A stretch of 64,000 bases of DNA. Origin: Candidatus Micrarchaeota archaeon. Lineage in GTDB: Archaea; Micrarchaeota; Micrarchaeia; Anstonellales; Anstonellaceae. The first letter of the stretch is position 1; each line of letters starts with the position of its first letter. The translations under genes were made by a program, and so were the position numbers. The stretch covers positions 25,439 to 89,438 of the forward strand of contig JAPLWX010000040.1 in NCBI GenBank assembly GCA_026396415.1, in the 5' to 3' direction. Shown piece after piece: positions 1 through 64,000 of this stretch. The notes beneath the pieces were generated by a model. The model searched no databases. It was not told the DNA's origin and saw nothing but the letters and a program-made list of their open reading frames with translations.

Positions 1-63
1 GTCGTCCCAGCGGACCGTGTGCAATTTTAAGCCCAGCCCCGGAATATTGTGCGGTGATTCCGC

Positions 64-321
64 ATGGCTGACTATTTCGGCATTTTGGGGCTTGTCCTCA
101 TCCTCGCAGGCTGGGTTTGGGAATTCTACCAGGCGCTGAAAAGCAACACCGCGGGCGTGCCGCTCTCATTCGCGCTCCTGTACGGCGCGGGAAGCCTGCT
201 CCTCACATTGCACAGCATCCAGCTTGGAGACACCGTATTCATCATCCTCAACGCAGCGGCTACGCTCATCGCGGTGGCAAACGCGATTTTCGCAATAACG
301 CGCGGCAAGAGAAAGAGGTAA
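64..321 (+). CDS. small 3-TM membrane protein, PQ-loop/SemiSWEET-like (tentative)
   Basis: 85-aa ORF with three hydrophobic helices and a basic tail. EFYQALKSN..GVPLSF resembles a PQ-loop. Family call is motif-level only. Confidence 0.45.
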   Translation: MADYFGILGLVLILAGWVWEFYQALKSNTAGVPLSFALLYGAGSLLLTLHSIQLGDTVFIILNAAATLIAVANAIFAITRGKRKR

Positions 322-446
322 ACCTGGAGTTTAAGCGCGATTATAAGCTTTTTGAATGTAATTTGCCTGCCTTTCGTTTACACTATATGATATCATGAAT
401 ATATTGGAAGCCGCACGCGGCTTGTGACACTGGCGCAGGTGGGGAA

Positions 447-698
447 ATGGAAAAGAACATCGCGGAAGTTGTGGAGCTCATAAACAACGTGGCAGAGGAC
501 ACCTCGGTCCCGAAGAACATCCGCCGCGCGCTTGTGGAGGCGCGCGAGAGGCTCAAGACCAGCGAGGAGCTGTCCACCAAGGTGGGCTCGGCGGTGTATT
601 CCATAGAGGCGGTGTCCGAGGACATCAACATGCCCATGCACGCGCGCACGCAGATATGGACCATCCTCTCCGCGCTGGAATCGATAAAATCCCCATAG
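447..698 (+). CDS. UPF0147-family small archaeal protein
   Basis: 83 aa. VPKNIRRA ... DINMPMHARTQIWTILSALE fits the conserved UPF0147 pattern as I remember it. AT-rich promoter-like DNA lies upstream. Confidence 0.65.
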   Translation: MEKNIAEVVELINNVAEDTSVPKNIRRALVEARERLKTSEELSTKVGSAVYSIEAVSEDINMPMHARTQIWTILSALESIKSP

Positions 699-795
699 GA
701 ATATATTTGCGAAGGCACAATAAACCAGCAATTCAGCCGCGCCGGCCCTGTGATGCAGGGTTGCCGCATTTCCCAGAAAGGGCCGCAATCGCCGA

Positions 796-2274
796 ATGAG
801 GCACGAATTTGCGGGTGAACAAGTGAAATCCGACATAGACTCCATCTACGCCAAGGGCATCCGCCTCGCGCCTGACGCCTACGACTTTTTGGAAAAGTTC
901 GCGCTTGAGCCTGCCGCCCTTTTGAAAATCCTCTCCAGCGACAAGTTCATGCTCACCAAGGACGACATCGACGGCATACTCTCATCCGAGGAAAAAATCC
1001 CCACCGAAACAGTGGTGAGCCGCGCCCCCTCGTTCTCGCCCGAGGCAAAGGAATACTCTCCAAACTTCAGGGTGATTGAAAAATCAGACGTGAGCGGGAA
1101 ATCGCGCTGCACGGGCAAGCTCGAGGATTTCGTGGCGCACTTCCGCGACCGCTACGCGCGCATATCCAAGATTGTGCGCGCCCGCGCCACCCAGAATGCA
1201 ATCGTCAATACAAGCAAGCTCAAGTCCACCTCGGGCTCCAAGGTCCGCCTCATCGCCATGGTGAACAAGAAGCAGATGACGAAAAAAGGCAATGTCCTGC
1301 TTGAGGTGGAGGACGAGGAAGGCTCCGCAAAGGTGGTGGTGATGAAGGACACGCCTGGCTTCCATGTGCACCGCAAAATAATGAACGACGACATAATCGC
1401 GCTTGACGGGAAGAATGCGGACGAGCTTTTCATCTGCGACAATGTGGAGTGGCCCGACATCCCGGTCGCGCGCGAGTTTAGGAAAAGCGAAAGGGACGCC
1501 GGGATTGCCTACCTGTCTGACCTCCACATTGGCAGCAAGAAATTCCTCGAAGCCGAGTTTTCGCATTTCATAAGCTGGCTCAACGGCTCGGAAGGCAGGG
1601 CGGATTTGGCAGGCAAGGTGAAGTACATAATAATCGCAGGCGATGTCGCGGACGGCATCGGCATCTACCCCGAGCAGGAAAAGGAGCTTGCAGTGAAGGA
1701 CATCTACAAGCAGTACGAGATGTTCGACTCCTTCATGGAAAAAATCCCGGACTACATAACCGTGATAGTGGGGCCTGGCAACCACGACGCGGTGCGCAGG
1801 GCGGAGCCCCAGCCCATCATCCCGTACGACATGGTGAAAAGCAACGTGGTGCGCGTGGGCAGCCCGTCCCGCGTGGAAATAGAGGGGCTTCGCCACCTCA
1901 TATACCATGGCAACTCGCTCGACTCCATCATCGCGACCGGCGGGCTGACCTATGGCAAGCCCCACGAGGCGATGCTCGAGCTCGTGCGCCGCCGCCACCT
2001 CTCCCCCATCTACGGGCAGAACCTCATCGTGCCGGAAGACCACGATTACCTGGTGATAGAGGACGAGCCTGACATCGTGCACATGGGGCATGTCCACAAG
2101 AACGGGCACATGCTCTACCGCGGCACGCTTCTCCTGAACAGCGGCACATTCCAGGACAGGACGGACTTCCAGGTGAGGATGGGCCACGTGCCCTCGCCCG
2201 GGCTTGTGCCGATACTGGAAACAAAGACCGGCAAGGTGAATTACATAGGCTTCAAGGAAGGGGCGGGAACATGA
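796..2274 (+). CDS. polB: DNA polymerase II (PolD) small subunit DP1
   Basis: 492 aa with calcineurin-like phosphoesterase motifs (DLHIGS, GDVADG, GNHD, GHVH). Lies immediately upstream of DP2. Confidence 0.92.
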   Translation: MRHEFAGEQVKSDIDSIYAKGIRLAPDAYDFLEKFALEPAALLKILSSDKFMLTKDDIDGILSSEEKIPTETVVSRAPSFSPEAKEYSPNFRVIEKSDVSGKSRCTGKLEDFVAHFRDRYARISKIVRARATQNAIVNTSKLKSTSGSKVRLIAMVNKKQMTKKGNVLLEVEDEEGSAKVVVMKDTPGFHVHRKIMNDDIIALDGKNADELFICDNVEWPDIPVAREFRKSERDAGIAYLSDLHIGSKKFLEAEFSHFISWLNGSEGRADLAGKVKYIIIAGDVADGIGIYPEQEKELAVKDIYKQYEMFDSFMEKIPDYITVIVGPGNHDAVRRAEPQPIIPYDMVKSNVVRVGSPSRVEIEGLRHLIYHGNSLDSIIATGGLTYGKPHEAMLELVRRRHLSPIYGQNLIVPEDHDYLVIEDEPDIVHMGHVHKNGHMLYRGTLLLNSGTFQDRTDFQVRMGHVPSPGLVPILETKTGKVNYIGFKEGAGT

Positions 2275-2475
2275 CGGCAAGGGACAACGAATGCAGGGCA
2301 AGCCGCACAGCCAGCAAGGAAGGCGCTGGGCATGGCGCGAAGGGCAATGAATTCATGGCAAGCCGCGCAGGCGGCAAGGGGCGAGTGGGAACATGACGGA
2401 AAATGGCAAGGGCGGCATTCCCGCGGGCTTCCGCACTCCATCGCAAGGGGGAAGAAACATGACTGCAAGGGACGA
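2264..2475 (+). repeat. three diverged copies of the DP1-stop/DP2-start junction
   Basis: ggaacATGAcggcaagggac at 2266-2285, ggaacATGAcggaaaatggcaaggg at 2388-2412, gaaacATGActgcaagggac at 2454-2473. Confidence 0.7.
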
Positions 2476-5400
2476 GGAAATGCAAAAGTATTTCTCTGCC
2501 TTAAGCTCCGCACTTGAGCATGCCTACGCGGTGGCAGAGGAGGCGCGAAGCAAGGGGGCCGACCCTGCCCCCTTCGTGGAGATAAAGCGGGCAGCGGACG
2601 TTGCGGCGCGCGTGGAAGGGATTGTCGGGCCTCCAGGCATCACCGAAGTCATACGCGCGCTTGAGCGCGAGGGGCACAGCAGGCAGGCAATCGCGCACAT
2701 GGTGGTGCAAAAAATCGCGGCGGGCGAAATAATCAAGGGAAACAAGCAGAAGCTCATCGACCAGTCGGTGCGCACGGGCGTTGGCATATTGACCGAAGGC
2801 GTGCTTGTGGCCCCGACGGAAGGCATCAGCAAATTCGAAATCCGCAACAACCCTGACGGCAGCGACTACCTTGCAATTTATTTCGCAGGCCCCATCCGCT
2901 CGGCCGGCGGCACGGTGGCGGCGCTTGCCGTGGTGCTTGGCGATGTGGCGCGCAGGCAATTGGGGGTGGGCGACTTCCGCCCCACAGACGCCATGCTTGA
3001 GCGCTATGTCGAGGAAATCGAGGTATATGGCGCGCGCTCCGCGCACCTGCAGTACCGCCCTCCCGAGGCGGACATACGCCACATCGTGAAAAGCTGCCCC
3101 GTGTGCATTGATGGCGACCCGACAGAGGACGCGGAGGTGTCAGTGCACCGCGATGTGCCCGGCGTGGCAAGCAACCGCGTGCGCTCAGGCATAGCGCTTG
3201 TGATATGCGAGGGCATTGCCCAGAAAGCCGCAAAAGTCTCAAGGTACACAAAGAAAATCGGGCTGGACTGGGGCTGGATGGACTCCATCATAAAAGTGGC
3301 AAAAAAAGAGGGCAAGTTCGAGCCCAAGCCGGATTTCCGCTTCATCGACGAATCAGTGGCGGGCCGCGCGGTTTTCTCCTACCCATCCGCAAAGGGCGGC
3401 TGGCGGCTGCGCTATGGCCGTTGCCGCGGCAGCGGGATAATGGGGAAATCCGTGCATCCTGCAAGCATGTACGTGCTTGACTCATTTCTTGCCGTGGGCA
3501 CGCAGATGAAAATAGAGCGCCCTGGCAAAAGCACGGTGATAACGCCGTGCGACTCCATACTCGGCCCCGTTGTGAAGCTCAAGGACGGCTCGGTAGTCGA
3601 GGTGGTGTCCTCGGACGAGGCGCAGAAGCTGCTGCCGAATGTGGAGCGCATACTTTTCCTGGGAGACATGCTGGTCTCCGTCGGAGACTTTTTGAAAAGC
3701 AATCATCCGCTTTTTCCCGCTGCCTGGTGCGAGGAGAGGCTGAAGCTCATGGCAAAAAAAGCAGGCGTGCAGCCCCCCCGCCAGGATTGCCCGGCAGGCG
3801 AAGCAGTGGCATTTGCGCGCAAAACCTCGCTGCCGCTTCACCCGCGCTACACATACTTCTGGCACGACATAACGCACGAGCAGCTGAAGGGGCTTGCGCT
3901 CTGGCTGAAGACCGGCAAGCCCATCTACGGGCTTCTCAGGCTCGAGTCATTCGAGCTGGAATCCTCCCCTGCGAAAGCAGTGCTTGAGGAGCTTTGCGTG
4001 CCGCACAGCGTGCAGGAGGGCAGGATACGGCTTGCAGGCGAGCATGCCTATGCGCTCCTGAAAACAATGGGCATAATGGTCGACAAGAAAATCACAGCGG
4101 AAAAATTCGATGCGCTTTTCGACGAGAAAAAGCCGGTGCTGGACATCCTCTCCGCGCTATCGGGCATGAGGATAATGCCAAAGGCGCCGACATACATCGG
4201 TTCGCGCATGGGCAGGCCGGAAAAGGCGCGCGAGCGGCGGATGAAAAAGAGCGTGAATGTGCTTTTCCCAATAGGCGCGCACATTGACAAGAACGCGTCC
4301 ATCAGCCGCGCATATGCCAAGCTCCTCGCAAAAGGCGGGCGCGACGGGCGCGGGGTGGAGGTGGAAATCGCGCGCATGCGCTGCGCCTCGTGCGGCAACA
4401 CGACGTTCTCACCGTTGTGCGCATGCGGAGGGCGCGCAGTGCCCATCACGGTCTGCCCGAAATGCGGGCGCCCAAAAAACAGCGAGGACTGCTCCGAATG
4501 CCATGTTGCGACAAAGCACTATGACAAGCGCGCAGTGGACATCATCAAGCTGTTCGAGCGCGCCTCAGAGCGCACTGGCATTGACGCCACAAAGTCTGCA
4601 GACATAAAAGGCGTGGAGGGGCTCTTCTCATCGTCAAAAACACCGGAGCCTTTGGAAAAAGGCTTCCTGCGCGCAATGCACAAGGTGTTCGTGTTCCGCG
4701 ACGGCACCTGCCGCTTCGATGCAACCGACATCCCGCTCACGCACTTCCGCCCGGACGAGATGGGCATAAGCGTGGGGCAGGCTCTTTCATTCGGCTACAC
4801 GCACGACAAGGACGGACGGCCCCTGGAGCGCGCATCTCAGGTAGTGGCGCTGAATGCGCAGGATATCATCCTTTCGCGGAGCGGCGCGCACTACCTTTTC
4901 CAGGTGTCCAAGTTCATCGACGACCTGCTTGAGAGGCACTACGGCATGCCGCGCTTCTACAACTTGTCCCGCGAGGAGGACATATTGGGGCACCTGGTGA
5001 TCGGCCTTTCGCCGCACACATCTGCAGGGGTGCTTGCGCGCGTGGTGGGCTTCACCGACGCGCATGTGGGCTTTGCGCACCCGTACTTCCACACTGCAAA
5101 AAGAAGGAACTGCGATGGTGATGAAGACACAGTAATACTTTTGATGGACGGGCTCCTCAATTTCTCGCGCGCCTTCCTTCCCGAGTCGCGCGGCGGCACC
5201 ATGGACGCGCCATTGGTGCTTACGACCGAGCTTGACCCGGACGAAGTGGACGACGAGGCGCATTCCATGGAAGTGTGCTCGACCTACCCCCTCGAGCTTT
5301 ACGAGCTCTCGGACAAGTACGCCTCTCCCTCTGAGCTGAAGCTCGACACTGTCAAAATGCTGCTGGGGGCGCCAGCGCAATACGGCTCGCTTGCCTACTC

Positions 5401-5857
5401 GCACGAAACCGCGGACGTGTCCGCAGGGCCGCACCAGAGCACCTACCTGAAATTCAAGGACATGGGCGAGAAAATCGAGGCGCAATTCACGCTGCAGGAA
5501 AAGATACGCGCGGTGAACCCCGCTGACGCCGCGGAGCGGCTCCTTCTCCACCATTTCTTCCCGGACCTCTACGGGAACCTGCGCTCGTTCTCCCAGCAGG
5601 AGTTCCGCTGCCTGGACTGCAAGGTGAAATACCGCCGCGTGCCCCTCTCTGGCAAATGCAACGCGTGCGGGGGCAAGCTCCTCCTCACCATAAACAAGGG
5701 CGGGATAACCAAATACCTCGACCACGCCGAGCGCCTCATCGCGCGCTACAGCCTTCCCGCCTACATGAAGCAGAGGATGGAGCTTTTCAGGAAGGACATC
5801 GGGAGCATCTTCACCGAGGAGCCGGAGAAGCAGAAAGGGCTGGCGGAGTTCATGTGA
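2393..5857 (+). CDS. polC: DNA polymerase II (PolD) large subunit DP2
   Basis: From ATG 2459 the N-terminus MTARDEEMQKYF..AVAEEARSKGADPAPFVEI is typical of DP2. Cys-rich zinc modules are present (CASCGN..CACGG, CPKCG..CSEC, CLDCK..CNACGG). The frame is open from ATG 2393, but the conserved start is probably 2459. No intein. Confidence 0.93.
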   Translation: MTENGKGGIPAGFRTPSQGGRNMTARDEEMQKYFSALSSALEHAYAVAEEARSKGADPAPFVEIKRAADVAARVEGIVGPPGITEVIRALEREGHSRQAIAHMVVQKIAAGEIIKGNKQKLIDQSVRTGVGILTEGVLVAPTEGISKFEIRNNPDGSDYLAIYFAGPIRSAGGTVAALAVVLGDVARRQLGVGDFRPTDAMLERYVEEIEVYGARSAHLQYRPPEADIRHIVKSCPVCIDGDPTEDAEVSVHRDVPGVASNRVRSGIALVICEGIAQKAAKVSRYTKKIGLDWGWMDSIIKVAKKEGKFEPKPDFRFIDESVAGRAVFSYPSAKGGWRLRYGRCRGSGIMGKSVHPASMYVLDSFLAVGTQMKIERPGKSTVITPCDSILGPVVKLKDGSVVEVVSSDEAQKLLPNVERILFLGDMLVSVGDFLKSNHPLFPAAWCEERLKLMAKKAGVQPPRQDCPAGEAVAFARKTSLPLHPRYTYFWHDITHEQLKGLALWLKTGKPIYGLLRLESFELESSPAKAVLEELCVPHSVQEGRIRLAGEHAYALLKTMGIMVDKKITAEKFDALFDEKKPVLDILSALSGMRIMPKAPTYIGSRMGRPEKARERRMKKSVNVLFPIGAHIDKNASISRAYAKLLAKGGRDGRGVEVEIARMRCASCGNTTFSPLCACGGRAVPITVCPKCGRPKNSEDCSECHVATKHYDKRAVDIIKLFERASERTGIDATKSADIKGVEGLFSSSKTPEPLEKGFLRAMHKVFVFRDGTCRFDATDIPLTHFRPDEMGISVGQALSFGYTHDKDGRPLERASQVVALNAQDIILSRSGAHYLFQVSKFIDDLLERHYGMPRFYNLSREEDILGHLVIGLSPHTSAGVLARVVGFTDAHVGFAHPYFHTAKRRNCDGDEDTVILLMDGLLNFSRAFLPESRGGTMDAPLVLTTELDPDEVDDEAHSMEVCSTYPLELYELSDKYASPSELKLDTVKMLLGAPAQYGSLAYSHETADVSAGPHQSTYLKFKDMGEKIEAQFTLQEKIRAVNPADAAERLLLHHFFPDLYGNLRSFSQQEFRCLDCKVKYRRVPLSGKCNACGGKLLLTINKGGITKYLDHAERLIARYSLPAYMKQRMELFRKDIGSIFTEEPEKQKGLAEFM

Positions 5858-5900
5858 TTGCCATTTAATAGTATTGGTTTCGAAATCCTGGTTGGTTCAT

Positions 5901-6428
5901 ATGCAGATAATCAAAATCCCCTCAGAGCGCGTGGGCGCGCTTCTTGGCGAGTCAGGCGAGACCAAGGACTACCTCGAGCGCAGGATGAAGGTGAGCATCA
6001 GCGCTGACTCGGACGGCGCAGTGGAGATAAACGGCGAGCCTCTTGACGAGTTCATTGGCAAGGACATCGTGAAGGCTATCGGCAGGGGGTTTGAGCCTGC
6101 AGTTGCGCTCCGCCTCCTTTCCGACGACTATGGCTTCAAGCTCATCGACCTTCGCGACTATGCTGGGAACGAGAACGCGCGCCACCGCATCATGGGGCGC
6201 GTGATAGGCGAGAAGGGGCGCACCAAGGAGATAATAAAGGAGGAAGTGGGCGCGGACGTGGTGTGCTACGGGCACACCGTGGGCGTGATTTGCGCAGTGG
6301 ACACGCTCAACTACGCGATGGAGGCGATCTTTCGGATAATCGAGGGCTCCAACCACGCATCCGTGTACGCCTATCTCGAGAAATGCAGGCGCAAGATAAA
6401 GGAGGAGGAAGTGCGGAAGCTGTTTTAG
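5901..6428 (+). CDS. KH-domain RNA-binding protein (archaeal Dim2/PNO1-like)
   Basis: Two KH-like modules with a GxxG loop (VIGEKGRTKEII). ATG at 5901 inside the longer TTG-initiated ORF starting at 5874. Confidence 0.75.
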   Translation: MQIIKIPSERVGALLGESGETKDYLERRMKVSISADSDGAVEINGEPLDEFIGKDIVKAIGRGFEPAVALRLLSDDYGFKLIDLRDYAGNENARHRIMGRVIGEKGRTKEIIKEEVGADVVCYGHTVGVICAVDTLNYAMEAIFRIIEGSNHASVYAYLEKCRRKIKEEEVRKLF

Positions 6429-6431
6429 CGG

Positions 6432-7625
6432 ATGGCGCATACCATGGGGCTGTTATCCGGAATCAAGCAAAACGTCCTGGTTCTTGGCGTGGTGAGCTTC
6501 CTCACCGACGTTTCATCGGAAATGATTTTCCCAATCCTCCCTGTTTTCCTCACCACAATATTGGGCGCAAGCACTGCCGCAGTGGGGCTTATAGAGGGCA
6601 TTGCGGACAGCGCCAGTTCCCTCCTGGACATCTTCATGGGCTACTGGTCCGACTCGTCAGGCAGGCGCAGGAAATTCGTGATGGCCGGCTACGGGCTTTC
6701 CTCATTTTCCAAGCTCGGCATTGCGCTTGCCTACACCTGGCCCATGGTGCTGGTTTTCCGCGCCGTGGAGCGTATTGGGAAAAGCATCAGGACATCGCCG
6801 CGCGACGCAATCATCGCAGCCTCTTCCACCCGCGCCACGCGCGGCAAGGCATTCGGGCTCCACCGTGCAATGGACACGCTTGGCGCAGTGGCAGGCCCTG
6901 CAATTGCCTACGTGATACTTGCATGGATGGGCAGCACAGAAGCAGGCTACCGCACAGTTTTCTACTCGGCAATCATCCCGGCATTCCTCGCAGTGGCTGC
7001 AATCTGGCTTTTCGTGCGCGAGCCGCGCGCAAAGGCGCAGCCTTCTGAAAAGGACAAGGCTAAGGGAATCGGCTTTTGGCAAAAGCTCCGGCTTCTCCCT
7101 CCCAACTACATGCGCTTCCTCAAGATTTCCTGCCTGTTCTCGCTTGCCTATTTCTCATTCGCTCTCCTCATCGTGCGCGCATCAGAACTGGGCATTTCCA
7201 CTGAGAACATATTGCTTGTCTATATCCTCTACAACATAGTGTACATGCTCGCCTCAATGCCTGTCGGCCAGCTTTCCGACAGGCTGGGCAGGAAGCCAGT
7301 CATCGCAGGCTCCTTCCTCCTTTACGCGCTCATCTGCGTGGGCTTCATATTCGCAGGCTCCCTCTGGCAAATCGCAGCGCTTTTTGCGGTTTACGGGGTT
7401 TTCGTGGCTGCGGACGAGTCCGTGAACAAGGCGTACGTCTCCGACATGGTGGGTGAAAAGCAGAGGGGAATCGCGCTTGGCGCCTACAATTCCGCGGTGG
7501 GCGCGGTCTACCTTCCCGCAAGCGCCATATTCGGCGCGCTCTGGGCGGCTGCAGGCGCGCCGCTGGCATTCGGCGTTGCGGCTGCCATTGCAGTTGCCGC
7601 TGGCGTTTATCTCCTGGCAAAATAA
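6432..7625 (+). CDS. MFS transporter
   Basis: 397 aa with about 12 hydrophobic helices and an MFS motif-A-like loop (LSDRLGRKPV). Confidence 0.8.
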   Translation: MAHTMGLLSGIKQNVLVLGVVSFLTDVSSEMIFPILPVFLTTILGASTAAVGLIEGIADSASSLLDIFMGYWSDSSGRRRKFVMAGYGLSSFSKLGIALAYTWPMVLVFRAVERIGKSIRTSPRDAIIAASSTRATRGKAFGLHRAMDTLGAVAGPAIAYVILAWMGSTEAGYRTVFYSAIIPAFLAVAAIWLFVREPRAKAQPSEKDKAKGIGFWQKLRLLPPNYMRFLKISCLFSLAYFSFALLIVRASELGISTENILLVYILYNIVYMLASMPVGQLSDRLGRKPVIAGSFLLYALICVGFIFAGSLWQIAALFAVYGVFVAADESVNKAYVSDMVGEKQRGIALGAYNSAVGAVYLPASAIFGALWAAAGAPLAFGVAAAIAVAAGVYLLAK

Positions 7626-7628
7626 GGC

Positions 7629-9428
7629 TTACTGCTCCGGTTTCTCAAGAAGGGACGGGAAAAGGCCATCCACGCCGTTCCTAACCGCGACCGCCTTGAT
7701 TTCAGGCAGTTCCTGGTTGTTCACCCTGTTCATGAATTTCTTGCTGCTTTCCTTTCCGCCCACAAAATAGACGATGGGCATTGCCCCATCCTTCACGTCG
7801 ATTATCATCCTCTTCTCGCTGTTCCTGCCCAGGCTCAGCCTCACCAATACGAACTGGCTGCTATTGTTCCCAATCACCCTTCCGTGGTGCGTCAGACCCC
7901 CGCTGTATGTTTCTTGGATTATTTTCCTGGTCAGCATCCCGTTTTTCAGGTACATCTCGGCAAGCTCCCTCAGGCGATTCAGGAAAGGCTCGCTCAGCTG
8001 GTTTTTCGCCTTGAGCTCGTCCTTGAAAATGATTCGAGCACTTTCGAAGAACCTGGCCATCGCCTGCTTCTTTCCAGCATCCTTGGGTTCCTGCTCAATC
8101 TGCTTTTTCAGCTTCACAAACTTGGGCAGGCCCTCTATTTCAATCTCAAGCAGGTGCTCCTTCCACTTCTCCGCCGTATACCTGTTTTCACCGTGCCTGC
8201 GCGCATCTCCTTCCTTTTTCTTCTGGCGCTTCTCAATGCTGGCAAGCTCTTGTTCCAGCCTCTGCTTCAGGCAGCCCAGCTCGGTTATGCACTCGTCAAT
8301 TTTGGCGCGTTCACCCGCCGCTTTCCCGTCCGCTTTCATGGAAGCCATTTCAGCGGTGGCCTTGTCCCGAATCGCAATCGCGGCATCAAGGGCGCCCACC
8401 TCCTTCGCATAGGCGGCAATCGATTCGGCAATCGCGGCATGGTGCTCTGGGAACGAGTTTATCAGAAAAATAATGGATTTGGCAATCTCAATCGAATTGC
8501 CGCAAATTTCGCAAGATTGCTTGCTGCGCTCATAAGGCGTATTGCCGTTGCCAGCCTTCCTTGTGGCGTTCATGACGTTTGTCGCCGCCTTGTTCGCCTT
8601 TTCCACCGGTTCCATGACCGGCCTCAGTTGTGCATATGCAAGCTTGGCTGATGTCCGCAGGGACTTTATCCTCTCTGCCATGCCCTTCTCAATCGAATCG
8701 CCCATGTCGGCATCCAGCTTCTTTGCCTTTATGATTTCGTAAAGCTCGGGGGAATCCGAGGCCAAACCGAAGATGCCCTCCTGGCAATATGTCTCCACTA
8801 GCCTGCCAGCATACTCGCTCAAGCCAGAATAAGCCTCATTCAGGTGAACCAATGCGCTTTGGCAATACGATATGAGCTTGGCAGATGGGGCCGGGGACAT
8901 TTTTCCAAGGTCAATTGCAATGCCCTTGCTTATGAGCATTCCATCCTTGGCTATCTTTTCCGAGCACTTTTCCACCTGCTCGGCGGCCAATGGGATCTTT
9001 ACCGCCTCGATTGCGCACCGTTCTTCCAGCTTCAAAATCAGCCTATTTCCCTCGTCTGCCTTTGTGCACACTTCGAAAATCGCCTTTGCGCACCTCTTGA
9101 TGATTGCTACATGGCGCTCGACATCCTTGCGGCTTCCCTCCACTCTGGTTTGGAGCCTCATGGTTTCCCTCGTGCCAGTGTCGATTTTCTCGGTCAGGTC
9201 CTGCCTGGTTGCCCTTGCTTCCTGCAGCGCCTCGTTGCATTTCCAGAGCGCTACCTCTATCATTGCCGCGGGGTCTGCGCCATGCCCCTCCCGCTTGAAT
9301 TTGCTGCGGAACTCCCCTATCGACTCCCGGGGTATCCGGGTTATGGGTTTGTGCGGGAAACTGGCGGAGATTACCTTGATTGAATCAGAATGATGCTTCT
9401 TGGCTGGGCTGATGGCAAGATATTTCAT
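7629..9428 (-). CDS. large coiled-coil hypothetical protein
   Basis: Start taken at ATG 9428 (MKYLAIS), 30 nt downstream of TATA box 9459-9466. Long heptad-like helical region. No family recognised. Confidence 0.6.
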   Translation of the reverse strand: MKYLAISPAKKHHSDSIKVISASFPHKPITRIPRESIGEFRSKFKREGHGADPAAMIEVALWKCNEALQEARATRQDLTEKIDTGTRETMRLQTRVEGSRKDVERHVAIIKRCAKAIFEVCTKADEGNRLILKLEERCAIEAVKIPLAAEQVEKCSEKIAKDGMLISKGIAIDLGKMSPAPSAKLISYCQSALVHLNEAYSGLSEYAGRLVETYCQEGIFGLASDSPELYEIIKAKKLDADMGDSIEKGMAERIKSLRTSAKLAYAQLRPVMEPVEKANKAATNVMNATRKAGNGNTPYERSKQSCEICGNSIEIAKSIIFLINSFPEHHAAIAESIAAYAKEVGALDAAIAIRDKATAEMASMKADGKAAGERAKIDECITELGCLKQRLEQELASIEKRQKKKEGDARRHGENRYTAEKWKEHLLEIEIEGLPKFVKLKKQIEQEPKDAGKKQAMARFFESARIIFKDELKAKNQLSEPFLNRLRELAEMYLKNGMLTRKIIQETYSGGLTHHGRVIGNNSSQFVLVRLSLGRNSEKRMIIDVKDGAMPIVYFVGGKESSKKFMNRVNNQELPEIKAVAVRNGVDGLFPSLLEKPEQ

Positions 9429-9458
9429 GTCTTTCCCTTCATCTAGTGTTGCAATTAA

Positions 9459-9466
9459 TTTATAAA
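9459..9466. promoter_or_regulatory. TATA box (TTTATAAA) in the divergent intergenic region
   Basis: Palindromic tttataaa about 30 nt upstream of ATG 9428 (minus strand). Same octamer recurs upstream of other genes in the window. Confidence 0.45.
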
Positions 9467-9598
9467 CATGTGTATGGTTCGCGCCACCGCCGTGCGGATG
9501 GCAGCGCATTATTCGCCAAACCACAACCAATATTAAATACCGCCTCGAAGTTTAATCGACCAGTTCAGGAAAAAGCAATATGCTTACAAAGTGGTTAG

Positions 9599-11242
9599 AT
9601 GGCACCCACGTCGACAGAAAAGATTTTCTCCGAGTTCCGCGAGCACTCTGTGGCGGAGTTTTTCAAGAAGAACCAGCAGATGCTCGGCTTTTCCGGAAAG
9701 ACGCGCTCGCTCACCACCATTGTGCACGAATATGTCACAAACTCGCTGGACGCGTGCGAGGAAGGCGGCATTCTCCCGGAAGTGGATATCGAAATCGTGG
9801 AAATGGACAAGGAGCGCTACAAGGTCATTGCGGAGGACAACGGGCCTGGCATCCCGGAAAAGCACATCGGCAAGGCGCTCGGGCAGATGCTTGCAGGCAC
9901 CAAGTTCCACCGCTATGCGCAGCAGCGCGGGCAGCAGGGCATCGGCGCCTCGGGCTGCACAATGTACTCCCAGATAACAACGGGCAAGCCGGTGAAGGTA
10001 ATTTCGCGCTATGACACGCGCCGCATCACCTGCGAGGTGTCCATTGACCTCAAGTCAAACACGCCCCTTGTCCTGAACATGGTAAAAGACGAAGGCGAGT
10101 TCGGGCATGGCCTCACGGTGGAGGGCGAGTTTGCGGACGTGAAGTACGACAAAAGCTCGTTTGGCGTCTACGAATACGTGCGCAGGACAGCGCTTGCCAA
10201 CCCCCATCTCCAGATAACGCTCCATGACCCGGAGGGGCAAACACATTCATTCCCGCGCTCGTCAGACAGGATACCTGACAAGCCTTTGGTTGTGCAGCCG
10301 CACCCGATGGGAATTTCCACGAACGACCTGATTGACTTTGCCCACCGCGAACGCGAATGCCGCCGCATCTCCTCATTCCTCCAGGAGCGCTTCGCGCGCT
10401 TCTCCGCGGCAAAGGTGGACGAGATAAAGGCGCTCTGCCCGGATGTTGACTTTGACAAGAATCCCAAAGAGCTCCAATGGGTGGAGGCAGAGAAAATAGT
10501 GAAAGCCATCCAGAACCCGCAGGTGAGATGGATTGCGCCCGCCACCGACTCGGTAAAGCCTATCGGCAAGGAGCAGATTGAAAAGTCGCTCAAGAACATC
10601 CTGGCGCCCGAGTTCGTGGTGGTCTCGGAACGCGCGCCCAAAATCTACAAGGGCGGAATCCCGTTCATGGTGGAAGCCGCGCTCGCATACGGAGGCGGGG
10701 CAGGAAAGAAGGCAGGCGACATGTCCTCATCCGAAGTGATACGCTATGCCAACCGCGCGCCATTGCTGTTTGACAACTCAGGCTGCGCAATCACCGAGGC
10801 AGTGAAGGCTATCGACTGGAAGCGCTACAAGCTTCGGAACTTCGAAGAGGAGCCGCTTTCGGTTTTCGTGAACATTTCAAGCGTGTACGTGCCCTACACC
10901 TCGGCAGGCAAGCAGGCGATATCCAACGACGAGGAAATCATCCAGGAGATAAAGAACGCAATCATGGAGGCCGCGCGCGACCTGCAGGCGTACCTGTCAG
11001 GGATTCGGCGCGACCATGACAAGAAAGAGAGGCGAAAGGCAATACTGCGCTACGTCTCCCAGCTCTCGCATGACCTGCCCGACCTGGCAGGCAAGGGCAA
11101 GGCTGGCGACATCGAGAAAAAGCTCGTTGCGCTCATAGAGACCAAGTATTCCTCGCAGATAGAGTCGGAGGAGGGCGAGGAAGAGGCAAAGAGCGGGAAC
11201 GGCAAGAATGGCAAGGAAGATGAGGGCGAAGGCGAAGAGTAG
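9599..11242 (+). CDS. top6B: DNA topoisomerase VI subunit B
   Basis: GHKL/Bergerat motifs EYVTNSLDACEE, EDNGPGIP, GQQGIGAS. 547 aa with an acidic tail. Lies upstream of top6A. Confidence 0.93.
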   Translation: MAPTSTEKIFSEFREHSVAEFFKKNQQMLGFSGKTRSLTTIVHEYVTNSLDACEEGGILPEVDIEIVEMDKERYKVIAEDNGPGIPEKHIGKALGQMLAGTKFHRYAQQRGQQGIGASGCTMYSQITTGKPVKVISRYDTRRITCEVSIDLKSNTPLVLNMVKDEGEFGHGLTVEGEFADVKYDKSSFGVYEYVRRTALANPHLQITLHDPEGQTHSFPRSSDRIPDKPLVVQPHPMGISTNDLIDFAHRERECRRISSFLQERFARFSAAKVDEIKALCPDVDFDKNPKELQWVEAEKIVKAIQNPQVRWIAPATDSVKPIGKEQIEKSLKNILAPEFVVVSERAPKIYKGGIPFMVEAALAYGGGAGKKAGDMSSSEVIRYANRAPLLFDNSGCAITEAVKAIDWKRYKLRNFEEEPLSVFVNISSVYVPYTSAGKQAISNDEEIIQEIKNAIMEAARDLQAYLSGIRRDHDKKERRKAILRYVSQLSHDLPDLAGKGKAGDIEKKLVALIETKYSSQIESEEGEEEAKSGNGKNGKEDEGEGEE

Positions 11243-11284
11243 GCGGCGCGCGGCAAGAACGGCAAGGAAGAAGGGGAAGGGTAA
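11201..11284 (+). repeat. tandem duplication of the top6B 3' coding tail
   Basis: ggcaagaatggcaaggaagatgagggcgaagg..TAG (11201-11242) is repeated as ggcaagaacggcaaggaagaaggggaagggTAA (11252-11284), in frame. Confidence 0.6.
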
Positions 11285-11286
11285 AA

Positions 11287-14100
11287 ATGCAATGTTCATT
11301 TGGTGTTTGCATGGCAAAGGAAATCACAAAATCAAAAGCATCCGCGTCCGCATCCGACTCTGGCAAGGGCTCGGCATTCATTGCGAACAAGCTCGAGCGG
11401 CTGGGGCAGGACATGCTTGCGCAGATCGATGCCGAGACTTCCCCGACGTTCACAACTGCGCTGCGGAGCAAGGGGAACATCATCTATGACAACGGCGTGG
11501 GCTTCATCAGGCTTGGGGACAAAGTGGAGGAGCGCACCTTCATAAACGTGGGGCAGGCGCGCAAGTTCATGCAGACAGTGGCGATAGCCTCCAAATGCAA
11601 GAAATTCCTCAAGGAGGATGCGCACACCTCCATCAGAGGATTGTACTATCAGCTCAAGTTCTCGCTTGGCGACACGCTTGACGAGGAGCTTTTCTCGGAG
11701 CAGAGCGAGAGCAACCCGCTTGTGGAAGACTTGGAAGTGGCGCTCAATGTGAAGCGCGAGGACCTGAACCTCAACACTGACAGGAAAGGCGTGGTGGCAG
11801 GCCCCATGGTGCTCAAGGACAGGTTCGGCGGGGACGAAGTCGAGATAGACTGCACCAAGCAGGGAAGGTCTGGCTGGATGATTCCTTCCGATGTTGACAA
11901 TGGAATGGAATTCAAGTCCATTGACGCAGACTATGTCCTCGTAGTGGAAAAGGACGCCATGTGGCAGCGCCTCAACGAGGACAAGTTCTGGAGGAAGGAG
12001 AATTGCATACTCATCACGCCCAAGGGGCAGGCAAGCCGCGGCTGCAGGCGTCTCATCCGAAAACTCGCGAGCCGCAAGCTTCCCGTAATCGTCTTCAGCG
12101 TGGATGCTGACGAGCCCATCATGCTTGTGGATTCAGAAGGGATGATACGGAACGAAAGAATTGGCGAATACTGCAAGAGAACATTCGAAAAAAACGGATG
12201 CGAAAAAACACCCCACTACGAAAAGGGCGCCGCCTCGGGTGAAATGGCGCCGCAGGTGGATTCAAGCGGGGCGGCAACCACGGGCAGTGTGCTTCATGTG
12301 GTGCGCCACCCGATAGGCGAAAAGCTTTTCGAGGTGAAAAGCGCGTGCGGCTATTCCGTGAAAGTGACTCGCTCTCACAGCGTGATGGTATTTGACGAAG
12401 CCGCCTACGGGATTATGCCGAAAAAAGCCAGCGAGCTCCAAAAGGGCGACCTGCTTGTCGCGCCCCTTAAAGTGCCAAACAACGAAAGCCTAAGAGGGGG
12501 GATTGACCTTCTTGAGCTTGGGCAAAAGGCAAAGTGCGACTTCATTGGCAGCATAAAAACAGAGGGAATCTCCATCCGCTTCGGGAAATCAAAGCTCAGG
12601 CTTCCAAGGAAAATCAGGCTGACGCCGCAGTTTGCAAGGCTTCTCGGCTATTACGTGGCGGAAGGCTCGGGCGGCGCAGTGGCAACGTTCAGCTTCGGCA
12701 CTCACGAGCGGGAATACATACGGGATGTGGTGCGCGCAGCCAGGGAAATATTCGGATGCACGGCATCGCTGTCAAACCCCAGCCCCGGCGAAACACAGGT
12801 AAAATTCGGGGGGAAGCTCGCCGAAATAATATTCGCGGACATTCTTGGCTGCGGCACGGGCGCGGACAGGAAACAGGTGCCAGGCATAATCTTCAACATG
12901 CCAAACGACCTCAAGCTCGAATTCCTGCGCGGCTACTTCCGCGGCGACGGGAACGTGCACGCCACTGCAAAGGGCTGCAGGCTGTGGGCGAACACGGTAA
13001 GCAGGAAGCTCGCCTCCGACCTTGTGCTCCTTCTCCTCCAGCTTGGCTGCTTTGCGACCATTGAACAAAAAAAGCCCGCAAAGCAGGGGCATCTCAAGCA
13101 ATACCACGTGCTCATCTACAATCTCGAATCGCTCAAAAAGCTGCAAAGCATTGCAAAGGACCTTGAGCCATCGATTTCCAGCCACTTGGGCAAGAAAATG
13201 CTCAAGTCGCCCATCTTCAAGTCAATCCCAACGCGCCTCCTCAAGCCATTCCAGAAAATGATTTACTCCCTGGGCGGCAAGGGCATATCCGATACTTTCA
13301 ATCAGGACACAATCTCGCTTGACAAGCTGAATGTCATCCTGTCGCGCCTGCAGGCGCAGCCAGTTGTGAAAAGGGATGCCGTGCTCAAGGCGCTTGGCAG
13401 CAATCCCGGCTCGACTACAAAGGAGCTCTGCCGGCTCACCGGGCTGAAATTCATCACGGTCTTCAAATCGCTTTCGCGCGCGCAGAAGCGCGGGGAAGTG
13501 TCAAGCAGGCTTGTGCGCAGCGACCGCGCATGGAAGATGGCGGCTGCAGGCATCAATACGGGCGGCGCATCCGAAAAGCTCGAAACGCTGCGGCGGCTTG
13601 CGCAGAACGGAATAGCGCTCATTCCCGTAAAGGAAGTGGCAGAGGCAAAGGCAAGCGACGGATTTGTCTATGATATAGAGGTGAACCCCACCCACACGTT
13701 TGTCGGCGGCGTGGGCCCCCTCCTTCTGCACAACACGGACTGCGACGCCTGGGGCTGGTACATCTACTGGGCGATAAAGACGGGCAGCATGAACCTTGCC
13801 TACCTTGGCAACGACATCGCCACGCCCGAGGCGCGCTTCGTGGGCGTGACCATGCGCGACATCAAGGACTATGATTTCCTGGAGCAGCTCACCATAAACG
13901 CAAAGGAAGTTGACATCAAGCGCGCGGAGGAGATGCTTTCCTACGAATGGATTTCCTGCCACAAGGACTGGGTGGAGGAGCTCAAAACAGTGCTCAAGAC
14001 AAAGAAGAAGATAGAGCAGGACGCCTTGCAGGGCCCGCGCCTTTCTTTCGTGGGAGACTACCTGCGCGAAAAGATAGAGAAGAAGAAGTTCCTGGCGTAA
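11287..14100 (+). CDS. top6A: DNA topoisomerase VI subunit A, interrupted by an intein
   Basis: Catalytic-Tyr region IRGLYYQLK and Toprim Glu in YVLVVEKDAMW. The DxD motif is regenerated by joining PVIVF + TDCDAWGWYIYWAIKTGS. The exteins sum to 391 aa, the normal Top6A size. An alternative start is ATG 11311. Confidence 0.92.
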   Translation: MQCSFGVCMAKEITKSKASASASDSGKGSAFIANKLERLGQDMLAQIDAETSPTFTTALRSKGNIIYDNGVGFIRLGDKVEERTFINVGQARKFMQTVAIASKCKKFLKEDAHTSIRGLYYQLKFSLGDTLDEELFSEQSESNPLVEDLEVALNVKREDLNLNTDRKGVVAGPMVLKDRFGGDEVEIDCTKQGRSGWMIPSDVDNGMEFKSIDADYVLVVEKDAMWQRLNEDKFWRKENCILITPKGQASRGCRRLIRKLASRKLPVIVFSVDADEPIMLVDSEGMIRNERIGEYCKRTFEKNGCEKTPHYEKGAASGEMAPQVDSSGAATTGSVLHVVRHPIGEKLFEVKSACGYSVKVTRSHSVMVFDEAAYGIMPKKASELQKGDLLVAPLKVPNNESLRGGIDLLELGQKAKCDFIGSIKTEGISIRFGKSKLRLPRKIRLTPQFARLLGYYVAEGSGGAVATFSFGTHEREYIRDVVRAAREIFGCTASLSNPSPGETQVKFGGKLAEIIFADILGCGTGADRKQVPGIIFNMPNDLKLEFLRGYFRGDGNVHATAKGCRLWANTVSRKLASDLVLLLLQLGCFATIEQKKPAKQGHLKQYHVLIYNLESLKKLQSIAKDLEPSISSHLGKKMLKSPIFKSIPTRLLKPFQKMIYSLGGKGISDTFNQDTISLDKLNVILSRLQAQPVVKRDAVLKALGSNPGSTTKELCRLTGLKFITVFKSLSRAQKRGEVSSRLVRSDRAWKMAAAGINTGGASEKLETLRRLAQNGIALIPVKEVAEAKASDGFVYDIEVNPTHTFVGGVGPLLLHNTDCDAWGWYIYWAIKTGSMNLAYLGNDIATPEARFVGVTMRDIKDYDFLEQLTINAKEVDIKRAEEMLSYEWISCHKDWVEELKTVLKTKKKIEQDALQGPRLSFVGDYLREKIEKKKFLA
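12097..13734 (+). mobile_element. intein with LAGLIDADG homing-endonuclease domain (546 aa)
   Basis: Starts with Ser (SVDADEPIMLVD, block A). Block B is TRSH. LAGLIDADG motifs are LLGYYVAEGSGG (12640-12675) and FLRGYFRGDGNV (12922-12957). Ends VYDIEV..LLLHN followed by +1 Thr. Confidence 0.88.
14020..14100 (+). repeat. direct repeat copy 1 (last 26 codons plus stop of top6A)
   Basis: 76 of 81 positions match 15260-15340. The 65-nt core 14029-14093 is perfect. Confidence 0.95.
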
Positions 14101-14215
14101 ATCGCAGAAAAGCACGATTCAGTTGCGAAATAGAAACCACTCTAAATTTTTTCTGACAACTGGTATCTGCTGCTATGAGGATTAAATACACTTTTTTTAT
14201 TTTTTAATAACACTA

Positions 14216-14223
14216 TTTATAAA
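14216..14223 (+). promoter_or_regulatory. TATA box for the inserted ORF
   Basis: tttataaa 36 nt upstream of ATG 14259, in a very AT-rich stretch that also carries oligo-T runs (14147-14152 and about 14191-14205) able to terminate top6A. Confidence 0.45.
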
Positions 14224-14258
14224 CCTTTTGAACAAGAAACTGATGCAGGGGTGTAAAT

Positions 14259-15236
14259 ATGACGATTTCCACAATCAGGTCCACCTTGGTGGATTTTCCA
14301 AAGAACAATGCCGACGCCGCGATGAGATTCGGGCCAACAAATCAGGTTTCCCGCCTTCCGCTCCTGCGCGAGGTGATCACTGAATTAACTTATGGCGATA
14401 ATAGAAAAGAACTCCTCAAAAAAATACAAATCCGCCCGATTCCCACTTCGATGGTTGCAATCTCCTCCAACCTGCCGTTTTCCCGGCTCCTTGAAAGCAA
14501 GTATGTAATACGTAAGGACGGCGAGGTATTTGTGAAATCCGATGAGCACTCGGATGAAATGAACAGGGACATCCAGCCTCCCCAGCTTGTCCAAATAGAC
14601 AAGAGGCTCATTGTTCCCGAAAATATGGATAAGCGCTCGATCATTATCGCCGAAAACAATTGGGTGGCAAATGAGCAGGGGGGCAAATGCATATTCTCCA
14701 TGCTCCCGGGCAATGACCAGCGGTTTGTCGATCATCCGAAATCATCGAATGGCGGCGACCAGTTTGAGCTGAAGAGCATCATTCCCTATCTCTTCAACGA
14801 GGCAGAGTTGAAAAACGAGAAATTGGTCGCGGAGTTCCTCCGCAACTACAACACGGAGCCAGTCTTCTCCCTGCCAAACTCCCGTTCGATCAAGGCACAG
14901 ATATGTGCCCTGTTTGCAGGAGATGACCTTGGTGCGCTTGCACAGCATGCTCTTACCTTTCTGATGGTCATCGGCAAGATGAAGGCGCCATCCACAACAA
15001 AGCTCTCTGCCGGCGGCATTGACTATTCCGTCTCAAAGGCAAGGGACGGCTCAGTGGCGGTTTCCCGCCAGTTCTTCGCCTATATGCGTTTTGAGTACAC
15101 AAATGTCCCGGATGTTGGCTTGGCAATGACTGGGGATGGGTGCAGGGGGGAATCGATGCAAAAAGTCACAGTTCTCCCAGAAGTAGGGCACCCTGTACCT
15201 TATGGCTATGTGCTTTTAATGGAAGAGCGCCCCTAG
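14259..15236 (+). CDS. hypothetical protein carried on the inserted segment
   Basis: 325-aa ORF, visibly more AT-rich than its neighbours, with its own TATA box. No recognisable motif. Confidence 0.6.
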   Translation: MTISTIRSTLVDFPKNNADAAMRFGPTNQVSRLPLLREVITELTYGDNRKELLKKIQIRPIPTSMVAISSNLPFSRLLESKYVIRKDGEVFVKSDEHSDEMNRDIQPPQLVQIDKRLIVPENMDKRSIIIAENNWVANEQGGKCIFSMLPGNDQRFVDHPKSSNGGDQFELKSIIPYLFNEAELKNEKLVAEFLRNYNTEPVFSLPNSRSIKAQICALFAGDDLGALAQHALTFLMVIGKMKAPSTTKLSAGGIDYSVSKARDGSVAVSRQFFAYMRFEYTNVPDVGLAMTGDGCRGESMQKVTVLPEVGHPVPYGYVLLMEERP

Positions 15237-15259
15237 CTCAAAGGAAGGCATAATGTCGT

Positions 15260-15340
15260 GACGCGCTTCAGGGCCCGCGCCTTTCTTTCGTGGGAGACTA
15301 CCTGCGCGAAAAGATAGAGAAGAAGAAGTTCCTCGCTTAA
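15260..15340 (+). repeat. direct repeat copy 2 (orphan top6A 3' end)
   Basis: Encodes the same DALQGPRLSFVGDYLREKIEKKKFLA* as copy 1. All 5 nucleotide differences are synonymous. Preceded by an in-frame TAA, so it is not part of a gene. Confidence 0.95.
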
Positions 15341-15400
15341 ACATCACAATCCGCAGCGCCCGCCCGCAACCATTATTAAAACCAGCTTCGCATCAGGCTC

Positions 15401-17533
15401 ATGCAAAAGCCAGCGTGCGTACTTGCCCTCTTCCTTCTCCTCACATTATCTTTCGCGTCAAGCGAGGCGCCGCAGCTTGCCTCCGCCCTCTCGGCAGTGG
15501 TGGATGCGCAGGGCACGGTGACCGCCATAGGCGGCGAAATCCGCAGCCTGAACATGAACATCCTGGTCCCGTCCTCCGCGTCGTACCAGATAGTGGAGGC
15601 TGGCGAGCAGATACAGTTCGATTCGGACGGCAACGGCTTCCTGTCCATATCCGCCACCGACCCGCCCAACCCGTTCAACTACTCCAAGCGCATCACGGTG
15701 CAGTCCATCGCCCGCACCACCCAATCGCTCCCAGAAAGCTACAGCATGCCCTCCGAGTACCGCTCGTTCCTCGTCCCGTCCAACCACACGCAGTCCAACG
15801 ACTTGGGCATACGCGCGCTTGCCGAGAACATAACGCAGGGCGCAAAAACGCCGTTCGAGAAGGTCGCCCTCCTTGCAATCTACGTCAACAGGAACATGGC
15901 ATATGACGACTCGCGGGTGGGGCAGGAACTGGACGCGATAACCGTGTCAAAAAACATGGTGGGCGTATGCACGGAATACTCCACCATTTTCACCGCGCTT
16001 GCGCGCTCGATAGGGATACCCGTGCGATACGTGTCAGGATATGTCTACAGCGACAGGTTCCAGTCCTGGATGGGGCACGCCTGGGCCGAGGCATACGTCG
16101 GCAAGTGGGTGCCTGTGGATCCCACCTGGTTCGAGGTTGGCGCGCTGGACGCCATGCACATCGAGGAATCCCACGCGGCGGAATTCTCCAAAAGGGACTC
16201 CCTTTCGGCCACGGTTTCCCAAAAAGGGGTGACAGTGGACTGGAACACGGACAAAAAGGGCGGCGCAATAGCCGGAAACATACAAACGCAGGGAGTGACC
16301 TATAGCGACCCATCCGCAAACTTCACGTTTGACGCATCCGCGAAAAGGCTTCCTTTCGGAGGAAGCGCCATCGCCTTCCTTTCCATGGCCGGCACGGACT
16401 ATCGCGTAATCCCAGTCTCCCTGACATCTTGCGCAGGCACGCCAAGCGTGGCGCTTGACCAGGATGAGAAATACCTCGTCCTCGAGCCGGGCAAGACCTC
16501 CACCCTTGTCTGGGAAATAAGCGCGCTCTCCTCCATGCCAAAAGGCTTCATCTACTCCTGCCCCATCGCATTGGTATCCCCCTACCTTGAGCAGCGCACC
16601 TTCACCATTTCCGTGGACCCCACGGCAAAGAAAGTCCCAATGTTCGATTCCAGCCTGCGCGCCTCAAATACGCTTATAGGCGAGAATAACGCGGCGCTCC
16701 TCCAGATTCCAAATGAGAGGCGCGACAGCACGTTCGTGGCGCTGCTTCCGGACGGGCTTTACGCCGTGCGCGCTGACCGCCCCAGCATGGCTATCCCATT
16801 CAGCACCAATCTCTCAGGCCGGGTGCCTGTGTTTGTCGCAGGAGGGGGCGATGGCTATTCCCACCTTGCCTTCAATTCAGGCTCTGTTTCCTCAAACGTC
16901 TCAATAGACTCATTCTCCCTGCCTGACCTGCTGGTATCCGGCAAGGAGGCGGTTGCGAACGCCAGCGTCTCCTCCTCGCAATACCCTGCCGACATCACGC
17001 TTGGCTTCACATTCGGCGACCACTATGAGCAGAGCGTGGGCAGGATAACCGGGCCTGCAAGCTTTGAATTCCCGTTCACCCCCGATTCGCCTGGCGCCTA
17101 TTCAGCCAGCCTCACCGCCTCCTCTTCAGGCTCAAAGGATGAAGAGCACCGCGCATCCACCGTGCTCCTGCAGCCGGTGCTCGCCATTGACAAGGTGAAA
17201 AGCTTCTATGTGAACAAAACGCTTTACACCCAAATATCATTCATCAAAATCGGCTCGCCCGAGTCCCTCCGGGCGTCTGTCGCGGGGCTGGCATACGATG
17301 CAAGCTCGCCGCTCACAATCGCACTGCCCCTGGGCAGGCAAGCATTCCACATGTCCTGGGCGGATGATGCGGGCAACCAGTATTCATCCACCGAGGAGCT
17401 GTCAATCTCGCAGCCCAGCATGATGGATGCCGCGGTGGCGCCTGCCAAGGACTGCCCGCTCACATCCTCCCTCCTCTTCACGGTCCTGATATTCTCGGCC
17501 TCGGCTGCAGGCGCAGGCAAGCCCAAGGTGTGA
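15401..17533 (+). CDS. secreted, membrane-anchored transglutaminase-like protein
   Basis: N-terminal signal peptide. Transglutaminase core has Cys (VGVCTEYS), His (GHAWAEAY) and Asp (VPVDPTW). C-terminal hydrophobic anchor. Confidence 0.8.
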   Translation: MQKPACVLALFLLLTLSFASSEAPQLASALSAVVDAQGTVTAIGGEIRSLNMNILVPSSASYQIVEAGEQIQFDSDGNGFLSISATDPPNPFNYSKRITVQSIARTTQSLPESYSMPSEYRSFLVPSNHTQSNDLGIRALAENITQGAKTPFEKVALLAIYVNRNMAYDDSRVGQELDAITVSKNMVGVCTEYSTIFTALARSIGIPVRYVSGYVYSDRFQSWMGHAWAEAYVGKWVPVDPTWFEVGALDAMHIEESHAAEFSKRDSLSATVSQKGVTVDWNTDKKGGAIAGNIQTQGVTYSDPSANFTFDASAKRLPFGGSAIAFLSMAGTDYRVIPVSLTSCAGTPSVALDQDEKYLVLEPGKTSTLVWEISALSSMPKGFIYSCPIALVSPYLEQRTFTISVDPTAKKVPMFDSSLRASNTLIGENNAALLQIPNERRDSTFVALLPDGLYAVRADRPSMAIPFSTNLSGRVPVFVAGGGDGYSHLAFNSGSVSSNVSIDSFSLPDLLVSGKEAVANASVSSSQYPADITLGFTFGDHYEQSVGRITGPASFEFPFTPDSPGAYSASLTASSSGSKDEEHRASTVLLQPVLAIDKVKSFYVNKTLYTQISFIKIGSPESLRASVAGLAYDASSPLTIALPLGRQAFHMSWADDAGNQYSSTEELSISQPSMMDAAVAPAKDCPLTSSLLFTVLIFSASAAGAGKPKV

Positions 17534-18315
17534 CAATGGAAATCGTTTTTCTAGGGACAGGGGGAGGCAGGTTCAACCTCATCAGCCAAATCCGCCGGAC
17601 AGGGGGCTTTCTCATCCGCGGAAGCCTCAACATCCATGCCGACCCAGGCCCCGGCGCGCTTGTTGCGTGCCATGATTTCTCCATCCACCCGGAAAAGACC
17701 GGCGCGGTGGTGGTGACGCACAACCACATCGACCACCTCAACGATGCAGCGCTCATGTGCGAGGCGATAAACTGCTTCCCGGACCGGAAGCGCGGCATCC
17801 TCGTGGCATCGAAAAGCATCCTCGCCGGGGACGAGTACGGGGAGAGGGGCATTTCCCCCTACTTCACCAAAAAGCTTTCGCGCACCGAGATTGCGCGGCA
17901 GGGAAAGCCCATAAAAATCGGCGGCGCCACCCTCACTCCGACGCCCGTGCGGCACGAGGACATGACGGGCTTTGGCTTTGTGCTTGACATGGATGGGGCA
18001 AGGATAGGCTACACATCCGACACGGAATATTTCCCCTCGCTTGCCCCGCACTTCCTGCACTGTGACATCCTGATTGCAAACAACCTCAAATCAGGGGCGG
18101 ACGGCGTGCCGGGCCACCTTTACAGCGCAACGACTGTGAAATTGCTCACCGCGTGCCATCCCCGCCTCTGCGTGCTTTCCCATATGGGGCAGTCCCTCCT
18201 CAAGTCAGGCCCTGGGAAAGAAGCAAGGAAAATACAAAAGGCATCAGGCGTGCGCACCGTCGCGGCAACCGACGGCATGCGGGTGGATGTGCGCACCCTG
18301 AGGGTGAAGAAATGA
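17530..18315 (+). CDS. MBL-fold metallo-hydrolase
   Basis: HNHIDH (HxHxDH) motif. 4-nt overlap with the preceding gene. Confidence 0.8.
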   Translation: MTMEIVFLGTGGGRFNLISQIRRTGGFLIRGSLNIHADPGPGALVACHDFSIHPEKTGAVVVTHNHIDHLNDAALMCEAINCFPDRKRGILVASKSILAGDEYGERGISPYFTKKLSRTEIARQGKPIKIGGATLTPTPVRHEDMTGFGFVLDMDGARIGYTSDTEYFPSLAPHFLHCDILIANNLKSGADGVPGHLYSATTVKLLTACHPRLCVLSHMGQSLLKSGPGKEARKIQKASGVRTVAATDGMRVDVRTLRVKK

Positions 18316-19136
18316 AAAACCCCAAACGAAAGATGAGGATTTTTTTCCTTGGCACGAACGGCTGGTTTGCCACGCGCACTGGCAGCACGGTCTGCGCGGC
18401 GATAGCGTTCCAGGACAGGCTTATCGTGCTTGACGCAGGCGACGGCTTCCAGCACATTCCCGCGCTTCTCTTGCGACTTCGCCTCAAGCGCGCGGACGTT
18501 TTCCTCTCGCACCTTCACATTGACCATGTGGCAGGGCTCCACCTCCTTCCCCTCCTCCCGCGCGGCACGCGCGTGAGGATATTCGCGCACAAAAGCTGCA
18601 TTCCCGCGCTGAAACAATTCGTGGCGCACCCATACACTGCCCCGCCTTCGGAGCAGTGGGCAAAAGTTACATTGCACCCCCTCTCCACAGGCAAAAACAA
18701 GGTGCCCATTGCTGCAAGCGGCAAGCCCTCCCGCCCAAGTGCCAGGCATCAGGCATACTCTGTGCTGGCCCTTCCCCTCCACCACGCAGACCCATGCTTC
18801 GGCTACCGTTTTTCCCTCGAAGGAAAGGAAATCGCCTACTGCACCGACACAGGCCCCTGCAGGAACTACACAAGGCTTGCAGCAGGCGCGGACTTGCTGA
18901 TAACCGAATGCTCGCTGCTGCCAGGCGCCCTCCCAACGCCGAGCTGGCCGCACCTCTCGCCCCAAACTGCTGCGAACGAGGCGAAAAAGGCAGGCGCAGC
19001 GCGCCTCATCCTCACCCACTTCGATGCAAACAAGTATTCCTCTCTTGCGCTGCGCTATCGCGCGCAGAAAGCAGCGCGCAAAATTTTCCCGCGCACAAGC
19101 GCGGCAAGGGACGGGATGGAAATTGAAATGCAATAA
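18312..19136 (+). CDS. MBL-fold metallo-hydrolase (RNase Z/ElaC-like)
   Basis: Start at ATG 18312 overlaps the upstream stop (ATGA). LSHLHIDHVAGL motif. The longer ORF from 18153 is an Arg/Pro-rich read-through of the upstream gene region. Confidence 0.75.
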   Translation: MKNPKRKMRIFFLGTNGWFATRTGSTVCAAIAFQDRLIVLDAGDGFQHIPALLLRLRLKRADVFLSHLHIDHVAGLHLLPLLPRGTRVRIFAHKSCIPALKQFVAHPYTAPPSEQWAKVTLHPLSTGKNKVPIAASGKPSRPSARHQAYSVLALPLHHADPCFGYRFSLEGKEIAYCTDTGPCRNYTRLAAGADLLITECSLLPGALPTPSWPHLSPQTAANEAKKAGAARLILTHFDANKYSSLALRYRAQKAARKIFPRTSAARDGMEIEMQ

Positions 19137-19207
19137 AAACGCCTGCAGCAAGACAGGTGGCAAAAACCTGCCGATGCTGCCGGGCAGAATAGGGATTTAA
19201 ACCTAGG

Positions 19208-20098
19208 ATGAGGGAAACACCCATGGCATCTTTGGAGCCCGCATCGCTGCTCTCGCAGTTCCGCGACATAGCAATATTCGCAGCCATCGCATGCTACATC
19301 TTTGCAGCCGGCAAAATCACGGATTTTCTCTCATCATCCGGCAAGCGCATGACAAAGCGCGAGGTCCTCGTGGTGCCGTTCGCCTATGTTTTCCTATGCT
19401 TTTTCACCCTGCTCCTGTACGCATCCTCCGGCGCCTGGGTGCCGCCTCAGAACACCATAATCACGATGGCAGCGTATCTTGTCCTCCTTCCCCTTGCGCT
19501 ATGCATTTGTGCCGGCGCGCTCGCGCTCCACGGGTTCTTCCACGACAGGCTGAACCCCCTGCAGTCGCTTGACCTGAGCATGCACATCATTCTTGCGCCG
19601 TTATTCGACGGCCTCGCCGGCTACTGGACGGCAATCGGCGCAGCCGCGGTGCTGGTGCTCGCATCCAGCCTTTCCTTCTGGTCGAGCGGCGGCAATTTCT
19701 CGCTGGTGACCCTTGACTTCCTCATCATGTCCGCGATTTTCTCGCTTTACTTCCTCTACCGCGCGCTCACGGCGAGGGACAACGAGGGCCGCGCATCAAA
19801 TTTCGTTTCCATGCTCGTGATATTCACGCCCGGCGTGCTCCGCCTCTTCCTTCCCACTGTGGCTTGCGCCCTTCTCTCGCTCATACCCATCCAGTTCTTC
19901 AAGACATGCCCGCTCCTCCAGGCCGGGAACGAGGTGACGCTCGCGCTTTCCGTGCTTGCGACCCTCGTGCTGCTTGTGCCCGTAATACCGCTGTTGTACG
20001 CGCTTTCAGTGAACCTGCTCCGCGCGGCAACCGCATTCTCGGTGCTTATGTACAAGGAAAAGCCCGGGAAGGCGAAGGGCAAGGAAGAAGAGGAATGA
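19208..20098 (+). CDS. polytopic membrane protein, unknown function
   Basis: 296 aa with about 8 hydrophobic segments and a charged KGKEEEE tail. Confidence 0.6.
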   Translation: MRETPMASLEPASLLSQFRDIAIFAAIACYIFAAGKITDFLSSSGKRMTKREVLVVPFAYVFLCFFTLLLYASSGAWVPPQNTIITMAAYLVLLPLALCICAGALALHGFFHDRLNPLQSLDLSMHIILAPLFDGLAGYWTAIGAAAVLVLASSLSFWSSGGNFSLVTLDFLIMSAIFSLYFLYRALTARDNEGRASNFVSMLVIFTPGVLRLFLPTVACALLSLIPIQFFKTCPLLQAGNEVTLALSVLATLVLLVPVIPLLYALSVNLLRAATAFSVLMYKEKPGKAKGKEEEE

Positions 20099-21399
20099 TT
20101 TCAGCCCTTGGGCGCGCGATGGCAGGGAAAGGAAAGATTAGGCGCGCGGAAAGTTTGGGCGGCTTGCGCGGGAATATGGATGAAAGCTGGTTGGCGCAAA
20201 CAGGAAGGCTTTTTACCGTTCCCTCCGAATTTGGGCACATGGGCATGAGCAGGTTTACCGTCTGGCTGATTGCGCTTCTGCTGCTCGTATCCGTATTCGT
20301 CACGGTGTACTTCCTCAATGCCAATTCCGCGCTTGAGCGGAAGATTGCCTCGCTCAATGCCACTGCCGCCAGCACGTCCCAGAAGCTTGCTGGCCTGCAG
20401 TCGGAATATTCGCTGCTCCGCCAGAATTACGCCCAGTCCCAAAGCGAGCTATCGAATGCCGAGTCATTGCTCATGCAGTCAAGCAACAGGGTCGCTCTCA
20501 TGCAGGCCCAGCTTCTCCAAACCGAGGCGGAGCTGAATGAAAGCAGGCAAAGCATTGCCGGCCAGCAGCAGAAGCTATATGCGCTCAACTCCGAATTTTC
20601 CACCCTTGAAAGCACGATAAACAGCTCCATAGCCTGGTTCCGCGGCAATGCCTACATGCCAAAAGACTTCGGCTTCATAGCCGATGCCGGCCAGCAGCGC
20701 GTAATGGCAGGCTTCATCCCCCGCATAGAAAGCGACTGCGTGGACTCGGGCAGCCTCAACCTCGCGTGCATTTCCCATCTCATGGAAAATACGGCATTCT
20801 CCATCCACTACCGCTCGGACACCGTGGCGGGAAGCGAAGACCACCTGCAGTCCGTGAAGGAAACAATCGGGCTTGGCTGGGGCGACTGCGAGGACTATTC
20901 CCTCATCCTCAAGGCAATACTGAACTCGGTGCGCAAGGACAATGCAAGCCTCAGCATTGTCGCATGGCAGCCTGCGGATTCGGGAGAATTCCGCGTCTAC
21001 CCCAAGGAAACGCCTGGCGAAAGCGGAGCTTTCTGGGTATATAAGAATGCAAAAGGCGCGCCAATGGGCTCCCCCCGGCACGCCTATGTCATCTGCTACA
21101 GCGTGGACGCGCAAACCGGGCACTGCACGGTGGCGCTATCCGACGCAGACGTGCAGTCGAGCAATCAGGTGCCTTCCCTCCAGGGTGCCTATGCATTCGA
21201 GCCGCAATCGGGCCGCTACCTTGGGAAATTGGGCGAATCCCTCTCCATTTGCACGCACAGCGGCTGCAAGAACATGGGCGGCGTGGTGTGGCTGGTAATA
21301 TCCGACAGCGACCTCTACATATACGGCGAGAACGGGTGGGAGGGCTATGCCGACTACCTTGCGAAGGTGGAAGCGGCGAAAGCGGAGCTTCCGGCGTAA
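20095..21399 (+). CDS. membrane-anchored coiled-coil protein with a transglutaminase-like cysteine-protease-like C-terminal domain
   Basis: ATG 20095 overlaps the upstream stop (ATGA). Contains a TM helix, a Q/L/S-rich coiled coil, then GLGWGDCEDYSLILKAIL, which resembles the catalytic Cys motif of transglutaminase-like peptidases. Confidence 0.6.
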   Translation: MISALGRAMAGKGKIRRAESLGGLRGNMDESWLAQTGRLFTVPSEFGHMGMSRFTVWLIALLLLVSVFVTVYFLNANSALERKIASLNATAASTSQKLAGLQSEYSLLRQNYAQSQSELSNAESLLMQSSNRVALMQAQLLQTEAELNESRQSIAGQQQKLYALNSEFSTLESTINSSIAWFRGNAYMPKDFGFIADAGQQRVMAGFIPRIESDCVDSGSLNLACISHLMENTAFSIHYRSDTVAGSEDHLQSVKETIGLGWGDCEDYSLILKAILNSVRKDNASLSIVAWQPADSGEFRVYPKETPGESGAFWVYKNAKGAPMGSPRHAYVICYSVDAQTGHCTVALSDADVQSSNQVPSLQGAYAFEPQSGRYLGKLGESLSICTHSGCKNMGGVVWLVISDSDLYIYGENGWEGYADYLAKVEAAKAELPA

Positions 21400-21516
21400 A
21401 AGAAAGGTTTGCGGCACGAGCCCGCTGCAAAAGCAGCCGATGCTTGACAATTGGTGCGTGGATATCTTTATTAGCTGTATCTGAGTTTTCCGAACACTGC
21501 CATTTGAGGTGCCTTT

Positions 21517-22617
21517 ATGGAAATCGAAAACCCGAGCATTCTTGACGCGTCCGAGCCTGTCTCGCGCGCGATAAACGAAATCTCCCGCACGGGCCTGCCC
21601 GTCATCATCACCAAGGACGGCAAGTACATAGGGATCATCGACGAGCGCGCAATCCGGACGCATACCGACCCGTCCAAGGCGAAATGCGGCTCCCTCTCCG
21701 AGCGCGCGCCGGCGCTTACTCCTGAAAGCACGGTGATGGACGCCTGCAACGCGTTTTTCGCAGGCCGCTTCAAGGCAATCCCTGTTATCAGCAAGGGCAA
21801 GGTGGAGGGCGCAATCACCAGGCGCACCCTCTTCCGCGAGCTTCTCGGCGAGAAGATGCTGACGAAAAAGCGCGTGTCCGAGGTGATGACCACGCCGGTG
21901 CACACGCTTGACATCTCATCCTCCATCGGGCAGGCGCGCTCAGAGATGAGGCGCCAGAGCATACGCAGGGTGGTGGTGACAAAGGACGGCAAGATTGCAG
22001 GCCTGCTTTCGGTCTTCGACCTCGCCACCTCGTTCTCAGGCAAGATGCAGTCCAGCCCGTTCTACCGCGGCGGGGAGAAGACGAGCATGGACGCCCAGCC
22101 CATCGCCTCCTATGTGAAAAAGGAAGTGGAGACGATAAGCGGGAGCGACTCGCTCGCATCCGCGGTGAAAAAGATGCTGGACGCCCGCGTGGCCGCGCTC
22201 ATAGTGGAGGACAACGGCTTCCCGCACGGCATAGTCACCGCGAAGGACATCCTGCATGCCGCGCTTGCAGAGGAAAAGGGCGCATCGCGCGTTTTCGTCT
22301 CGGGCATTCCTCACGACAAGCGCGAGTACGCATCCCAAATCGCGGGCGAGGGCGAAAAGCTCCTCGCAAGGCTTGGCAAAAGCTCCCCTGTGCGCTCGCT
22401 TGCCTACCATATGAAGAACGAGGGCTCCGGCTTCTCGGTGCGCGCGCGCCTCGACACCACCCGCAAGTCCTACAGCGCATCCTCATTCGACTTCCGGATA
22501 GAGTCCGCGGTGCGCCAGGTGACGGACGAAATCGAGAAGATGGCGGGCAAGGACAAGCTCACCGGCATGAGCAGGAAAAAGGGCGTGCAGCGCGCGCGGG
22601 ACGTCGCTGAAGAGTAG
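21517..22617 (+). CDS. CBS-domain protein (four CBS modules) with an extra C-terminal alpha/beta domain
   Basis: Repeated CBS-type segments (e.g. VMTTPVHTLD, VVVTKDGKIAGLLSVFDL, IVEDNGFPHGIVTAKDIL). The C-terminal roughly 110 aa is a separate domain. Confidence 0.75.
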   Translation: MEIENPSILDASEPVSRAINEISRTGLPVIITKDGKYIGIIDERAIRTHTDPSKAKCGSLSERAPALTPESTVMDACNAFFAGRFKAIPVISKGKVEGAITRRTLFRELLGEKMLTKKRVSEVMTTPVHTLDISSSIGQARSEMRRQSIRRVVVTKDGKIAGLLSVFDLATSFSGKMQSSPFYRGGEKTSMDAQPIASYVKKEVETISGSDSLASAVKKMLDARVAALIVEDNGFPHGIVTAKDILHAALAEEKGASRVFVSGIPHDKREYASQIAGEGEKLLARLGKSSPVRSLAYHMKNEGSGFSVRARLDTTRKSYSASSFDFRIESAVRQVTDEIEKMAGKDKLTGMSRKKGVQRARDVAEE

Positions 22618-22636
22618 CCGGGAAGCGCCAAGAGGC

Positions 22637-24289
22637 GTGCAGCCGGCAAAGGGCAGCCAAGCGCAGCAAGGGAAGCGCCGAGACAAGGTGCATGGATTGG
22701 CATCAGCCACATATGCGGCATTGGACAAGGCATGGAAGTCCACTTGCCGCGTGCTTTTCGGCGAGGAAGTCGGCGAGCTTGCCCCGTTCGCCGGATGGCT
22801 CAAGGAATACGTCTATGCGACCCGCCCTGAGAAATCCATGCTGTCAGGCAAGCCCATAGCGATAACAATGGACGACTATTCCCAGAAAGCCAGCTTCATT
22901 TCCCTTGACGAGGTTGATTTCGGGAAAAAAGCCAGCCCGCTCCCGCTGAACGACCTCAAGGACATTGACAGCCTTGTGCGCGCGGCAAGCGAACGCATTT
23001 CCTACACAGGCAACGTGGTGCTCGGCAATTCCTCCTATGTGGAAGGCAGCACCGGGGTGCTGGACAGCCACTATGTGCTTGACTCGGCAATGGTGAACAA
23101 GTCAAAGTACATTGCCTATTCCCGCTGGGAAACCGACGTCGAGTACTGCTTTGGCGGCATTGGCACCACGCTCGGGCAGTTCATGGTGAAGGACAGCGGA
23201 AGCAACCTCACGCGCTGCTTCGAGTGCCACATGGCAAACGACCTTTCGGACTGCTACTTCTGCGCCAAGACGATAAACTGCAAGGAATGCATCTTCTGTT
23301 TCGGCGCGGAAAACCAGTCGCACTGCATTGGCAACACCAAACTTCCCCGCGACAAGTACGCAGAACTGAAAAAGAAGCTGCTTGCCGAGATGGCGCAGGC
23401 TCTCCGCAGGGACAAGCGCATCTTCTCCCTGCTGAAAATAGTGGAAATGTCCTCGAAATACGCCCCCAACGAGCTGGGGATTTCTTTCAAGCAGGAAAAG
23501 AAACGCCCATTCACCCTCAAGCCAATTGCTGATGCATTTGCAGCCACCTCCTCTCTCCTTCTTGGCAGGAAGCTTTCCATGCCCGAATATTCAGATTTCC
23601 TCCAGAAGCATGTCCCGAACAATCCAATCCTGAAATCCTGCCTCACAGGCAGTTACGTCACTGTGGGCGGCTACCGCGCCAACCTGCTTGGCATGTATGG
23701 CCTCAAGGGCAGGATGGCAACCGAGGATGAGGTCCGGGAAATAGGCAGGCATGGCATAGGCGAAGCCAATGCCGCAAGGCTCTCCATTGACGCAGGCACA
23801 CTCACCGAGCTTCTCCACCCCATAGCGTACTTCAACCTGGAAAAAGACACCGGAAAAATAAGCAATGTGGCAAGGTCTGCAGTGGTGATAAATGCCACTG
23901 ACGGCTACGAATCATCCGCGCTCATCCAGTCCAAGAAATGCGCCTACTGCTTCTGGACCAACAACGACGAAGCCGTGTTCGGCTCGTACATGACGCACAA
24001 CTCGTCCTTCTGCATCAACACATACATCTCGCAGCGCCTCGCGCGCGCATTCGAGTGCGACAGTTGCGAGAACTGCTCGGACGCCTACTTCCTGCACAAC
24101 TGCGAGAACGTGCGCGACTCCATGTTCTGCTTCAACGTGAAGAACCTCGCGCACGCGATAGGGAACGCGGAGCTCCCGCCCGCGCAATACAGGGGCATCA
24201 AATCCTCCCTCGTGCAGCAGATGTCCGATGAGCTTGAGAAAAAGAAGGACCTGAAGTGGGACATTTTCACGATCGGGTGCCGCGTTTGA
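22637..24289 (+). CDS. Cys-rich hypothetical protein with internal duplication
   Basis: GTG start preceded by AAGAGG. Two related Cys-rich modules at 23216-23335 and 24050-24166, each ending in ..H(C/A)IGN(T/A)(K/E)LP. Confidence 0.6.
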   Translation: MQPAKGSQAQQGKRRDKVHGLASATYAALDKAWKSTCRVLFGEEVGELAPFAGWLKEYVYATRPEKSMLSGKPIAITMDDYSQKASFISLDEVDFGKKASPLPLNDLKDIDSLVRAASERISYTGNVVLGNSSYVEGSTGVLDSHYVLDSAMVNKSKYIAYSRWETDVEYCFGGIGTTLGQFMVKDSGSNLTRCFECHMANDLSDCYFCAKTINCKECIFCFGAENQSHCIGNTKLPRDKYAELKKKLLAEMAQALRRDKRIFSLLKIVEMSSKYAPNELGISFKQEKKRPFTLKPIADAFAATSSLLLGRKLSMPEYSDFLQKHVPNNPILKSCLTGSYVTVGGYRANLLGMYGLKGRMATEDEVREIGRHGIGEANAARLSIDAGTLTELLHPIAYFNLEKDTGKISNVARSAVVINATDGYESSALIQSKKCAYCFWTNNDEAVFGSYMTHNSSFCINTYISQRLARAFECDSCENCSDAYFLHNCENVRDSMFCFNVKNLAHAIGNAELPPAQYRGIKSSLVQQMSDELEKKKDLKWDIFTIGCRV

Positions 24290-24308
24290 CGCGCCACCCA
24301 CTGCCATG

Positions 24309-24381
24309 TGCATTTTGCTCGATGGCAAAATGCATCAGACACCGAGCGTTTGCCGCTCGGTGCTGAAACCGTGCGCGGTTT
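24309..24381. terminator. three consecutive perfect hairpins between convergent genes
   Basis: tgcattttgc/gcaaaatgca (24309-24334), caccgagcg/cgctcggtg (24340-24362), aaaccg/cggttt (24366-24381). Confidence 0.35.
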
Positions 24382-24444
24382 GCCATCGGCGCGAATGCGC
24401 GCGCTAAGAAATGAAAAATAAAGAAAAAAAGAACTCCTGTGCGC

Positions 24445-25389
24445 TTACGGCAAAATCCCGTCTTTCGGATATTTTCCTGCAAGCTTGGAAATCTCATCGC
24501 CAATTCCCTTCAGGTCAATCACCATCTGGGCTCCCAGCTTAGCATTGTCCAGAACTCCCTCAAGGAAAGCGGCGTATTCCTGTTTCACAGTTTCAACAAT
24601 CTTCCCAACTACTGCAAGGTTTTCCCGGTTATCTTCCTTCACCTTCTGCCACCTTTGCTGGTAACCTTCGGTATATCCGACATAACTGTACTGCTTCTTC
24701 ACGAACTCATCAATTATCTTGGAGATTTCCCCGACCGTGTTTTTGATTCTGTCTGGTGCGCTTTTATTTGCGTCTGGCTTAAGATCCGTGTCTTTCTCCA
24801 CCAGGAGATTCTGGTTCATGACCTTGTTGAAGTCGATTTTATCCTTTACCTCGTAAGCGCCTTTGTGCAGGGTATAGAAAAAGCTGAACGACTTGCTGTT
24901 CACGTCAGAAATCATCTTTGCCCAGTAATCGCTCTTGAGCAGCTGCTCAATCTCGTGCAGCTGAACGCCCTTTTCATTAAGTTCGCGGTTTGTGATGGTC
25001 TTGTATATCCGTTCCTTCCTGTTTTGGACAAATTCCAAGACTTCCTGCGTGGGCGTTTCAAGCGCAAGGTTGGCCTGCTTCAACGATATATCGATAAGTG
25101 CGCGCCCAAGCTTGTTCAACTCGCCTCTCTCCCCATCGTTTGCAGAATAGGTCTCATATACTGTCTTTAGCACATCCCTTGCTTCCATTGCATATTTGAG
25201 CGATATGAATGGCACCTTGTTTTCCCAGTATTCAGCCTTCAATTTGTACCTCTGGATAATCTTCACTCCAGTGTCGTAATCTATTTTTGTCTCTTTAGAC
25301 CTGTTTCCCATAGGCCACGTTTTTGTAGCCTTCGGGTAGTTTTCCACTTTCTGCGGGATTCCTCCTAATATGTAAGCCATCAATATCAC
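24445..25389 (-). CDS. hypothetical protein (AT-richer gene)
   Basis: 314-aa Lys/Glu-rich helical ORF. TATA box 25 nt upstream of the ATG suggests a leaderless mRNA. No motif recognised. Confidence 0.6.
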   Translation of the reverse strand: MILMAYILGGIPQKVENYPKATKTWPMGNRSKETKIDYDTGVKIIQRYKLKAEYWENKVPFISLKYAMEARDVLKTVYETYSANDGERGELNKLGRALIDISLKQANLALETPTQEVLEFVQNRKERIYKTITNRELNEKGVQLHEIEQLLKSDYWAKMISDVNSKSFSFFYTLHKGAYEVKDKIDFNKVMNQNLLVEKDTDLKPDANKSAPDRIKNTVGEISKIIDEFVKKQYSYVGYTEGYQQRWQKVKEDNRENLAVVGKIVETVKQEYAAFLEGVLDNAKLGAQMVIDLKGIGDEISKLAGKYPKDGILP

Positions 25390-25414
25390 CTGTGTCTATT
25401 AATGGAGGAATATG

Positions 25415-25422
25415 TTTATAAA
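25415..25422. promoter_or_regulatory. TATA box (TTTATAAA)
   Basis: Palindromic octamer 25 nt upstream of ATG 25389 (minus strand). Confidence 0.45.
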
Positions 25423-25524
25423 GCTATTGTATACGCCTAACCACATAAGAAAGACTCGTGCCTGGCATCATGAGCATAGGCGCGCGCTAGGCATATTTCA
25501 TTTTCCAGGCTCGGGCATGGCCCC

Positions 25525-26229
25525 TCAGCAAAAGTTCCGCACCTTTTTGCCCGCGATTTTCCCGTCCTCGTTTGGGCCAGTGCCCAGCATGCCTGCGGAT
25601 TCCCGGCCCGCAGCGTATAAAGTTATTTTTCTTGGCCTGATTTTCTTCCCGTCAAAGGCGGTTTCATACACTGTTTCGGTGTTCGCCACTATTTTCATGC
25701 CCAGGCTCTCCGCCATTTCCCCGTGCTCTTTTGGCATCGCGCCTTTAATTCTTCGTATCCCTGGCATCGCCCTCGCAGCCTCAATTATCCTGCCAAGCAG
25801 GAGCCGGTAGATGGTTGCCGCATCCTTGGTTTCATGCGGCAGAAATAGCACAAAATTGGCGCTCTCATAGCATGCCCTGTACGACGCTATCGCCGCTTTC
25901 TCGCCGCCATGGATCTGCTGATTGCCTGCAAACGCGGCTTGCATCTCCACCATGCTCTTATTGCCCATGATTTGTATGTCGTAGGTTACTGGCATTCCGA
26001 ACCCGACAAGCGCGCCATTGTCTTTTGCTGCAAATATGCCGCCTGCATTGCTCTGCGCGGCCAGCCTTTTGCCGCTCCAATCAATGTCATTCAGGATGTT
26101 GGTTTCGAGATTGCGCATCCTGAAGCCGGCGGGAGGATTCATGAAAATGCCTGTGATTGCGCCAATATCCTTCTTGCTTGCCCTGTTCACCTGTATTGCC
26201 ATGGACTTCCCCCTCGCACCTTGCGTCAT
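25525..26229 (-). CDS. hypothetical protein (possibly GNAT-like; weak)
   Basis: 234-aa ORF. Its alpha/beta character and N-terminal IQVNRASKKDIGAI are reminiscent of acetyltransferases, but no clear acetyl-CoA motif is present. Confidence 0.45.
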   Translation of the reverse strand: MTQGARGKSMAIQVNRASKKDIGAITGIFMNPPAGFRMRNLETNILNDIDWSGKRLAAQSNAGGIFAAKDNGALVGFGMPVTYDIQIMGNKSMVEMQAAFAGNQQIHGGEKAAIASYRACYESANFVLFLPHETKDAATIYRLLLGRIIEAARAMPGIRRIKGAMPKEHGEMAESLGMKIVANTETVYETAFDGKKIRPRKITLYAAGRESAGMLGTGPNEDGKIAGKKVRNFC

Positions 26230-26392
26230 TCCTGACCATTTCTTCTTTTAAATCCAGCCGGTTTCCGCCCGCCTGCACATAAGTAATAAATATCCTCATC
26301 CCGAATGCACTGCAGGTGATGTGGCGGGCTGCCTTATGGGCGTGCAATCCTGCCCCAAGGAATATATGCCGCATCGCACGAAAGGTGCATTT

Positions 26393-27295
26393 ATGCTCGA
26401 AACCACGCTTTGCGGCATCAAGCTTCGCAACCCTCTCATCCTCGCCTCAGGCATACGCGGAAACAGCGCGGGGCTTCTCATCCGTGCGGGAAAGGAAGGC
26501 GCGGGTGCGGCGACATCAAAATCCTGCTCGCTCCTGCCACATGAAGGGCATGCCAACCCCACCATGGTGGACATTGACGGCACCTACATTAACGCAATAG
26601 GGCTTTCCAATCCAGGCGTGGACGACGAGATTTACGAAATACGCGAGGCAGTTGCAAAGGCAGGCATACCAATAATTGCCTCATTCTATGCGGGAAAGGT
26701 GAGCGATTTTGCCGCAGTGGCTGCGCGCATTTCCGAGGCAAAGCCCGCCATGCTGGAAGTGGACATCTCCTGTCCCAGCCGCAAAGATGCCCTGTTCTCC
26801 TCCTACGCAAAGGACGCATCAGAGGTGTGCCTTGCAGTGCGCGATGCCACTTCCATTCCCTTTTCCGCAAAGCTTTCCCCCGACGTGCCAAACATCGGCG
26901 AAATCGCGCGCGCCTGCGTGGCAAGCGGCGCAAGCTGCATCACCGCGATAAACACAATCGGCGGCATGTATATCGACGCGCACGCGCGCCATGCCGTGCT
27001 TGCAAACTCGTTCGGGGGCATTTCCGGCGCTGCAATAAAGCCTGTCGCGCTCAAGAGTGTGTACCTTGTGAGGAAAGCAATCGGCCCCGAGGTGCCCATC
27101 ATCGGCACAGGCGGCGTTTTCACAGGCATCGACGCCATTGAGATGCTGATGGCAGGCGCCACCTGCGTGGGCGTGGGGACGGCGATTGCAACGCGCAAGG
27201 AGAGCGCGCCTTTCAAGGCAATTGCGCAGGAAATGGAATCATTCATGAAGAAAGAAGGCTACAGAAAGCTTGCAGACCTCAAGCTCCAAGAGTAA
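26393..27295 (+). CDS. pyrD: dihydroorotate dehydrogenase, catalytic subunit (class 1B)
   Basis: Starts MLETTLCGIKLRNPLILASG. Contains IGLSNPG and DISCPS motifs. Followed by pyrK. Confidence 0.9.
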   Translation: MLETTLCGIKLRNPLILASGIRGNSAGLLIRAGKEGAGAATSKSCSLLPHEGHANPTMVDIDGTYINAIGLSNPGVDDEIYEIREAVAKAGIPIIASFYAGKVSDFAAVAARISEAKPAMLEVDISCPSRKDALFSSYAKDASEVCLAVRDATSIPFSAKLSPDVPNIGEIARACVASGASCITAINTIGGMYIDAHARHAVLANSFGGISGAAIKPVALKSVYLVRKAIGPEVPIIGTGGVFTGIDAIEMLMAGATCVGVGTAIATRKESAPFKAIAQEMESFMKKEGYRKLADLKLQE

Positions 27296-27303
27296 GTGAC
27301 AAT

Positions 27304-28065
27304 ATGCCGATACATCAAATAGCCACAGTTACAAAGGCAGAAAAGGAAAATGGCATAGTCACCACGCTCACGTTCGACACGCCGCTCTCACACGCGCAGC
27401 CTGGGCAGTTCGTGATGCTCTGGCTCCCTGGCTTTGATGAAAAGCCCTATGGCGTGGCAGGGGTTTCGCCTCTCAGAATATCGGTTGGCGCGCGCGGTCC
27501 ATTTTCCAAGAAGCTCTGCGGCATGGAAAAAGGCGACCGTGTTTGGCTGCGCGGCCCGTATGGAAAAGGGTTTGAGCTTAAGGGCAAAAAAATATTGCTT
27601 GTGGGCGGCGGCTATGGATTTGGCCCCTTGCGCTTCCTGGCTGAAGTTGCGCGCAAGCGCAAGGTTTCTGCAACTGCCATTTGCGGCGCAAGAAGCAAAG
27701 GGCTGCTCATGCTGCCTGCAGCCTGCAAGACAATCTTCACAACAGACGACGGAAGCGCAGGCACCAAGGGCAATGTGCTTGTGGCAATGAAGGAATTGCT
27801 TGCCAAGGAGCGTTTTGATGTTGTTTACACCTGCGGCCCCGAGCGCATGATGTCTGCAGTTGCCTATGAAGCAAAGGCGCACAAGGCAGGCTGCCAGCTT
27901 TTGCTTGAGCGCTACATGAAATGCGGCATAGGCATATGCGGGCACTGCTGCATTGGCGACAAGCTTGTCTGCATAGACGGCCCCATGTTCGGGCTGGAAA
28001 TACTTGAGAACCCGGAATTCTGCAAGGTATGGCGCACAAAGACAGGCAAGAGGGTGCCGATATGA
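27304..28065 (+). CDS. pyrK: dihydroorotate dehydrogenase electron-transfer subunit
   Basis: FAD/NAD-binding fold with the C-terminal 2Fe-2S motif CGIGICGHCC. Confidence 0.88.
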   Translation: MPIHQIATVTKAEKENGIVTTLTFDTPLSHAQPGQFVMLWLPGFDEKPYGVAGVSPLRISVGARGPFSKKLCGMEKGDRVWLRGPYGKGFELKGKKILLVGGGYGFGPLRFLAEVARKRKVSATAICGARSKGLLMLPAACKTIFTTDDGSAGTKGNVLVAMKELLAKERFDVVYTCGPERMMSAVAYEAKAHKAGCQLLLERYMKCGIGICGHCCIGDKLVCIDGPMFGLEILENPEFCKVWRTKTGKRVPI

Positions 28066-29339
28066 AGTCTCCATTCATTGTTTTCAAGGGCGGAAAAATT
28101 GCCACGCCTTTGGGCGTGCGTCGCGCAGATGTATTGGTGGATAGCAAAAGCGGAAGGATTCTGCGCATCTCATCACACATTCTCTCCAAGGGCGCGCGCG
28201 CAATAAACTGCCACTCGCTGATTCTCCTGCCAGGCGCAATCGACCCCCATGTGCACATGCGCGACCCGGAGGATACCAGCAAGGAGAGCTTTTCCACAGG
28301 CACGGCATCCGCGCTGTCAGGCGGTGTCACCACCATAATCGACATGCCCTGCTACCGCAACCCCGCCACCACCACAATTCCCGCGTACAATAAAAAGCGC
28401 GCAATCGCGAGGAAAAAATGCCGCTGCGACTACCAGCTCCGCTTCGGAGCATCGGAGCGCAACCAAAAGGAGGCCGCGCGCAGCAATTCACCCTCGCTCA
28501 AGGTGTTCCTCGCAGACACAGGGAGCGAGCTTTCCTGCTCCTATGCCGCTGCGGCGCGCCATTTCGCGGCATTCCCGAAGGAAAAGCCAATCTGCGTGCA
28601 TGCCGAGGACAGCGCGCGCATAAATGCCCGCAAGCTGCGCTTCGTTGAGCATGAGAAGGTGCGCGACAAGATATCTGCGCAGATTGCCTGTGAAAAAGCG
28701 CTCAAGTTCGCTGCGCGCGCAGGGCGCAGGCGCATACACATGTGCCACCTCACCACTGCAAAGGAAGTGGACATGTGCCGCAGGCACCAAAACGCCACGT
28801 ACGAAATCAACCCAGCGCACCTCCACCTCTGCATAGACGATTTGCGCGACCTGGGCTTTTTGGGCAAGGTGAACCCTCCGCTTCGCGACAGAACCGAGAT
28901 GAAGCGGCTCTGGCGCAAGGTAGGCGACGACACCATAATGGCGTCCGACCATGCGCCCCACCTTCCCAGGCAGAAGAAATCAGGCGCGCCCGGCTTCCCA
29001 GGAGTGGGCACACTGCTTCCCCTCATGCTCCAGGCAGTGCACAGCCGCAAGCTCACCTTGCCTCGCCTCGCGCGCATCACATCATACAATGCCGCGCGCG
29101 CTTTCTCCCTTTCCGGCAAGGGCGAAATAGCAGAGGGCAAGGACGCGGACATCGTGCTTGTGGACATGGCAAGGAAGTGGAGAATCTCCGCGAAAAACCG
29201 GCTGAGCAAATGCGGCTGGACCCCGTTCGAAGGTGCCGAGATCTACGGGAAAATAGAAGGCGTGTACCTCCGCGGCAGGCTCGCGTACGACGGGAAAAAA
29301 GTGCTTTCGCGCGCTGGGAACGGCAAAGAAGTGAAGTGA
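28062..29339 (+). CDS. pyrC: dihydroorotase
   Basis: ATG 28062 overlaps the pyrK stop (ATGA). Metal-binding motif PGAIDPHVHMRDP. Amidohydrolase length. Confidence 0.88.
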   Translation: MKSPFIVFKGGKIATPLGVRRADVLVDSKSGRILRISSHILSKGARAINCHSLILLPGAIDPHVHMRDPEDTSKESFSTGTASALSGGVTTIIDMPCYRNPATTTIPAYNKKRAIARKKCRCDYQLRFGASERNQKEAARSNSPSLKVFLADTGSELSCSYAAAARHFAAFPKEKPICVHAEDSARINARKLRFVEHEKVRDKISAQIACEKALKFAARAGRRRIHMCHLTTAKEVDMCRRHQNATYEINPAHLHLCIDDLRDLGFLGKVNPPLRDRTEMKRLWRKVGDDTIMASDHAPHLPRQKKSGAPGFPGVGTLLPLMLQAVHSRKLTLPRLARITSYNAARAFSLSGKGEIAEGKDADIVLVDMARKWRISAKNRLSKCGWTPFEGAEIYGKIEGVYLRGRLAYDGKKVLSRAGNGKEVK

Positions 29340-29360
29340 GCAAGCCGCACATGTTCTGTC

Positions 29361-29378
29361 GCTTTTTGTGTCTTTTTC
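29361..29378 (+). terminator. oligo-T terminator after pyrC
   Basis: Two T5 runs (29363-29367 and 29373-29377), about 25 nt after the stop codon. Confidence 0.4.
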
Positions 29379-29403
29379 ACCGGCACTCTACTCTCTGCCC
29401 ATG

Positions 29404-29411
29404 TTTATAAG
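29404..29411 (+). promoter_or_regulatory. TATA box upstream of the PIN gene
   Basis: tttataag 22 nt upstream of ATG 29434. Confidence 0.4.
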
Positions 29412-29433
29412 TGAACGGATGCCCTGCTATTTC

Positions 29434-29862
29434 ATGAAGGGTTATCCTGACGCCAACATCTGCATCATCTAACTTTTGGGGCAGAAAGGGGAAGCACTAG
29501 CAGACCTGTTCTTCAAGCAAGGGATAATGTGCAGGTTTTCCATCGTGGCTTCAAACACCATGTTCGCCGAGGTTGCGCAGAGGTGCCAAGAGGAAGGCAA
29601 ACTGCTGCTGCAGAAAAACATCAACGACTTCCGGAAGGCGGGAAAGCTTGAGATAATTGAAAGGACTCCTGAAGAATTGAAGGAAGCGCTGGAAATGGGG
29701 GTAATGACTGGGCAGAAGTTTGGCAGAAACGACATGCTGCACTCCGTCCTCGCCAGGAACCATGCCGATGTTTTTGTGACCAATGACAAAAATCTTGCAA
29801 AGCATGCTGCAAAAACGCAGAAAGCAATGGGCCTTGAGGAATTCGTGGAATCAGAGCCTTAG
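29434..29862 (+). pseudogene. PIN-domain (VapC-like) gene interrupted by an in-frame TAA
   Basis: The frame reads MKGYPDANICII-TAA(29470-29472)-LLGQKGEALADLF... The first acidic PIN residue (DAN) lies before the stop. The C-terminal NDMLHSV..ADVFVTNDKNL lies after it. Confidence 0.6.
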
Positions 29863-30165
29863 CCCCTTCAGCGCCTTTTTCTCATCCATATCCATTATTT
29901 CAGACGCCTTGTAGGGGTCGCCCTTTGCCTTCCGAAGCGCGGCTTTCCAGACCTTGAGGCGCCACGCGCGCATGCTGCCTCGCACCTTCACCTTTCCCTT
30001 GAGCGCGCCGCGCATCCCCTCCAAATCCTTGTAGAGCTTTTCGCGCAGTGCTTCGCGCATGAACTCGGTGCGCGATGCATAGCCCTCGGACTTCACCCGA
30101 AAGCCAATGTCCCTGTCCATGAACTTGGGAATCCTAAGCGAGATAAGGATGGTTTCTTCCTGCAT
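29851..30165 (-). CDS. ribbon-helix-helix (CopG-family) protein
   Basis: MQEETILISLRIPKFMDRDIGFRVKSEGYASRTEFMREALREKL is a typical RHH N-terminus. Its 3' end overlaps the PIN gene 3' end by 12 nt (convergent). Confidence 0.7.
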   Translation of the reverse strand: MQEETILISLRIPKFMDRDIGFRVKSEGYASRTEFMREALREKLYKDLEGMRGALKGKVKVRGSMRAWRLKVWKAALRKAKGDPYKASEIMDMDEKKALKGLRL

Positions 30166-30358
30166 AACATCGCCCTGCTGGCTGCTGTAATACAATGTGA
30201 TACAGAAGGCTAATAATGGTTGCGCCGCCCGCGCCAGGACGCTTCCCGGCCCGTCTTGGACCGATTTGGACCAAACGGTCCAGCCAGTTTTTATATGCAC
30301 TGTTCAGCGCAAGCCAGTTGGAAATCAAGCCGATGTGCTTGGCTTCCAGGTGGTTGAA

Positions 30359-32323
30359 ATGAAAAAAGAAATCATGATATTCGCTCTGGCTGCGATGGCG
30401 CTTGCCGGGATTGCGCAGGCGAACGTTGCGCCAACAATTACGAGCGTAAGCGGCGCCACTAGCCTGCTGGTCAACACTGAAGGCACATGGCAGATTTCAG
30501 CATACGACCCTGATGCAGCGTACCTCACCTATTCTGTGAGCTGGGGCGACGGGTCGGTTTCACCCTCTTCGGCTTCAGCAGGCCCATTCCGGCACACATA
30601 TGCCCTGCCTGCAAACTATACTGCTATGTTCACCGTGACTGACGACCAGGGCGCATCCACGCAATCGCAGGTTTTGGTGCAAGCCTACAAAATAGCAGTG
30701 CCAGACTGCCCTGGTTTCACAAGGCTTGTCCCTGGCGACAGTATCTCTGACGGAAAATACTCAATAGAGCTTGTCAGCGTGCAAGGGCCGAATCCATTTG
30801 CGATTGAGGAAAGTGCAACTTTCGCATTGAAAGACGGTCAGGCAGAAATCAGCCATCAGAGCATTGGCAAAGCTGCGGCATTCCGCAGCACCATGCCAAA
30901 CGGCGACCAAATAGAAGTGGGGCTTTGCGACGTGGCAAGCGACCCCTCCCCTTCCTACCAAGGCTTGGATGATGCGTACCTGAAGCTGTTTGTGAACGGC
31001 AAAGCCGCAACCTATGGCTACCAGCCGTCTGTTGAGGACACATGCCAAAATGATTCGCAGTTCACTCTTATCCATGTGGGTAACGTGGTGGGCAATTCAT
31101 ATCTTCAAGCAAGGCTCAGCGACATAAGCGTGGCATCCGGGTCAAAAAATACCCATCCTGCCATACTGGATATCCTGAGTGCATCAGACAATTTCACAGT
31201 GCAAATAATGCAAGTTACGATAGCACCCTTCTATCTCGAGCGGTACACCCTTCCATGGGGCAAAAAACTGTTCATCACAGCATGTCGCGTAGGCTCGGGT
31301 TTCGCGCTAAATTCAAAATGGGTCGAGATAAAGGTGCAGGACGAGAACGGCGAGGTCATGCGTCCTCCTAGCCAGTCGCCAGCAATCTCCCCGCCAGCCC
31401 AAAACACATCGCCTCTGCCTGCACAGCCTGCGCAAAACCAGCCTCCTGTGATAACAAGCGTTTCAGGCTCCACAAGCCTTGAACCAAACGAAACCGGCAT
31501 GTGGGGCATTTCGGCGTACGACTCCGATGGCGTCCTTTTGAACTACAGCGTGCAATGGGGCGACGGGGGCAGCTACCAATCAGGGTCCATTGCCTTTGCG
31601 CAATTCGGCTCTGTTGCAAACATCCTGCACGCATACTCCCAGGCGGGCAACTACACAATAAACTTCACAGTGGCGGATAGCTCTGGCGCAACGGCGCAGA
31701 TGTCTGCAAACGTAACTGTGGGGAATGCCTGTTCTGACACGGACGGCGGTCCGGATATTTATGTGAAGGGCACGGCATCCGGCTACGAGGCAGGAACACT
31801 GAACTATGTAGTAAGGACAGACTACTGCAAATCCCCAACGGAAATTGTCGAGTATTTTCGGGAGTATTCCTGCACTGTCAATAACAGGACATGGGAATGC
31901 CCGAATGGCTGCTATGATGGAGCTTGCAATCCGCCCGTGCCTGGCGGTGCTGCACCGTCTCCCGCCCCGCCGCCGCCAACCGTGTCGAAACCTGCGGTTC
32001 CATGCGACTTCTGCCCGTCCTCTTGCACCAGGGCTCCTCCGGTTGGAGATGTCTGCAGCCCTTGCAGGTGCCCTGCCAACCTAGGCTTCTGCGACGCAGC
32101 CGGGCTGCGACAGGCGATAAACGGAACGCAGGCATACTGCTTCAGCCAGCTTTGGCTTGCGCAGAAGGGCAATAACCAGACCTGCCAGAACAGCTTTGAA
32201 TGCAAAAGCAACTTCTGCAGCAGCGGTGCGTGCTATGACATTGCATATGATGTCCAGAAAGACAAGGGCACCCTGCAGATGATTATTGACTGGCTCAGGA
32301 ACCTGTTCGGGTTTCGAGCATAA
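30359..32323 (+). CDS. secreted surface protein with two PKD-like domains and a Cys-rich C-terminus
   Basis: Signal peptide MKKEIMIFALAAMALAGIAQA. Two PKD-type modules (PTITSVSG..YSVSWGDGS and PVITSVSG..YSVQWGDGG). Pro-rich linkers. Confidence 0.75.
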   Translation: MKKEIMIFALAAMALAGIAQANVAPTITSVSGATSLLVNTEGTWQISAYDPDAAYLTYSVSWGDGSVSPSSASAGPFRHTYALPANYTAMFTVTDDQGASTQSQVLVQAYKIAVPDCPGFTRLVPGDSISDGKYSIELVSVQGPNPFAIEESATFALKDGQAEISHQSIGKAAAFRSTMPNGDQIEVGLCDVASDPSPSYQGLDDAYLKLFVNGKAATYGYQPSVEDTCQNDSQFTLIHVGNVVGNSYLQARLSDISVASGSKNTHPAILDILSASDNFTVQIMQVTIAPFYLERYTLPWGKKLFITACRVGSGFALNSKWVEIKVQDENGEVMRPPSQSPAISPPAQNTSPLPAQPAQNQPPVITSVSGSTSLEPNETGMWGISAYDSDGVLLNYSVQWGDGGSYQSGSIAFAQFGSVANILHAYSQAGNYTINFTVADSSGATAQMSANVTVGNACSDTDGGPDIYVKGTASGYEAGTLNYVVRTDYCKSPTEIVEYFREYSCTVNNRTWECPNGCYDGACNPPVPGGAAPSPAPPPPTVSKPAVPCDFCPSSCTRAPPVGDVCSPCRCPANLGFCDAAGLRQAINGTQAYCFSQLWLAQKGNNQTCQNSFECKSNFCSSGACYDIAYDVQKDKGTLQMIIDWLRNLFGFRA

Positions 32324-32373
32324 AGGACGAGCCAGAGCATGTTATAAAAACAGCGAATGAAAAGGTGATTTGA

Positions 32374-33375
32374 ATGGGGAAAGGTAACAAGAAAATGGAA
32401 AAAGCGGGCAAAATCGCATTTGCGATGGTGCTTGCGCTTTTGATGGTCTCGCTTGCATCAGCCGCAGGCGCGGCTGCGCAGGTGCAGATCGGCTGCTCAG
32501 TTTTCCCAAGCCTCTCGCTTGGGGATGAGAAAATAACCGTGATTGCCGGAAGGCTGGCCGCTCTGCCCATAACAGTATCTGGCGCACAGGCATCTTCCTG
32601 CGGCGCGCAACAGTATGGCGTGGACTTCACAAACGGCTATGACGGGAAGCAGTTTGTGCTCGCGCTTTCAGGGCTTCAGGAGCGCAACCTGTTCCAACTT
32701 GCTTCAGGCAAGGAAAAAACATTCGAGGGCCTGATTGGCGTGCCGCCAGGCACAGAGCCAGGCAACTACACCGTACAGGTGACTGCCTATCTGGAAGCAG
32801 ACCACTGGAAGCAGGTGAGCAAAACCATCAGGGTCGAGGTAAAGCCTGCGGCAGGGAGCGACGCCAGCTGGGCAACCAATCTTAACATAGGCTGGAATCT
32901 TGTCCCGTATGCAGAAGGCATAGGCGTGTACGGCTGCAACGAAATAATAACTGGCTACCGCTACTCGCCCACAAGCGGCGAATACGTGCAGATGGACAGG
33001 TTTGGCGCGCAATTCTCGCCAGCGCCATTCGAGCCCAATGTGGAGAACGAGCGCTTTGGCGGAATGTTCGTGTTCTCCACCAAGCGCTGCACAATGGAAA
33101 GCCGCGTGCCGCCGGAAACGCTGGCGAATGCAAAGGTTTCGCTATTCGGCGGGCAGCTCCTCTCCATATCGCCTGCATGGAACAACAAGGAAGCAGGCGC
33201 CATTGCACAGGAATGCGCAAGCCAGTCAGGCACGCAAGCCTCGCAGGTTCAGCTGAGGAAATGGGATGCGGCAAAGCAGGAGTGGATTACGCCAGCGCAA
33301 AGCGACCTCCTCTCAAACGGTGAGGTGTGGAAAATCCTGCCCAAAGGCGAATGCGAGCTTGGCTTGTCAGGATAG
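32374..33375 (+). CDS. secreted hypothetical protein
   Basis: N-terminal signal/anchor (IAFAMVLALLMVSLASAAGAAA). Beta-rich. No family recognised. Confidence 0.6.
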   Translation: MGKGNKKMEKAGKIAFAMVLALLMVSLASAAGAAAQVQIGCSVFPSLSLGDEKITVIAGRLAALPITVSGAQASSCGAQQYGVDFTNGYDGKQFVLALSGLQERNLFQLASGKEKTFEGLIGVPPGTEPGNYTVQVTAYLEADHWKQVSKTIRVEVKPAAGSDASWATNLNIGWNLVPYAEGIGVYGCNEIITGYRYSPTSGEYVQMDRFGAQFSPAPFEPNVENERFGGMFVFSTKRCTMESRVPPETLANAKVSLFGGQLLSISPAWNNKEAGAIAQECASQSGTQASQVQLRKWDAAKQEWITPAQSDLLSNGEVWKILPKGECELGLSG

Positions 33376-33383
33376 GTGGATGC

Positions 33384-34355
33384 ATGAGACACACAATTGC
33401 ATTGGCGCTTTGCCTGCTGCTCCTGCCTATGGCATTTGCAGTTCCGCCTTCATTTTCCGACGACTATCCCTGCGTTTTTTCAATCGCATCCACATCGCCG
33501 CTGCCTGCAGACTCCATAATCTACGCGCAATATCTCGGCGCGCATGGCAACAACCGCAGCACCGCCATAGTGTCAAGGGAGGGAAGCTCAGCCACGCTCT
33601 ATGCGGATTCGCCAGCCATAGAAGTCGCCCTAAAATACGACGACCCCTCCACCCCTGCACCTGATGGGATTTGGGAAGGGGTGGCAAGCTGCAATGGCAA
33701 GGCGCAGGCAATCCCCCTGCATTTTGTGGGCGGCATCACAGGCACGCTTTTCTACCAGAACGGCTCGGTCGCATCAGGCGTGATGGTGGAAATGGCTTGC
33801 TCTGCTGGCGAGCAGAGGGAAATTTCCACAAGCGAGACAGGAAGCTTCGCTTTCAGCAATGTGCCTGAAGGCAGCTGCGTCCTTTCCTCAAAATCAGGCG
33901 AGGATTCCTCGCAGCTCGAGGTGAATGTGGAGCGCGGAGATTTCAGGAAAGTGGAGATGCAGCTTGCAAAGCCTGACAAGACGCTCATATTCTCGGCGGT
34001 TGCCCTGCTTGCGCTTGCCATACTCGCACTGTACTTTCTCCTGGGCAGGGGCAAGGCAGGCGGCGCAGCTCGGCAAAAAGGGACAAGGCAGCCTCCCGTG
34101 CAGCCGCCAAACGTCACGACAAAGCGCCAGTCAGACCTTCTTGCAACGCTTGACGAGAAGGAGAAAAAAATCATGGAATACGTGCAGCACCACGCGCCCT
34201 CATCTGTGCGCGTATCCCGCCTGCGCCGCGACCTTCTCATCCCGAAAACATCGCTCACGCGCACGCTCTCCGCGCTTGAGAGGAAGCAGTTCCTGAAAAT
34301 TGGCAAGGTGGGGTCGCGCACCTACGCCGAGCTTCACAGCTTCTACAAAAGCTAG
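33384..34355 (+). CDS. membrane-tethered winged-helix transcription regulator with an extracytoplasmic domain
   Basis: Domain order is signal peptide, carboxypeptidase-regulatory-like beta domain (GTLFYQNGS..SFAFSNVPEGSCVL), one TM helix, then a MarR-like wHTH (KKIMEYVQHH..VSRLRRDLLIPKTSLTRTLSALERKQFL). Confidence 0.65.
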   Translation: MRHTIALALCLLLLPMAFAVPPSFSDDYPCVFSIASTSPLPADSIIYAQYLGAHGNNRSTAIVSREGSSATLYADSPAIEVALKYDDPSTPAPDGIWEGVASCNGKAQAIPLHFVGGITGTLFYQNGSVASGVMVEMACSAGEQREISTSETGSFAFSNVPEGSCVLSSKSGEDSSQLEVNVERGDFRKVEMQLAKPDKTLIFSAVALLALAILALYFLLGRGKAGGAARQKGTRQPPVQPPNVTTKRQSDLLATLDEKEKKIMEYVQHHAPSSVRVSRLRRDLLIPKTSLTRTLSALERKQFLKIGKVGSRTYAELHSFYKS

Positions 34356-34359
34356 GGGG

Positions 34360-34812
34360 TCACTGCACGCTCAAGCCCACCTGCGCGGAATCGGGGGCAG
34401 CGCGCATGGCTGAGAGTGCGCTCACCTCTATGAAATAGGTTCCTGACTTCGTGATGCGCTCAAAGCCGGTGGACGTGAGGTTGAACGCGCTGCCTGCCAC
34501 TATCTGTTTTTTCCCGCTTGCAGAATCCATGTCAATCACAATGTCCCTGCCGTTCACACGGACGCTCTTCACATATGGCGGAACCTCTATCTCGTCAATC
34601 ACCTTGGCGCCCCCTCCCAAATAGCCGACCGAATCGGCAAGCGAGGCGAGCCTGTGGGCTGCAAACTCCGCCTTCTGCACGGACAAATCCTCGCCCGAGA
34701 CATTGGCGCGCCCGTATGCGTAAAGCAGCACGGGCATGAGGAGGAACAGCGCCATGCCTACCAGGATGAGTATCTCCGTGCTCATCTGCCCGCGCGCGCA
34801 TCCGTTTCCCAT
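34360..34812 (-). CDS. archaeal type IV pilin-like protein (class III signal peptide, DUF361-like)
   Basis: N-terminus MGNGCARG|QMSTEILILVGMALFLL fits the [KR]G/Q-x-S-x-E plus hydrophobic-helix prepilin motif. Confidence 0.6.
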   Translation of the reverse strand: MGNGCARGQMSTEILILVGMALFLLMPVLLYAYGRANVSGEDLSVQKAEFAAHRLASLADSVGYLGGGAKVIDEIEVPPYVKSVRVNGRDIVIDMDSASGKKQIVAGSAFNLTSTGFERITKSGTYFIEVSALSAMRAAPDSAQVGLSVQ

Positions 34813-34852
34813 AATTACTTTTCTCCCGCTTACATTATTATTTGTATTGCAT

Positions 34853-36346
34853 TCAACTGGGCGCCGCGGCGTTCAGCCTTGCAACCGCCAGCCTTTTTTT
34901 CTCGTCAATCACCGCGAAGACGAGCACGAGGAAAAACATGGTGGCAAGCAGGATTATCAGCATGGGGTTGAACACGTAGAACGGCACCACCTTGCCGCCC
35001 ACCACGAAGCTGTCCGCAAGCGCGGACATGTTGTATATGGAATGTATGGCGATGGCGAGGAATACGCATGGCACGAATGCCATCCTTGCCACCGACCTGA
35101 GGTGCCTGATGCTCCTCGCATAGCCTATGGGCGTGGAAATCGCGGCCGTGAAGCAGCCATGGGCAAGCGTGTTGAAGAACGAGCGGTAAAGTATGAGCGT
35201 TGCCCAGCTGACAAAGCCGATGTCGAACGGGTTTGTCTTGAACGAGAAGTAAAACCAGTTCTCCACGAAGGCGAATCCCGCGCCGCACGTGAAGCCAAGC
35301 AGCAGGCCGGTCAGCGCGTCATTGTAATCGTGGTGCCCCGACATGAAAAGTATGCCTATGCCCTTGAACGTCTCCTCCACGACAGGCGAAACCAGCATGG
35401 TGGCCACAATCACGTAAGGCGCAATGTCCACCCCCCTAAGCTCGGATATCACGCCTGAGCTTACCAGGAGGGACAGGAAGGCGGCGAACATGCCCCACAC
35501 GAACATGCCTGCGAAAAACCTGAGCGGCTTGCCCTCCTCCCGCTTCTCGAAATACCACGCTGCAGCAAAGTAAACGAAGGGGATTGCAAACGAGCCGACT
35601 GCCGAGAGGAGCATGATCTTCACGGCGTCGTCCGCGCCTGTTGCCTGCGTGAGGGATTGGAGCATTATCCACACGAGAACGCCGACGCAGGCAAGCTCGA
35701 ACACGAGCGTTACCGGGTGCATGATGAGGTCTGCGACTTTCTCCTCGAACGGCCTGTCCATCGCATTCGGCACGATCAGTGTCTGCATGGTATACTCGCC
35801 CTTCACGCTTTCCGGGCTCTTGGTGCGGTATGCATACCTTGCCACCGCGAAAAGAAGGACGATCAACACCAGCGTGACTGATGGCACCCATATAAGCACC
35901 ATGCTTGTGAGGCTGGACCGCACCGCCTTCTCATATTCCTCCCAGTTCTCGCTTATCTCGAAAAACGTCCCATAGACAGTCCCGTCCGCCCCCCTGCCGA
36001 CAATGGCATACCTGGTCTTTGCAACGGTCTTCTTGTCATATTGCGCGCTTATCTCAAGGCCTATGCTGTTCTTTGCATTCGGGGCAATGGCGCCCAGCAG
36101 GTTGACGAATTTCCACCCGTCCGCCTCCTGCCTGATAAGATAGACCGACATCGGCTCGTCGTTCGGGTTCCGTATCTCCGCGTCAACGATGATTATCTGC
36201 GGGCTCTTGAGGAACGTGCTGTTCTGGATGGATAGGTCCGCATCCAGCCCGTTGGAAAAATCCGCAAGCTGGTTGGCAAGGTCATCCGCGAAAATTACCT
36301 GCGAGGACAGGAGGGCGAATGCGAGAAAAAAGAGGGTTTTTTGCAC
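34853..36346 (-). CDS. PrsW-family intramembrane protease with an N-terminal extracytoplasmic domain
   Basis: Signal peptide and multiple TM helices. Motifs VVEETFKG (EExxK) and AIHSIYNM (HxxxN). Confidence 0.7.
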   Translation of the reverse strand: MQKTLFFLAFALLSSQVIFADDLANQLADFSNGLDADLSIQNSTFLKSPQIIIVDAEIRNPNDEPMSVYLIRQEADGWKFVNLLGAIAPNAKNSIGLEISAQYDKKTVAKTRYAIVGRGADGTVYGTFFEISENWEEYEKAVRSSLTSMVLIWVPSVTLVLIVLLFAVARYAYRTKSPESVKGEYTMQTLIVPNAMDRPFEEKVADLIMHPVTLVFELACVGVLVWIMLQSLTQATGADDAVKIMLLSAVGSFAIPFVYFAAAWYFEKREEGKPLRFFAGMFVWGMFAAFLSLLVSSGVISELRGVDIAPYVIVATMLVSPVVEETFKGIGILFMSGHHDYNDALTGLLLGFTCGAGFAFVENWFYFSFKTNPFDIGFVSWATLILYRSFFNTLAHGCFTAAISTPIGYARSIRHLRSVARMAFVPCVFLAIAIHSIYNMSALADSFVVGGKVVPFYVFNPMLIILLATMFFLVLVFAVIDEKKRLAVARLNAAAPS

Positions 36347-36355
36347 ATTGATCCC

Positions 36356-38014
36356 TTAGAATGGTATGGGCACGTAAAGCCCGATGTTCCTCAGAATCCA
36401 AACATAGACCTTGTACCAGATTTCGTTCCTCCTCTTGATGATGTCCAAAAGCTCCTTGAACGCCTCCTTTTCCGCCGACGCGAGCTTGCTTTCAGTGACC
36501 TTTATGTGCTCCTTGCCGTCCACCACGGTCTTCTCCTCCTGCGAGCCTATCTGCTTCTTCGCCTGCGCGTACCAAGGCGGGAGGGTGGATTTTTTCTTCT
36601 TCAGAGCGGATATGAAATCCTCGGTGGTGACCGAGCGCTGGTGGCCTGTCTTGAAAGCCGTCCTCCACGGTATTGCCGCCGCCTCCTCCACCACTGCCTT
36701 GAGGTCTGCCGACGCATAGCCTACTGTCGCCAGCGCCAGCCTGAAATAGCAGATGCGCGCAGCCGCAGGCACTTTCTTGCCATGCAGCCGCAAGATGTCC
36801 TGCCTTGAGTTGAAATCCGGCTCGGGAATGATGACTGCCTTGCCGAAACGGCCCGACCTCCTAAGCGCCGGGTCGACGTCCCATGGCGCGTTGGTCGCCC
36901 CCACCACGAGCACGTTCGAGTTGTTCGACTCCACGCCGTCCATCTCGAAGAGCAGCTGGTTCACCGCCATCTTCATGTGCGCATTGGACTGCCCCATGTC
37001 CTCCCTTCTCCCAGCCATCGCCTCCACTTCGTCGAAAAAGACAATGCACGGCGCGTTCTTCCTGGCGGTCTCGAAAATGTTGTGCAGGTTCTTTTCCGTG
37101 TTGCCCACGTACATGTCCACGATGTCCGAGATTTTCGCGTTGATGAAGTTCGACTGGCACTCGCCTGCCGCCGCCTTCATGATGAAGGTCTTGCCGCATC
37201 CTGGCGGGCCGTAAAGCATGATGCCGCCTCCCGCGAGCTTGCCGTATTTCTTCGCCAGCTCCGGCTTGAGGAGCGGATAAACAATCGCCTCGTTTATCTC
37301 CTCCTTCATCTTCTTCATCCCTGCCACCTGGTCGAACTTCATGGTGGGCCTGGAGAGGAGCTTTGCCGCGTTTATCCCCTGGTTCTGCGCGTTGGGGTCG
37401 CCTCCGCCGATTGCCTGCGTGCCGCCGCCTCCCGCCTGCTTGCCCTTGGCTATGTCCCGGTGGTTTATCGCCTCGGTGAACTGCGGGTTGAGCTCTATCG
37501 CCTTGTCATAATCCGCAATCGCCTTGTCGAGCTGGTTCAGGTAGTCGTATGCGAGGCCCCTGATGTGGTATGCCTCCGAGAAGCTGCTGTTGAGCTTTAT
37601 CACATCGGTGAAATCCTCCACTGCCTTCTCATAGTCCTGCAGGCATGCGTAGGCAAGCCCCCTGTTGTAGAACGCCTTGAGGTATTTCGGATTCAGGGCA
37701 AGCGCGCGCTCGTAGTCCTCAATCGACTCGTTGAACTGCTGCTTCCTGTAATACGCGTCGCCCCTGTTGTTGTAGATGACCGGGTTCTTCGGGTCAAGCT
37801 CGGCGGACTTCGAATAGTCGGCAATCCCCTTGTCGAAGTTCTTCAGGTTGTAGTGGCAAAGCCCCCTGTTGAAGTATGCCTCGGAAAAGGTCGGGTTCAG
37901 TATTATCGCGGTGTTGTAAGCCTCTATGGCCTTGTCATAGTCGCCCTTCTCGTAGAGCGTATTGCCGCGGTGGTAATACGTCCGCGCGTCTGTAGGGCTT
38001 GGTTTGTCCGCCAT
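36356..38014 (-). CDS. TPR-repeat protein fused to a classical AAA ATPase domain
   Basis: About 6 TPR units (e.g. AIEAYNTAIILNPTFSEAYFNRG). Walker A GPPGCGKT, Walker B IVFFDEVE, SRH region ATNAPWDVDPALRRSGRF. Confidence 0.85.
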   Translation of the reverse strand: MADKPSPTDARTYYHRGNTLYEKGDYDKAIEAYNTAIILNPTFSEAYFNRGLCHYNLKNFDKGIADYSKSAELDPKNPVIYNNRGDAYYRKQQFNESIEDYERALALNPKYLKAFYNRGLAYACLQDYEKAVEDFTDVIKLNSSFSEAYHIRGLAYDYLNQLDKAIADYDKAIELNPQFTEAINHRDIAKGKQAGGGGTQAIGGGDPNAQNQGINAAKLLSRPTMKFDQVAGMKKMKEEINEAIVYPLLKPELAKKYGKLAGGGIMLYGPPGCGKTFIMKAAAGECQSNFINAKISDIVDMYVGNTEKNLHNIFETARKNAPCIVFFDEVEAMAGRREDMGQSNAHMKMAVNQLLFEMDGVESNNSNVLVVGATNAPWDVDPALRRSGRFGKAVIIPEPDFNSRQDILRLHGKKVPAAARICYFRLALATVGYASADLKAVVEEAAAIPWRTAFKTGHQRSVTTEDFISALKKKKSTLPPWYAQAKKQIGSQEEKTVVDGKEHIKVTESKLASAEKEAFKELLDIIKRRNEIWYKVYVWILRNIGLYVPIPF

Positions 38015-38193
38015 GGGCTATCTCCCGTGCTTTCGCTCCTTGCGCAATAGGAAATCCGCTGAAATTTATAAACATGCCCTCATGCCCGCGCCCTCAATAA
38101 AGCAGCCCGAAAAGGAAAAGCGGCACTGGCATTTTATTTTGCCTAAGCGTTACATTTTTGTAACGATAAGGAAATCGCTCGTGGCGCGCGCTG

Positions 38194-39369
38194 TCAGACC
38201 GGGTTCACCGCGGTGATTCTCATTATCCTGCTGCCGGCAGCCTCAAAGTCCACGCTCACGTTCATGGCGGTGACGTTCTCCTTCGGCGCGCCCGCGCCCT
38301 CTATGAGAAGCTCAATCCCGTTGGCGGACCCGATGTACTGCTTTCCGCCATTCTCAAGCACGGATGGCAGCATTATCCTCGCAGTCCATGCCTCGCTGAT
38401 TTCCGCGCTCATGTTCTGCGCCCGAAGCTCACCGAGAAGCGCCTGCGCGCTTCCGTTGGCGGAATCATTCGCAAACGTGGCAACCGAATCAGGGAACACT
38501 GCGGCGTATCCCTTCTGGAGCAAGGCCAGCCCCAGCGTCTCGCTGTCCGTGAAGTTGTTATCCACGCTTACGATGCCGGGCTGCGTGCCGGTCACGTAGG
38601 ATTTGCCAGCAAGCGCGGCGTCAAGCGCCTCCTTGCTCGCGTTTGCGACGTAGGCAAAAGACCTCTCCTTGTAGGTGGCATTCGCCGCAAGCACAAGCGG
38701 CCTTGCAGCCGCCCTGTCCTTGAACGCCACCCCCAGCATGTAAGTGGCGGAAGGCTGCAAGGAAAGCCTCGCCTCGACCATCACGCCCCTGACTGCAAGC
38801 GGCATTATCGTCACCGAGCCCATGCCTGTCACCTGCCCATCGTCCACGCGCGCTGCAAACTGCGCCTCGTGCGTGGAGCCTTCGTCGTAAACCGGGCGTA
38901 TCTGCATGCTTATGCTCGTGCCTTGCGCATCCACAGATTTCCCGCTCGTGTCGCTGACCCTCACAATATCCGAAGTGGCCAGGTAGGCAGTGGCGGTCAC
39001 CGTGGCGTTCACATCCTCGAATTCCAATGCCGCCGAAGGCACGTCCTTCGAGCTTTTCAGGCTCACCACCAGATTGTCCCCGCTCCAGACCGCGTACGTC
39101 GCTACTCCGCTGGAAACAAGCATGTCCTTCACTTTCTCAATCCCGCTTGCGTTCCCGGAAACGACAAGATAGGGCTCATACCTCACAATGGTGATGTTCG
39201 CAACCGCGTTCCCGGTAAAGCTTACCGCGGATGAGTTGCCCCCGTCCCCCGCGCCAGCCGCGCTCCTGCTGCCTGCGGACTGGAGCATGCCTATGGCAAA
39301 CGGCTCGATGATGAAAAGCACCACTATCCCGACCGCGAATATTGCAATATACAGCGTTTTCTTGTCCAT
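38194..39369 (-). CDS. membrane-anchored extracytoplasmic hypothetical protein
   Basis: N-terminal TM helix (LYIAIFAVGIVVLFIIEPFAIGML) followed by a beta-rich Ala/Ser/Val sequence. Confidence 0.6.
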   Translation of the reverse strand: MDKKTLYIAIFAVGIVVLFIIEPFAIGMLQSAGSRSAAGAGDGGNSSAVSFTGNAVANITIVRYEPYLVVSGNASGIEKVKDMLVSSGVATYAVWSGDNLVVSLKSSKDVPSAALEFEDVNATVTATAYLATSDIVRVSDTSGKSVDAQGTSISMQIRPVYDEGSTHEAQFAARVDDGQVTGMGSVTIMPLAVRGVMVEARLSLQPSATYMLGVAFKDRAAARPLVLAANATYKERSFAYVANASKEALDAALAGKSYVTGTQPGIVSVDNNFTDSETLGLALLQKGYAAVFPDSVATFANDSANGSAQALLGELRAQNMSAEISEAWTARIMLPSVLENGGKQYIGSANGIELLIEGAGAPKENVTAMNVSVDFEAAGSRIMRITAVNPV

Positions 39370-39440
39370 GCGCTCACTTCCAGGGGTAATCTGTACATTA
39401 GCTTAAAAAACAGTTCCGTTTTCATATGTGCGGCGAAAAC

Positions 39441-40079
39441 ATGGCAAATGCGAAAAAAGGCGACCTGGTGAAGCTGGAATACACGGGCAGGCTCGCAAAG
39501 ACCGGGCAGGTGTTTGACACCACGGACGAGTCCATTGCGAAAAAAGCCGGCATCTGGGAATCCTCCTCCGCCTACGGGCCCAAGCACGCGCTGTTCGGGA
39601 GCGGCGCCATCATCCCGGGCATGGAGGAGGCCGTCCTGCAGTGCCAACTCGGGAAAACCGAGGACTTTGCCATTGAGCCGAAAAAGGCATTCGGCGAGCG
39701 CGACAACGCGCTCGTGCGCATGATTGCGGAAAAGGAGTTCCGCAAGCAGCAAGTCCAGCCGCAGCCCGGCATGATGGTGACTTTGGACGGTGCCATCGCG
39801 CGCGTGAAATCCGTGACCTCGGGGCGTGTGGTCATCGACTACAACCACCCCCTCGCAGGCGAGCAGGTCGTCTACTCCATAAAAGTCCACGAAATAATCA
39901 CGGACGACAGGAAGAAAATAGAGGCAATACTCTCCTCAAACGCGCTGAGCGGCGACATCTCGCAAGGAGCGGGCGGCAAGCTCATGGTCACATTGAAAGG
40001 CGCGCCCCCTGAAAAGGCCGAAGCCGCGCGCCGCACCATCTCGGCGGTGGTGCCCGGCACCGAAGTGAAATCAGCCTGA
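39441..40079 (+). CDS. FKBP-type peptidyl-prolyl cis-trans isomerase (SlyD-like, with IF insert)
   Basis: KKGDLVKLEYTGRL..GQVFDTT and PGMEEAVL motifs. The ORF is open from 39426. Confidence 0.85.
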   Translation: MANAKKGDLVKLEYTGRLAKTGQVFDTTDESIAKKAGIWESSSAYGPKHALFGSGAIIPGMEEAVLQCQLGKTEDFAIEPKKAFGERDNALVRMIAEKEFRKQQVQPQPGMMVTLDGAIARVKSVTSGRVVIDYNHPLAGEQVVYSIKVHEIITDDRKKIEAILSSNALSGDISQGAGGKLMVTLKGAPPEKAEAARRTISAVVPGTEVKSA

Positions 40080-40101
40080 TTTTATCCGCCTTTTTAGCCT
40101 C

Positions 40102-40156
40102 GGCACGCTCACCGTGCGTGCCAAGCAAAAATAAAAAAATAAGAAAAAGAAAAAAG
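40102..40156. terminator. bidirectional terminator: hairpin plus long A/T tract
   Basis: ggcacgc-N7-gcgtgcc hairpin (40102-40122), then an A-rich run that reads as oligo-T on the minus strand, directly after the last cluster gene. Confidence 0.5.
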
Positions 40157-40516
40157 CTACTTCTTCTGCGGCACGGCTTTCTTGGCGCCAAGCTCCTCAT
40201 TTATTGCATCGAGCCTTGCCTGCTCTTTTATTGCCGAGATCTTTGTAGTGGCGCATGCCGCGACGTAGCTCCCGTAGACTTCCTGCAGGTCAATGAGAAT
40301 AGCCGTCCTCTCCCCTCTTTTTGTGGTGTCTGAGAGCTGCGCCTCCAGCTTATGGATGGCTTCCTTCATTTTGCTGCATGCAGGCGCAAGCATGTATTTG
40401 TCATTGGTCTTCCACAGGCTCATCCCCACCATGTACGTGTTGAACCATTCAGTCCTCTCGCCACCCTGCCCAGCTGGCGATGAGGGGTTTTTCTTTTCCT
40501 CGCTCATTGCTTGCAT
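40157..40516 (-). CDS. cluster protein B7, small helical hypothetical protein
   Basis: 119-aa ORF. An internal ATG at 40507 forms an ATGA overlap with the upstream stop. Confidence 0.55.
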   Translation of the reverse strand: MQAMSEEKKNPSSPAGQGGERTEWFNTYMVGMSLWKTNDKYMLAPACSKMKEAIHKLEAQLSDTTKRGERTAILIDLQEVYGSYVAACATTKISAIKEQARLDAINEELGAKKAVPQKK

Positions 40517-41541
40517 TGCATCCCCTCGATTATATCATGCACCCTGTCCTCTTTCCTTGCCTCAAAGAAGGATTTGGCGACCGCGGCCCCTGACTGGAGA
40601 ATTGCGTTCAGTGCAAGCGGAAGCCTGCCACGCGTGGCAAATCCCAGCACAAGCCCTGCAACCATGCCAATAATCGCCCCGTATCCGTGCGGGAGAAAGG
40701 GAACGGCAAAGTAGCCAGCGCCTGCGCACAAGGCTGCCAATTCAACATAGCCCGTCTCAACCTCTGCCCTGTTCTTGGAAGTGCAAAGCTCCGCGGTTCT
40801 TCCCAGCCTCCTTTGCAATTCCTTTCTGAATGCTTCGGCAAAGCCATTGGTTTCCACAAGGCATATCCTGATGGGCGCTGCAACCGAATTCGGCGCAGCC
40901 ATGCTCGTGCACTTGATGTCGCCTCGCCCGCAGTTGATTTGCCAGCTGTAATCCGTCCTGTCCCCGGTGCCCAGCATAGAGTTCTTTATCAACCGGGCAA
41001 CATAGCTTGACAGGGCATTGATATCTTGCCTGTTTTCAGGCATTTTCAGCTCTTTCCTATGGTAAACAAACTGCGCCAGCCCGTTTTCGATTGCTGCCCT
41101 GACCATGAGGGAGGCGATTTTCCTGTCGTACTCAGGCGCAAACAATATGGAATACCTGACTATCATGTCAAGGTCAAACAGGTCATACTTGCTGGAATTT
41201 CTTGCCACTGACCTAAAGAACTTTTTATTGCCCCCGTATCTGAAAGAGTCGAGGATCGTCGCCATTTCATCGTCAGAAATCCGCTCCATCCTCGCATTCT
41301 TGCCCGGCATTTCCTTCATCACCGGCTCGATTGGGCCGGACTGATGGCGCCACTTGGAGACCACAGACGCAGCATTCACTGGGGACTGACTTATGCCGCT
41401 TGCAATGGTTTTCTTTTCCTTCAGCATGTTTCCCAGCCCTTCAATCTTTTTTCGAGGCTTACTCGAACCACTTTCTGAGCCACTGCCACCTGCCTCCTGC
41501 CTTGCCTTCCTTGCCAACGCCTGGCTCAACAGCGACTTCAT
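40504..41541 (-). CDS. cluster protein B6, motif-bearing protein with C-terminal TM hairpin
   Basis: Shared N-terminal motif at residues 61-100 (VSKWRHQSGPIEPVMKEMPGKNARMERISDDEM). Hydrophobic C-terminal segment GYFAVPFLPHGYGAIIGMVAGLVLGF. An alternative start is ATG 41427. Confidence 0.6.
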   Translation of the reverse strand: MKSLLSQALARKARQEAGGSGSESGSSKPRKKIEGLGNMLKEKKTIASGISQSPVNAASVVSKWRHQSGPIEPVMKEMPGKNARMERISDDEMATILDSFRYGGNKKFFRSVARNSSKYDLFDLDMIVRYSILFAPEYDRKIASLMVRAAIENGLAQFVYHRKELKMPENRQDINALSSYVARLIKNSMLGTGDRTDYSWQINCGRGDIKCTSMAAPNSVAAPIRICLVETNGFAEAFRKELQRRLGRTAELCTSKNRAEVETGYVELAALCAGAGYFAVPFLPHGYGAIIGMVAGLVLGFATRGRLPLALNAILQSGAAVAKSFFEARKEDRVHDIIEGMQCKQ

Positions 41542-42823
41542 CAGGATTTATCTCGATATCCAGCGCATCATTTATGGCTGCGGGAGGCGGGATTTTCTCA
41601 TGTTTCACTTCCCACCCTGCCTCTGCTCCGAGTTGTTCCTGTTTTTCAGGGGGGATGAGCTTCAGCGCATCCTTTGCGGATTTCACATCGCGGCTGTTCC
41701 CTGACTTTGCGGCAGATGCGAATTCCACAAGCGCGATTTTCCAAAGCTCCTCCTTCTCCTGGCTTTCAGGCACTGACACGAGCGCGGCTATTGCCTCATC
41801 GATTGGCACTGCTGAAGACTCAAGCGCGGCTTTGGCAAAAGGTGGCATCCTCTCCGGGCGGACAAAAGGCAGCGCCTCCCTAGCCTTGAGAATCATTTTC
41901 TCCTCAGACCGGAGCATTTTGCAGAATGCGGAATGCATCCGGTTCCAAATGAAATTCATGCGGTTGCCGTCCTCCACCTCGCGCATGAGCTCCATCTCTT
42001 CCTTGCTGACCTTTTCCATAGGATTTTCCTTGAGCGCGTTCTGCAGGATGTTCAGCACGCCCTGCACCGTGTCGTTTCCTAACTCATTGGCAGCATGGAT
42101 GCAGGGAATCGCGAACTTCGGGCAGCCGATTTTTGCAATGTGATAAATGATTCCCGCAGGCGCGCCGTTGTTCAGAGAGGCACGCGCCATCTCATCCCAG
42201 CTTTCCTCATGCCTTTTTTTATGGCGGATTTCAAAGTCATTATTCTTTGCACTGGAATCCTTGAGCTTTTTCGAACTCTCGCCTATCCAATATCGAACCC
42301 GCTTCATGTTTTCAAGCAAGGCATCCAGCAATTCAGGCCTTGAAAGCGCATTTGCGCCCGTGAAAATATCTTCCGTATTTGAATAGCTCAGGCACCATCC
42401 TACCTGCAAATCAGCCTCGAGGGACGTTGCCGTACGGCGCGCAACTTCCATTAAGTCGGGGCGGACTGGGAGGTTGGGGGAAAGGACGCCAAGCAGCGTG
42501 CATTTCCACCCTGCGCCTTCAGCATATTTTTTGCTTCCCATGACAGCAACAGCCAGCTCCTCTATGTCCTTTGCGTTGATGTTGCCTCCTTCCCTGATGA
42601 CTTTGATGATGGCTTTCAGCCCGTCATCACTGCCGGCCTGCCTTACCAGCGCGTCAATCTCCCTTCTTGCGAGGCGCACAATCTCGATTTTCTGCACAGG
42701 CTCCTCCTTCTTTATGGGCTCCTGCCCGCCCCTCCGTCTCTTCCATGGGTTCCCGCTTCTTTGAATATCCTGCGGGCTGCCCACTGTGACATTCACAATC
42801 TCTTTCTTTTTTGGCTCAGGCAT
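41459..42823 (-). CDS. cluster protein B5, motif-bearing helical protein
   Basis: 454 aa. Shared motif at residues 24-63 (GNPWKRRRGGQEPIKKEEPVQKIEIVRLARREID). TGATG overlap with the rSAM gene. Confidence 0.6.
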   Translation of the reverse strand: MPEPKKKEIVNVTVGSPQDIQRSGNPWKRRRGGQEPIKKEEPVQKIEIVRLARREIDALVRQAGSDDGLKAIIKVIREGGNINAKDIEELAVAVMGSKKYAEGAGWKCTLLGVLSPNLPVRPDLMEVARRTATSLEADLQVGWCLSYSNTEDIFTGANALSRPELLDALLENMKRVRYWIGESSKKLKDSSAKNNDFEIRHKKRHEESWDEMARASLNNGAPAGIIYHIAKIGCPKFAIPCIHAANELGNDTVQGVLNILQNALKENPMEKVSKEEMELMREVEDGNRMNFIWNRMHSAFCKMLRSEEKMILKAREALPFVRPERMPPFAKAALESSAVPIDEAIAALVSVPESQEKEELWKIALVEFASAAKSGNSRDVKSAKDALKLIPPEKQEQLGAEAGWEVKHEKIPPPAAINDALDIEINPDEVAVEPGVGKEGKAGGRWQWLRKWFE

Positions 42824-43647
42824 CAGTTTCCCCTCATGTACTCGCAGGTGCGCGCATTCCCGCCCGCATCATAATGGATTGACGTGCCGTTCAATCCCGG
42901 GCATCCGCCCTGCTGCAGCGTTATCCCGTAGCTTGCAGAAAGAACCGGGCAGCCGGTGAATTTTCCCTTTGCCCCAAAAAAATCAGCCCCGTACGCGGCC
43001 GCATACACCAAAACCGAATCAATCTTGCCCGGAGCCAGCACAGTTGCATTTCCCCCGCCAACCGGGATATAGGGCGCTATGCCGAGCTTCAGCCCGAGCT
43101 TTTCGGAAAGCTCCACAATTCCCTTCAGCCCGCCCAGATTCTCAGCGCAAATTGTCGTGCGCAGCCAAAGCGATTCCCTGCCCAGCCTCTCCGCAAGGTG
43201 CTGCACATTGGCAAGCACGGCGTCCCATGCGTTGTTGCCTGTGAATTTTTCGTATCCAGCCGCGTCGGCAGATGGGATGTGCACCTGCAGCCTCCATTTC
43301 CCCCCATTCGCTGCAAGCGCCTGCACCACGTCCTCGCGCCACACAGTGGCGCTTGTGGAAATGTCAGCCATGATTCCCCTGGCAAAGCAGAGGTTGATCA
43401 TTTTCACTATATCCGGGTTGCACCAAGGCTCCCCCCCTTCCATTGCCGCGCTTTCAAGACTTGGATGGCTGCGAATTATCTTCTCGAATGCCGGAAAGCC
43501 AAGCATCCTCATGAGCGGCTTGGCATCGGTCCTCGAGCAGATGATGCACCTGTTGGGGCAAAAGTCGGTTATGTCCACTGTCGCCCTCCTGGCTTTGGAT
43601 GCGCCCGCTTCCGCAGCAGGAAAAGTGCACGCGCTTGTGCTGCCCAT
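42823..43647 (-). CDS. cluster protein B4, radical SAM enzyme (small, with C-terminal Cys triad)
   Basis: CX3CX2C motif in DFCPNRCIICS (43537-43560). GGEP SAM-binding motif. C-terminal GCPV..GGCPG..RTCEY. ATG 43647 overlaps the upstream stop (TGATG), and a GTG lies at 43650. Confidence 0.8.
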   Translation of the reverse strand: MGSTSACTFPAAEAGASKARRATVDITDFCPNRCIICSRTDAKPLMRMLGFPAFEKIIRSHPSLESAAMEGGEPWCNPDIVKMINLCFARGIMADISTSATVWREDVVQALAANGGKWRLQVHIPSADAAGYEKFTGNNAWDAVLANVQHLAERLGRESLWLRTTICAENLGGLKGIVELSEKLGLKLGIAPYIPVGGGNATVLAPGKIDSVLVYAAAYGADFFGAKGKFTGCPVLSASYGITLQQGGCPGLNGTSIHYDAGGNARTCEYMRGN

Positions 43648-45227
43648 CACTTTCCACCCCAGTCAGGCTCGCTCTCGTTCGCGCAGAAAACAGTCTCCCC
43701 TTGTTCCACCGTGGTGGTTGCGAAGTGCACGTAGTGCGCCTTCTTCTCCTCAGCCACCTTCATGCCGAATTCCATGGTCCTGTCCTTGTCCCCGTGGAGC
43801 TCGGCAATCCCCTTGGCAATCTCGACTATATCGCGCTCGCTTGTCTGGCTCTTGCCCATCTCAGCGCTTGTGGGAAGGAAAAGCCCGAATGTCACGGCAT
43901 AGCTTCCGTCCTTGCCCTCTATCACCACGTTTATGCGCTCTGTGAAGCCAAGCGACACGCAGTCGAACCTGCAGTAAGCCCCGTCCACGCCTGTCAGGCT
44001 GCCAGCCTCCTCGAGGTTCCTCTGCCTGAAGGCAAACTGGTCAAGCGCGCTTGGGAAAACAAGCTCGTGCCTGTTGCCGGTGGGCATGCGCACCGCCATG
44101 TTCTCATACAGGGGTATGCTCTCTCTCACAACTGTTGGATCTCCACGTAGAAAATGCCCTGGATTTAGCGCGTCGGGCATAGCGGGCTTCTCCGGCCCTA
44201 GGCGTATAATTTCACCCGCCGTCCCGATTACCTTTCTGCTCTCAACTCCCCCCAGCCTTGCGCCGAATTCCTTTGCAAGCTTGGTGTAATCGCACACTCC
44301 TGGCAGCTCGAACTCCACGAAGAAATAGCCGAGCTTGGCTGCCGCTGCAAGAAGGCTTTTCACCTCCCTGATGCCCTTGGCCGGTCCCCCTTCTTCGTCA
44401 GCCCTGGCGGGTTCCCTGTCGTCGTCAGGGTACCACCACTCGGAGTCTACCTTGAGCGTAATCCTGTCCGTGCTTGGCACAATCACGAGGTTGGCGTTTC
44501 CGGTTTCCCCGCGCAGCAGGTCGCCGGTTACTTCCTCATACCTTGCTTCATAGCCGTTCTCCCATTTGCTCACGCAGCAAGCGGACCATTCCCCTCCATC
44601 CTTTGCTATGTGCAGGGTGATGGTTTCCCCCGCAGCCATCTTTTTCACCCTTTCAACAGCAGCCTTGTCCAATTTTGGCTCGAATTCCTTCAGCTTCCTG
44701 ATGAACCCGTCAGCGCCCGCCTCGGGCGGAAACAGCGTCGGCTCAGGCAGGTAAAGCCCGCCATAGGCAGGCTGCAGGAAGGAGTCGTTCATCCTCTCCT
44801 GCTGCTCTGTCTCGAACCTGACTTTTAGTCCCTGGAAAATATGGAAAACGTCCTGCTGCCCTGAAAAGCCGCCGTGCAGCTGGTGCATGGCAATGAGGCG
44901 CAGCACAGTGAGCAGCTCCTTGCCGTCGTCCCTCCCTAGCCACATGTCGGTCTGAGATGTATCAAATCCCCGAAGCGCAGGCTCGTCCACAAGCGGGCCT
45001 GAAAGCGCTTTTCCCAGCCTTTCAATGAGCGGGCGCGAGACCGCGGGCATTTCCACAGCCTCGCCAAGCGAGGCGGTCTCGGCTGCAAACAGCCTGTACC
45101 TTTTCGACTCGCCGTTACCTATCCTGCAATCGGAAAGGCTCTGCTTGCGGACGCCGCGCATGCGCCCCACCACGCCGGCAAGCTCGCCCCTCAGCTGGTT
45201 CGTGGTCCAAGTGGATGAATATGCCAT
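43647..45227 (-). CDS. cluster protein B3, 526-aa ORFan
   Basis: Long ORF, 1 nt after the upstream stop. Mixed alpha/beta composition. No motif recognised. Confidence 0.6.
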   Translation of the reverse strand: MAYSSTWTTNQLRGELAGVVGRMRGVRKQSLSDCRIGNGESKRYRLFAAETASLGEAVEMPAVSRPLIERLGKALSGPLVDEPALRGFDTSQTDMWLGRDDGKELLTVLRLIAMHQLHGGFSGQQDVFHIFQGLKVRFETEQQERMNDSFLQPAYGGLYLPEPTLFPPEAGADGFIRKLKEFEPKLDKAAVERVKKMAAGETITLHIAKDGGEWSACCVSKWENGYEARYEEVTGDLLRGETGNANLVIVPSTDRITLKVDSEWWYPDDDREPARADEEGGPAKGIREVKSLLAAAAKLGYFFVEFELPGVCDYTKLAKEFGARLGGVESRKVIGTAGEIIRLGPEKPAMPDALNPGHFLRGDPTVVRESIPLYENMAVRMPTGNRHELVFPSALDQFAFRQRNLEEAGSLTGVDGAYCRFDCVSLGFTERINVVIEGKDGSYAVTFGLFLPTSAEMGKSQTSERDIVEIAKGIAELHGDKDRTMEFGMKVAEEKKAHYVHFATTTVEQGETVFCANESEPDWGGK

Positions 45228-45228
45228 T

Positions 45229-46290
45229 TCACCAACCTGCCTTCGAATCCGGGTTCAGCTTGGGTATCACGGGCAGCCTGTCCAGCGGGTTCTCCACGTA
45301 GCTGAGATTGATGCGCTGCACCACCGCGTTCCTCTCGTCAAGGTCAAGCGGGCCCTTCCTCTTCTTCTCTATCTCGCCAAACACGTTGTCAAGCGACTTT
45401 TCCACGTCAGGCATGCGCCTTAGCCTCTCCTCGCGAATCTCCTGCGAGGTATCCACGCTCGTTCCCATAGGCACCGAAACATCCTTCGGCTCCTTGTGGC
45501 TTCCCATATCGCACATCATACTTTTCGTCTCCAGCCTCACAGTGGGCTTGAGTATGGTCTTGGTCACATTGCGGTTCATGAAGTCTTCGCCCTCGTCAGG
45601 TTTCTCCTTCCCAAGTTCTTTCTGCACAATCTCGCTGGCTTGCCTGAAGGCATCAGCAGTGTCTTTGTTTGCTAAAAGCACCCGCCCACCACCAATGTCA
45701 TGCATAAGCATGTCATCTGGCAAACCAGAGTCGCCCTCCTCGGCTATAATGCTGTTCGTTGTCTCATTCACCGTGATGGTCGTGTCGTCGAGGTTCAGCT
45801 CCACTATCTCGCAAAGCTGCTTGCCCGTCATTTTCGATGCCGTTATCCTCATCAGCCTCCTGACCTCAGGGTCGTCGAGGAAAAGATCCTTGGAATGCCC
45901 TTTGTCCGTGGCTACTATGCAGGCATGCACCTCGTACGAGCGGTGGATGAGCGCGGAAAGTATGCTGGCAGGCACGTCCAGCCCCTCCCCGAGGTTCACG
46001 GTCTCAAGCCCTGTCGCAATCTCCTTGTTGAAGAATTCTGTGAGCGCCTTCATCACCTGCAGCGCGTCCATTCCCTGCTCTCCCGGGTTGTGGATTGCGG
46101 CAACGAGGAATTTCGGCACCAGGAGGGTTTTTGTCTCAAGGGTGCCGTCGCCCCTCCTGTAGGTGCACGTCCACTCCCTCATGTTCGGGTCAAGCAGCCT
46201 CTCCTGCAGGGCAGGCATTTGCCTCTGCGCCACCTGCGGGACTTTTTGGTTGCCCAACGCGTTTGCCTGGTTGAATGCCATCAAATCCAC
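45229..46290 (-). CDS. cluster protein B2, 353-aa ORFan
   Basis: Starts at GTG 46290 or at ATG 46281 (preceded by GGTGGA), 4-13 nt after the ATPase stop. No motif recognised. Confidence 0.6.
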   Translation of the reverse strand: MDLMAFNQANALGNQKVPQVAQRQMPALQERLLDPNMREWTCTYRRGDGTLETKTLLVPKFLVAAIHNPGEQGMDALQVMKALTEFFNKEIATGLETVNLGEGLDVPASILSALIHRSYEVHACIVATDKGHSKDLFLDDPEVRRLMRITASKMTGKQLCEIVELNLDDTTITVNETTNSIIAEEGDSGLPDDMLMHDIGGGRVLLANKDTADAFRQASEIVQKELGKEKPDEGEDFMNRNVTKTILKPTVRLETKSMMCDMGSHKEPKDVSVPMGTSVDTSQEIREERLRRMPDVEKSLDNVFGEIEKKRKGPLDLDERNAVVQRINLSYVENPLDRLPVIPKLNPDSKAGW

Positions 46291-46294
46291 CGTT

Positions 46295-47857
46295 CTATCC
46301 TTTTTTCTTGTATTCCCGAATCACTTTGTACGATTCAAGGTCGTCGCCGACGCGATTTCTGATGTCGTCCCATGCGTAAGTGTCTGCCGGAGGCTTCTTT
46401 TTCATGAGCGTGTCCTTGAGCAATTCGGTCGTGACGGGCATCCCTTCATCCACAATGTCCCTAATTGCATCCTCTATCATGCGGGGGTTCACGCTCTTCT
46501 CATTCACGTACTTCATCAGCTCACTCAGGTCGACCTCGTGCCCCTTGGGCAGCTTGCTTGCGATTATGAGCTTCATGTCCTCCGGGCCGGCTTTCCCTAT
46601 GAACGCCTTCTTGAACCGGTTCAGGATTGCAGGGTCCCATCTCGATGGGTCGTTTGCGCACAATACGAACATCACGCCCGGGATCCTCTCCGAAGTCTCG
46701 GCCTTGAGCACTGACAGCCACTCGCTGCTGTACGGGCTGTCGGGGTTCAGCACACCATCCGCTTCGTCAAGTGAGAGGATGCACTTTGCCGCGTTCCTCG
46801 CGCTCTGGATGACGTTCCGCACCGCCTTTCCAGATTCGCCCTGCCACATGCTTATCAGGTGCGATGTGTTGACATTGATCAGGTTGAAGCCGAACTCGTG
46901 CGCCACTGCCTCCAGAAGCTTGCTCTTGCCATAGCTTGACGGGCCGTAAAGCACCAGCAGCGATCCTGCGTCAATCCTTGCAGCACGCCCGCAGAGCAGT
47001 TCCTTTGCAGGCTGGATGTATTCGCCCACCAAGGACTCAAGCTCGGTCCTCGGCTCTATGAAAGGCATGTCGCGGATTGCGGATGCGCGCAGCCACGACT
47101 TTGCCCTGTCAACATCGACTTTCTCCACTTTCGAAGATTTCCGCATGTCTGCCATGAAGGTGGCGGTCTGGATTATGCCGAACAGGTCGCCCGGCACATA
47201 GCCGTATGTTATTTCGGCTGCATACTTGCGCGTGTTCTCGTTCCATTCGAATTTCTTTATTTCCGCGCCCTCCACTATGGCGTTTATCATCTCGTACCTT
47301 TCAGCCTTTGTGGGCGGGATGAATTCGATGTTTATCGTGATTCTTGGCGGGCTGTTCAGCGCCTCGTCAAGCATGCCTTCCTCGTTTGTCGTGAAACAGG
47401 GGAAAAGCCCAAGGTTTTCCTTGCTCTGCGTTTGCCCGAGCAGCGATGCCAGAATTGCCCGGTTGGACTGGTTGACAGAGCCCTCGCTTCTCTTGCCCAG
47501 GTATTCTATGTCGTCAAAAAAAGGCATTGCAGTCGTGCCGCCATGTTCCTTCACATACTTGCGGGCGTCGGTCATCACCTGGACAATTGCCTCTGGGGAC
47601 TCCAGCACAGGCATTTCCCACAAAAGCGAGCCTGTTTCCTGCGCAATATACCTTACGAATTCAGTCTTGCCTGTCCTGGGCAGGCCCTTGCATAGCGTGC
47701 CGAATGTGCCGAGCTTGCCGTAGTTGCCATAATGGGTTATGGCGCTTTTTAGAAAATCAGCCTTCTCCTGAAGCCTCGGAGGGAGGAATATCCTGACTCC
47801 GGATATTTTTTTCGGCTCGATTTTGACGCTTCCGGAGCTCATGCCCGTATTCAACAT
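46295..47857 (-). CDS. cluster protein B1, double-domain classical AAA+ ATPase (Cdc48-like, no N-domain)
   Basis: D1 has GLPRTGKT and FFDDIE. D2 has GPSSYGKS, ILSLDEAD and the SRH-like NDPSRWDPAILNRF. GGGGGA Shine-Dalgarno-like (SD-like) element 5 nt upstream of ATG 47857. Confidence 0.85.
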   Translation of the reverse strand: MLNTGMSSGSVKIEPKKISGVRIFLPPRLQEKADFLKSAITHYGNYGKLGTFGTLCKGLPRTGKTEFVRYIAQETGSLLWEMPVLESPEAIVQVMTDARKYVKEHGGTTAMPFFDDIEYLGKRSEGSVNQSNRAILASLLGQTQSKENLGLFPCFTTNEEGMLDEALNSPPRITINIEFIPPTKAERYEMINAIVEGAEIKKFEWNENTRKYAAEITYGYVPGDLFGIIQTATFMADMRKSSKVEKVDVDRAKSWLRASAIRDMPFIEPRTELESLVGEYIQPAKELLCGRAARIDAGSLLVLYGPSSYGKSKLLEAVAHEFGFNLINVNTSHLISMWQGESGKAVRNVIQSARNAAKCILSLDEADGVLNPDSPYSSEWLSVLKAETSERIPGVMFVLCANDPSRWDPAILNRFKKAFIGKAGPEDMKLIIASKLPKGHEVDLSELMKYVNEKSVNPRMIEDAIRDIVDEGMPVTTELLKDTLMKKKPPADTYAWDDIRNRVGDDLESYKVIREYKKKG

Positions 47858-47907
47858 AATATCCCCCTATAGTGTCATTTCTAATAACATCCATTGCCCT
47901 CTTTTTA

Positions 47908-47961
47908 TGTGTGTCGAAAGATATATAAATAGATATCCAATTTTATACTCTTAAACACACA
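47908..47961 (-). promoter_or_regulatory. promoter P-B: TGTGTGT-N40-ACACACA inverted repeat centred on the TATA box
   Basis: tgtgtgtcgaaagatatataaatagatat... is 27/29 identical to 53222-53250. TATA box at about 47921-47930. Confidence 0.6.
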
Positions 47962-47999
47962 TTAAAACAAGCCCAATCCGCACTTTGCGCAATTGCATT

Positions 48000-49340
48000 T
48001 CAATCATGGAATACGTCTAAGCCGATGGGCACAAGAAGATGGAAGCCGGCCTTCCGCCTCACATGCTTGAACCCGCTGTTTTGCCTTGCATATCTCAGGC
48101 ATTCTTCCCGCATGCCTTTCGGAAGCCCCTTGGAAAGCCAAAGCGCTTTTTGCTGTATGCTCTCGAATTCGCTCTTCAGCGCAACAAGCGCAATCTCCGC
48201 CTTCATGCAGTCAGGCAATTTCTCCGCGTACTCAACCGCATATCTCTGCATGTATTCAATCGGGCTTGCTGCAGCTGCCTTGAGGCATTCCTTCTTCATT
48301 TCATCAGGCATCGCATTTGCAAGCTTGAAAACATCGAACTGGCTCTTCTCTTTTTCTCCCCCCAGGACGGAAATCGCCTTTTCATAGGCAGACTGCAGGA
48401 ATTCCGCATCAAGCGGGCTTGGGAAATTTTTCGAGTATTCCAGCCATTCCGGCGAATGCTGGTTTTCCAGCCACTTGATTGCAACCGGATAAGCTCTTTT
48501 CCTGAATTCATCGCGCATGGCTGCGGGTAGCGCCTCGCCGAATTTCGTGGAGCCTATGGAGTGCCAGTCCTTGTCACCTTCAAGCCTCTCGATGGCAATC
48601 GCAAACGCCCTTTTCCCGCACTCCTCCCTCATTTTTTCAGGAAGGCTTTCTGAAAGCTTGAGCGCGGCAATTTGCACTGTCTCAAACACGCTTTCCATTC
48701 CCTTGAGAGCCACTGTTTTTTTCATCTCATCAGGAAGGGATGCCGCTGCCTCTAAAGCAGGGCGCTGCACATACTCCTCCTGCCGAAGTTCGCCGTCTTC
48801 ATACGACCATGCCAGCCCCTTGAGGCAGCATTCCAGCCTCATCTCGTTCGGCAGCCCCTTGGAAAGCTCAAGCGCCTTAAGCTTCGCCTCATAATGTACA
48901 TTTTCCATTCCCCTGAGGTAGCATTCCTTTTTCATTTCGTCAGGCAGCAGCCTCGCCGCTGCATCAAGCGCCCCGCTCCACACAATCTGTTCGAATGATG
49001 CCGCTGCAAAACGCAGGATGCAAAGCATATCATCCTCATGGAGCGAACCCAAAAATCCGCTTATTCTATGCCATGACGCCCGGACCAATGTCCATTCCTC
49101 CAACGTGTTGCATTGCCTTCCCGAAGGGTCCAGCGACCAGATTAACCAATCCATTTCTTTTTTGGACAATCTCTGTTTTTCGACAATTGGCTGCGGAAAC
49201 GCTTTCATTACTGGCGCCGTGCGCACCTTGAACCGCAGCCAGCGGGAGTATAGCTTCACTGCAAGCGAGTCTGGATTATGCTCTTTTTTGATTTCAAGAG
49301 CCAACTCGAATTTATTCAGTTTCCTCATTTCCGGACACAT
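48000..49340 (-). CDS. cluster protein A3, motif-bearing repeat protein (nine LPxEM[KR]xEC-type repeats)
   Basis: Shared motif at residues 31-70. About 9 helical repeats with variable spacing (roughly 30-55 aa): LPDEMKKEC, LPNEMRLEC, LPDEMKKTV, LPEKMREEC, LPAAMRDEF, FPSPLDAEF, MPDEMKKEC, LPDCMKAEI, LPKGMREEC. Confidence 0.65.
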   Translation of the reverse strand: MCPEMRKLNKFELALEIKKEHNPDSLAVKLYSRWLRFKVRTAPVMKAFPQPIVEKQRLSKKEMDWLIWSLDPSGRQCNTLEEWTLVRASWHRISGFLGSLHEDDMLCILRFAAASFEQIVWSGALDAAARLLPDEMKKECYLRGMENVHYEAKLKALELSKGLPNEMRLECCLKGLAWSYEDGELRQEEYVQRPALEAAASLPDEMKKTVALKGMESVFETVQIAALKLSESLPEKMREECGKRAFAIAIERLEGDKDWHSIGSTKFGEALPAAMRDEFRKRAYPVAIKWLENQHSPEWLEYSKNFPSPLDAEFLQSAYEKAISVLGGEKEKSQFDVFKLANAMPDEMKKECLKAAAASPIEYMQRYAVEYAEKLPDCMKAEIALVALKSEFESIQQKALWLSKGLPKGMREECLRYARQNSGFKHVRRKAGFHLLVPIGLDVFHD

Positions 49341-49344
49341 TTCC

Positions 49345-51633
49345 TCAATCCACCCTGTTCCTTATCCTGCCGTAAAATCCGACATCGGACAGGCTCTTTT
49401 CAAGCACGCCCGGCATGAGATCGTCCATGAGCTTTTTCATTGATTCGTGGTCCCTGCCTTGCGAGTACACGTAGCCTGAGAACTCAATCTGCGTTTTGCG
49501 CGGCAGGAATGAAAGCGCCCTTGCAACCCTTTCACCCTTGAACCACATGCCTTCCCTGACCTGTTCCCAGAGTATTTCCTCTGCTTTTTCATAAAGCGGC
49601 GGCCGGTATTCCTCAGGCAAGGCAGGTATTGCCCCGAACAGGTTCATCTCAAGCGTGCGGGTTATTGTCTTTCCCTCAGGCGTCTTTTGCGGTTCAAACT
49701 TCCTGGCTATTCTCGCTGCAGCAAGCCCGTACAGCCCTGCCTGCCTCTTAGGAGGCTGGAATGCGATGAGCCTCACGAAAATCTCGCCAAGGCTGGTGAA
49801 ATCAAAATCGGGTTGCCTGATGAACTCCTCAAGCGCATCGCACGCAGGCGCCCCCAGCCTCTTCCTTTCCTTTTCCTTCAGGTAAGGGGCAAGAAGCACT
49901 GCTTTCTGCCTGTCAACAGTGGTATGTATTGCCTTCTGGATTTCCCTATCCTCATCGTTCAGCTCCTTTTTCACATCAAGAAGGCTTTGCCACAGCCACG
50001 GCGCGTCGCACCAGTCTCCTTCAAATGACGGCAGCAGCTCGTCGGCAGTGTAATCGCAAAGCTCGCCATTTCTCCCTTTTTCGCAGGCAGCCATTGCGTC
50101 ATAGGCGTGCCTGAACACAAACCCGTGCTTGCTCCTCAGTGCAACTGGCACCACGCGCTTGAGCCCTTCAAAATCAAGCTCCTTCACAAGCGGGGCGAAA
50201 GCCCTGAGCCGTTTATCGCTTGCCTTTGCCTTTTCTTCATCATCAGGCCCTGCAAATTCGTCAAGCAGCACCCTTGATTGCTGCTTTGGCGTGAGGGTGA
50301 GGAAGGCTGCTTCAAGGTCGATTTCATCCAGCTTCAGGCATTCCATTCCCTTGTTCCAAAGCCTGAACCTCAGCTTCGGCTCCACAAGCGCAAGCTGCGA
50401 GAACGCGGCTTTCCCGGCAGCGCCTCCCTTTTCCAGCCCAAGCGTTATCGCCCACCATCTTTTCTTCTCCTCGTCAACATTGTCCAGAAGCTCTAAAACA
50501 GCTGCCATTGCCTTTTCGCCCAGTACCTTGCTTTGGAGCAGCTCCTCCACAGCCTTGCCTATTTCTTCCTTTGATTCAAGGCGCAGCAGCCGCACTCCTT
50601 CAAGCGCTGTCACTTCCCACCTGTTCATGATGGATTTCTTTATCAGCTCCATCTTCGTTTTCTTCGTGAAATCCGGCAAAAGCCCCAGCACCTCAACAGC
50701 TGCGGCAGGCTTGCCTCCGGTCTCCAGCACATGCTCCACAGCCTTGCGCATCAGGCGCTTTGATTTCGCCTTCAGGCTCATTCCTTCCATTCCCTTTACG
50801 CCCTTTGTTTCGCCTGTCAGTATCGCCAGGCCTATTTTCGTCACTTCCATCTCGCCATTCCTTATTGCCTCGATCATGGGCGCATTCCGGAGCCTGGGCG
50901 GAAGCTTCACAATGCGCTTTGCAAGCCTCACTCCGGAAACCAACACGAATCCGTCTTTCAGGACGTACCTAATTATGTCTGAGATGGACTTGTCCGACTG
51001 GTGCTCCAGCAGCCCGATGCCAATCGAGGCGACCTGCTCGTTTCCGCTTGCAAGCGCTTTCTTTATGGGCCTTTCCTGCTGCTTGACTGGAAGGGAGGAT
51101 ATCAGATAAGCGACGCGCAGCTCTATTCCTGAATTGGAAAGCCCTGCTTCGACCGCGATTGCAGCAGACTCCGGCTCGTACTTGTGGATGTCCCGCTCAA
51201 GCACGCTGCATGCATCAATTGAAAAGACAGGCATTTTCAAAAGCTTTGTGACCATTGCGCAGGATTCCCTGGGGTCTTCCACCTGTTTCAGCCATTTTAT
51301 TATGTATCCGTTGAGTTCCTCCTGTCCTGCATTTCGCCTTGAAAGGAGCGCGGTTGCTATCCTGGCAGCATCATGAGGGTGAAGCATGTGGAGGTTCTCC
51401 GCCCACCAGTCAACTTTGATGCCCTCTGCATCGGCAATCTTTTCAATCGCGGTGCAAACATTTTGCAAATCCTTTTCAGGCATCCGCTCAGGGCGGATCT
51501 CGTCCCCCGGCAGCTTTTTCACTATGGGCGCGGTGCGGACAATCATTTTCTGCCAGTAGGTGATGGGCCTGCCGTGCTGCCTGTTTGCTGGCAAGTCCGC
51601 GCTTTTTTTCTCCCCTCTCTCCTTTTGTATCAA
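49345..51633 (-). CDS. cluster protein A2, motif-bearing 762-aa helical-repeat protein
   Basis: Shared motif at residues 24-63 (ITYWQKMIVRTAPIVKKLPGDEIRPERMPEKDL). TTG start overlaps the upstream stop (TTGA). Many LPxx[LY]R-type helices. Confidence 0.6.
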   Translation of the reverse strand: MIQKERGEKKSADLPANRQHGRPITYWQKMIVRTAPIVKKLPGDEIRPERMPEKDLQNVCTAIEKIADAEGIKVDWWAENLHMLHPHDAARIATALLSRRNAGQEELNGYIIKWLKQVEDPRESCAMVTKLLKMPVFSIDACSVLERDIHKYEPESAAIAVEAGLSNSGIELRVAYLISSLPVKQQERPIKKALASGNEQVASIGIGLLEHQSDKSISDIIRYVLKDGFVLVSGVRLAKRIVKLPPRLRNAPMIEAIRNGEMEVTKIGLAILTGETKGVKGMEGMSLKAKSKRLMRKAVEHVLETGGKPAAAVEVLGLLPDFTKKTKMELIKKSIMNRWEVTALEGVRLLRLESKEEIGKAVEELLQSKVLGEKAMAAVLELLDNVDEEKKRWWAITLGLEKGGAAGKAAFSQLALVEPKLRFRLWNKGMECLKLDEIDLEAAFLTLTPKQQSRVLLDEFAGPDDEEKAKASDKRLRAFAPLVKELDFEGLKRVVPVALRSKHGFVFRHAYDAMAACEKGRNGELCDYTADELLPSFEGDWCDAPWLWQSLLDVKKELNDEDREIQKAIHTTVDRQKAVLLAPYLKEKERKRLGAPACDALEEFIRQPDFDFTSLGEIFVRLIAFQPPKRQAGLYGLAAARIARKFEPQKTPEGKTITRTLEMNLFGAIPALPEEYRPPLYEKAEEILWEQVREGMWFKGERVARALSFLPRKTQIEFSGYVYSQGRDHESMKKLMDDLMPGVLEKSLSDVGFYGRIRNRVD

Positions 51634-51860
51634 AAATCACACCTTGGGTCAGGCGGCTTGCCGTCGAAAATACCCGGCAGCCATTTTTCAATCCCGGCTT
51701 TCATATGCCCCTTCTTGTCCTTTATTTCGGTTACTGCGAGCGAGGCGAGAGGGTGGCGGTACTTGATTGGCAGCGCAGCTATCATGCGCGCTATTGCCTC
51801 AGCCGGGCTTTTTGGAGGCTTCAGATTCTTCAGCCAGCCCTGGCGCAATGACGTCCTCAA
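51630..51860 (-). CDS. possible small protein (76 aa) coupled to A2
   Basis: ORF whose TGA overlaps the only available start (TTG 51633) of the 762-aa gene. Its own start is uncertain (TTG 51860 or ATG 51785). Confidence 0.3.
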   Translation of the reverse strand: MRTSLRQGWLKNLKPPKSPAEAIARMIAALPIKYRHPLASLAVTEIKDKKGHMKAGIEKWLPGIFDGKPPDPRCDF

Positions 51861-51928
51861 TGCCCCAAATCCCTCTTATTGCCAGGCAATTGCGCACTTT
51901 TCATCCGCATTCCTCCTATGGTGCTCTC

Positions 51929-53188
51929 TTACTCTTCAGCTGGGCTAAGCTCCTCAGTCATCTGCTTGGCAAAATGCCGTGTATCGTGGTACAACGTGTC
52001 CTTCTCCACCTCAATGTAAAGCTCCAGCCTCAAATCTTTCGGCAGCATGCCTGCCGTTTTCTGCGCGGATTCGCGGATTTGCTGGTCTTCATAGTTATTC
52101 AAGATGCTGGCAATCTGCGCCTTGGCTATCCTGCAAATGATTCCAATTTCGTGCGAGTCGCCCCCAAATGCCTGCTCAAGACGGGTCAGCATTACACTGA
52201 GTGCTGTCCCATCATTTTTGTCAATGATCCTGTGGTAAATATCCGGGCGGTTCTTGCTTGGGAGCCTTCCAAGGATTTCAATGGTTTTTGCAAGGCAGCC
52301 CAAGTCTATTCCAATATGCTGCTTGATGCGCAGTGTGGCTTCGCGGTAGACAGTGTCGCGGAATTTTTCAGGAATCTTCTCAACCATGTCAATGCATGCC
52401 ATAATGGAATCTACGTTATACGCTTCACGGATGAAGTTCACAATCCTGTTCGCAACGGCTTCATAAACAGCATCCTTGCTTGCTTCGCCAAGCTTCCAAA
52501 CCGGTGTCAGGATGGCTTCCAATTCAGGCATATTGCAGGATTTAGCCTCTTTTCCAAGCAGGCTCGCCAGCCTGCCATCAAGTTCTGTGCTTGCGCCGTC
52601 CAGTGCAAGATCTATCAATGCCCCTGCCAGCTGGTTTTTCTCATCGTCGGTCTGGGCGTTTTTCAGCACCTCGCTCCGCGTTGCCCCGCCAACATTGATC
52701 TTCAGAATCCGGAGGGCATGCATGCAGAGGTCAGCCCTTTCTCCCTCATTTTTACGCTCAAATGAGGCTGCCAGCGCCAATATGTTCCATTTCATATGGA
52801 TATTTCCAAACTCCAATGGCGCAAGCTCATCCGCATCCTCGAAGCACAGCTGGTTGATTGTTTTCATGGTGTTGATGAACAAAAGCGAGGTCTTTTCATC
52901 AGTTCCACTGCCGCGGTTGTTTTCCAATATTTTTTTCAGGGCGTCCATTCCTTCCTTGCCAAGCCTTTTCACTTCAACGCGTTCAACAGGCAAGTCTTTC
53001 ATGATGGGCGTGATTGCCGGGTTTTTGCTTTGCCAGCCCGGCGGTATTATTTCTTCCTGAGGCTGCCCGCCTTTTCCTGTCGCGTCTCCCTCCCCTTTCT
53101 TCTTCCGTCCGAGCAACCTCATCAAACCACCATGATGCATCTGAGTAGGTTCGCACCTGCGCCAGCAGGCGCTGGTGCTACGTGTCAT
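51929..53188 (-). CDS. cluster protein A1, motif-bearing helical-repeat protein
   Basis: 419 aa. Shared motif at residues 49-88 (PPGWQSKNPAITPIMKDLPVERVEVKRLGKEGMD). ATG 53188 is about 20 nt downstream of the predicted TSS of P-A. Alternative ATGs at 53140 and 53122. Confidence 0.6.
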   Translation of the reverse strand: MTRSTSACWRRCEPTQMHHGGLMRLLGRKKKGEGDATGKGGQPQEEIIPPGWQSKNPAITPIMKDLPVERVEVKRLGKEGMDALKKILENNRGSGTDEKTSLLFINTMKTINQLCFEDADELAPLEFGNIHMKWNILALAASFERKNEGERADLCMHALRILKINVGGATRSEVLKNAQTDDEKNQLAGALIDLALDGASTELDGRLASLLGKEAKSCNMPELEAILTPVWKLGEASKDAVYEAVANRIVNFIREAYNVDSIMACIDMVEKIPEKFRDTVYREATLRIKQHIGIDLGCLAKTIEILGRLPSKNRPDIYHRIIDKNDGTALSVMLTRLEQAFGGDSHEIGIICRIAKAQIASILNNYEDQQIRESAQKTAGMLPKDLRLELYIEVEKDTLYHDTRHFAKQMTEELSPAEE

Positions 53189-53221
53189 GCCATTCGCGAT
53201 AACACTATCCCAATTTTGTGT

Positions 53222-53275
53222 TGTGTGTCGAAAGGTATATAAAGAGATATTTATTTTGACACTTTAATACACACA
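53222..53275 (-). promoter_or_regulatory. promoter P-A: TGTGTGT-N40-ACACACA inverted repeat centred on the TATA box
   Basis: tgtgtgtcgaaaggtatataaagagatat... is a paralogue of 47908-47961, with identical 40-nt spacing between the half-sites. Confidence 0.6.
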
Positions 53276-53286
53276 GAAAAAAGCAG

Positions 53287-53850
53287 CTAAAGCCTTCCCG
53301 CCATTTCTTCCGCCCGCATTTTCGCCAGCGATTTTGCCACTGACTCCGGAACCCTTGACTTCCATTCCTTCCCCTTTCGCATCCTTTCGCGCACCGTTGC
53401 GCCCCTGTACTTCCTGCGCGCAAGAAGCGGCACGCGCATCACTTTTTTCCCAGAGCGCCTCATGAGCCTCAGGACAAGCGCATTGTTTGAAAAGCAGACA
53501 TCGTAGCTCGGCACGTGCGCATCAAGGTACGACACCCACTCGTAGTCGTTCGGGATATCCTGCAGAAGGAACACCCTGCACCTGTCTGACAGCTTTTCCT
53601 TCACAAGCATTGCGCGCATCATCCTTTTCCTCTCCTGCGCGGAAAAGGGGTTCTTCTCCGTCCTTTTTTCCTGCGCGCTCCCAATCACAACAATCACGCG
53701 CGAAAAGCGCGCGGCAATGTATTTAAGCGCGAACAAATGCCCCTTGTGCAAAGGCTGGAACCTGCCGATGAACAGCGCAGTTTGCTTTTGGCGCGCACTG
53801 CCCGCGGGCTTGCGCCTGCCGATGAACAATGCAGCCTTCCCCTCAGCCAT
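53287..53850 (-). CDS. nicotinamide-nucleotide adenylyltransferase (archaeal type)
   Basis: ALFIGRFQPLHKGH (HxGH) motif with the size and layout of archaeal NMNAT. The N-terminal 18 aa contains a duplicated ALFIGR segment. Confidence 0.85.
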   Translation of the reverse strand: MAEGKAALFIGRRKPAGSARQKQTALFIGRFQPLHKGHLFALKYIAARFSRVIVVIGSAQEKRTEKNPFSAQERKRMMRAMLVKEKLSDRCRVFLLQDIPNDYEWVSYLDAHVPSYDVCFSNNALVLRLMRRSGKKVMRVPLLARRKYRGATVRERMRKGKEWKSRVPESVAKSLAKMRAEEMAGRL

Positions 53851-53865
53851 AAAAACACCTAAGAA

Positions 53866-55425
53866 TCAGTGCTTGAAGTGCCTTCTTCCTGTGAACACCA
53901 TGGCTATCCCGCGCTCGTCCGCGGCGGCAATCACCTCTGCATCCTTCACAGAGCCGCCCGGCTGCACCACGCAGCCTATGCCGCCGTCCGCAAGCGCGTC
54001 CAGCCCGTCGCGGAACGGGAAGAAGGCATCCGATGCCGCAACAGTGCCCTTGAGGTCAAAGCCATGCCTGCGCGCCTTCTGTATGGCGATGTTGCACGAG
54101 TCCACGCGGCTCATCTGCCCCGCCCCCACGCCCACAAGCTGCCTGCCATTCGCAATCGCAATCGCATTGGACTTTATGTGCTTGGCAAACTTCGTGGCAA
54201 AGTAGCAGTCCTCGAGCTGCTCTGCTGTCGGCTGCTTCCTGGTGACTACTTTCAGCGCGTTTTTGTCATAAATGCCCGGGTCCCTTCCCTGGAAGAGCAT
54301 GCCGCCCACGATGTAGCGGAACTCGACAGCGCGCTCCTGGCTCTGGTCCCACAGGTTGGACACGTCAAGTATCCTCCTGCTTTCCCTCTGCTTCAAAATC
54401 TCAAGCGCCTCGGGCTCAAATCCCGGCGCGAGGATTACCTCAAGGTACTTTGTGCCAATCGCCTTTGCAGTTGCCGCATCCACCTTGCGTGAAAATGCCA
54501 CAATGCCGCCGAACGAGGACTCGGGGTCTGAAGCATGCGCGCGCAAATAGCTCTCCTCGAGCGTCTTCCCTTCCGCGCCCCCGCACGGGTTGTTGTGCTT
54601 GAGTATGACTGTCGCCACCCCGTCCTTGAACTCGCGGATGAGCGAGAATGCGGACGATGCGTCCAGGAAGTTGTTGTAGGACATCAGCTTGCTTCCGGCA
54701 TATATGACGGAGTCGAAAATGCTCGTCCTCCCAAGTATCCTGTACGCAGCCGCCTGCTGGCTGGGATTTTCGCCGTACCTCAGGCCGTATGCCCTCTCGA
54801 ACTTCATCTCCAGGAAATCGGGGAACAAGTCATCCTTCAGCGCGCCCGACAGGTACCTGCAGATTGCGGCATCATAGGAACTCGTGCGCGCAAACGCCTT
54901 GAGCGCCAGCTCGCGCCTCATCTTCCCGGGCATTTCCCCCTTTTCCAGCGCATCCGCGACCGCATCATAGTCCTTCGGGTCCACCACAACGACGACATGC
55001 TCGTGGTTCTTCGCTGCCGCGCGCACCATTGCAGGCCCGCCCACGTCGATATTCTCAATCGCCTCTTCGAACTTCACCCCTTCCCTTCCTGCCACCTGCT
55101 CGAAAGGGTAGAGGTTGGCTACCACCATGTCAATGGGCTGAATGTTGTTCTTTTCCGCCTGGGCTTCGTGTTCCTTGTTGCCCCTCCTGTAAAGTATGCC
55201 GCCGTGTATTTTCGGGTGCAGCGTCTTCACCCTTCCCTCGAAAAGCTCGGGAAAGCCTGTGACATCCGACACCTCGCGCACCGAAATGCCCTTCTCCCTA
55301 AGGTGCCTTGCAGTGCCTCCGGTGGATATGATTTCCACTCCGCACGCACGAAGCCTCGCAACAAAGGCAGCCAGATTCCTCTTGTCCCAGACGCTCACTA
55401 GCGCGCGAGTAACCCTAAACGTCAC
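53866..55425 (-). CDS. purH: bifunctional AICAR transformylase / IMP cyclohydrolase
   Basis: N-terminal ALVSVWDKRNL..STGGTARHL..GFPELFEGRVKTLHPKIHGGIL. 519 aa. Confidence 0.92.
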   Translation of the reverse strand: MTFRVTRALVSVWDKRNLAAFVARLRACGVEIISTGGTARHLREKGISVREVSDVTGFPELFEGRVKTLHPKIHGGILYRRGNKEHEAQAEKNNIQPIDMVVANLYPFEQVAGREGVKFEEAIENIDVGGPAMVRAAAKNHEHVVVVVDPKDYDAVADALEKGEMPGKMRRELALKAFARTSSYDAAICRYLSGALKDDLFPDFLEMKFERAYGLRYGENPSQQAAAYRILGRTSIFDSVIYAGSKLMSYNNFLDASSAFSLIREFKDGVATVILKHNNPCGGAEGKTLEESYLRAHASDPESSFGGIVAFSRKVDAATAKAIGTKYLEVILAPGFEPEALEILKQRESRRILDVSNLWDQSQERAVEFRYIVGGMLFQGRDPGIYDKNALKVVTRKQPTAEQLEDCYFATKFAKHIKSNAIAIANGRQLVGVGAGQMSRVDSCNIAIQKARRHGFDLKGTVAASDAFFPFRDGLDALADGGIGCVVQPGGSVKDAEVIAAADERGIAMVFTGRRHFKH

Positions 55426-55488
55426 AAAGTAGCCTCCATCCTCTTATGCCCCCTACATTTTTTAAATGCCGCCTTCCACACACTTGCC

Positions 55489-55821
55489 ATGCAAGGCGCA
55501 TTTGCAAGGAAAAAGGAGGAACACAAGCCCGTTGAAGTTCAGCATGCGCCAAAAGTTTCCCCATTCGACTCTTCAGTGCTCCTTTCGCATGAAAAAAAGG
55601 CGCCAGCCTCGCCGCCTTCCATGTCCCCCTCAATGTCCGAGGGGCCCATGGCGCTTCGCGAATCGCAGAAGGTGGAGAAGCACGGGCGCGACTCATTCGA
55701 GTACGACGTGAAGAAAGCGCTTGAAGCGATGAAGGCGCGCCTGGCAGCCAAGCTTGCCGCGCAGAAGAAGAAAAAGGAAAAGAAAAAGCGCAGGGAAAGG
55801 AAAAAGAAAGGCGGAAAGTGA
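55489..55821 (+). CDS. small hypothetical protein with a poly-Lys tail
   Basis: 110-aa ORF downstream of an AT-rich tttttaaatg element. Low-complexity KKKKEKKKRRERKKK C-terminus. Confidence 0.35.
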   Translation: MQGAFARKKEEHKPVEVQHAPKVSPFDSSVLLSHEKKAPASPPSMSPSMSEGPMALRESQKVEKHGRDSFEYDVKKALEAMKARLAAKLAAQKKKKEKKKRRERKKKGGK

Positions 55822-55919
55822 GCCTCGCTCTTTTTGGCCATGCCGCAGGACAGCAAGCTTTATATTTCCATCACACCATCATTTAACACAACATATATTA
55901 CTGCTACGCGGTGCAGCCT

Positions 55920-56372
55920 ATGGACCCAAGCATGGCAAACGAAATGCAGCAGATGGCGGACTCTCTCATAATCAGGGCAAGGACGGGGGCGCAATGCAAA
56001 ACCGCAGCATCAATCTGCGTGACCTCCATAGGGCCTTCCGCGCTTGAATACCTCACGCGCAGCCTCGACCTGGCAATGCTTCACTGCGAGCCCAACGTCT
56101 CCATTGCGCTTGGCATGGCAATCATCGAAATCTGGGAATCAAGCCCCCAAGGCCTTGCAGTTGCAAAAAACAAGGAAAAAATACGCAGCCTCTTCTGCGA
56201 GCGCCCATCGCGCATCGACCCGGCAATAGACATGGTGCGCTATGGCCTTCTTTGCGCGTCAGGGAAATGCGCCCGCCGCCGCGCATCCGAGGATTTCCTG
56301 CGCGGGCCTGCGGACACGCGCGCGAGCGTGAACGCGGCGCAGGCGCACAGGCTCAAGATGCTGAGGAATTAG
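55920..56372 (+). CDS. hypothetical protein
   Basis: About 150-aa helical ORF (open from GTG 55911). TATA-like tttatatt at 55859-55866. Confidence 0.5.
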   Translation: MDPSMANEMQQMADSLIIRARTGAQCKTAASICVTSIGPSALEYLTRSLDLAMLHCEPNVSIALGMAIIEIWESSPQGLAVAKNKEKIRSLFCERPSRIDPAIDMVRYGLLCASGKCARRRASEDFLRGPADTRASVNAAQAHRLKMLRN

Positions 56373-56405
56373 CCGTTCATATGCCGCAGCACAAAGGTAA
56401 TTGCG

Positions 56406-57071
56406 ATGGTCACTGATAACGAAATACAATACGCCCATGCGGTCCTCACGAGGTTTCTTGTTGCTTACGAGCGCGACAAGGCGGGCGGCGTTGCCGCAGG
56501 CGGAGCTATTGCAGATATGGGCAAAGAGCTTGCTTCCCTTCCAGGCGCATATGCCGCTCTCAAGAAAGCACAGGCAGACGAGGCAGGCGGCGTTGGAACG
56601 CTAGCCACCCTGGAGGCTGTCTTCCTGTATGTCGCCACAGACAATCTCGCTTTCTTCCATGCAGAACTTGCCGCATTTGAAATGTACAAGGCAAATCCCG
56701 CCCATGGCTGGCAGGAAAAGAAAGCGGCAATCCAAGATCTTCTTGAGGCCTTCAAGCGCGCGGACGACAACGACAGGATCAGCAAAATGTCCGGCATACA
56801 TGGCGAGATTGTGGCAATGGGCAAAGAGGCTGAAAATCCAGGGGAAATATACAAGGCGATAAACGAGTTCGCAAACAAGGTGCCCGACCTGAAGGAAACC
56901 CTCCTGATGTATATCGCGCAGATAAGGCGCGCCCGCAGGGAAGCCAGCCTGAACAGCGCCGCAATGGAGCGCCTTGCCGGCATGAGGAAAAACCAGCCGA
57001 GCAGCAAGGACATCTTCCCGCCAAAACAAGCGCGCATCCCGCCTGGAAAACTCCCGATGTGCAGCAACTAG
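56406..57071 (+). CDS. hypothetical protein
   Basis: 221-aa helical ORF. No motif recognised. Confidence 0.5.
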   Translation: MVTDNEIQYAHAVLTRFLVAYERDKAGGVAAGGAIADMGKELASLPGAYAALKKAQADEAGGVGTLATLEAVFLYVATDNLAFFHAELAAFEMYKANPAHGWQEKKAAIQDLLEAFKRADDNDRISKMSGIHGEIVAMGKEAENPGEIYKAINEFANKVPDLKETLLMYIAQIRRARREASLNSAAMERLAGMRKNQPSSKDIFPPKQARIPPGKLPMCSN

Positions 57072-57179
57072 CCGCTTGAAAAACCGGGCAAGAATCAGCT
57101 GCCTCGCCTCCAGCCTCCGCGCCCGCCATCCAGGCCCCGATGCTCCCCTGCCGTGCTTGATGCCGCCAGCCAAACCTCC

Positions 57180-57767
57180 CTACTCCCCTGCCGCCGTCCC
57201 GCCGCTTGCGCTTTCCGTCGCGCTCGCCTTCTGCCAGTCTTCCTCAAAAACAGAAACAAGCTCCGCCACTTTCGCGCCCTCCACCTCCACTGCCGCCTCG
57301 CGGTTGTAGTTCAGCGCGCTTTCCGAGAAATTAATGCTGCCCACCAGCGCGCGCTTGCCGTCCACAATTATGAATTTCGAATGCGTGAGCTTGTAGGAAA
57401 AGCTCGCCCACCGGCCATCCACGCCAAGCGCGGCAAGCGTGTCGAACATCTTCTGCTTTCGCGAATCCTCCACGCGCGGCTCCAGTATCACGCACACCTT
57501 CACCCCGCGCTTCACGGCATCGCCAAGCTCGCGCGCCATTGTGTCCGAGGTGAAAACATACATCTCTATGTCAATGCTTTCGCGCGCAGAGCGGATGAAG
57601 GAAACGACCTCGCCTTCCGCGCCTGGCGAGAAAACCATGGCAACCTTTGCATTGCAGCCAGCGCACGCGGCTGGCGGCAAGAGTGCGATGTAAAAAATGA
57701 GGATGGCGGCTAAAATCAGGAGTAGGCATATTGCGGTTTCTTTCATTCCCCATTCTGTTTTTCCCAT
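57180..57767 (-). CDS. phospholipase D-family (HKD) protein, Nuc-like, N-terminally anchored
   Basis: Single HKD motif HSKFIIVDGKRALVGSINFS. N-terminal hydrophobic helix. Confidence 0.8.
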   Translation of the reverse strand: MGKTEWGMKETAICLLLILAAILIFYIALLPPAACAGCNAKVAMVFSPGAEGEVVSFIRSARESIDIEMYVFTSDTMARELGDAVKRGVKVCVILEPRVEDSRKQKMFDTLAALGVDGRWASFSYKLTHSKFIIVDGKRALVGSINFSESALNYNREAAVEVEGAKVAELVSVFEEDWQKASATESASGGTAAGE

Positions 57768-57787
57768 ATTCGTACGCCAGCAGCTTT

Positions 57788-60700
57788 CTACTTCTTCCCA
57801 TACTCGTCAATCCGCTCAAGCGACTGCGTCTTTCCGTGCGAGTGCTCTATCGCCTGCACCAGCGCCTCGCACGCCTCGAAGTTCGTGATGCACGGGATGC
57901 CGTGCTCCAGGCACGCGCGGCGTATCCTAAAGCCGTCCGTGCTTGCCACCTTGCCCTTTTTCGGCGTGTTGAAGACGAGGTGTATCTTTCCCTTCTTTAT
58001 CTCCGATATGATGTTCGGCTCGCCATCGTCTATCTTCTTGAGCATGATGATATTCTTGCCAAGGTGCGTCGCAGTGGAGGGCGTGGCATAGACCTCAAAG
58101 CCCATTTTCTGGAGCACCACTGCAAGCGGCGCCGCGCGCTCCTTGTCGCCGTCCTTGAGGGATATCGCGACCCCGCCGCTCTCGGGGATTTTCAGGTTCG
58201 CGCCCAGGAGCGCCTTCATGAACGCCATTGGGAAATGCACGTCCGCGCCCATGGATTCGCCGGTGGATTTCATTTCCGGGCCAAGCACGGTGTCGCTTCC
58301 GGGAAGCTTCAGGAACGGGAACACCACGCCTTTCACGGCATAGTGCGCCATCTTCGGCATGTCTGCACCAGCGCCGATGTCCTTCAGTTTCTTCCCCATT
58401 ATCACCTGCATGGCAAGCTTCACAAGCGGCACGCCGGTCGCCTTTGAGAGGAAAGGCATGGTCCGCGAGCCGCGCGGGTTTGCCTCAAGCACGAAAACAA
58501 CGTCGTCCTGCACCACGTATTGTATGTTGATGGCGCCCACGGTCTGCAGCGCCAGCGCGATTTTCTCGGAGAAATCAAGTATCTGCTTCTGCACCTCCTT
58601 CTTCAGCCGCACGCAGGGCACCACGTTGTTTGCGTCGCCCGAGTGCACGCCCGCCCTCTCCACATGCTCCATTATGCCGCCGACAAACAGATGCTCGCTG
58701 TCGGCAACGCCGTCTATCTCGCACTCGATTGCGCGCTCAATGTACTTGTCAATGAGCACGGGTTTTTTCTCCGAAACATCCACCGCCTCGCCGATGTATT
58801 TTTTCATCTCGTCATTATCATAGACAATCTGCATGCCCCTGCCGGCAATCACGTAGGAGGGGCGCACCACAATGGGGTAGCCAATCCTTTCCGCAACAGC
58901 AAGCGCTTCCTCCAAATTCGTGGCAGTGCCGTTCTCAGGCTGGCGGATGCCAAGCTCGTGCAGCAGCACCTTGAATTTCTCCCTGTCCTCGGCAACATCA
59001 ATGCCGTCCATCTGCGTGCCAAGTATCCTCACGCCGTTCATGGACAGCTTCTGCGCAAGGTTTATCGAGGTCTGCCCGCCGAACTGCACCACCACTCCCT
59101 CGGGCTTCTCGTGCTCGATGATGTTCATCACGTCCTCGTAGGTGAGCGGCTCGAAGTACAGCCTGTCCGAAGTGTCAAAGTCCGTGCTCACGGTCTCGGG
59201 GTTGTTGTTCACCATGATGGACTCTATCCCCATTTCCCGCAGCGCGAACGCCGCGTGGCAGCAGCAGTAGTCGAACTCAATGCCCTGCCCAATCCTGATA
59301 GGGCCGCTGCCGATGATGAGCACCTTGCGCGCATCGGTGGGCACGCTCTCGTTCTCGCTTTCATAAGTGGAATAGTAATACGGCGTCCTTGCCTCGAATT
59401 CCGCAGCGCAGGTGTCCACCATCTTGTAAACGGGCAGCACGCCGTGCTTCTTCCTCATCTGGCGCACCATCTCCGCCTCCTGCCCGATGACAGAGGCAAT
59501 CTGCTCGTCCGAGTAGCCCATCCTCTTGGCATCAAGCAGCACTTCCCTTCCGAACACTTCCCGCTTCAGCCGCCTCTCCACGTCCACATAGTCGGCAAGC
59601 CTGTCCAGGAACCACATGTGTATGTTTGTCATCTCGGAAATCCTTTTCCTGTCCCAGCCCGCACGGAGCGCGTCGAGTATGGCGTACATCCTAAGGTCGG
59701 TTGGAGCTGTCATGTGCCGCTCCCAATCCGCCTTTTCCACTTTTGCCTTTTTCATCTCCACAGAGCGCAGCGCCTTGCCAAACGCCTCCTCAAACGTCCT
59801 GCCTATCGCCATTGTTTCCCCGGTGGACTTCATCTGCGTGCCAATCACTCGGCTGCTCTCAGGTATCTTGTCAAAAGGCCATCTCGGAATTTTCACCACG
59901 CAATAGTCCAGCGCAGGCTCGAATGCGGCGGGCGTGGTCTTCGTCACCGCGTTCTTTATCTCGTGCAATCCCATGCCCAGCGCAATCTTGGCAGCCACCC
60001 TCGCAATGGGGTAGCCTGTTGCCTTGCTCGCAAGCGCGGAGGAGCGGGACAGGCGCGGGTTCACTTCCACTACGACATACTCGCCAGTTTTTTGGTTGAG
60101 CGCGAACTGTATGTTGCATCCTCCCTCGATGCCAAGCGCCCGGATAATCTTTATCGCCGCGCTTCTGAGCATCTGGTGCTCGTCGTCGGAAAGCGTTTGC
60201 GATGGCGCCACCACCACGGACTCGCCGGTGTGCACGCCCATGGGATCCACGTTCTCCATGTTGCAAATCGTGATGCAGTTGTCATGCCCGTCCCTCATCA
60301 TCTCGTACTCGAACTCGCCCCAGCCAAGCACCGATTCCTCGACAAGTATCTGGTGCGTGGGGGAGAGCGTGAAGCCAAGCTCGAGAAGCGCCTCGAATTC
60401 CTGCTGGTTCCTCGCAATGCCGCCTCCCGTGCCCCCCAGCGTATAAGCAGGGCGGAGAATGAGCGGGAATGGGTGCTTCTTCGAGAATGCGTACGCCTCC
60501 TTCTTGCTGTTCGCAGCCACGCTGTCAGGTATCGGCTCATTTATCTCCTTCATGAGCTGCCGGAATTTGCCCCTGTCCTCGGCCTTCTCAATCGCGTCGA
60601 TGCCGGTGCCCAGCAATTCCACGCCGTATTTCTTCAGCACGCCCTTCTCGTGCAGCTCCACCGCCAGGTTCAGCCCTGTCTGCCCGCCCATGGTGGCTAT

Positions 60701-60958
60701 GATGCCGTCAGGCTTCTCCTTCGCGATTATCCTTTCGATGAAATCCGCGCGCAGCGGCTCAATATATACTATATCCGCTATCTCCTTGTCCGTCTGGATG
60801 GTGGCAGGGTTGGAATTCACCACCACCACCTTCACGCCCTCCTGGCGCAGCGACTGGCATGCCTGCGAGCCCGAGTAGTCGAACTCGGCAGACTGCCCGA
60901 TGACAATCGGCCCGCTGCCAATCACCAGCACTTTCTTGATGTCCGTCCTTTTTGGCAT
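57788..60958 (-). CDS. carB: carbamoyl-phosphate synthase large subunit
   Basis: 1056 aa. N-terminus MPKRTDIKKVLVIGSGPIVIGQSAEFDYSGSQA. Duplicated ATP-grasp halves. Confidence 0.95.
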   Translation of the reverse strand: MPKRTDIKKVLVIGSGPIVIGQSAEFDYSGSQACQSLRQEGVKVVVVNSNPATIQTDKEIADIVYIEPLRADFIERIIAKEKPDGIIATMGGQTGLNLAVELHEKGVLKKYGVELLGTGIDAIEKAEDRGKFRQLMKEINEPIPDSVAANSKKEAYAFSKKHPFPLILRPAYTLGGTGGGIARNQQEFEALLELGFTLSPTHQILVEESVLGWGEFEYEMMRDGHDNCITICNMENVDPMGVHTGESVVVAPSQTLSDDEHQMLRSAAIKIIRALGIEGGCNIQFALNQKTGEYVVVEVNPRLSRSSALASKATGYPIARVAAKIALGMGLHEIKNAVTKTTPAAFEPALDYCVVKIPRWPFDKIPESSRVIGTQMKSTGETMAIGRTFEEAFGKALRSVEMKKAKVEKADWERHMTAPTDLRMYAILDALRAGWDRKRISEMTNIHMWFLDRLADYVDVERRLKREVFGREVLLDAKRMGYSDEQIASVIGQEAEMVRQMRKKHGVLPVYKMVDTCAAEFEARTPYYYSTYESENESVPTDARKVLIIGSGPIRIGQGIEFDYCCCHAAFALREMGIESIMVNNNPETVSTDFDTSDRLYFEPLTYEDVMNIIEHEKPEGVVVQFGGQTSINLAQKLSMNGVRILGTQMDGIDVAEDREKFKVLLHELGIRQPENGTATNLEEALAVAERIGYPIVVRPSYVIAGRGMQIVYDNDEMKKYIGEAVDVSEKKPVLIDKYIERAIECEIDGVADSEHLFVGGIMEHVERAGVHSGDANNVVPCVRLKKEVQKQILDFSEKIALALQTVGAINIQYVVQDDVVFVLEANPRGSRTMPFLSKATGVPLVKLAMQVIMGKKLKDIGAGADMPKMAHYAVKGVVFPFLKLPGSDTVLGPEMKSTGESMGADVHFPMAFMKALLGANLKIPESGGVAISLKDGDKERAAPLAVVLQKMGFEVYATPSTATHLGKNIIMLKKIDDGEPNIISEIKKGKIHLVFNTPKKGKVASTDGFRIRRACLEHGIPCITNFEACEALVQAIEHSHGKTQSLERIDEYGKK

Positions 60959-60972
60959 GTTTTCACTCGCGT

Positions 60973-61323
60973 TTATTTTTTGTCAATCTTTTCTTTTTTC
61001 CCTGTTTTCTTCGCCTTTTTGTCAAGCAAATGCACAAGAGCGCAGGCCAGAAGGTAGGATATTGCAATGTTAAATGCAAATGAAACCATGATAAGCGGAA
61101 TGTTGGGTTGATAGTTGCTGGGATAGAAAAAGGCTTGCGAAGCAGCAACGAGCTCTAGCTGGCTATTGTATGGAACACACCGCATGGAGCCGCCAGGGCC
61201 GCACTCAACATATGCTTGATAAGCAAGCACAGGGGCAAATAATGATAATGCAAATATTACGGCGGCAGCAATCACTTTCTTCCAGCTCGGTTTCAAAAAT
61301 TCCTTCCATTCCATGCAAATCAC
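60973..61323 (-). CDS. small membrane protein between carA and carB
   Basis: 116-aa ORF with two hydrophobic helices and a Lys-rich tail. AT-richer than the flanking car genes. Confidence 0.45.
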   Translation of the reverse strand: MICMEWKEFLKPSWKKVIAAAVIFALSLFAPVLAYQAYVECGPGGSMRCVPYNSQLELVAASQAFFYPSNYQPNIPLIMVSFAFNIAISYLLACALVHLLDKKAKKTGKKEKIDKK

Positions 61324-61333
61324 TCAACAATCG

Positions 61334-62464
61334 TCAAATCATCGCAACAAACCTGTCGAACAGGTATTTCGAGTCGCACGGGCCGGGATTTGCCTCGGGG
61401 TGGTACTGCACCGCGAATATGGGCAGCTCCCTGTGCGCGATTCCCTCCACCGTGCCGTCCGTGAGGTTGGTGTGCGTCACGCGCCACTCCTTCCCCAGCC
61501 CTTTCTCATCCACGGCATAGCCATGGTTCTGCGTTGTTATCACGACTTTCTTCTCCCTCAGGTCCATCACGGGGTGGTTGCCCCCCCTGTGCCCGAACGG
61601 GAGCTTGTAGCATTTTGCCCCCGCAGCCTGCGCGAGCAGCTGGTTGCCAAGGCAAATCCCGAAAATCGGCAGATGGAAAAGCTTCTTCAGCTCCTCGGAT
61701 TGCTTCGCAAGCATGGCAGGGTCGCCAGGCCCGTTGGATGCCATTATGCCTTTTGGCGAGAATGCGAGGATTTCCTCGGCGCCTGTGTTCCACGGCACCA
61801 CCACGACTTCCACGCCGCGCCTGTTCATCTCGCGCACCATGCCCATCTTCACGCCATAGTCTATGAGCACCACCCTCTTGCGCCCCTTCCCATAGCTTGT
61901 TGCCTTTCCCACCGACACTTTCTCCACGAAATTGATTTTGGAATAGTCAAGCGCGCGCGCAAGCTTCAGCATTTCCTCCTTTTCCGCCGTGCCGTCCCCC
62001 TTCTCAAAAACAGCGATGCATGCGGGCATCACGCCGCTTGAGCGGATTTTCCTCACCACTGCGCGCGTGTCCAGCCCCCAGATGCCCGGCACGCCCTCCT
62101 CCTCCATCCTCCTCTGCAGGCTCTTGGCGCCCTTCACGTGGCGCGGCTCGCGGCAAAGCTCGCGGATGGCATACCCCTCCACGTGCATTTTCCCCGACTC
62201 GCACCAGTCGCGGCACATGCCATAGTTGCCGATAAGGGGGTATGCCATGGTGAGTATCTGCCCTGCATAGGAAGGGTCGGTGAGGCATTCCTCATAGCCT
62301 GTCATGTTGGTGGTGAAAACAGCCTCGCCCACGCGCCGCGCGCTCGCGCCAAAACCCCTGCCCTGAAAAACAGTGCCGTCGGAAAGCACAAGGAGTGCCT
62401 GCTTTTCCCCGTCATGCCTCGAGTTGCCTCGGGACAGGAAATTCTTCAGATCCAAAAACACCAA
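61334..62464 (-). CDS. carA: carbamoyl-phosphate synthase small subunit (glutamine amidotransferase)
   Basis: GATase triad context GICLGNQLL and VQYHPE. 376 aa. Confidence 0.93.
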   Translation of the reverse strand: MVFLDLKNFLSRGNSRHDGEKQALLVLSDGTVFQGRGFGASARRVGEAVFTTNMTGYEECLTDPSYAGQILTMAYPLIGNYGMCRDWCESGKMHVEGYAIRELCREPRHVKGAKSLQRRMEEEGVPGIWGLDTRAVVRKIRSSGVMPACIAVFEKGDGTAEKEEMLKLARALDYSKINFVEKVSVGKATSYGKGRKRVVLIDYGVKMGMVREMNRRGVEVVVVPWNTGAEEILAFSPKGIMASNGPGDPAMLAKQSEELKKLFHLPIFGICLGNQLLAQAAGAKCYKLPFGHRGGNHPVMDLREKKVVITTQNHGYAVDEKGLGKEWRVTHTNLTDGTVEGIAHRELPIFAVQYHPEANPGPCDSKYLFDRFVAMI

Positions 62465-62596
62465 AACCCAAGAGTATCTGATGCATGGGAAATGAATTTA
62501 AACCTGGCAGTGCGCCCGTCGTGCAAATGAAAACGTGCTTATGGCGCCCGGATGCGCGCATCCGGCCCTATGTAGTTATCAGTGTTATAATGTGTA

Positions 62597-62604
62597 TTTA
62601 TAAG
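62597..62604 (+). promoter_or_regulatory. TATA box
   Basis: tttataag about 45 nt upstream of ATG 62649. A GGGGGA SD-like element lies directly before that ATG. Confidence 0.4.
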
Positions 62605-62648
62605 CCTTTGCCATCATAATGCATAATAGAAGATATAGGGGGATATTT

Positions 62649-63902
62649 ATGAATAAGGGAATATTCAAGTTTCTCTCCCGCCATGACAAGCCTGAAAATA
62701 GGCAGCCTCTTGCTGATTTTGCAGGCAAGCCGTCCTCTGCCGCCTCACCCCTGAAAGACAATGGATATTATCTCCTTAGCATTAACAAGCCCCGCCAGGC
62801 TGAAAAGGAGTTCTCAACCGCGCTTGCGCGCGTTGATGCCGAGCTTTCAGTTTGCAATGAGGGCGGGAAGAAAACGCTGCTCGCACTCAAGGGCGAAATA
62901 CTCATTGGCTTGGGGCGCGCGCAAAGCCAGCGCAGGCCTGGCGATTCCCAGGCAGATGCGGATGCAACTGCGCTTCCCACATTCAGCGAGGCAATAGACG
63001 CCCTTCGCGAGTCAGGCAATCTTGAAATCCTGGCAGAGGCGCTTGTGCTCCGAAGCGGCGTGCAGGGCGGCAAGCGCAAGGCTGCAATGGGCGACTTGTA
63101 CGAGGCATGCAAAATACTTCAGCCGCTTCCAGGCAAGGCAAATCAAATAGAGGGCATGGCGCGCGCCTACGTTGAAATCAGCAAGGAATACGGAGAAGCT
63201 CCCATCCAGGAAAAGGCGCTTGAAATTCTGGCAATGCTTCCGCAGGATGACGAATGGGTGAAGGATAAAATCAGCGAGGCAAAAGGCTTGCTGGGCGATG
63301 CCATTGCCGCGAAGGAAAACGCAGCGCCAGCGGCAATACAGCTCCCGACCTCCGACCCGGCGCAAATCATCCCCCTCCTTCTCCGGATGGTTGCCAAATC
63401 GGAGATTGACGCCCACGCCCCGAAATATGCAAACGGCATCCCTGTGAAGCTCGAAGGGAGGGAAGATATCTTTACGGTCGTGCTTAACGGCCCCATCCCA
63501 AAAAATGCGATATTCGTACCATTCAATGCCGAGAAAGAGAAAGGCAGCCCTGTCCCGGAATACCTGCGCCGCGAGCATCTTGAATTTCAGGATAGGCTTG
63601 AAGACTGGAAGAACCGCAGCTTCATGGAATCCATCGACCCGAAGAACCGGCGTCAGGAGCTGCTGGACTTCCCGGAACCAAAGTTTGACGTCTCGAAGCC
63701 AGGCGCTGCCTCCCCATTTCTGCTCGACGGCTTGCGGCTGGTGCCGCAGGCAGACGTTCTTGCGAAAACCGACCCGAAAGCGGCTGCCGGAATTTACCGC
63801 CAGGCGCTGGAAATTTTGAGTAAAGCGAAGGAATACGGGGTGGTTGCCGAGCTGAAGCGGCGCATAGAGGATAAAATCGCCGGGTGCGGCGGCAAGCCAT
63901 AA
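62649..63902 (+). CDS. hypothetical helical (TPR-like) protein
   Basis: Start placed at ATG 62649, because ATG 62619 is too close to the TATA box and 62649 has an SD-like element. No specific motif. Confidence 0.55.
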   Translation: MNKGIFKFLSRHDKPENRQPLADFAGKPSSAASPLKDNGYYLLSINKPRQAEKEFSTALARVDAELSVCNEGGKKTLLALKGEILIGLGRAQSQRRPGDSQADADATALPTFSEAIDALRESGNLEILAEALVLRSGVQGGKRKAAMGDLYEACKILQPLPGKANQIEGMARAYVEISKEYGEAPIQEKALEILAMLPQDDEWVKDKISEAKGLLGDAIAAKENAAPAAIQLPTSDPAQIIPLLLRMVAKSEIDAHAPKYANGIPVKLEGREDIFTVVLNGPIPKNAIFVPFNAEKEKGSPVPEYLRREHLEFQDRLEDWKNRSFMESIDPKNRRQELLDFPEPKFDVSKPGAASPFLLDGLRLVPQADVLAKTDPKAAAGIYRQALEILSKAKEYGVVAELKRRIEDKIAGCGGKP

Positions 63903-64000
63903 TCTGTTCCAATAGCCCGTGCCCCCCTTTCAGCCTTGCGCCCTAATGCCGTTTTATTAAATTTCCGCCATGAAATGGGTGCATGGCACAATCCCTCCGC

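Follow-up and report, generated by a model that had tools for sequence, protein, structure and literature searches.

A Micrarchaeota gene system with a constant four-gene core and variable proteins that share one N-terminal tag

Why should a tandem AAA+ ATPase and a radical SAM enzyme lie in one gene cluster with a series of proteins that resemble nothing familiar? The question is raised by a locus in a 64,000-nucleotide stretch of DNA (the window) from a Candidatus Micrarchaeota archaeon. Micrarchaeota are tiny symbiotic archaea of the DPANN group, which includes host-dependent episymbionts. The original prediction, made from the sequence, described eleven minus-strand ORFs in two co-regulated units, and 11 of the 11 were found where it had placed them. 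Our analysis shows that the cluster is a real, previously undescribed chromosomal gene system specific to Micrarchaeota, in which a constant four-gene core is accompanied by a changing set of proteins carrying one N-terminal tag. The features of the window copy, in reading direction, are:

53222..53250, minus strand: promoter element copy 1, upstream of unit A (sequence read and pattern search)
51929..53188, minus strand: A1, tagged protein, 419 aa (ORF list, tag regex, tag HMM at 49 bits at the N-terminus)
51630..51860, minus strand: doubtful small ORF, 76 aa, untagged (sequence read)
49345..51633, minus strand: A2, tagged protein, 762 aa (tag regex and HMM)
48000..49340, minus strand: A3, tagged protein, 446 aa (repeat analysis, tag regex and HMM)
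47908..47936, minus strand: promoter element copy 2, upstream of unit B (sequence read and pattern search)
46295..47857, minus strand: B1, core type II AAA+ ATPase, 520 aa (Pfam PF00004)
45229..46290, minus strand: B2, core protein, 353 aa (eight-sequence alignment)
43647..45227, minus strand: B3, core protein, 526 aa (alignment and AF2 model)
42823..43650, minus strand: B4, core radical SAM enzyme, 275 aa (PF04055)
41459..42823, minus strand: B5, tagged protein, 454 aa (tag regex and HMM)
40504..41541, minus strand: B6, tagged protein, 345 aa (tag regex and HMM)
40157..40516, minus strand: B7, untagged helical protein, 119 aa (ORF list; lineage-specific)
40102..40156, minus strand: end of unit B, T-runs and then a GGCACGC...GCGTGCC hairpin (sequence read)

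The proposed translational coupling fits the junction sequences, which are overlaps or short gaps. The B2/B3 junction reads TGA-N1-ATG, both B3/B4 and B4/B5 read TGATG, 4-nt gaps separate A2/A3 and B1/B2, the small ORF overlaps A2 by TTGA, and B6/B7 is ATGA if the gene caller's start is used. The division into two co-regulated units fits a 29-nt promoter element that is duplicated in the window and whose core is kept in the closest relative, L003. The 64 kb contain exactly two copies of the pattern ATATCTnTTTATATAyCTTTCGACACACA, with 0 expected by chance. Copy 1 comprises the TATA box TTTATATA and then CTTTCGACACACA, while copy 2 is followed by a 5' leader of about 50 nt, GTTATTAGnAATGAnAnTATAGGGGGA, which reads identically in the window and L003. 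The promoter core is conserved before three L003 units, and a related element precedes one unit of L011.

Some boundaries were revised. The 76-aa possible ORF has no counterpart in L003, in which a 54-nt spacer with a promoter-like element lies between the 414-aa and 729-aa genes, where the small ORF would sit; a 51-aa version was called in L001. It is probably not a gene. The hairpin and oligo-T terminator suggested for unit B does contain both elements, but in reversed order, with the T-runs first after the last stop and the hairpin second. This spacer is common to the convergent FKBP gene, and a generic terminator scan left the site unflagged. Composition is close to that of the flanks, as had been claimed, although the G+C content of the cluster is slightly lower (0.52-0.57 vs 0.56-0.58).

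A search for synteny in relatives found the ATPase/B2/B3/radical SAM core with neighbours bearing the same tag, giving eight loci. The core order ATPase-B2-B3-radical SAM is kept in seven of the eight independent loci; L014 is rearranged, with a tagged gene and the radical SAM gene between B2 and B3. L012, a ninth locus that is only partial, contains ATPase-B2, and the B2 gene follows the ATPase gene at every locus. Typical core sizes are about 280 aa for B2, 400 aa for B3 and 270 aa for the radical SAM enzyme, and each core adjoins from 1 to at least 11 fast-diverging tagged proteins. All loci bearing a taxonomic name are from Micrarchaeota. In keeping with the predicted chromosomal setting, the cluster adjoins the same FKBP gene in three loci (the window, L003 and L013), with purH and NMNAT on its other side in the window and L003. 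In L011, L014, L017 and L018 it occupies other genomic positions, and an RHH/PIN-like toxin-antitoxin pair adjoins the L011 copy. Database and literature searches found no matching system. Of the eleven products only the ATPase and the radical SAM enzyme match Pfam families, as expected from the original prediction; the other nine have no family in Pfam, PADLOC, PHROGs or NCBIfam, and neither profile nor fold searches gave a confident match that would assign them to a known complex or to a viral or plasmid module. The prediction withstood every check that it had itself named as able to overturn it.

B1 carries two AAA domains in tandem: Pfam PF00004 matches it over two stretches (E = 2.7e-32). 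The solved structures closest to it are VAT, AFG2, Rix7 and p97 (E = 1e-27 to 1e-21). It shares with archaeal Cdc48/VAT and eukaryotic p97, AFG2 and Rix7/NVL, type II unfoldases of the classical clade, the tandem AAA domains and the classical aromatic D2 pore loop, MWQGES, which is flanked in the motif set of D2 by Walker A GPSSYGKS and Walker B LDEAD. The description as Cdc48-like thus holds for the two AAA rings and is confined to them, because B1 has neither the N domain (double-psi/beta-clam) nor the C-terminal HbYX tail of the Cdc48/VAT/p97 group. Only about 45 residues lie ahead of D1, and B1 scores 87 bits against the Cdc48 family TIGR01243 vs a cut-off of 803. D1 (Walker A GLPRTGKT, Walker B FFDD) differs further in having no aromatic pore loop. 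Only four orthologue clusters, 38-72% identical, were found at E <= 1e-30 among 5.8 billion proteins. Among these orthologues the D1 Walker B has DD (three) or ND (one) in place of DE, and that of D2 varies between DE, EE and DQ, with Glu replaced by Gln (DQAE) in two; ATPase activity may therefore be unusual. From the nearest structures and the aromatic D2 pore loop we infer that B1 is a threading-type ATPase.

B2 and B3 are soluble and acidic, and each represents a new sequence family, with no sequence match in Pfam, PHROGs, PADLOC, NCBIfam or PDB. B2 is about 277 aa in most lineages, and its invariant residues in the eight-sequence alignment, which include E71, S112, Y119, H122, R240, C260 and S264, surround the motifs PGE, PASILS and C-x-x-G-S-H. 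B3 is 383-430 aa elsewhere, the window copy having lineage-specific insertions, and it forms 17 representative clusters among 1.84 billion proteins. In its AF2 model, which is of good quality (pLDDT 77.6, pTM 0.74), a helical N-domain with an invariant face D126/H129/Q132/K135 is followed by an alpha/beta region and then by a C-domain of the order beta-beta-beta-alpha-alpha-beta-beta. No Foldseek match reached E <= 1e-3; the weak matches (E = 0.06-0.2) are to T-fold proteins, namely GTP cyclohydrolase I, QueF-like enzymes and dihydroneopterin aldolase.

The assignment of B4 as a 275-aa radical SAM enzyme is supported by PF04055 (40.3 bits vs a cut-off of 29.5) and by CPNRCIIC and GGEP motifs. 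Its cysteines are C31-x3-C35-x2-C38 and three invariant C-terminal residues, C234, C250 and C269, the latter suggesting an auxiliary cluster; a full SPASM domain is absent. The enzyme resembles peptide and protein maturases in sequence, with MftC (score 37.8, cut-off 265), the tungsten-cofactor oxidoreductase maturase and PqqE nearest alongside MoaA and AhbD, all far below their cut-offs. Its sole PDB match is the PqqE structure 6c8v (E = 1.9e-6). The substrate of B4 could, however, be a small molecule or RNA rather than a protein.

The claim that five cluster proteins share one N-terminal motif proved correct. The gapless pattern W-x8-P-[IV]-x-K-x2-P is present in A1 (aa 52-67, nt 52988-53035), A2 (aa 27-42, nt 51508-51555), A3 (aa 34-49, nt 49194-49241), B5 (aa 27-42, nt 42698-42745) and B6 (aa 64-79, nt 41305-41352), and in no other of the 538 window ORFs; 200 shuffles gave 0 matches. 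Across loci the tag is N-terminal and 45-70 residues long, with the consensus [VIL]-[AGS]-G-[RK]-x3-4-W-x2-[LF]-x3-6-P-x2-K-x1-2-P-x5-9-[ERK]-R-[LM]-[PS]-x3-[LM]. As an independent test, a tag HMM built from the window, L003 and L011 was applied to loci fetched later. It matched six of six variable proteins in L013, four in L014, the single one in L017 and both in L018, always N-terminally and always within cluster genes, and matched no flanking ORF in the nine loci scanned. The co-occurrence of tag and core is strict. Within the tag the Lys of P-x-x-K-x-x-P is near-universal, whereas the Trp is replaced in the L015 lineage and hence is not a universal modification site.

Behind the tag the proteins diverge. 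Window and L003 clients are alike only over their first 60-100 residues, whereas the core proteins are 50-72% identical. Their variable bodies are of two kinds, HEAT-like solenoids and membrane hairpins with a glycine zipper, and HEAT_2/HEAT are the sole Pfam matches among 49 variable proteins. LP-type repeats had been attributed to all three unit-A proteins; they are strong in A3 only, with eight HEAT-like LPxEMK repeats of about 35 aa and similarity, at the level of the repeats, to an L015 protein of 525 aa that is also tagged, and the repeat HMM misses A1 and A2. A1 (397 aa from the gene caller's start) has no Pfam family. A2 is 37% identical over 737 aa to the L003 729-aa protein, and L013 has a C-terminal fragment matching A2 just upstream of its ATPase gene; A2 is the sole conserved accessory protein. 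B5 shows 38% identity over 393 aa to an L013 protein that likewise follows the radical SAM gene. B6 (307 aa from a later start) has the predicted C-terminal TM hairpin, seen as a hydrophobic segment at 282-300 with the glycine-zipper hairpin GAIIGMVAGLVLG, and tagged proteins with a similar TM hairpin occur in L003 (280, 313, 260 and 259 aa) and L011 (484 aa). B7 has no tag and no cross-locus BLAST match. Tagged proteins range from 74 to 1,511 aa; those of L017 and L018 (1,175-1,511 aa) would be awkward for complete unfolding, which counts against the model proposed below.

In the model that we propose, and to which we give about an even chance, the tag serves as an address label: it directs clients to the core, where the ATPase would thread or remodel them and the radical SAM enzyme would probably modify them. 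The suggestion that an unfoldase and a modifying enzyme act on the tagged proteins is made much stronger by the strict tag-core co-occurrence. In this scheme, each biochemical step of which we infer, the tag would bring every client to the core, and B2 and/or B3 may act as tag receptors in place of the N domain that the ATPase lacks. The ATPase would then grip the exposed N-terminal tag and thread or remodel the client via the D2 pore, and the radical SAM enzyme would modify it in or beside the tag, the near-universal Lys being the best candidate site. The outcome would be a set of solenoid and hairpin proteins that is assembled or associated with the membrane.

Other arrangements of the same parts can be envisaged. 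The tagged HEAT-like proteins might be interchangeable specificity adaptors, docking on the ATPase or B2/B3 via the tag and delivering cell, host or virus proteins for unfolding, like the SHP/VIM/UBX cofactors of p97. HEAT-type solenoids are typical protein-binding scaffolds, B1 has no N domain of its own for substrate choice, the clients of the minimal loci L017 and L018 are very large, and the fast divergence and paralogue expansion of the solenoids are what recognition modules should show. We nevertheless regard this as unlikely, as it leaves the conserved radical SAM enzyme without a role and does not explain proteins that are merely tag plus membrane hairpin, and no target proteins are identifiable. 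Export is more doubtful: the tag would be an export signal, and the ATPase would unfold tagged solenoids and pore-forming hairpin proteins so that they could pass to the cell surface or into the host archaeon, by the logic of Plasmodium PEXEL/PTEX-HSP101 or oomycete RxLR. In PEXEL and RxLR-dEER proteins with WY repeats a constant N-terminal motif likewise precedes hypervariable alpha-helical repeat bodies, a typical effector repertoire layout; PTEX, like the cluster, includes an AAA+ unfoldase; some clients have glycine-zipper hairpins; and all named family members belong to a largely symbiotic group within DPANN. There is, however, no sequence similarity and no signal peptide, the tagged proteins having no Sec- or Tat-like hydrophobic N-termini. 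The conserved core contains no membrane protein or channel, no TM segment is predicted in the single client of L017, the one locus with giant clients that the TM scan covered, and no other channel candidate is present there, giant solenoids are poor translocation substrates, and we know of no precedent for a radical SAM enzyme in secretion systems.

Rapid turnover of the variable parts, varying copy number and the toxin-antitoxin pair beside the L011 copy might point to an anti-virus or conflict system, with solenoids as sensors and the ATPase and radical SAM enzyme as effectors. The PADLOC matches (ATPase to IetA, weakly; radical SAM to pVip, E = 0.012) reflect generic AAA or radical SAM similarity with no system recognised, domain searches found no nuclease, protease or other effector domain, and the flanks shared between lineages are not those of a variable island; we hold this reading to be quite improbable. 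It is very improbable that this is a cofactor or modified-nucleoside pathway in which B4, with its likeness to MoaA and AhbD, and the T-fold-like domain at the C-terminus of B3 yield a small molecule, with the tagged proteins as unrelated passengers. T-fold enzymes are the best Foldseek matches of the B3 model, but these are not significant, conservation within B3 is lowest in the C-domain, the invariant residues lying in the helical N-domain, and both the strict tag-core linkage and the AAA+ unfoldase would go unexplained. An integrated virus, plasmid or other mobile element is hardly credible, despite the many genes without recognisable family, the slightly low G+C content and the differing genomic positions. 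In agreement with the original prediction, no integrase, capsid, terminase or other viral hallmark was found, nor were replication genes; PHROGs matches are generic AAA/radical SAM only, 2.9 million viral contigs contain no relatives, the window has no tRNA genes as insertion-site markers, and the FKBP flank is kept in three lineages, with purH/NMNAT in two.

The address-label model has parallels in known systems. Short terminal motifs recruit protein families to one AAA+ ATPase in ESCRT-III MIM/Vps4, SHP/VIM/p97 and ssrA/ClpX. As in ESCRT-III MIM/Vps4-CdvC and SHP/VIM/UBX-p97, paralogues with one short terminal motif are paired here with a dedicated AAA+ ATPase, but the analogy is one of logic only: the cluster motif sits at the N-terminus, is longer at 45-70 aa and has no sequence relation to theirs, B1 has no MIT or N domain, and the cluster adds two core proteins and a radical SAM enzyme. 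With PqqE, MftC and the SPASM-twitch maturases B4 shares the radical SAM core CxxxCxxC, GGE and extra invariant C-terminal Cys, though three in place of the seven-Cys SPASM motif. Those systems also differ in that the cluster has no short precursor-peptide gene, and profile searches found no RRE/PqqD-like domain in any cluster protein; its putative substrates are full-length proteins, and an AAA+ unfoldase is present. The conserved recognition sequence followed by a variable body nevertheless mirrors leader/core organisation, and the proposed scheme would extend the logic of leader-guided RiPP maturases to full-length proteins.

The eleven co-directional minus-strand ORFs predicted for window 40157-53285 were all found at their predicted coordinates, with the tight gene junctions described for them. 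Unit A comprises A1 (419 aa), a doubtful 76-aa ORF, A2 (762 aa) and A3 (446 aa), and unit B an ATPase (B1, 520 aa), B2 (353 aa), B3 (526 aa), a radical SAM enzyme (B4, 275 aa), B5 (454 aa), B6 (345 aa) and B7 (119 aa). The two promoters proposed for these units were borne out as a repeated element, ATATCTnTTTATATAyCTTTCGACACACA, which occurs exactly twice in 64 kb, where 0 matches are expected by chance:

47908-47936, promoter-element copy ahead of unit B
53222-53250, promoter-element copy ahead of unit A

Other details of the original prediction were revised. No counterpart of the 76-aa ORF is present in the closest relative (locus L003). The hairpin and T-run proposed as the unit B terminator are both there, but with the T-run first and the hairpin after it, and the composition, thought to match that of the flanks, is close to it but slightly lower in G+C.

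The 295-nt spacer between A1 and A2 (window 51634-51928) holds no copy of the promoter element; its equivalent in L003 is 54 nt long and carries a promoter-like element (TTTTTATTCCTTTCGCCACAGG). The ~50-nt leader of unit B, which separates the promoter element from the start codon of the ATPase (window 47858-47907; L003 7440-7497), reads GTTATTAGnAATGAnAnTATAGGGGGA in both loci, where the adjoining proteins are 72% identical, and may comprise a ribosome-binding site plus a regulatory element.

Genes for purH, an NMNAT-type cytidylyltransferase, an FKBP26-type isomerase and carAB flank the cluster, and the window contains no tRNA genes or Rfam matches. Contigs from two sequencing runs (L001, L002) are identical to the window (100% identity) and strain variation is therefore uninformative. 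The closest cluster-bearing relative likewise comes from a genome named 'Candidatus Micrarchaeota archaeon'. An FKBP gene lies directly beside the cluster in the window, L003 and L013, and purH and NMNAT on its other side are common to the window and L003.

Synteny in relatives, which the original prediction had named as a check, was found at the level of a core formed by the ATPase, B2, B3 and radical SAM genes. This core is complete in eight independent loci, with an identical gene order in seven of them, while a further locus (L012) is partial and holds ATPase and B2 only. The exception in order is L014 (6171-10360), where B2 is followed by a gene for a tagged 408-aa protein, then by the radical SAM gene and last by B3 (P0014). 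Around the core, gene content changes completely from locus to locus, and the cluster takes up ~13 kb in the window and up to ~18 kb in a relative. Comparison of the window with L003 gave identities of 50-72% for core proteins and 37% for a 762/729-aa pair; among the other clients, as we call the variable tagged proteins, likeness is confined to the first 60-100 residues.

Loci with a complete core. Tagged proteins are counted as matches above the threshold of the tag HMM.
Locus; character; tagged proteins
Window; cluster under study; 5
L003; closest relative; 11
L011; clients run on beyond the locus end; at least 4
L013; FKBP flank kept; 6
L014; order variant; 4
L015/L016; two overlapping loci, tag Trp replaced; at least 3
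L017; single client of 1,389 aa; 1
L018; clients of 1,511 and 1,175 aa; 2

At E <= 1e-30 the ATPase matched four clusters only in a search of 5.8 billion proteins, and an exhaustive profile search of 1.84 billion proteins returned 17 representative clusters for B3, whose named members are always annotated as Micrarchaeota, Micrarchaeia or Bilamarchaeaceae. Word-indexed protein searches with B3, as a single sequence or an 18-sequence profile, gave just one homologue each. Genome and metagenome scans with the B2 alignment, which are pattern-based and give no measure of prevalence, recovered the L003-type relative only.

Several loci have features of their own. L018 carries B2 in two ORFs (172 and 82 aa; 9143-9953) in a locus otherwise complete, on a 191-kb contig, which could mean a frameshifted gene, a pseudogene or a mistake in assembly; upstream, in divergent orientation, is a canonical Cdc48 gene (904 aa; 4243-6957). 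The L011 lineage is of low G+C (0.38), and a pair of genes for a ribbon-helix-helix protein (faint CcdA match) and a PIN-like protein, probably a toxin-antitoxin module, lies ~1 kb upstream of its first cluster genes (5183-5784).

What unites the variable proteins is their start. One N-terminal motif had been noticed in five products (419, 762, 446, 454 and 345 aa), and they do share a gapless one, W-x8-P-[IV]-x-K-x2-P; among 538 window ORFs the pattern was confined to these five cluster proteins, with 0 matches in 200 shuffles. The same start sequence of 45-70 residues is present in nearly every variable protein. We trained a tag HMM on the window, L003 and L011 and tested it on loci fetched afterwards, where it matched all six variable proteins of L013, four in L014, several in L015/L016, and every client of L017 (one) and L018 (two). 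Every match was N-terminal, and no flanking ORF matched in the nine loci scanned. In L015/L016 most of the other variable proteins also show the motif when read, beyond those detected by the HMM. The most constant positions are a small-residue-Gly motif, a Trp, P-x-x-K-x-x-P with a near-universal Lys, and E/K-R-L/M-P/S followed by a helix; the L015 lineage has I/F-P-x-S-L-L in place of the Trp. The data show a conserved four-gene core, exchangeable proteins bearing a strictly co-occurring N-terminal tag, and shared promoters.

Behind the tag, two sorts of client body occur: apparently HEAT-like solenoids, and short proteins ending in glycine-rich membrane hairpins, such as that of window B6 (GAIIGMVAGLVLG). 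Among 49 variable proteins the only Pfam families found were HEAT_2/HEAT, significant in three. The LPxEMK-type repeats ascribed to three unit A proteins are a feature of the 446-aa protein A3, which has eight internal copies yet no Pfam match, and not of the 419-aa and 762-aa proteins. Many clients are linked across loci by repeat-level BLAST similarity. Furthermore, apart from the ATPase and the radical SAM enzyme, all products of the window cluster are without a family in Pfam, PADLOC, PHROGs and NCBIfam, as had been proposed.

The ATPase had been called Cdc48-like, and of this description the two AAA domains stand: PF00004 was matched in two stretches (E = 2.7e-32), and both D1 and D2 can be aligned with AFG2, VAT and p97, of the classical-clade tandem AAA proteins. 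Among solved structures, VAT, AFG2, Rix7 and p97 are the nearest. However, the double-psi barrel and beta-clam at the N-terminus of Cdc48, VAT and p97 have no counterpart (no CDC48_N or CDC48_2 match in Pfam), and the TIGR01243 (CDC48) cut-off of NCBIfam was missed, with 87.4 bits against 802.65. Residues 58-65 form the D1 Walker A, and residue 43 is where PDB alignments to D1 begin; with ~45 residues before D1, there is therefore no N domain. Also absent is the HbYX tail of proteasome-activating archaeal AAA ATPases (pattern from PMC3493965), four orthologues ending in KKG, KVG, PGA and KQG. D2 carries a classical MWQGES pore loop and D1 none. The Walker B motifs are atypical, with differences among the orthologues compared (the window ATPase, 46295-47857, and P0010-P0012). 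In D2 the motif reads LDEAD in the window, FEEAD in the L003 type and IDQAE in the L011 and L012 types, the last carrying a natural Glu-to-Gln replacement of the catalytic residue; in D1 three orthologues have DD and the fourth ND. Judged from these motifs, the family may be unusual in its ATP hydrolysis.

Radical SAM identity was upheld for the 275-aa product, which scores above the Pfam PF04055 gathering score (40.3 against 29.5 bits). C31, C35 and C38 (CxxxCxxC) and G72-G73-x-P75 (GGEP) are invariant in eight orthologues, and the C-terminus has three invariant Cys, spaced C-x15-C-x18-C in the window copy. These Cys may hold an auxiliary cluster, as the C-terminal SPASM (seven-Cys) or twitch domain of peptide maturases such as PqqE and MftC does; a full SPASM motif is not present. 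MftC, tungsten-cofactor maturase, MoaA, AhbD and PqqE are the nearest families, all with equivalog scores far under their cut-offs, and PqqE is the sole PDB match. No core or variable protein matched an RRE/PqqD-like domain. Moreover, whereas SPASM/twitch maturase clusters encode a short precursor peptide, none is present here, the tagged genes encoding products of 74 to 1,511 aa.

Two chemical readings of the tag were tried. A glycyl-radical reading, from the resemblance of 'TVAG' in L003 tags to RVxG[FWY], was rejected, the Gly being missing from two window tags. A Trp-Lys cross-link, an idea modelled on streptide and darobactin, lost weight in view of the replaced Trp of the L015 lineage.

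For B2 and B3, no match to Pfam models or PDB sequences was found with any family member scanned, nor did their profiles match PDB sequences; the two are not kin to each other (hhalign probability 0.2). In sequence they are two new core families. A B3 model from a two-sequence alignment (pLDDT 39.5) was discarded; that from an 18-sequence alignment reached pLDDT 77.6 and pTM 0.74. It predicts a helical N-domain with the invariant residues, an alpha/beta middle and a beta-beta-beta-alpha-alpha-beta-beta C-domain, and Foldseek gave no match at E <= 1e-3 against PDB and BFVD. The poorly conserved C-domain is similar in topology to the T-fold (beta-beta-alpha-alpha-beta-beta), which gave weak top matches (E = 0.06-0.2). 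As far as a model can be used to judge, B3 would be new at the fold level too. Window B3 (43647-45227) has two large insertions (residues 168-236 and 325-373) that are missing from all 17 other family members, and both have pLDDT below 50 in the model.

The best-supported reading of these data is that the tag would be an address label bringing each client to the core. Precedents for such a layout are the MIM motifs of ESCRT-III with Vps4, SHP/VIM motifs with p97, and leader peptides with radical SAM maturases. In the proposed mechanism B2 and/or B3 would be the tag receptors, standing in for the missing N domain, the ATPase would grip the N-terminal tag via D2, and the radical SAM enzyme would modify the tag region, with the near-universal Lys as the best candidate site. 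The heaviest of five rivals to this address-label reading is that the solenoids would be docking adaptors and not substrates. Second in weight is export, with the tag as a signal for delivery to the surface or the host. This is weakened by a core without a membrane component: a scan of three loci predicted no TM segment in the ATPase, B2 or radical SAM enzyme, and of the three B3 copies only that of L011 has one, which is borderline; no conserved membrane channel or translocon component was found encoded with the ATPase. It is weakened also by L017, the one of the minimal loci L017 and L018 that was scanned, which has no predicted TM protein, its single client included. Host interaction of Micrarchaeota and other DPANN archaea, which have very small genomes, is poorly understood. 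In the fullest form of the export idea, a symbiont effector-delivery machine whose export signal is possibly licensed by radical SAM modification would have the ATPase pass on two sorts of cargo, hypervariable solenoid effectors and glycine-zipper pore-formers, either to the cell surface or into the host archaeon; we regard this as improbable.

A defence or conflict system ranks third. PADLOC found generic AAA (IetA and others) and radical SAM (pVip, E = 0.012) similarity only, none of its system-specific models being matched; seven of the ten cluster proteins scanned had no match and an eighth was marginal (PDC-M61A, E = 0.002). A small-molecule pathway comes fourth. Last and poorly supported is a mobile element: the absence of integrase, capsid and terminase hallmarks already remarked on was confirmed in PHROGs, which gave no replication genes either, the viral-contig scan was also negative, and housekeeping flanks are kept in three loci.

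In full-text literature searches we found no description of this system. Its types of part (AAA+, radical SAM, HEAT-like repeats) are familiar; the combination, the tag and two core families are without known counterpart, and we regard this as a new kind of system. In a small genome, ~13 kb is given over to one co-regulated system, and its logic of a constant machine and exchangeable proteins with one address tag is legible from the sequence. Should the radical SAM enzyme prove to modify the tag, leader-guided radical chemistry would reach beyond small peptides to full-length proteins and would be coupled to an AAA+ unfoldase. If clients are exported, archaea would have a protein-delivery system of a new kind, and the effector-delivery machine, if true, would be the first system described in DPANN archaea that is dedicated to protein export. 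The tag offers a direct experimental handle.

Near the window cluster, at a distance of 2 kb, lies a further gene pair:

34853-38014, minus strand, TPR-AAA/PrsW pair, made up of:
TPR-AAA ATPase, minus strand, 552 aa, five TPR repeats and one AAA domain
PrsW-family intramembrane protease, minus strand, after the TPR-AAA gene, 497 aa

The distant locus L011 has a 568-aa TPR-AAA gene without PrsW ~3.4 kb from its cluster (1650-3356). In both loci this gene is set apart from the cluster, with no neighbours in common. Between FKBP and the window TPR-AAA gene, a 391-aa protein (38194-39369, minus strand) of no Pfam family carries a hydrophobic segment at its N-terminus and may be a surface protein.

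Follow-up and report, generated by a model that had tools for sequence, protein, structure and literature searches.

Gene content of the cluster

The window, the whole 64-kb stretch of Candidatus Micrarchaeota DNA analysed here, contains a gene cluster on the minus strand, arranged as operons A and B, with the following genes and promoter elements:

53222-53243, minus strand: TATA box and CTTTCGACACACA element upstream of A1
51929-53122, minus strand: A1 gene, 397 aa from M23 (longest open reading frame starts at 53188); module at 52811-53122, then a helical body
49345-51633, minus strand: A2 gene, 762 aa; module at 51346-51633, then a predicted HEAT-like alpha-solenoid
48000-49340, minus strand: A3 gene, 446 aa; module at 49005-49340
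47908-47929, minus strand: TATA box and CTTTCGACACACA element upstream of B1
46295-47857, minus strand: B1, type II classical AAA+ ATPase (D1+D2) without an N domain; two Pfam AAA matches
45229-46290, minus strand: B2, a 353-aa orphan core protein with an orthologue in each of the four genomes
43647-45227, minus strand: B3, orphan core protein, 526 aa
42823-43650, minus strand: B4, small radical SAM enzyme (PF04055) with a CPNRCIIC cluster motif and three C-terminal Cys
41459-42823, minus strand: B5 gene, 454 aa; module at 42542-42823
40504-41427, minus strand: B6 gene, 307 aa from M39 (longest open reading frame starts at 41541); module at 41146-41427
40157-40516, minus strand: B7, 119 aa, final gene of its operon

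The start of B5 overlaps the stop of B4. The promoter element is common to the A and B operons and specific to the cluster; the two operons are taken to be co-regulated, which counts for the explanation preferred below. The operons contain no peptidase or transporter genes. B7 has neither the module nor any homologue that could be found.

A shared N-terminal motif

The original prediction described a motif of 40 residues near the N-terminus of five of these proteins, and the five segments are indeed located on the minus strand at the positions and with the residues given there, each matching the proposed regular expression:

52925-53044, minus strand: A1 motif, PPGWQSKNPAITPIMKDLPVERVEVKRLGKEGMDALKKIL; leave-one-out E 7e-7
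51445-51564, minus strand: A2 motif, ITYWQKMIVRTAPIVKKLPGDEIRPERMPEKDLQNVCTAI; leave-one-out E 5e-4
49131-49250, minus strand: A3 motif; leave-one-out E 3e-7
42635-42754, minus strand: B5 motif; E 3e-12 with a profile containing no window sequence
41242-41361, minus strand: B6 motif; leave-one-out E 1e-6

In the six-frame translation of the 64-kb window, this expression has exactly five matches, as does the looser pattern W-x7-9-P-[IVLM]-x-K-x2-P. Leave-one-out 40-mer profiles, run against all 693 window open reading frames of at least 50 aa, recovered A1, A3, B6 and A2 at the E-values listed, B5 being merely the top non-training match (E 0.55). An independent profile of 24 family members from other genomes, with zero window sequences, found A2 (4e-19), B5 (3e-12), A3 (4e-9), A1 (2e-7) and B6 (4.5e-7), and the next-best window open reading frame after these five only at E 2.5. 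The shared motif is genuine and far above chance expectation.

Extent and conservation of the module

The 40-mer is the core of a longer shared region, for which 40 residues was too short an estimate: an N-terminal module of approximately 95 residues runs from a basic leader through the W/P/K/P/R core (consensus (A-G-x-P-x-S)-W-x5-9-P-x2-K-x2-P-x7-R-[LM]) and two to three helices to a near-invariant Asp (28 of 29 members), at which it ends. The alignment is free of gaps within this genome, as claimed, but elsewhere the spacing of W to P varies from 5 to 9 residues, and the five residues originally called invariant are so to different degrees: K is present in all 29 family members, W and the first P are near-invariant (28/29 each), and the second P (26/29) and R (23/29, replaced by K in three) are not invariant. 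The residue numbers given for A1 (49-88) and B6 (61-100) were based on the longest open reading frames and are superseded by the gene-caller starts, with which Trp falls at residue 26-34 in all five window proteins; across the 29 family members it lies within residues 20-34 of the called protein.

Between the anchors the sequence varies freely among the 29 members, and between orthologues the motif stretch is conserved no better than the body (24-39% versus 35-48% identity). Fixed anchors, free residues between them and the lack of excess identity over the body constitute the pattern of a linear motif. The spacing of W to K differs among members, and the module alignment contains no fixed Cys or Ser.

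Predicted structure of the tagged proteins

The AlphaFold2 model of A2 is all-helical (mean pLDDT 81.8), with residues 1-23 and 32-44 at pLDDT below 50 even though the alignment, of 10 sequences, is deepest there, and with the first confident helix (53-65) directly after R50-M51. The leader and the P-x2-K-x2-P core are left unstructured by AlphaFold2, and each tag starts with a disordered basic tail of approximately 20 residues. A peptide that serves in docking, recognition or modification would be expected to have its anchor residues in such a stretch.

The bodies that follow the module are dissimilar, as first noted: hhalign probabilities are all below 13%, with no detectable homology. Foldseek matches of the A2 model (SF3B1, CAND1, karyopherins and PR65) have a probability of approximately 1.0 and a TM-score of just ~0.25; A2, the one body tested, models as a generic HEAT-like solenoid of stacked antiparallel helix pairs. 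The Pfam HEAT threshold is not reached, and neither tagged nor orphan proteins match any described family. An A2 orthologue, 34-37% identical, occurs in each of the four genomes, and A3, the body of which can be read as about nine LP-x-E-M-[KR]-x-E-C helical repeats, has an orthologue in locus L013 (40% identity). The C-terminus of B6 is hydrophobic and Gly-rich, and the C-terminal end of several tagged relatives is made up of two or three transmembrane helices. Across the family, tagged proteins range from 211 to 762 aa, and the paralogues derive from local duplication. One body consists of a recent amplification of a 31-aa repeat.

Distribution and variability of the cluster

Micrarchaeota are ultra-small, host-dependent archaea with reduced genomes, and to our knowledge almost nothing is known of the machinery of their interactions and conflicts. 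When a profile of the five window N-termini was searched against 1.84 billion representative proteins, 10 matches were obtained at E<=1e-3: the five window proteins themselves, four new motif-bearing proteins and one spurious repeat protein. The nine true matches are all inside one syntenic cluster, located between purH/NMNAT and FKBP, and none of the 1.84 billion proteins carries the module away from it. About four Candidatus Micrarchaeota genomes, closely related to one another, contain this cluster, with five tagged genes in the window, 11 in L003, seven in L011 and L014 together, and at least six in L013 (L012 is a 1.2-kb orphan contig); these are nearly every non-core gene. The constant content is the AAA+ ATPase, B2, B3 and the small radical SAM enzyme, accompanied by 5 to 11 module-bearing paralogues. 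As to whether the module always neighbours an ATPase/radical SAM core, all four core components are present in every module-bearing genome, at the shallow phylogenetic depth afforded by about four metagenomic genomes.

The cluster of 12-18 kb is kept at one locus, yet it diverges much faster than its neighbours: flanking genes are 66-94% identical between genomes, cluster genes just 24-72%. This hypervariability, the ~95-residue extent of the module and the spread of the family through a small Micrarchaeota clade had all been overlooked in the original prediction. It is quite unlikely that the shared N-terminus is unconnected to the core, whether as an autonomous function (binding to membranes, to nucleic acid or to some housekeeping partner, for example) or as the slowest-evolving remnant of tandem duplicates, because invariant residues in a predicted disordered stretch require a specific partner and because the family is never seen apart from the core, despite the clear origin of the paralogues in local duplication and the 31-aa repeat amplification in one of them.

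Core proteins

B1 contains tandem classical AAA domains, D1 and D2 (two PF00004 stretches), and its closest solved structures are VAT, Afg2, Rix7 and p97. By inspection of its sequence, D1 has DD as Walker B, and D2 carries GPSSYGKS, DE as Walker B and M-W-Q-G-E-S as pore loop. Only some 45 residues precede D1, and the N-terminal double-psi barrel substrate/adaptor domain is absent; B1 scores 87 bits with the CDC48 family model (TIGR01243; cut-off 803 bits) and 55.6 bits with that of CdvC (cut-off 650 bits), with domain matches to AAA and lid only. B1 is apparently a Cdc48/VAT-like unfoldase that lacks the adaptor-binding N domain and has an active-looking D2 pore. Such a pore without an N domain, and the disordered basic tail at the start of every tag, would suit a tag that is only a degron or engagement signal, with B1 reading the basic leader and motif to unfold or extract the tagged proteins and with B2, B3 and B4 unrelated. 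This is unlikely, as making 5 to 11 large scaffold proteins just for degradation would be uneconomical in a reduced genome and the operon has no protease partner, PrsW being outside the operon and not within the variable region.

B2 and B3 have no recognisable fold. B2 matches nothing in Pfam, NCBIfam, PADLOC, PHROGs or PDB; B3 has a single homologue among 5.8 billion proteins and no family or PDB match, and the AlphaFold2 model of its orthologue (pLDDT 47) has no usable fold. A search for PADLOC anti-phage systems returned generic AAA matches for B1 (IetA and others), a 13-bit pVip match for B4 and nothing for the other eight proteins.

B4 has PqqE as its closest solved structure (1.9e-6), and its best NCBIfam matches (MftC, W-cofactor maturase, MoaA and PqqE) are all far below their cut-offs, those to MftC, PqqE and ScmE/F reaching 27-38 bits versus 265-400 bits; there is no SPASM Pfam match on B4. 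Pfam searches as permissive as E<=1 showed no RRE/PqqD domain on B2, B3, B4 and the orthologues of these proteins, and none was detected in neighbours. It is possible, though doubtful, that the tag is a substrate site of this enzyme, which would recognise the exposed P-x2-K-x2-P and modify the invariant Lys or Trp on every paralogue, a protein-level maturation following the logic of anSME on sulfatases or of RiPP maturases. B4 is always in the cluster, its gene often overlapping a tagged gene across the loci; by matches below the cut-offs it lies closest to SPASM/twitch enzymes that act on peptides or proteins (MftC, PqqE and sactipeptide maturases); the Lys, present in 29/29 members, lies in a predicted unstructured, proline-flanked stretch; and several paralogues that combine a conserved N-terminus with a variable remainder are laid out like RiPP precursors with their leader and core. 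Against this, no RRE/PqqD domain is detected in B4 or neighbours, the cluster encodes no protease or exporter, and with B4 matching at 30-40 bits versus cut-offs of 265-500, and MoaA and cofactor maturases scoring similarly, a role with a small molecule or cofactor is equally open. The variable spacing of W to K argues against a fixed Lys-Trp cross-link. Modification by B4 is compatible with docking, and could gate assembly.

A possible recruitment tag

The best explanation, which we hold at somewhat less than even confidence, is that the 40-mer forms the central part of an N-terminal tag for recruitment, specific to this family, that docks interchangeable subunits onto the co-encoded core. 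Of what was first suggested, the general idea that the module marks partners or clients of the ATPase/radical SAM core agrees with the exclusive co-occurrence of the two; the analogy with cargo loading finds no support, as no shell protein was detected and the tagged proteins are scaffolds or membrane-anchored. The motif and its family, their exclusive occurrence alongside the core, the predicted disorder around the anchors and the hypervariability are shown by the analysis; we infer docking as the function of the tag, and likewise the candidates for the core protein that reads it (B1, B2/B3 or B4). The tag would start with a leader of ~20 residues that is basic and flexible, continue as a linear motif, unstructured and anchored by W ... 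P-x2-K-x2-P ... R-[LM], and close with a short helical cap merging into the body, and it would be fused to otherwise unrelated bodies, namely HEAT-like alpha-solenoids, some with C-terminal transmembrane hairpins. Through this tag, interchangeable subunits may dock on a core of the unfoldase B1 and the orphans B2 and B3, with the radical SAM enzyme B4 working within the same complex; the exposed leader could offer a free end to the AAA+ pore, so that the ATPase may load, remodel or remove subunits. In favour of docking are the restriction of the module to this cluster, the constant position of its Trp, the linear-motif pattern of conservation, the predicted disorder, the unrelated bodies and a B1 that has lost the N domain yet retains an intact D2 with its W-x-G-E-S pore loop. 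A proline-flanked invariant Lys suits an enzyme target site just as well, which counts against docking, as do the lack of a recognisable fold in B2 and B3, the low pLDDT values being derived from just 10 aligned sequences, and the shallow phylogenetic depth of the co-occurrence.

The whole module evolves and expands in the manner of a conflict or host-interface system. A broader and more speculative proposal, which is rather doubtful, is that this is an undescribed, hypervariable, modular system of DPANN archaea (Micrarchaeota) for conflict or the host interface, in which interchangeable alpha-solenoid or membrane-anchored specificity subunits, reshaped in number and sequence between close relatives by duplication and repeat amplification, plug into an AAA+ unfoldase/radical SAM effector core via a disordered N-terminal peptide. 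DPANN archaea rely on contact with a host, and this dependence, the hypervariable locus and the resemblance of fast-evolving polymorphic proteins with a conserved N-terminus beside an ATPase to effector families of specialised secretion could point to a signal for a new route of export or translocation, delivering solenoid effectors to the cell surface or to the host archaeon. Export is very unlikely: nothing in the cluster is a candidate channel or membrane pore, the tag lacks hydrophobic character, and the C-terminal transmembrane hairpins of several tagged proteins suit a complex on the cytoplasmic face better.

The cluster brings together an unfoldase and a radical SAM enzyme, two proteins of no recognisable fold, and scaffolds, expandable in number, that share one docking-type tag. 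Should the tag serve to plug in interchangeable subunits, archaea would have a new architecture for assembling variable complexes; should the radical SAM enzyme target it, this would be a protein-level modification of a new kind, at a site with a defined consensus. Under either reading the mutable W, K and P anchors make the motif a precise experimental handle, although its reach may be narrow in a family known from about four metagenomic genomes.

Comparison with known systems

The cargo-loading peptides of encapsulins and bacterial microcompartments are, like this tag, short terminal peptides on unrelated proteins encoded beside the receiving machine. Unlike those systems, the cluster has no HK97-fold or BMC shell gene detected on its proteins, a result at the Pfam/NCBIfam level that, with B2 and B3 fold-less in AlphaFold2, does not strictly exclude a cryptic shell; and where cargo is enzymatic or ferritin-like and bears a Gly/Ser/Leu-rich terminal peptide, the proteins here are HEAT-like scaffolds or membrane-anchored and bear an unrelated motif. 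An encapsulin cargo-loading system is not supported on these three grounds (no shell gene detected, non-enzyme tagged proteins and a motif unlike loading peptides).

RiPP leader systems (PqqA/PqqE/PqqD, MftA/B/C and NHLP/Nif11) share co-clustered paralogues with a conserved N-terminal region and variable remainder, and an adjacent radical SAM enzyme that by its low-scoring matches is nearest to PqqE and MftC, but here the would-be substrates are folded proteins of 211-762 aa instead of short precursor peptides, there is no RRE/PqqD domain, leader protease or exporter, and B4 falls far under every family cut-off. In the system of the anaerobic sulfatase-maturating enzyme (anSME), too, a radical SAM enzyme that belongs broadly with B4 modifies large proteins, at a short linear motif that contains proline and lies close to the N-terminus, such a modification being putative in the present case; in contrast to its C/S-x-P/A-x-R sulfatase motif, the module has no fixed Cys or Ser, and there is no sulfatase Pfam match.

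Recruitment of AAA+ proteins by linear motifs (MIT-MIM in Vps4/CdvC; the Cdc48/p97 N domain with SHP, VIM and VBM) resembles the proposed docking in that many different clients or adaptors bind one classical-clade AAA+ unfoldase through short motifs, some of them helical or rich in proline, but B1 has neither a MIT domain nor a Cdc48 N domain, and the motif consensus differs. MIT-MIM recruitment was rejected for the absence of a MIT domain on B1 and because the tagged proteins are not of the ESCRT-III/Snf7 fold, the modelled client being a HEAT solenoid.

VARTIG is a hypervariable archaeal module of Thermococcales with Ig domains, for which a role in conflict or recognition has been proposed (Makarova et al. 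2021, PMC8416519). Its Ig domains set it apart from the AAA+ ATPase, radical SAM enzyme and tagged solenoids described here, and no toxin or immunity domains were found in the cluster. In common with VARTIG and polymorphic toxin-like systems (PMC8416519), however, the cluster is a lineage-restricted archaeal module that occupies a fixed locus, differs extremely from one close relative to the next and is followed downstream by varying sets of paralogues.

Organization of the gene cluster

The five proteins that share an N-terminal module are encoded on the minus strand, together with an AAA+ ATPase, two orphan core proteins and a radical SAM enzyme; the cluster is flanked by purH/NMNAT (53287-55425) and by a plus-strand FKBP gene at 39426-40079.

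Genes of the cluster, in the order transcribed
51929-53122 (longest ORF, 53188), minus strand, A1, module-bearing protein
49345-51633, minus strand, A2, module-bearing protein
48000-49340, minus strand, A3, module-bearing protein
46295-47857, minus strand, B1, AAA+ ATPase
45229-46290, minus strand, B2, orphan core protein
43647-45227, minus strand, B3, orphan core protein
42823-43650, minus strand, B4, radical SAM enzyme
41459-42823, minus strand, B5, module-bearing protein
40504-41427 (longest ORF, 41541), minus strand, B6, module-bearing protein
40157-40516, minus strand, B7, small last gene

The longest-ORF starts originally assigned to A1 (53188) and B6 (41541) are probably wrong; a gene caller places the start ATGs at 53122 (M23 of A1) and 41427 (M39 of B6), which puts the Trp of the motif at residue 30 of A1 and residue 26 of B6, and the later start removes an 83-nt overlap of B6 with B5. 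The gene caller also predicts a 51-aa ORF (51630-51785, minus strand) in the 295-nt spacer between A1 and A2, with a stop overlapping the TTG start codon of A2; this ORF yielded no homologue or feature and may not be a gene. The GC content is slightly lower across the A genes (0.52-0.54 versus 0.56-0.58).

The N-terminal module

The five 40-residue segments from which a common motif was proposed are present in the window exactly as written, and the accompanying regular expression has five matches in the six-frame translation of the 64-kb window and none elsewhere there; a looser expression yields the same five. Leave-one-out 40-mer profiles, run against the 693 window ORFs of at least 50 aa, recovered A1, A3 and B6 at about 1e-6, A2 at 5e-4, and B5 as the top non-training match but with an E value of 0.55. 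The decisive test of the motif beyond chance is a profile of 24 members from other genomes, containing no window sequence, which finds all five window proteins (E values of 4e-19 to 4.5e-7), the next window ORF in the same search reaching only 2.5. When the N-termini of the five window proteins were combined in a profile and run with full HMMER on 1.84 billion representative proteins, only 10 matches had E<=1e-3, namely those five proteins themselves, four new motif-bearing proteins and one spurious repeat protein. Thus, the outcome that the original prediction had named as its refutation, a comparable frequency of the motif among unrelated proteins, is not seen in that collection.

Alignment of the N-termini of window proteins and relatives gives a shared region of ~95 residues, consisting of a basic leader with, in most genomes, an A-G-x-P-x-S element directly before the Trp, a middle part (W-x5-9-P-x2-K-x2-P-x7-R-[LM]-x3-[ED]-[LM]), and helices with conserved Asn, Leu and near-invariant Asp. 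Among 29 members, the Lys is conserved in all, the Trp, the first Pro and the Asp in 28 each, the second Pro in 26, and the Arg in 23 (Lys in 3 more). Counted from the gene caller's starts, the Trp falls at residues 26-34 of the five window proteins and 20-34 family-wide. The alignment had been described as gap-free, which holds within the window, where the W-x8-P spacing is uniform, but not elsewhere, where the spacing varies.

Structure of the tagged proteins

Homology among the paralogue bodies (the parts C-terminal to the module) was rejected, none being detected between orthologue groups (hhalign probabilities all <13%). AlphaFold2 confidently models A2 (10-sequence alignment, mean pLDDT 81.8) as an all-helical solenoid in which pLDDT falls below 50 in the leader (residues 1-23) and in the P-I-V-K-K-L-P core (32-44), the Trp lies within a short low-confidence helix, and the first confident helix (53-65) directly follows R50-M51; Foldseek matches it only to generic HEAT solenoids (SF3B1, CAND1, karyopherins, PR65; TM-scores ~0.25). 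Between orthologues, the motif stretch is 24-39% identical versus 35-48% for the body, only the anchor residues being fixed. Fixed anchors in a stretch that is overall no better conserved than the body are typical of a short linear motif, not of a folded domain. The module is best read, with a little less than even confidence, as a recruitment tag linking interchangeable subunits to the co-encoded core. The disordered peptide with its few fixed anchors would dock solenoid or membrane-anchored subunits onto the core, and the free basic leader would be open to engagement by the pore of B1.

Two or three C-terminal transmembrane helices are found in proteins of 280, 313, 260 and 259 aa of L003, a related locus, and in a 586-aa protein of another, L011; the tail of B6 is Gly-rich and hydrophobic, weaker than the transmembrane ends of its relatives. 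These helices indicate that the assembly is, at least in part, membrane-associated. The module might alternatively be an export signal, which is highly improbable, since members carry C-terminal membrane anchors and there is no channel gene. In L003 (12149-12667), the body of a 291-aa tagged paralogue consists of a HEAT-like unit of 93 nt (31 aa) repeated 5.6 times in tandem with about 74% identity, which indicates that the repeat was amplified recently and that solenoid bodies of this family grow in this way.

The core proteins

B1, which has two PF00004 stretches, belongs to the type II classical AAA+ proteins, its closest solved relatives being VAT, Afg2, Rix7 and p97, and its score lies far under the CDC48 family cut-off. 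As read from the sequence, the Walker B motif of the first AAA domain (D1), preceded by only about 45 residues, is degenerate (DD), and the second domain (D2) combines an intact Walker A with a Walker B of DE and the pore loop M-W-Q-G-E-S. With this intact D2, pore loop and short pre-D1 stretch, B1 looks like an active threading motor without an adaptor-binding domain of its own. The tag could be purely an AAA+ engagement signal or a degron, which is improbable. Just outside the cluster is a 552-aa TPR + AAA ATPase (36356-38014, minus strand), the AAA domain of which is the closest in-window paralogue of D2 (about 30% identity).

B4 (275 residues) matches the MftC, tungsten-cofactor maturase, MoaA and PqqE families best, at 27-38 bits, far under the cut-offs, and PqqE is the only solved structure matched. 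The main rival to a recruitment tag, with which it is compatible, is that B4 acts on the invariant Lys or the Trp of the P-x2-K-x2-P stretch, and this is rather unlikely. Because the W-to-K spacing varies, a cross-link between Lys and Trp with a fixed ring size was rejected.

Searches of all cluster proteins against Pfam, NCBIfam, PADLOC and PHROGs gave generic AAA and radical SAM matches only. B2 and B3 have no match in these libraries or among PDB sequences, even as 4-sequence profiles against the PDB, nor do their individual orthologues in Pfam scans, and AlphaFold2 of a B3 orthologue (2-sequence alignment) gave no usable fold (pLDDT 47). A ubiquitin-like GG C-terminus on B3 was rejected, as neither L011 nor L013 conserves it. 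In the window, B3 (about residues 162-230 and 330-375) and B2 (about 183-228) have lineage-specific insertions, which all three orthologues lack.

Related loci and hypervariability

Among 5.8 billion proteins, B3 has one homologue only; its locus, L003, is syntenic and belongs to a MAG with the title Candidatus Micrarchaeota archaeon. Scans of genome and metagenome collections with B2 found only the same organism, and a word-indexed homologue search with a 16-sequence N-terminal alignment returned just one protein. New profile matches led to two further genomes, represented by L011+L014 (one JGI sample) and L013 (a 93-kb ENA contig), and to one additional 1.2-kb orphan contig (L012). A literature search for this cluster in Micrarchaeota found none. 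The layout between purH/NMNAT and FKBP is identical in every complete locus: B1, B2, B3, B4, the A2 orthologue and variable tagged genes.

Identity of orthologues to the window protein
B1 (AAA+), 34-72%
B2, 33-61%
B3, 24-62%
B4 (radical SAM), 36-54%
A2, 34-37%

Module-bearing genes per locus
Window, 5
L003, 11
L011+L014, 7
L013, at least 6

The module is carried by nearly every non-core cluster gene and was found nowhere else. That it functions autonomously, with no relation to the core, is quite improbable for a module that co-occurs exclusively with that core. Untagged small or membrane proteins also occur at the edges of the cluster or inside it in some genomes, none being kept across all: B7 in the window (40157-40516), transmembrane proteins of 170 and 173 aa after NMNAT (L003 3352-3864, L014 9373-9894), and a 358-aa N-terminally anchored protein (L003 17348-18424).

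The four genomes are close relatives: over window positions 34853-60958 compared with L003, L011, L013 and L014, flanking proteins are 66-94% identical.

Identity of flanking proteins
carB, 94%
TPR-AAA, 93% (versus the L011 counterpart)
purH, 83-90%
FKBP, 76%
NMNAT, 66-75%
391-aa membrane protein, 67%

The cluster proteins, in contrast, are just 24-72% identical, the normally conservative AAA+ included, and the number of tagged paralogues differs between genomes. The TPR-AAA protein, being 93% identical to its L011 counterpart, is housekeeping-like and outside the variable module. Scans of viral contigs with B2 and B3 found no relatives, which gives no support to an origin from a virus or provirus. 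With a divergent cluster, conserved flanks and no viral relatives, the locus is a fast-evolving, hypervariable island that keeps its position; such a pattern usually goes with functions in conflict or at interfaces.

A conserved promoter-like element

A cluster-specific promoter-like element precedes A1 and B1. Despite the hypervariable coding sequences, related elements of the form TATA + YTTTCGMCACA precede genes of the cluster in L003, L011, L013 and L014.

Promoter-like elements
53222-53243, minus strand, upstream of A1, TATA box, then directly CTTTCGACACACA
47908-47929, minus strand, upstream of B1, TATA box, then directly CTTTCGACACACA
L003, ~3322-3345, ~5152-5175 and ~7425-7450, related elements
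L013, ~2988-3010 and ~6565-6590, related elements
L011, ~335-360, and L014, ~9350-9372, related elements

The sequence preceding both genes, TTTATATA[C/T]CTTTCGACACACA (the promoters may also be written as TATA + CTTTCGACACA), has 2 sites only in the 64-kb window, where chance would give 0; relaxing the pattern yields the same 2. Because of this scarcity, the element was rejected as the generic promoter of the genome. It points to joint regulation of two transcription units, A and B, through a dedicated promoter-proximal element.

Comparison with known systems

No curated library contains the tagged family, B2 or B3, and each known system compared differs from the cluster in a defining feature; the system, of putative function and very narrow known distribution (about four metagenomic Micrarchaeota genomes), is therefore rated as outside known kinds. 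The tag is alike in logic to cargo-loading peptides, but no shell protein was found; to RiPP leaders, but neither an RRE nor short precursors were found; to the anSME target motif, but it has no Cys/Ser target; and to MIM/SHP-type AAA+ recruitment motifs, but B1 is without an MIT or Cdc48 N domain. A conceptual archaeal parallel to the fast-evolving island is the VARTIG module of Thermococcales (PMC8416519).
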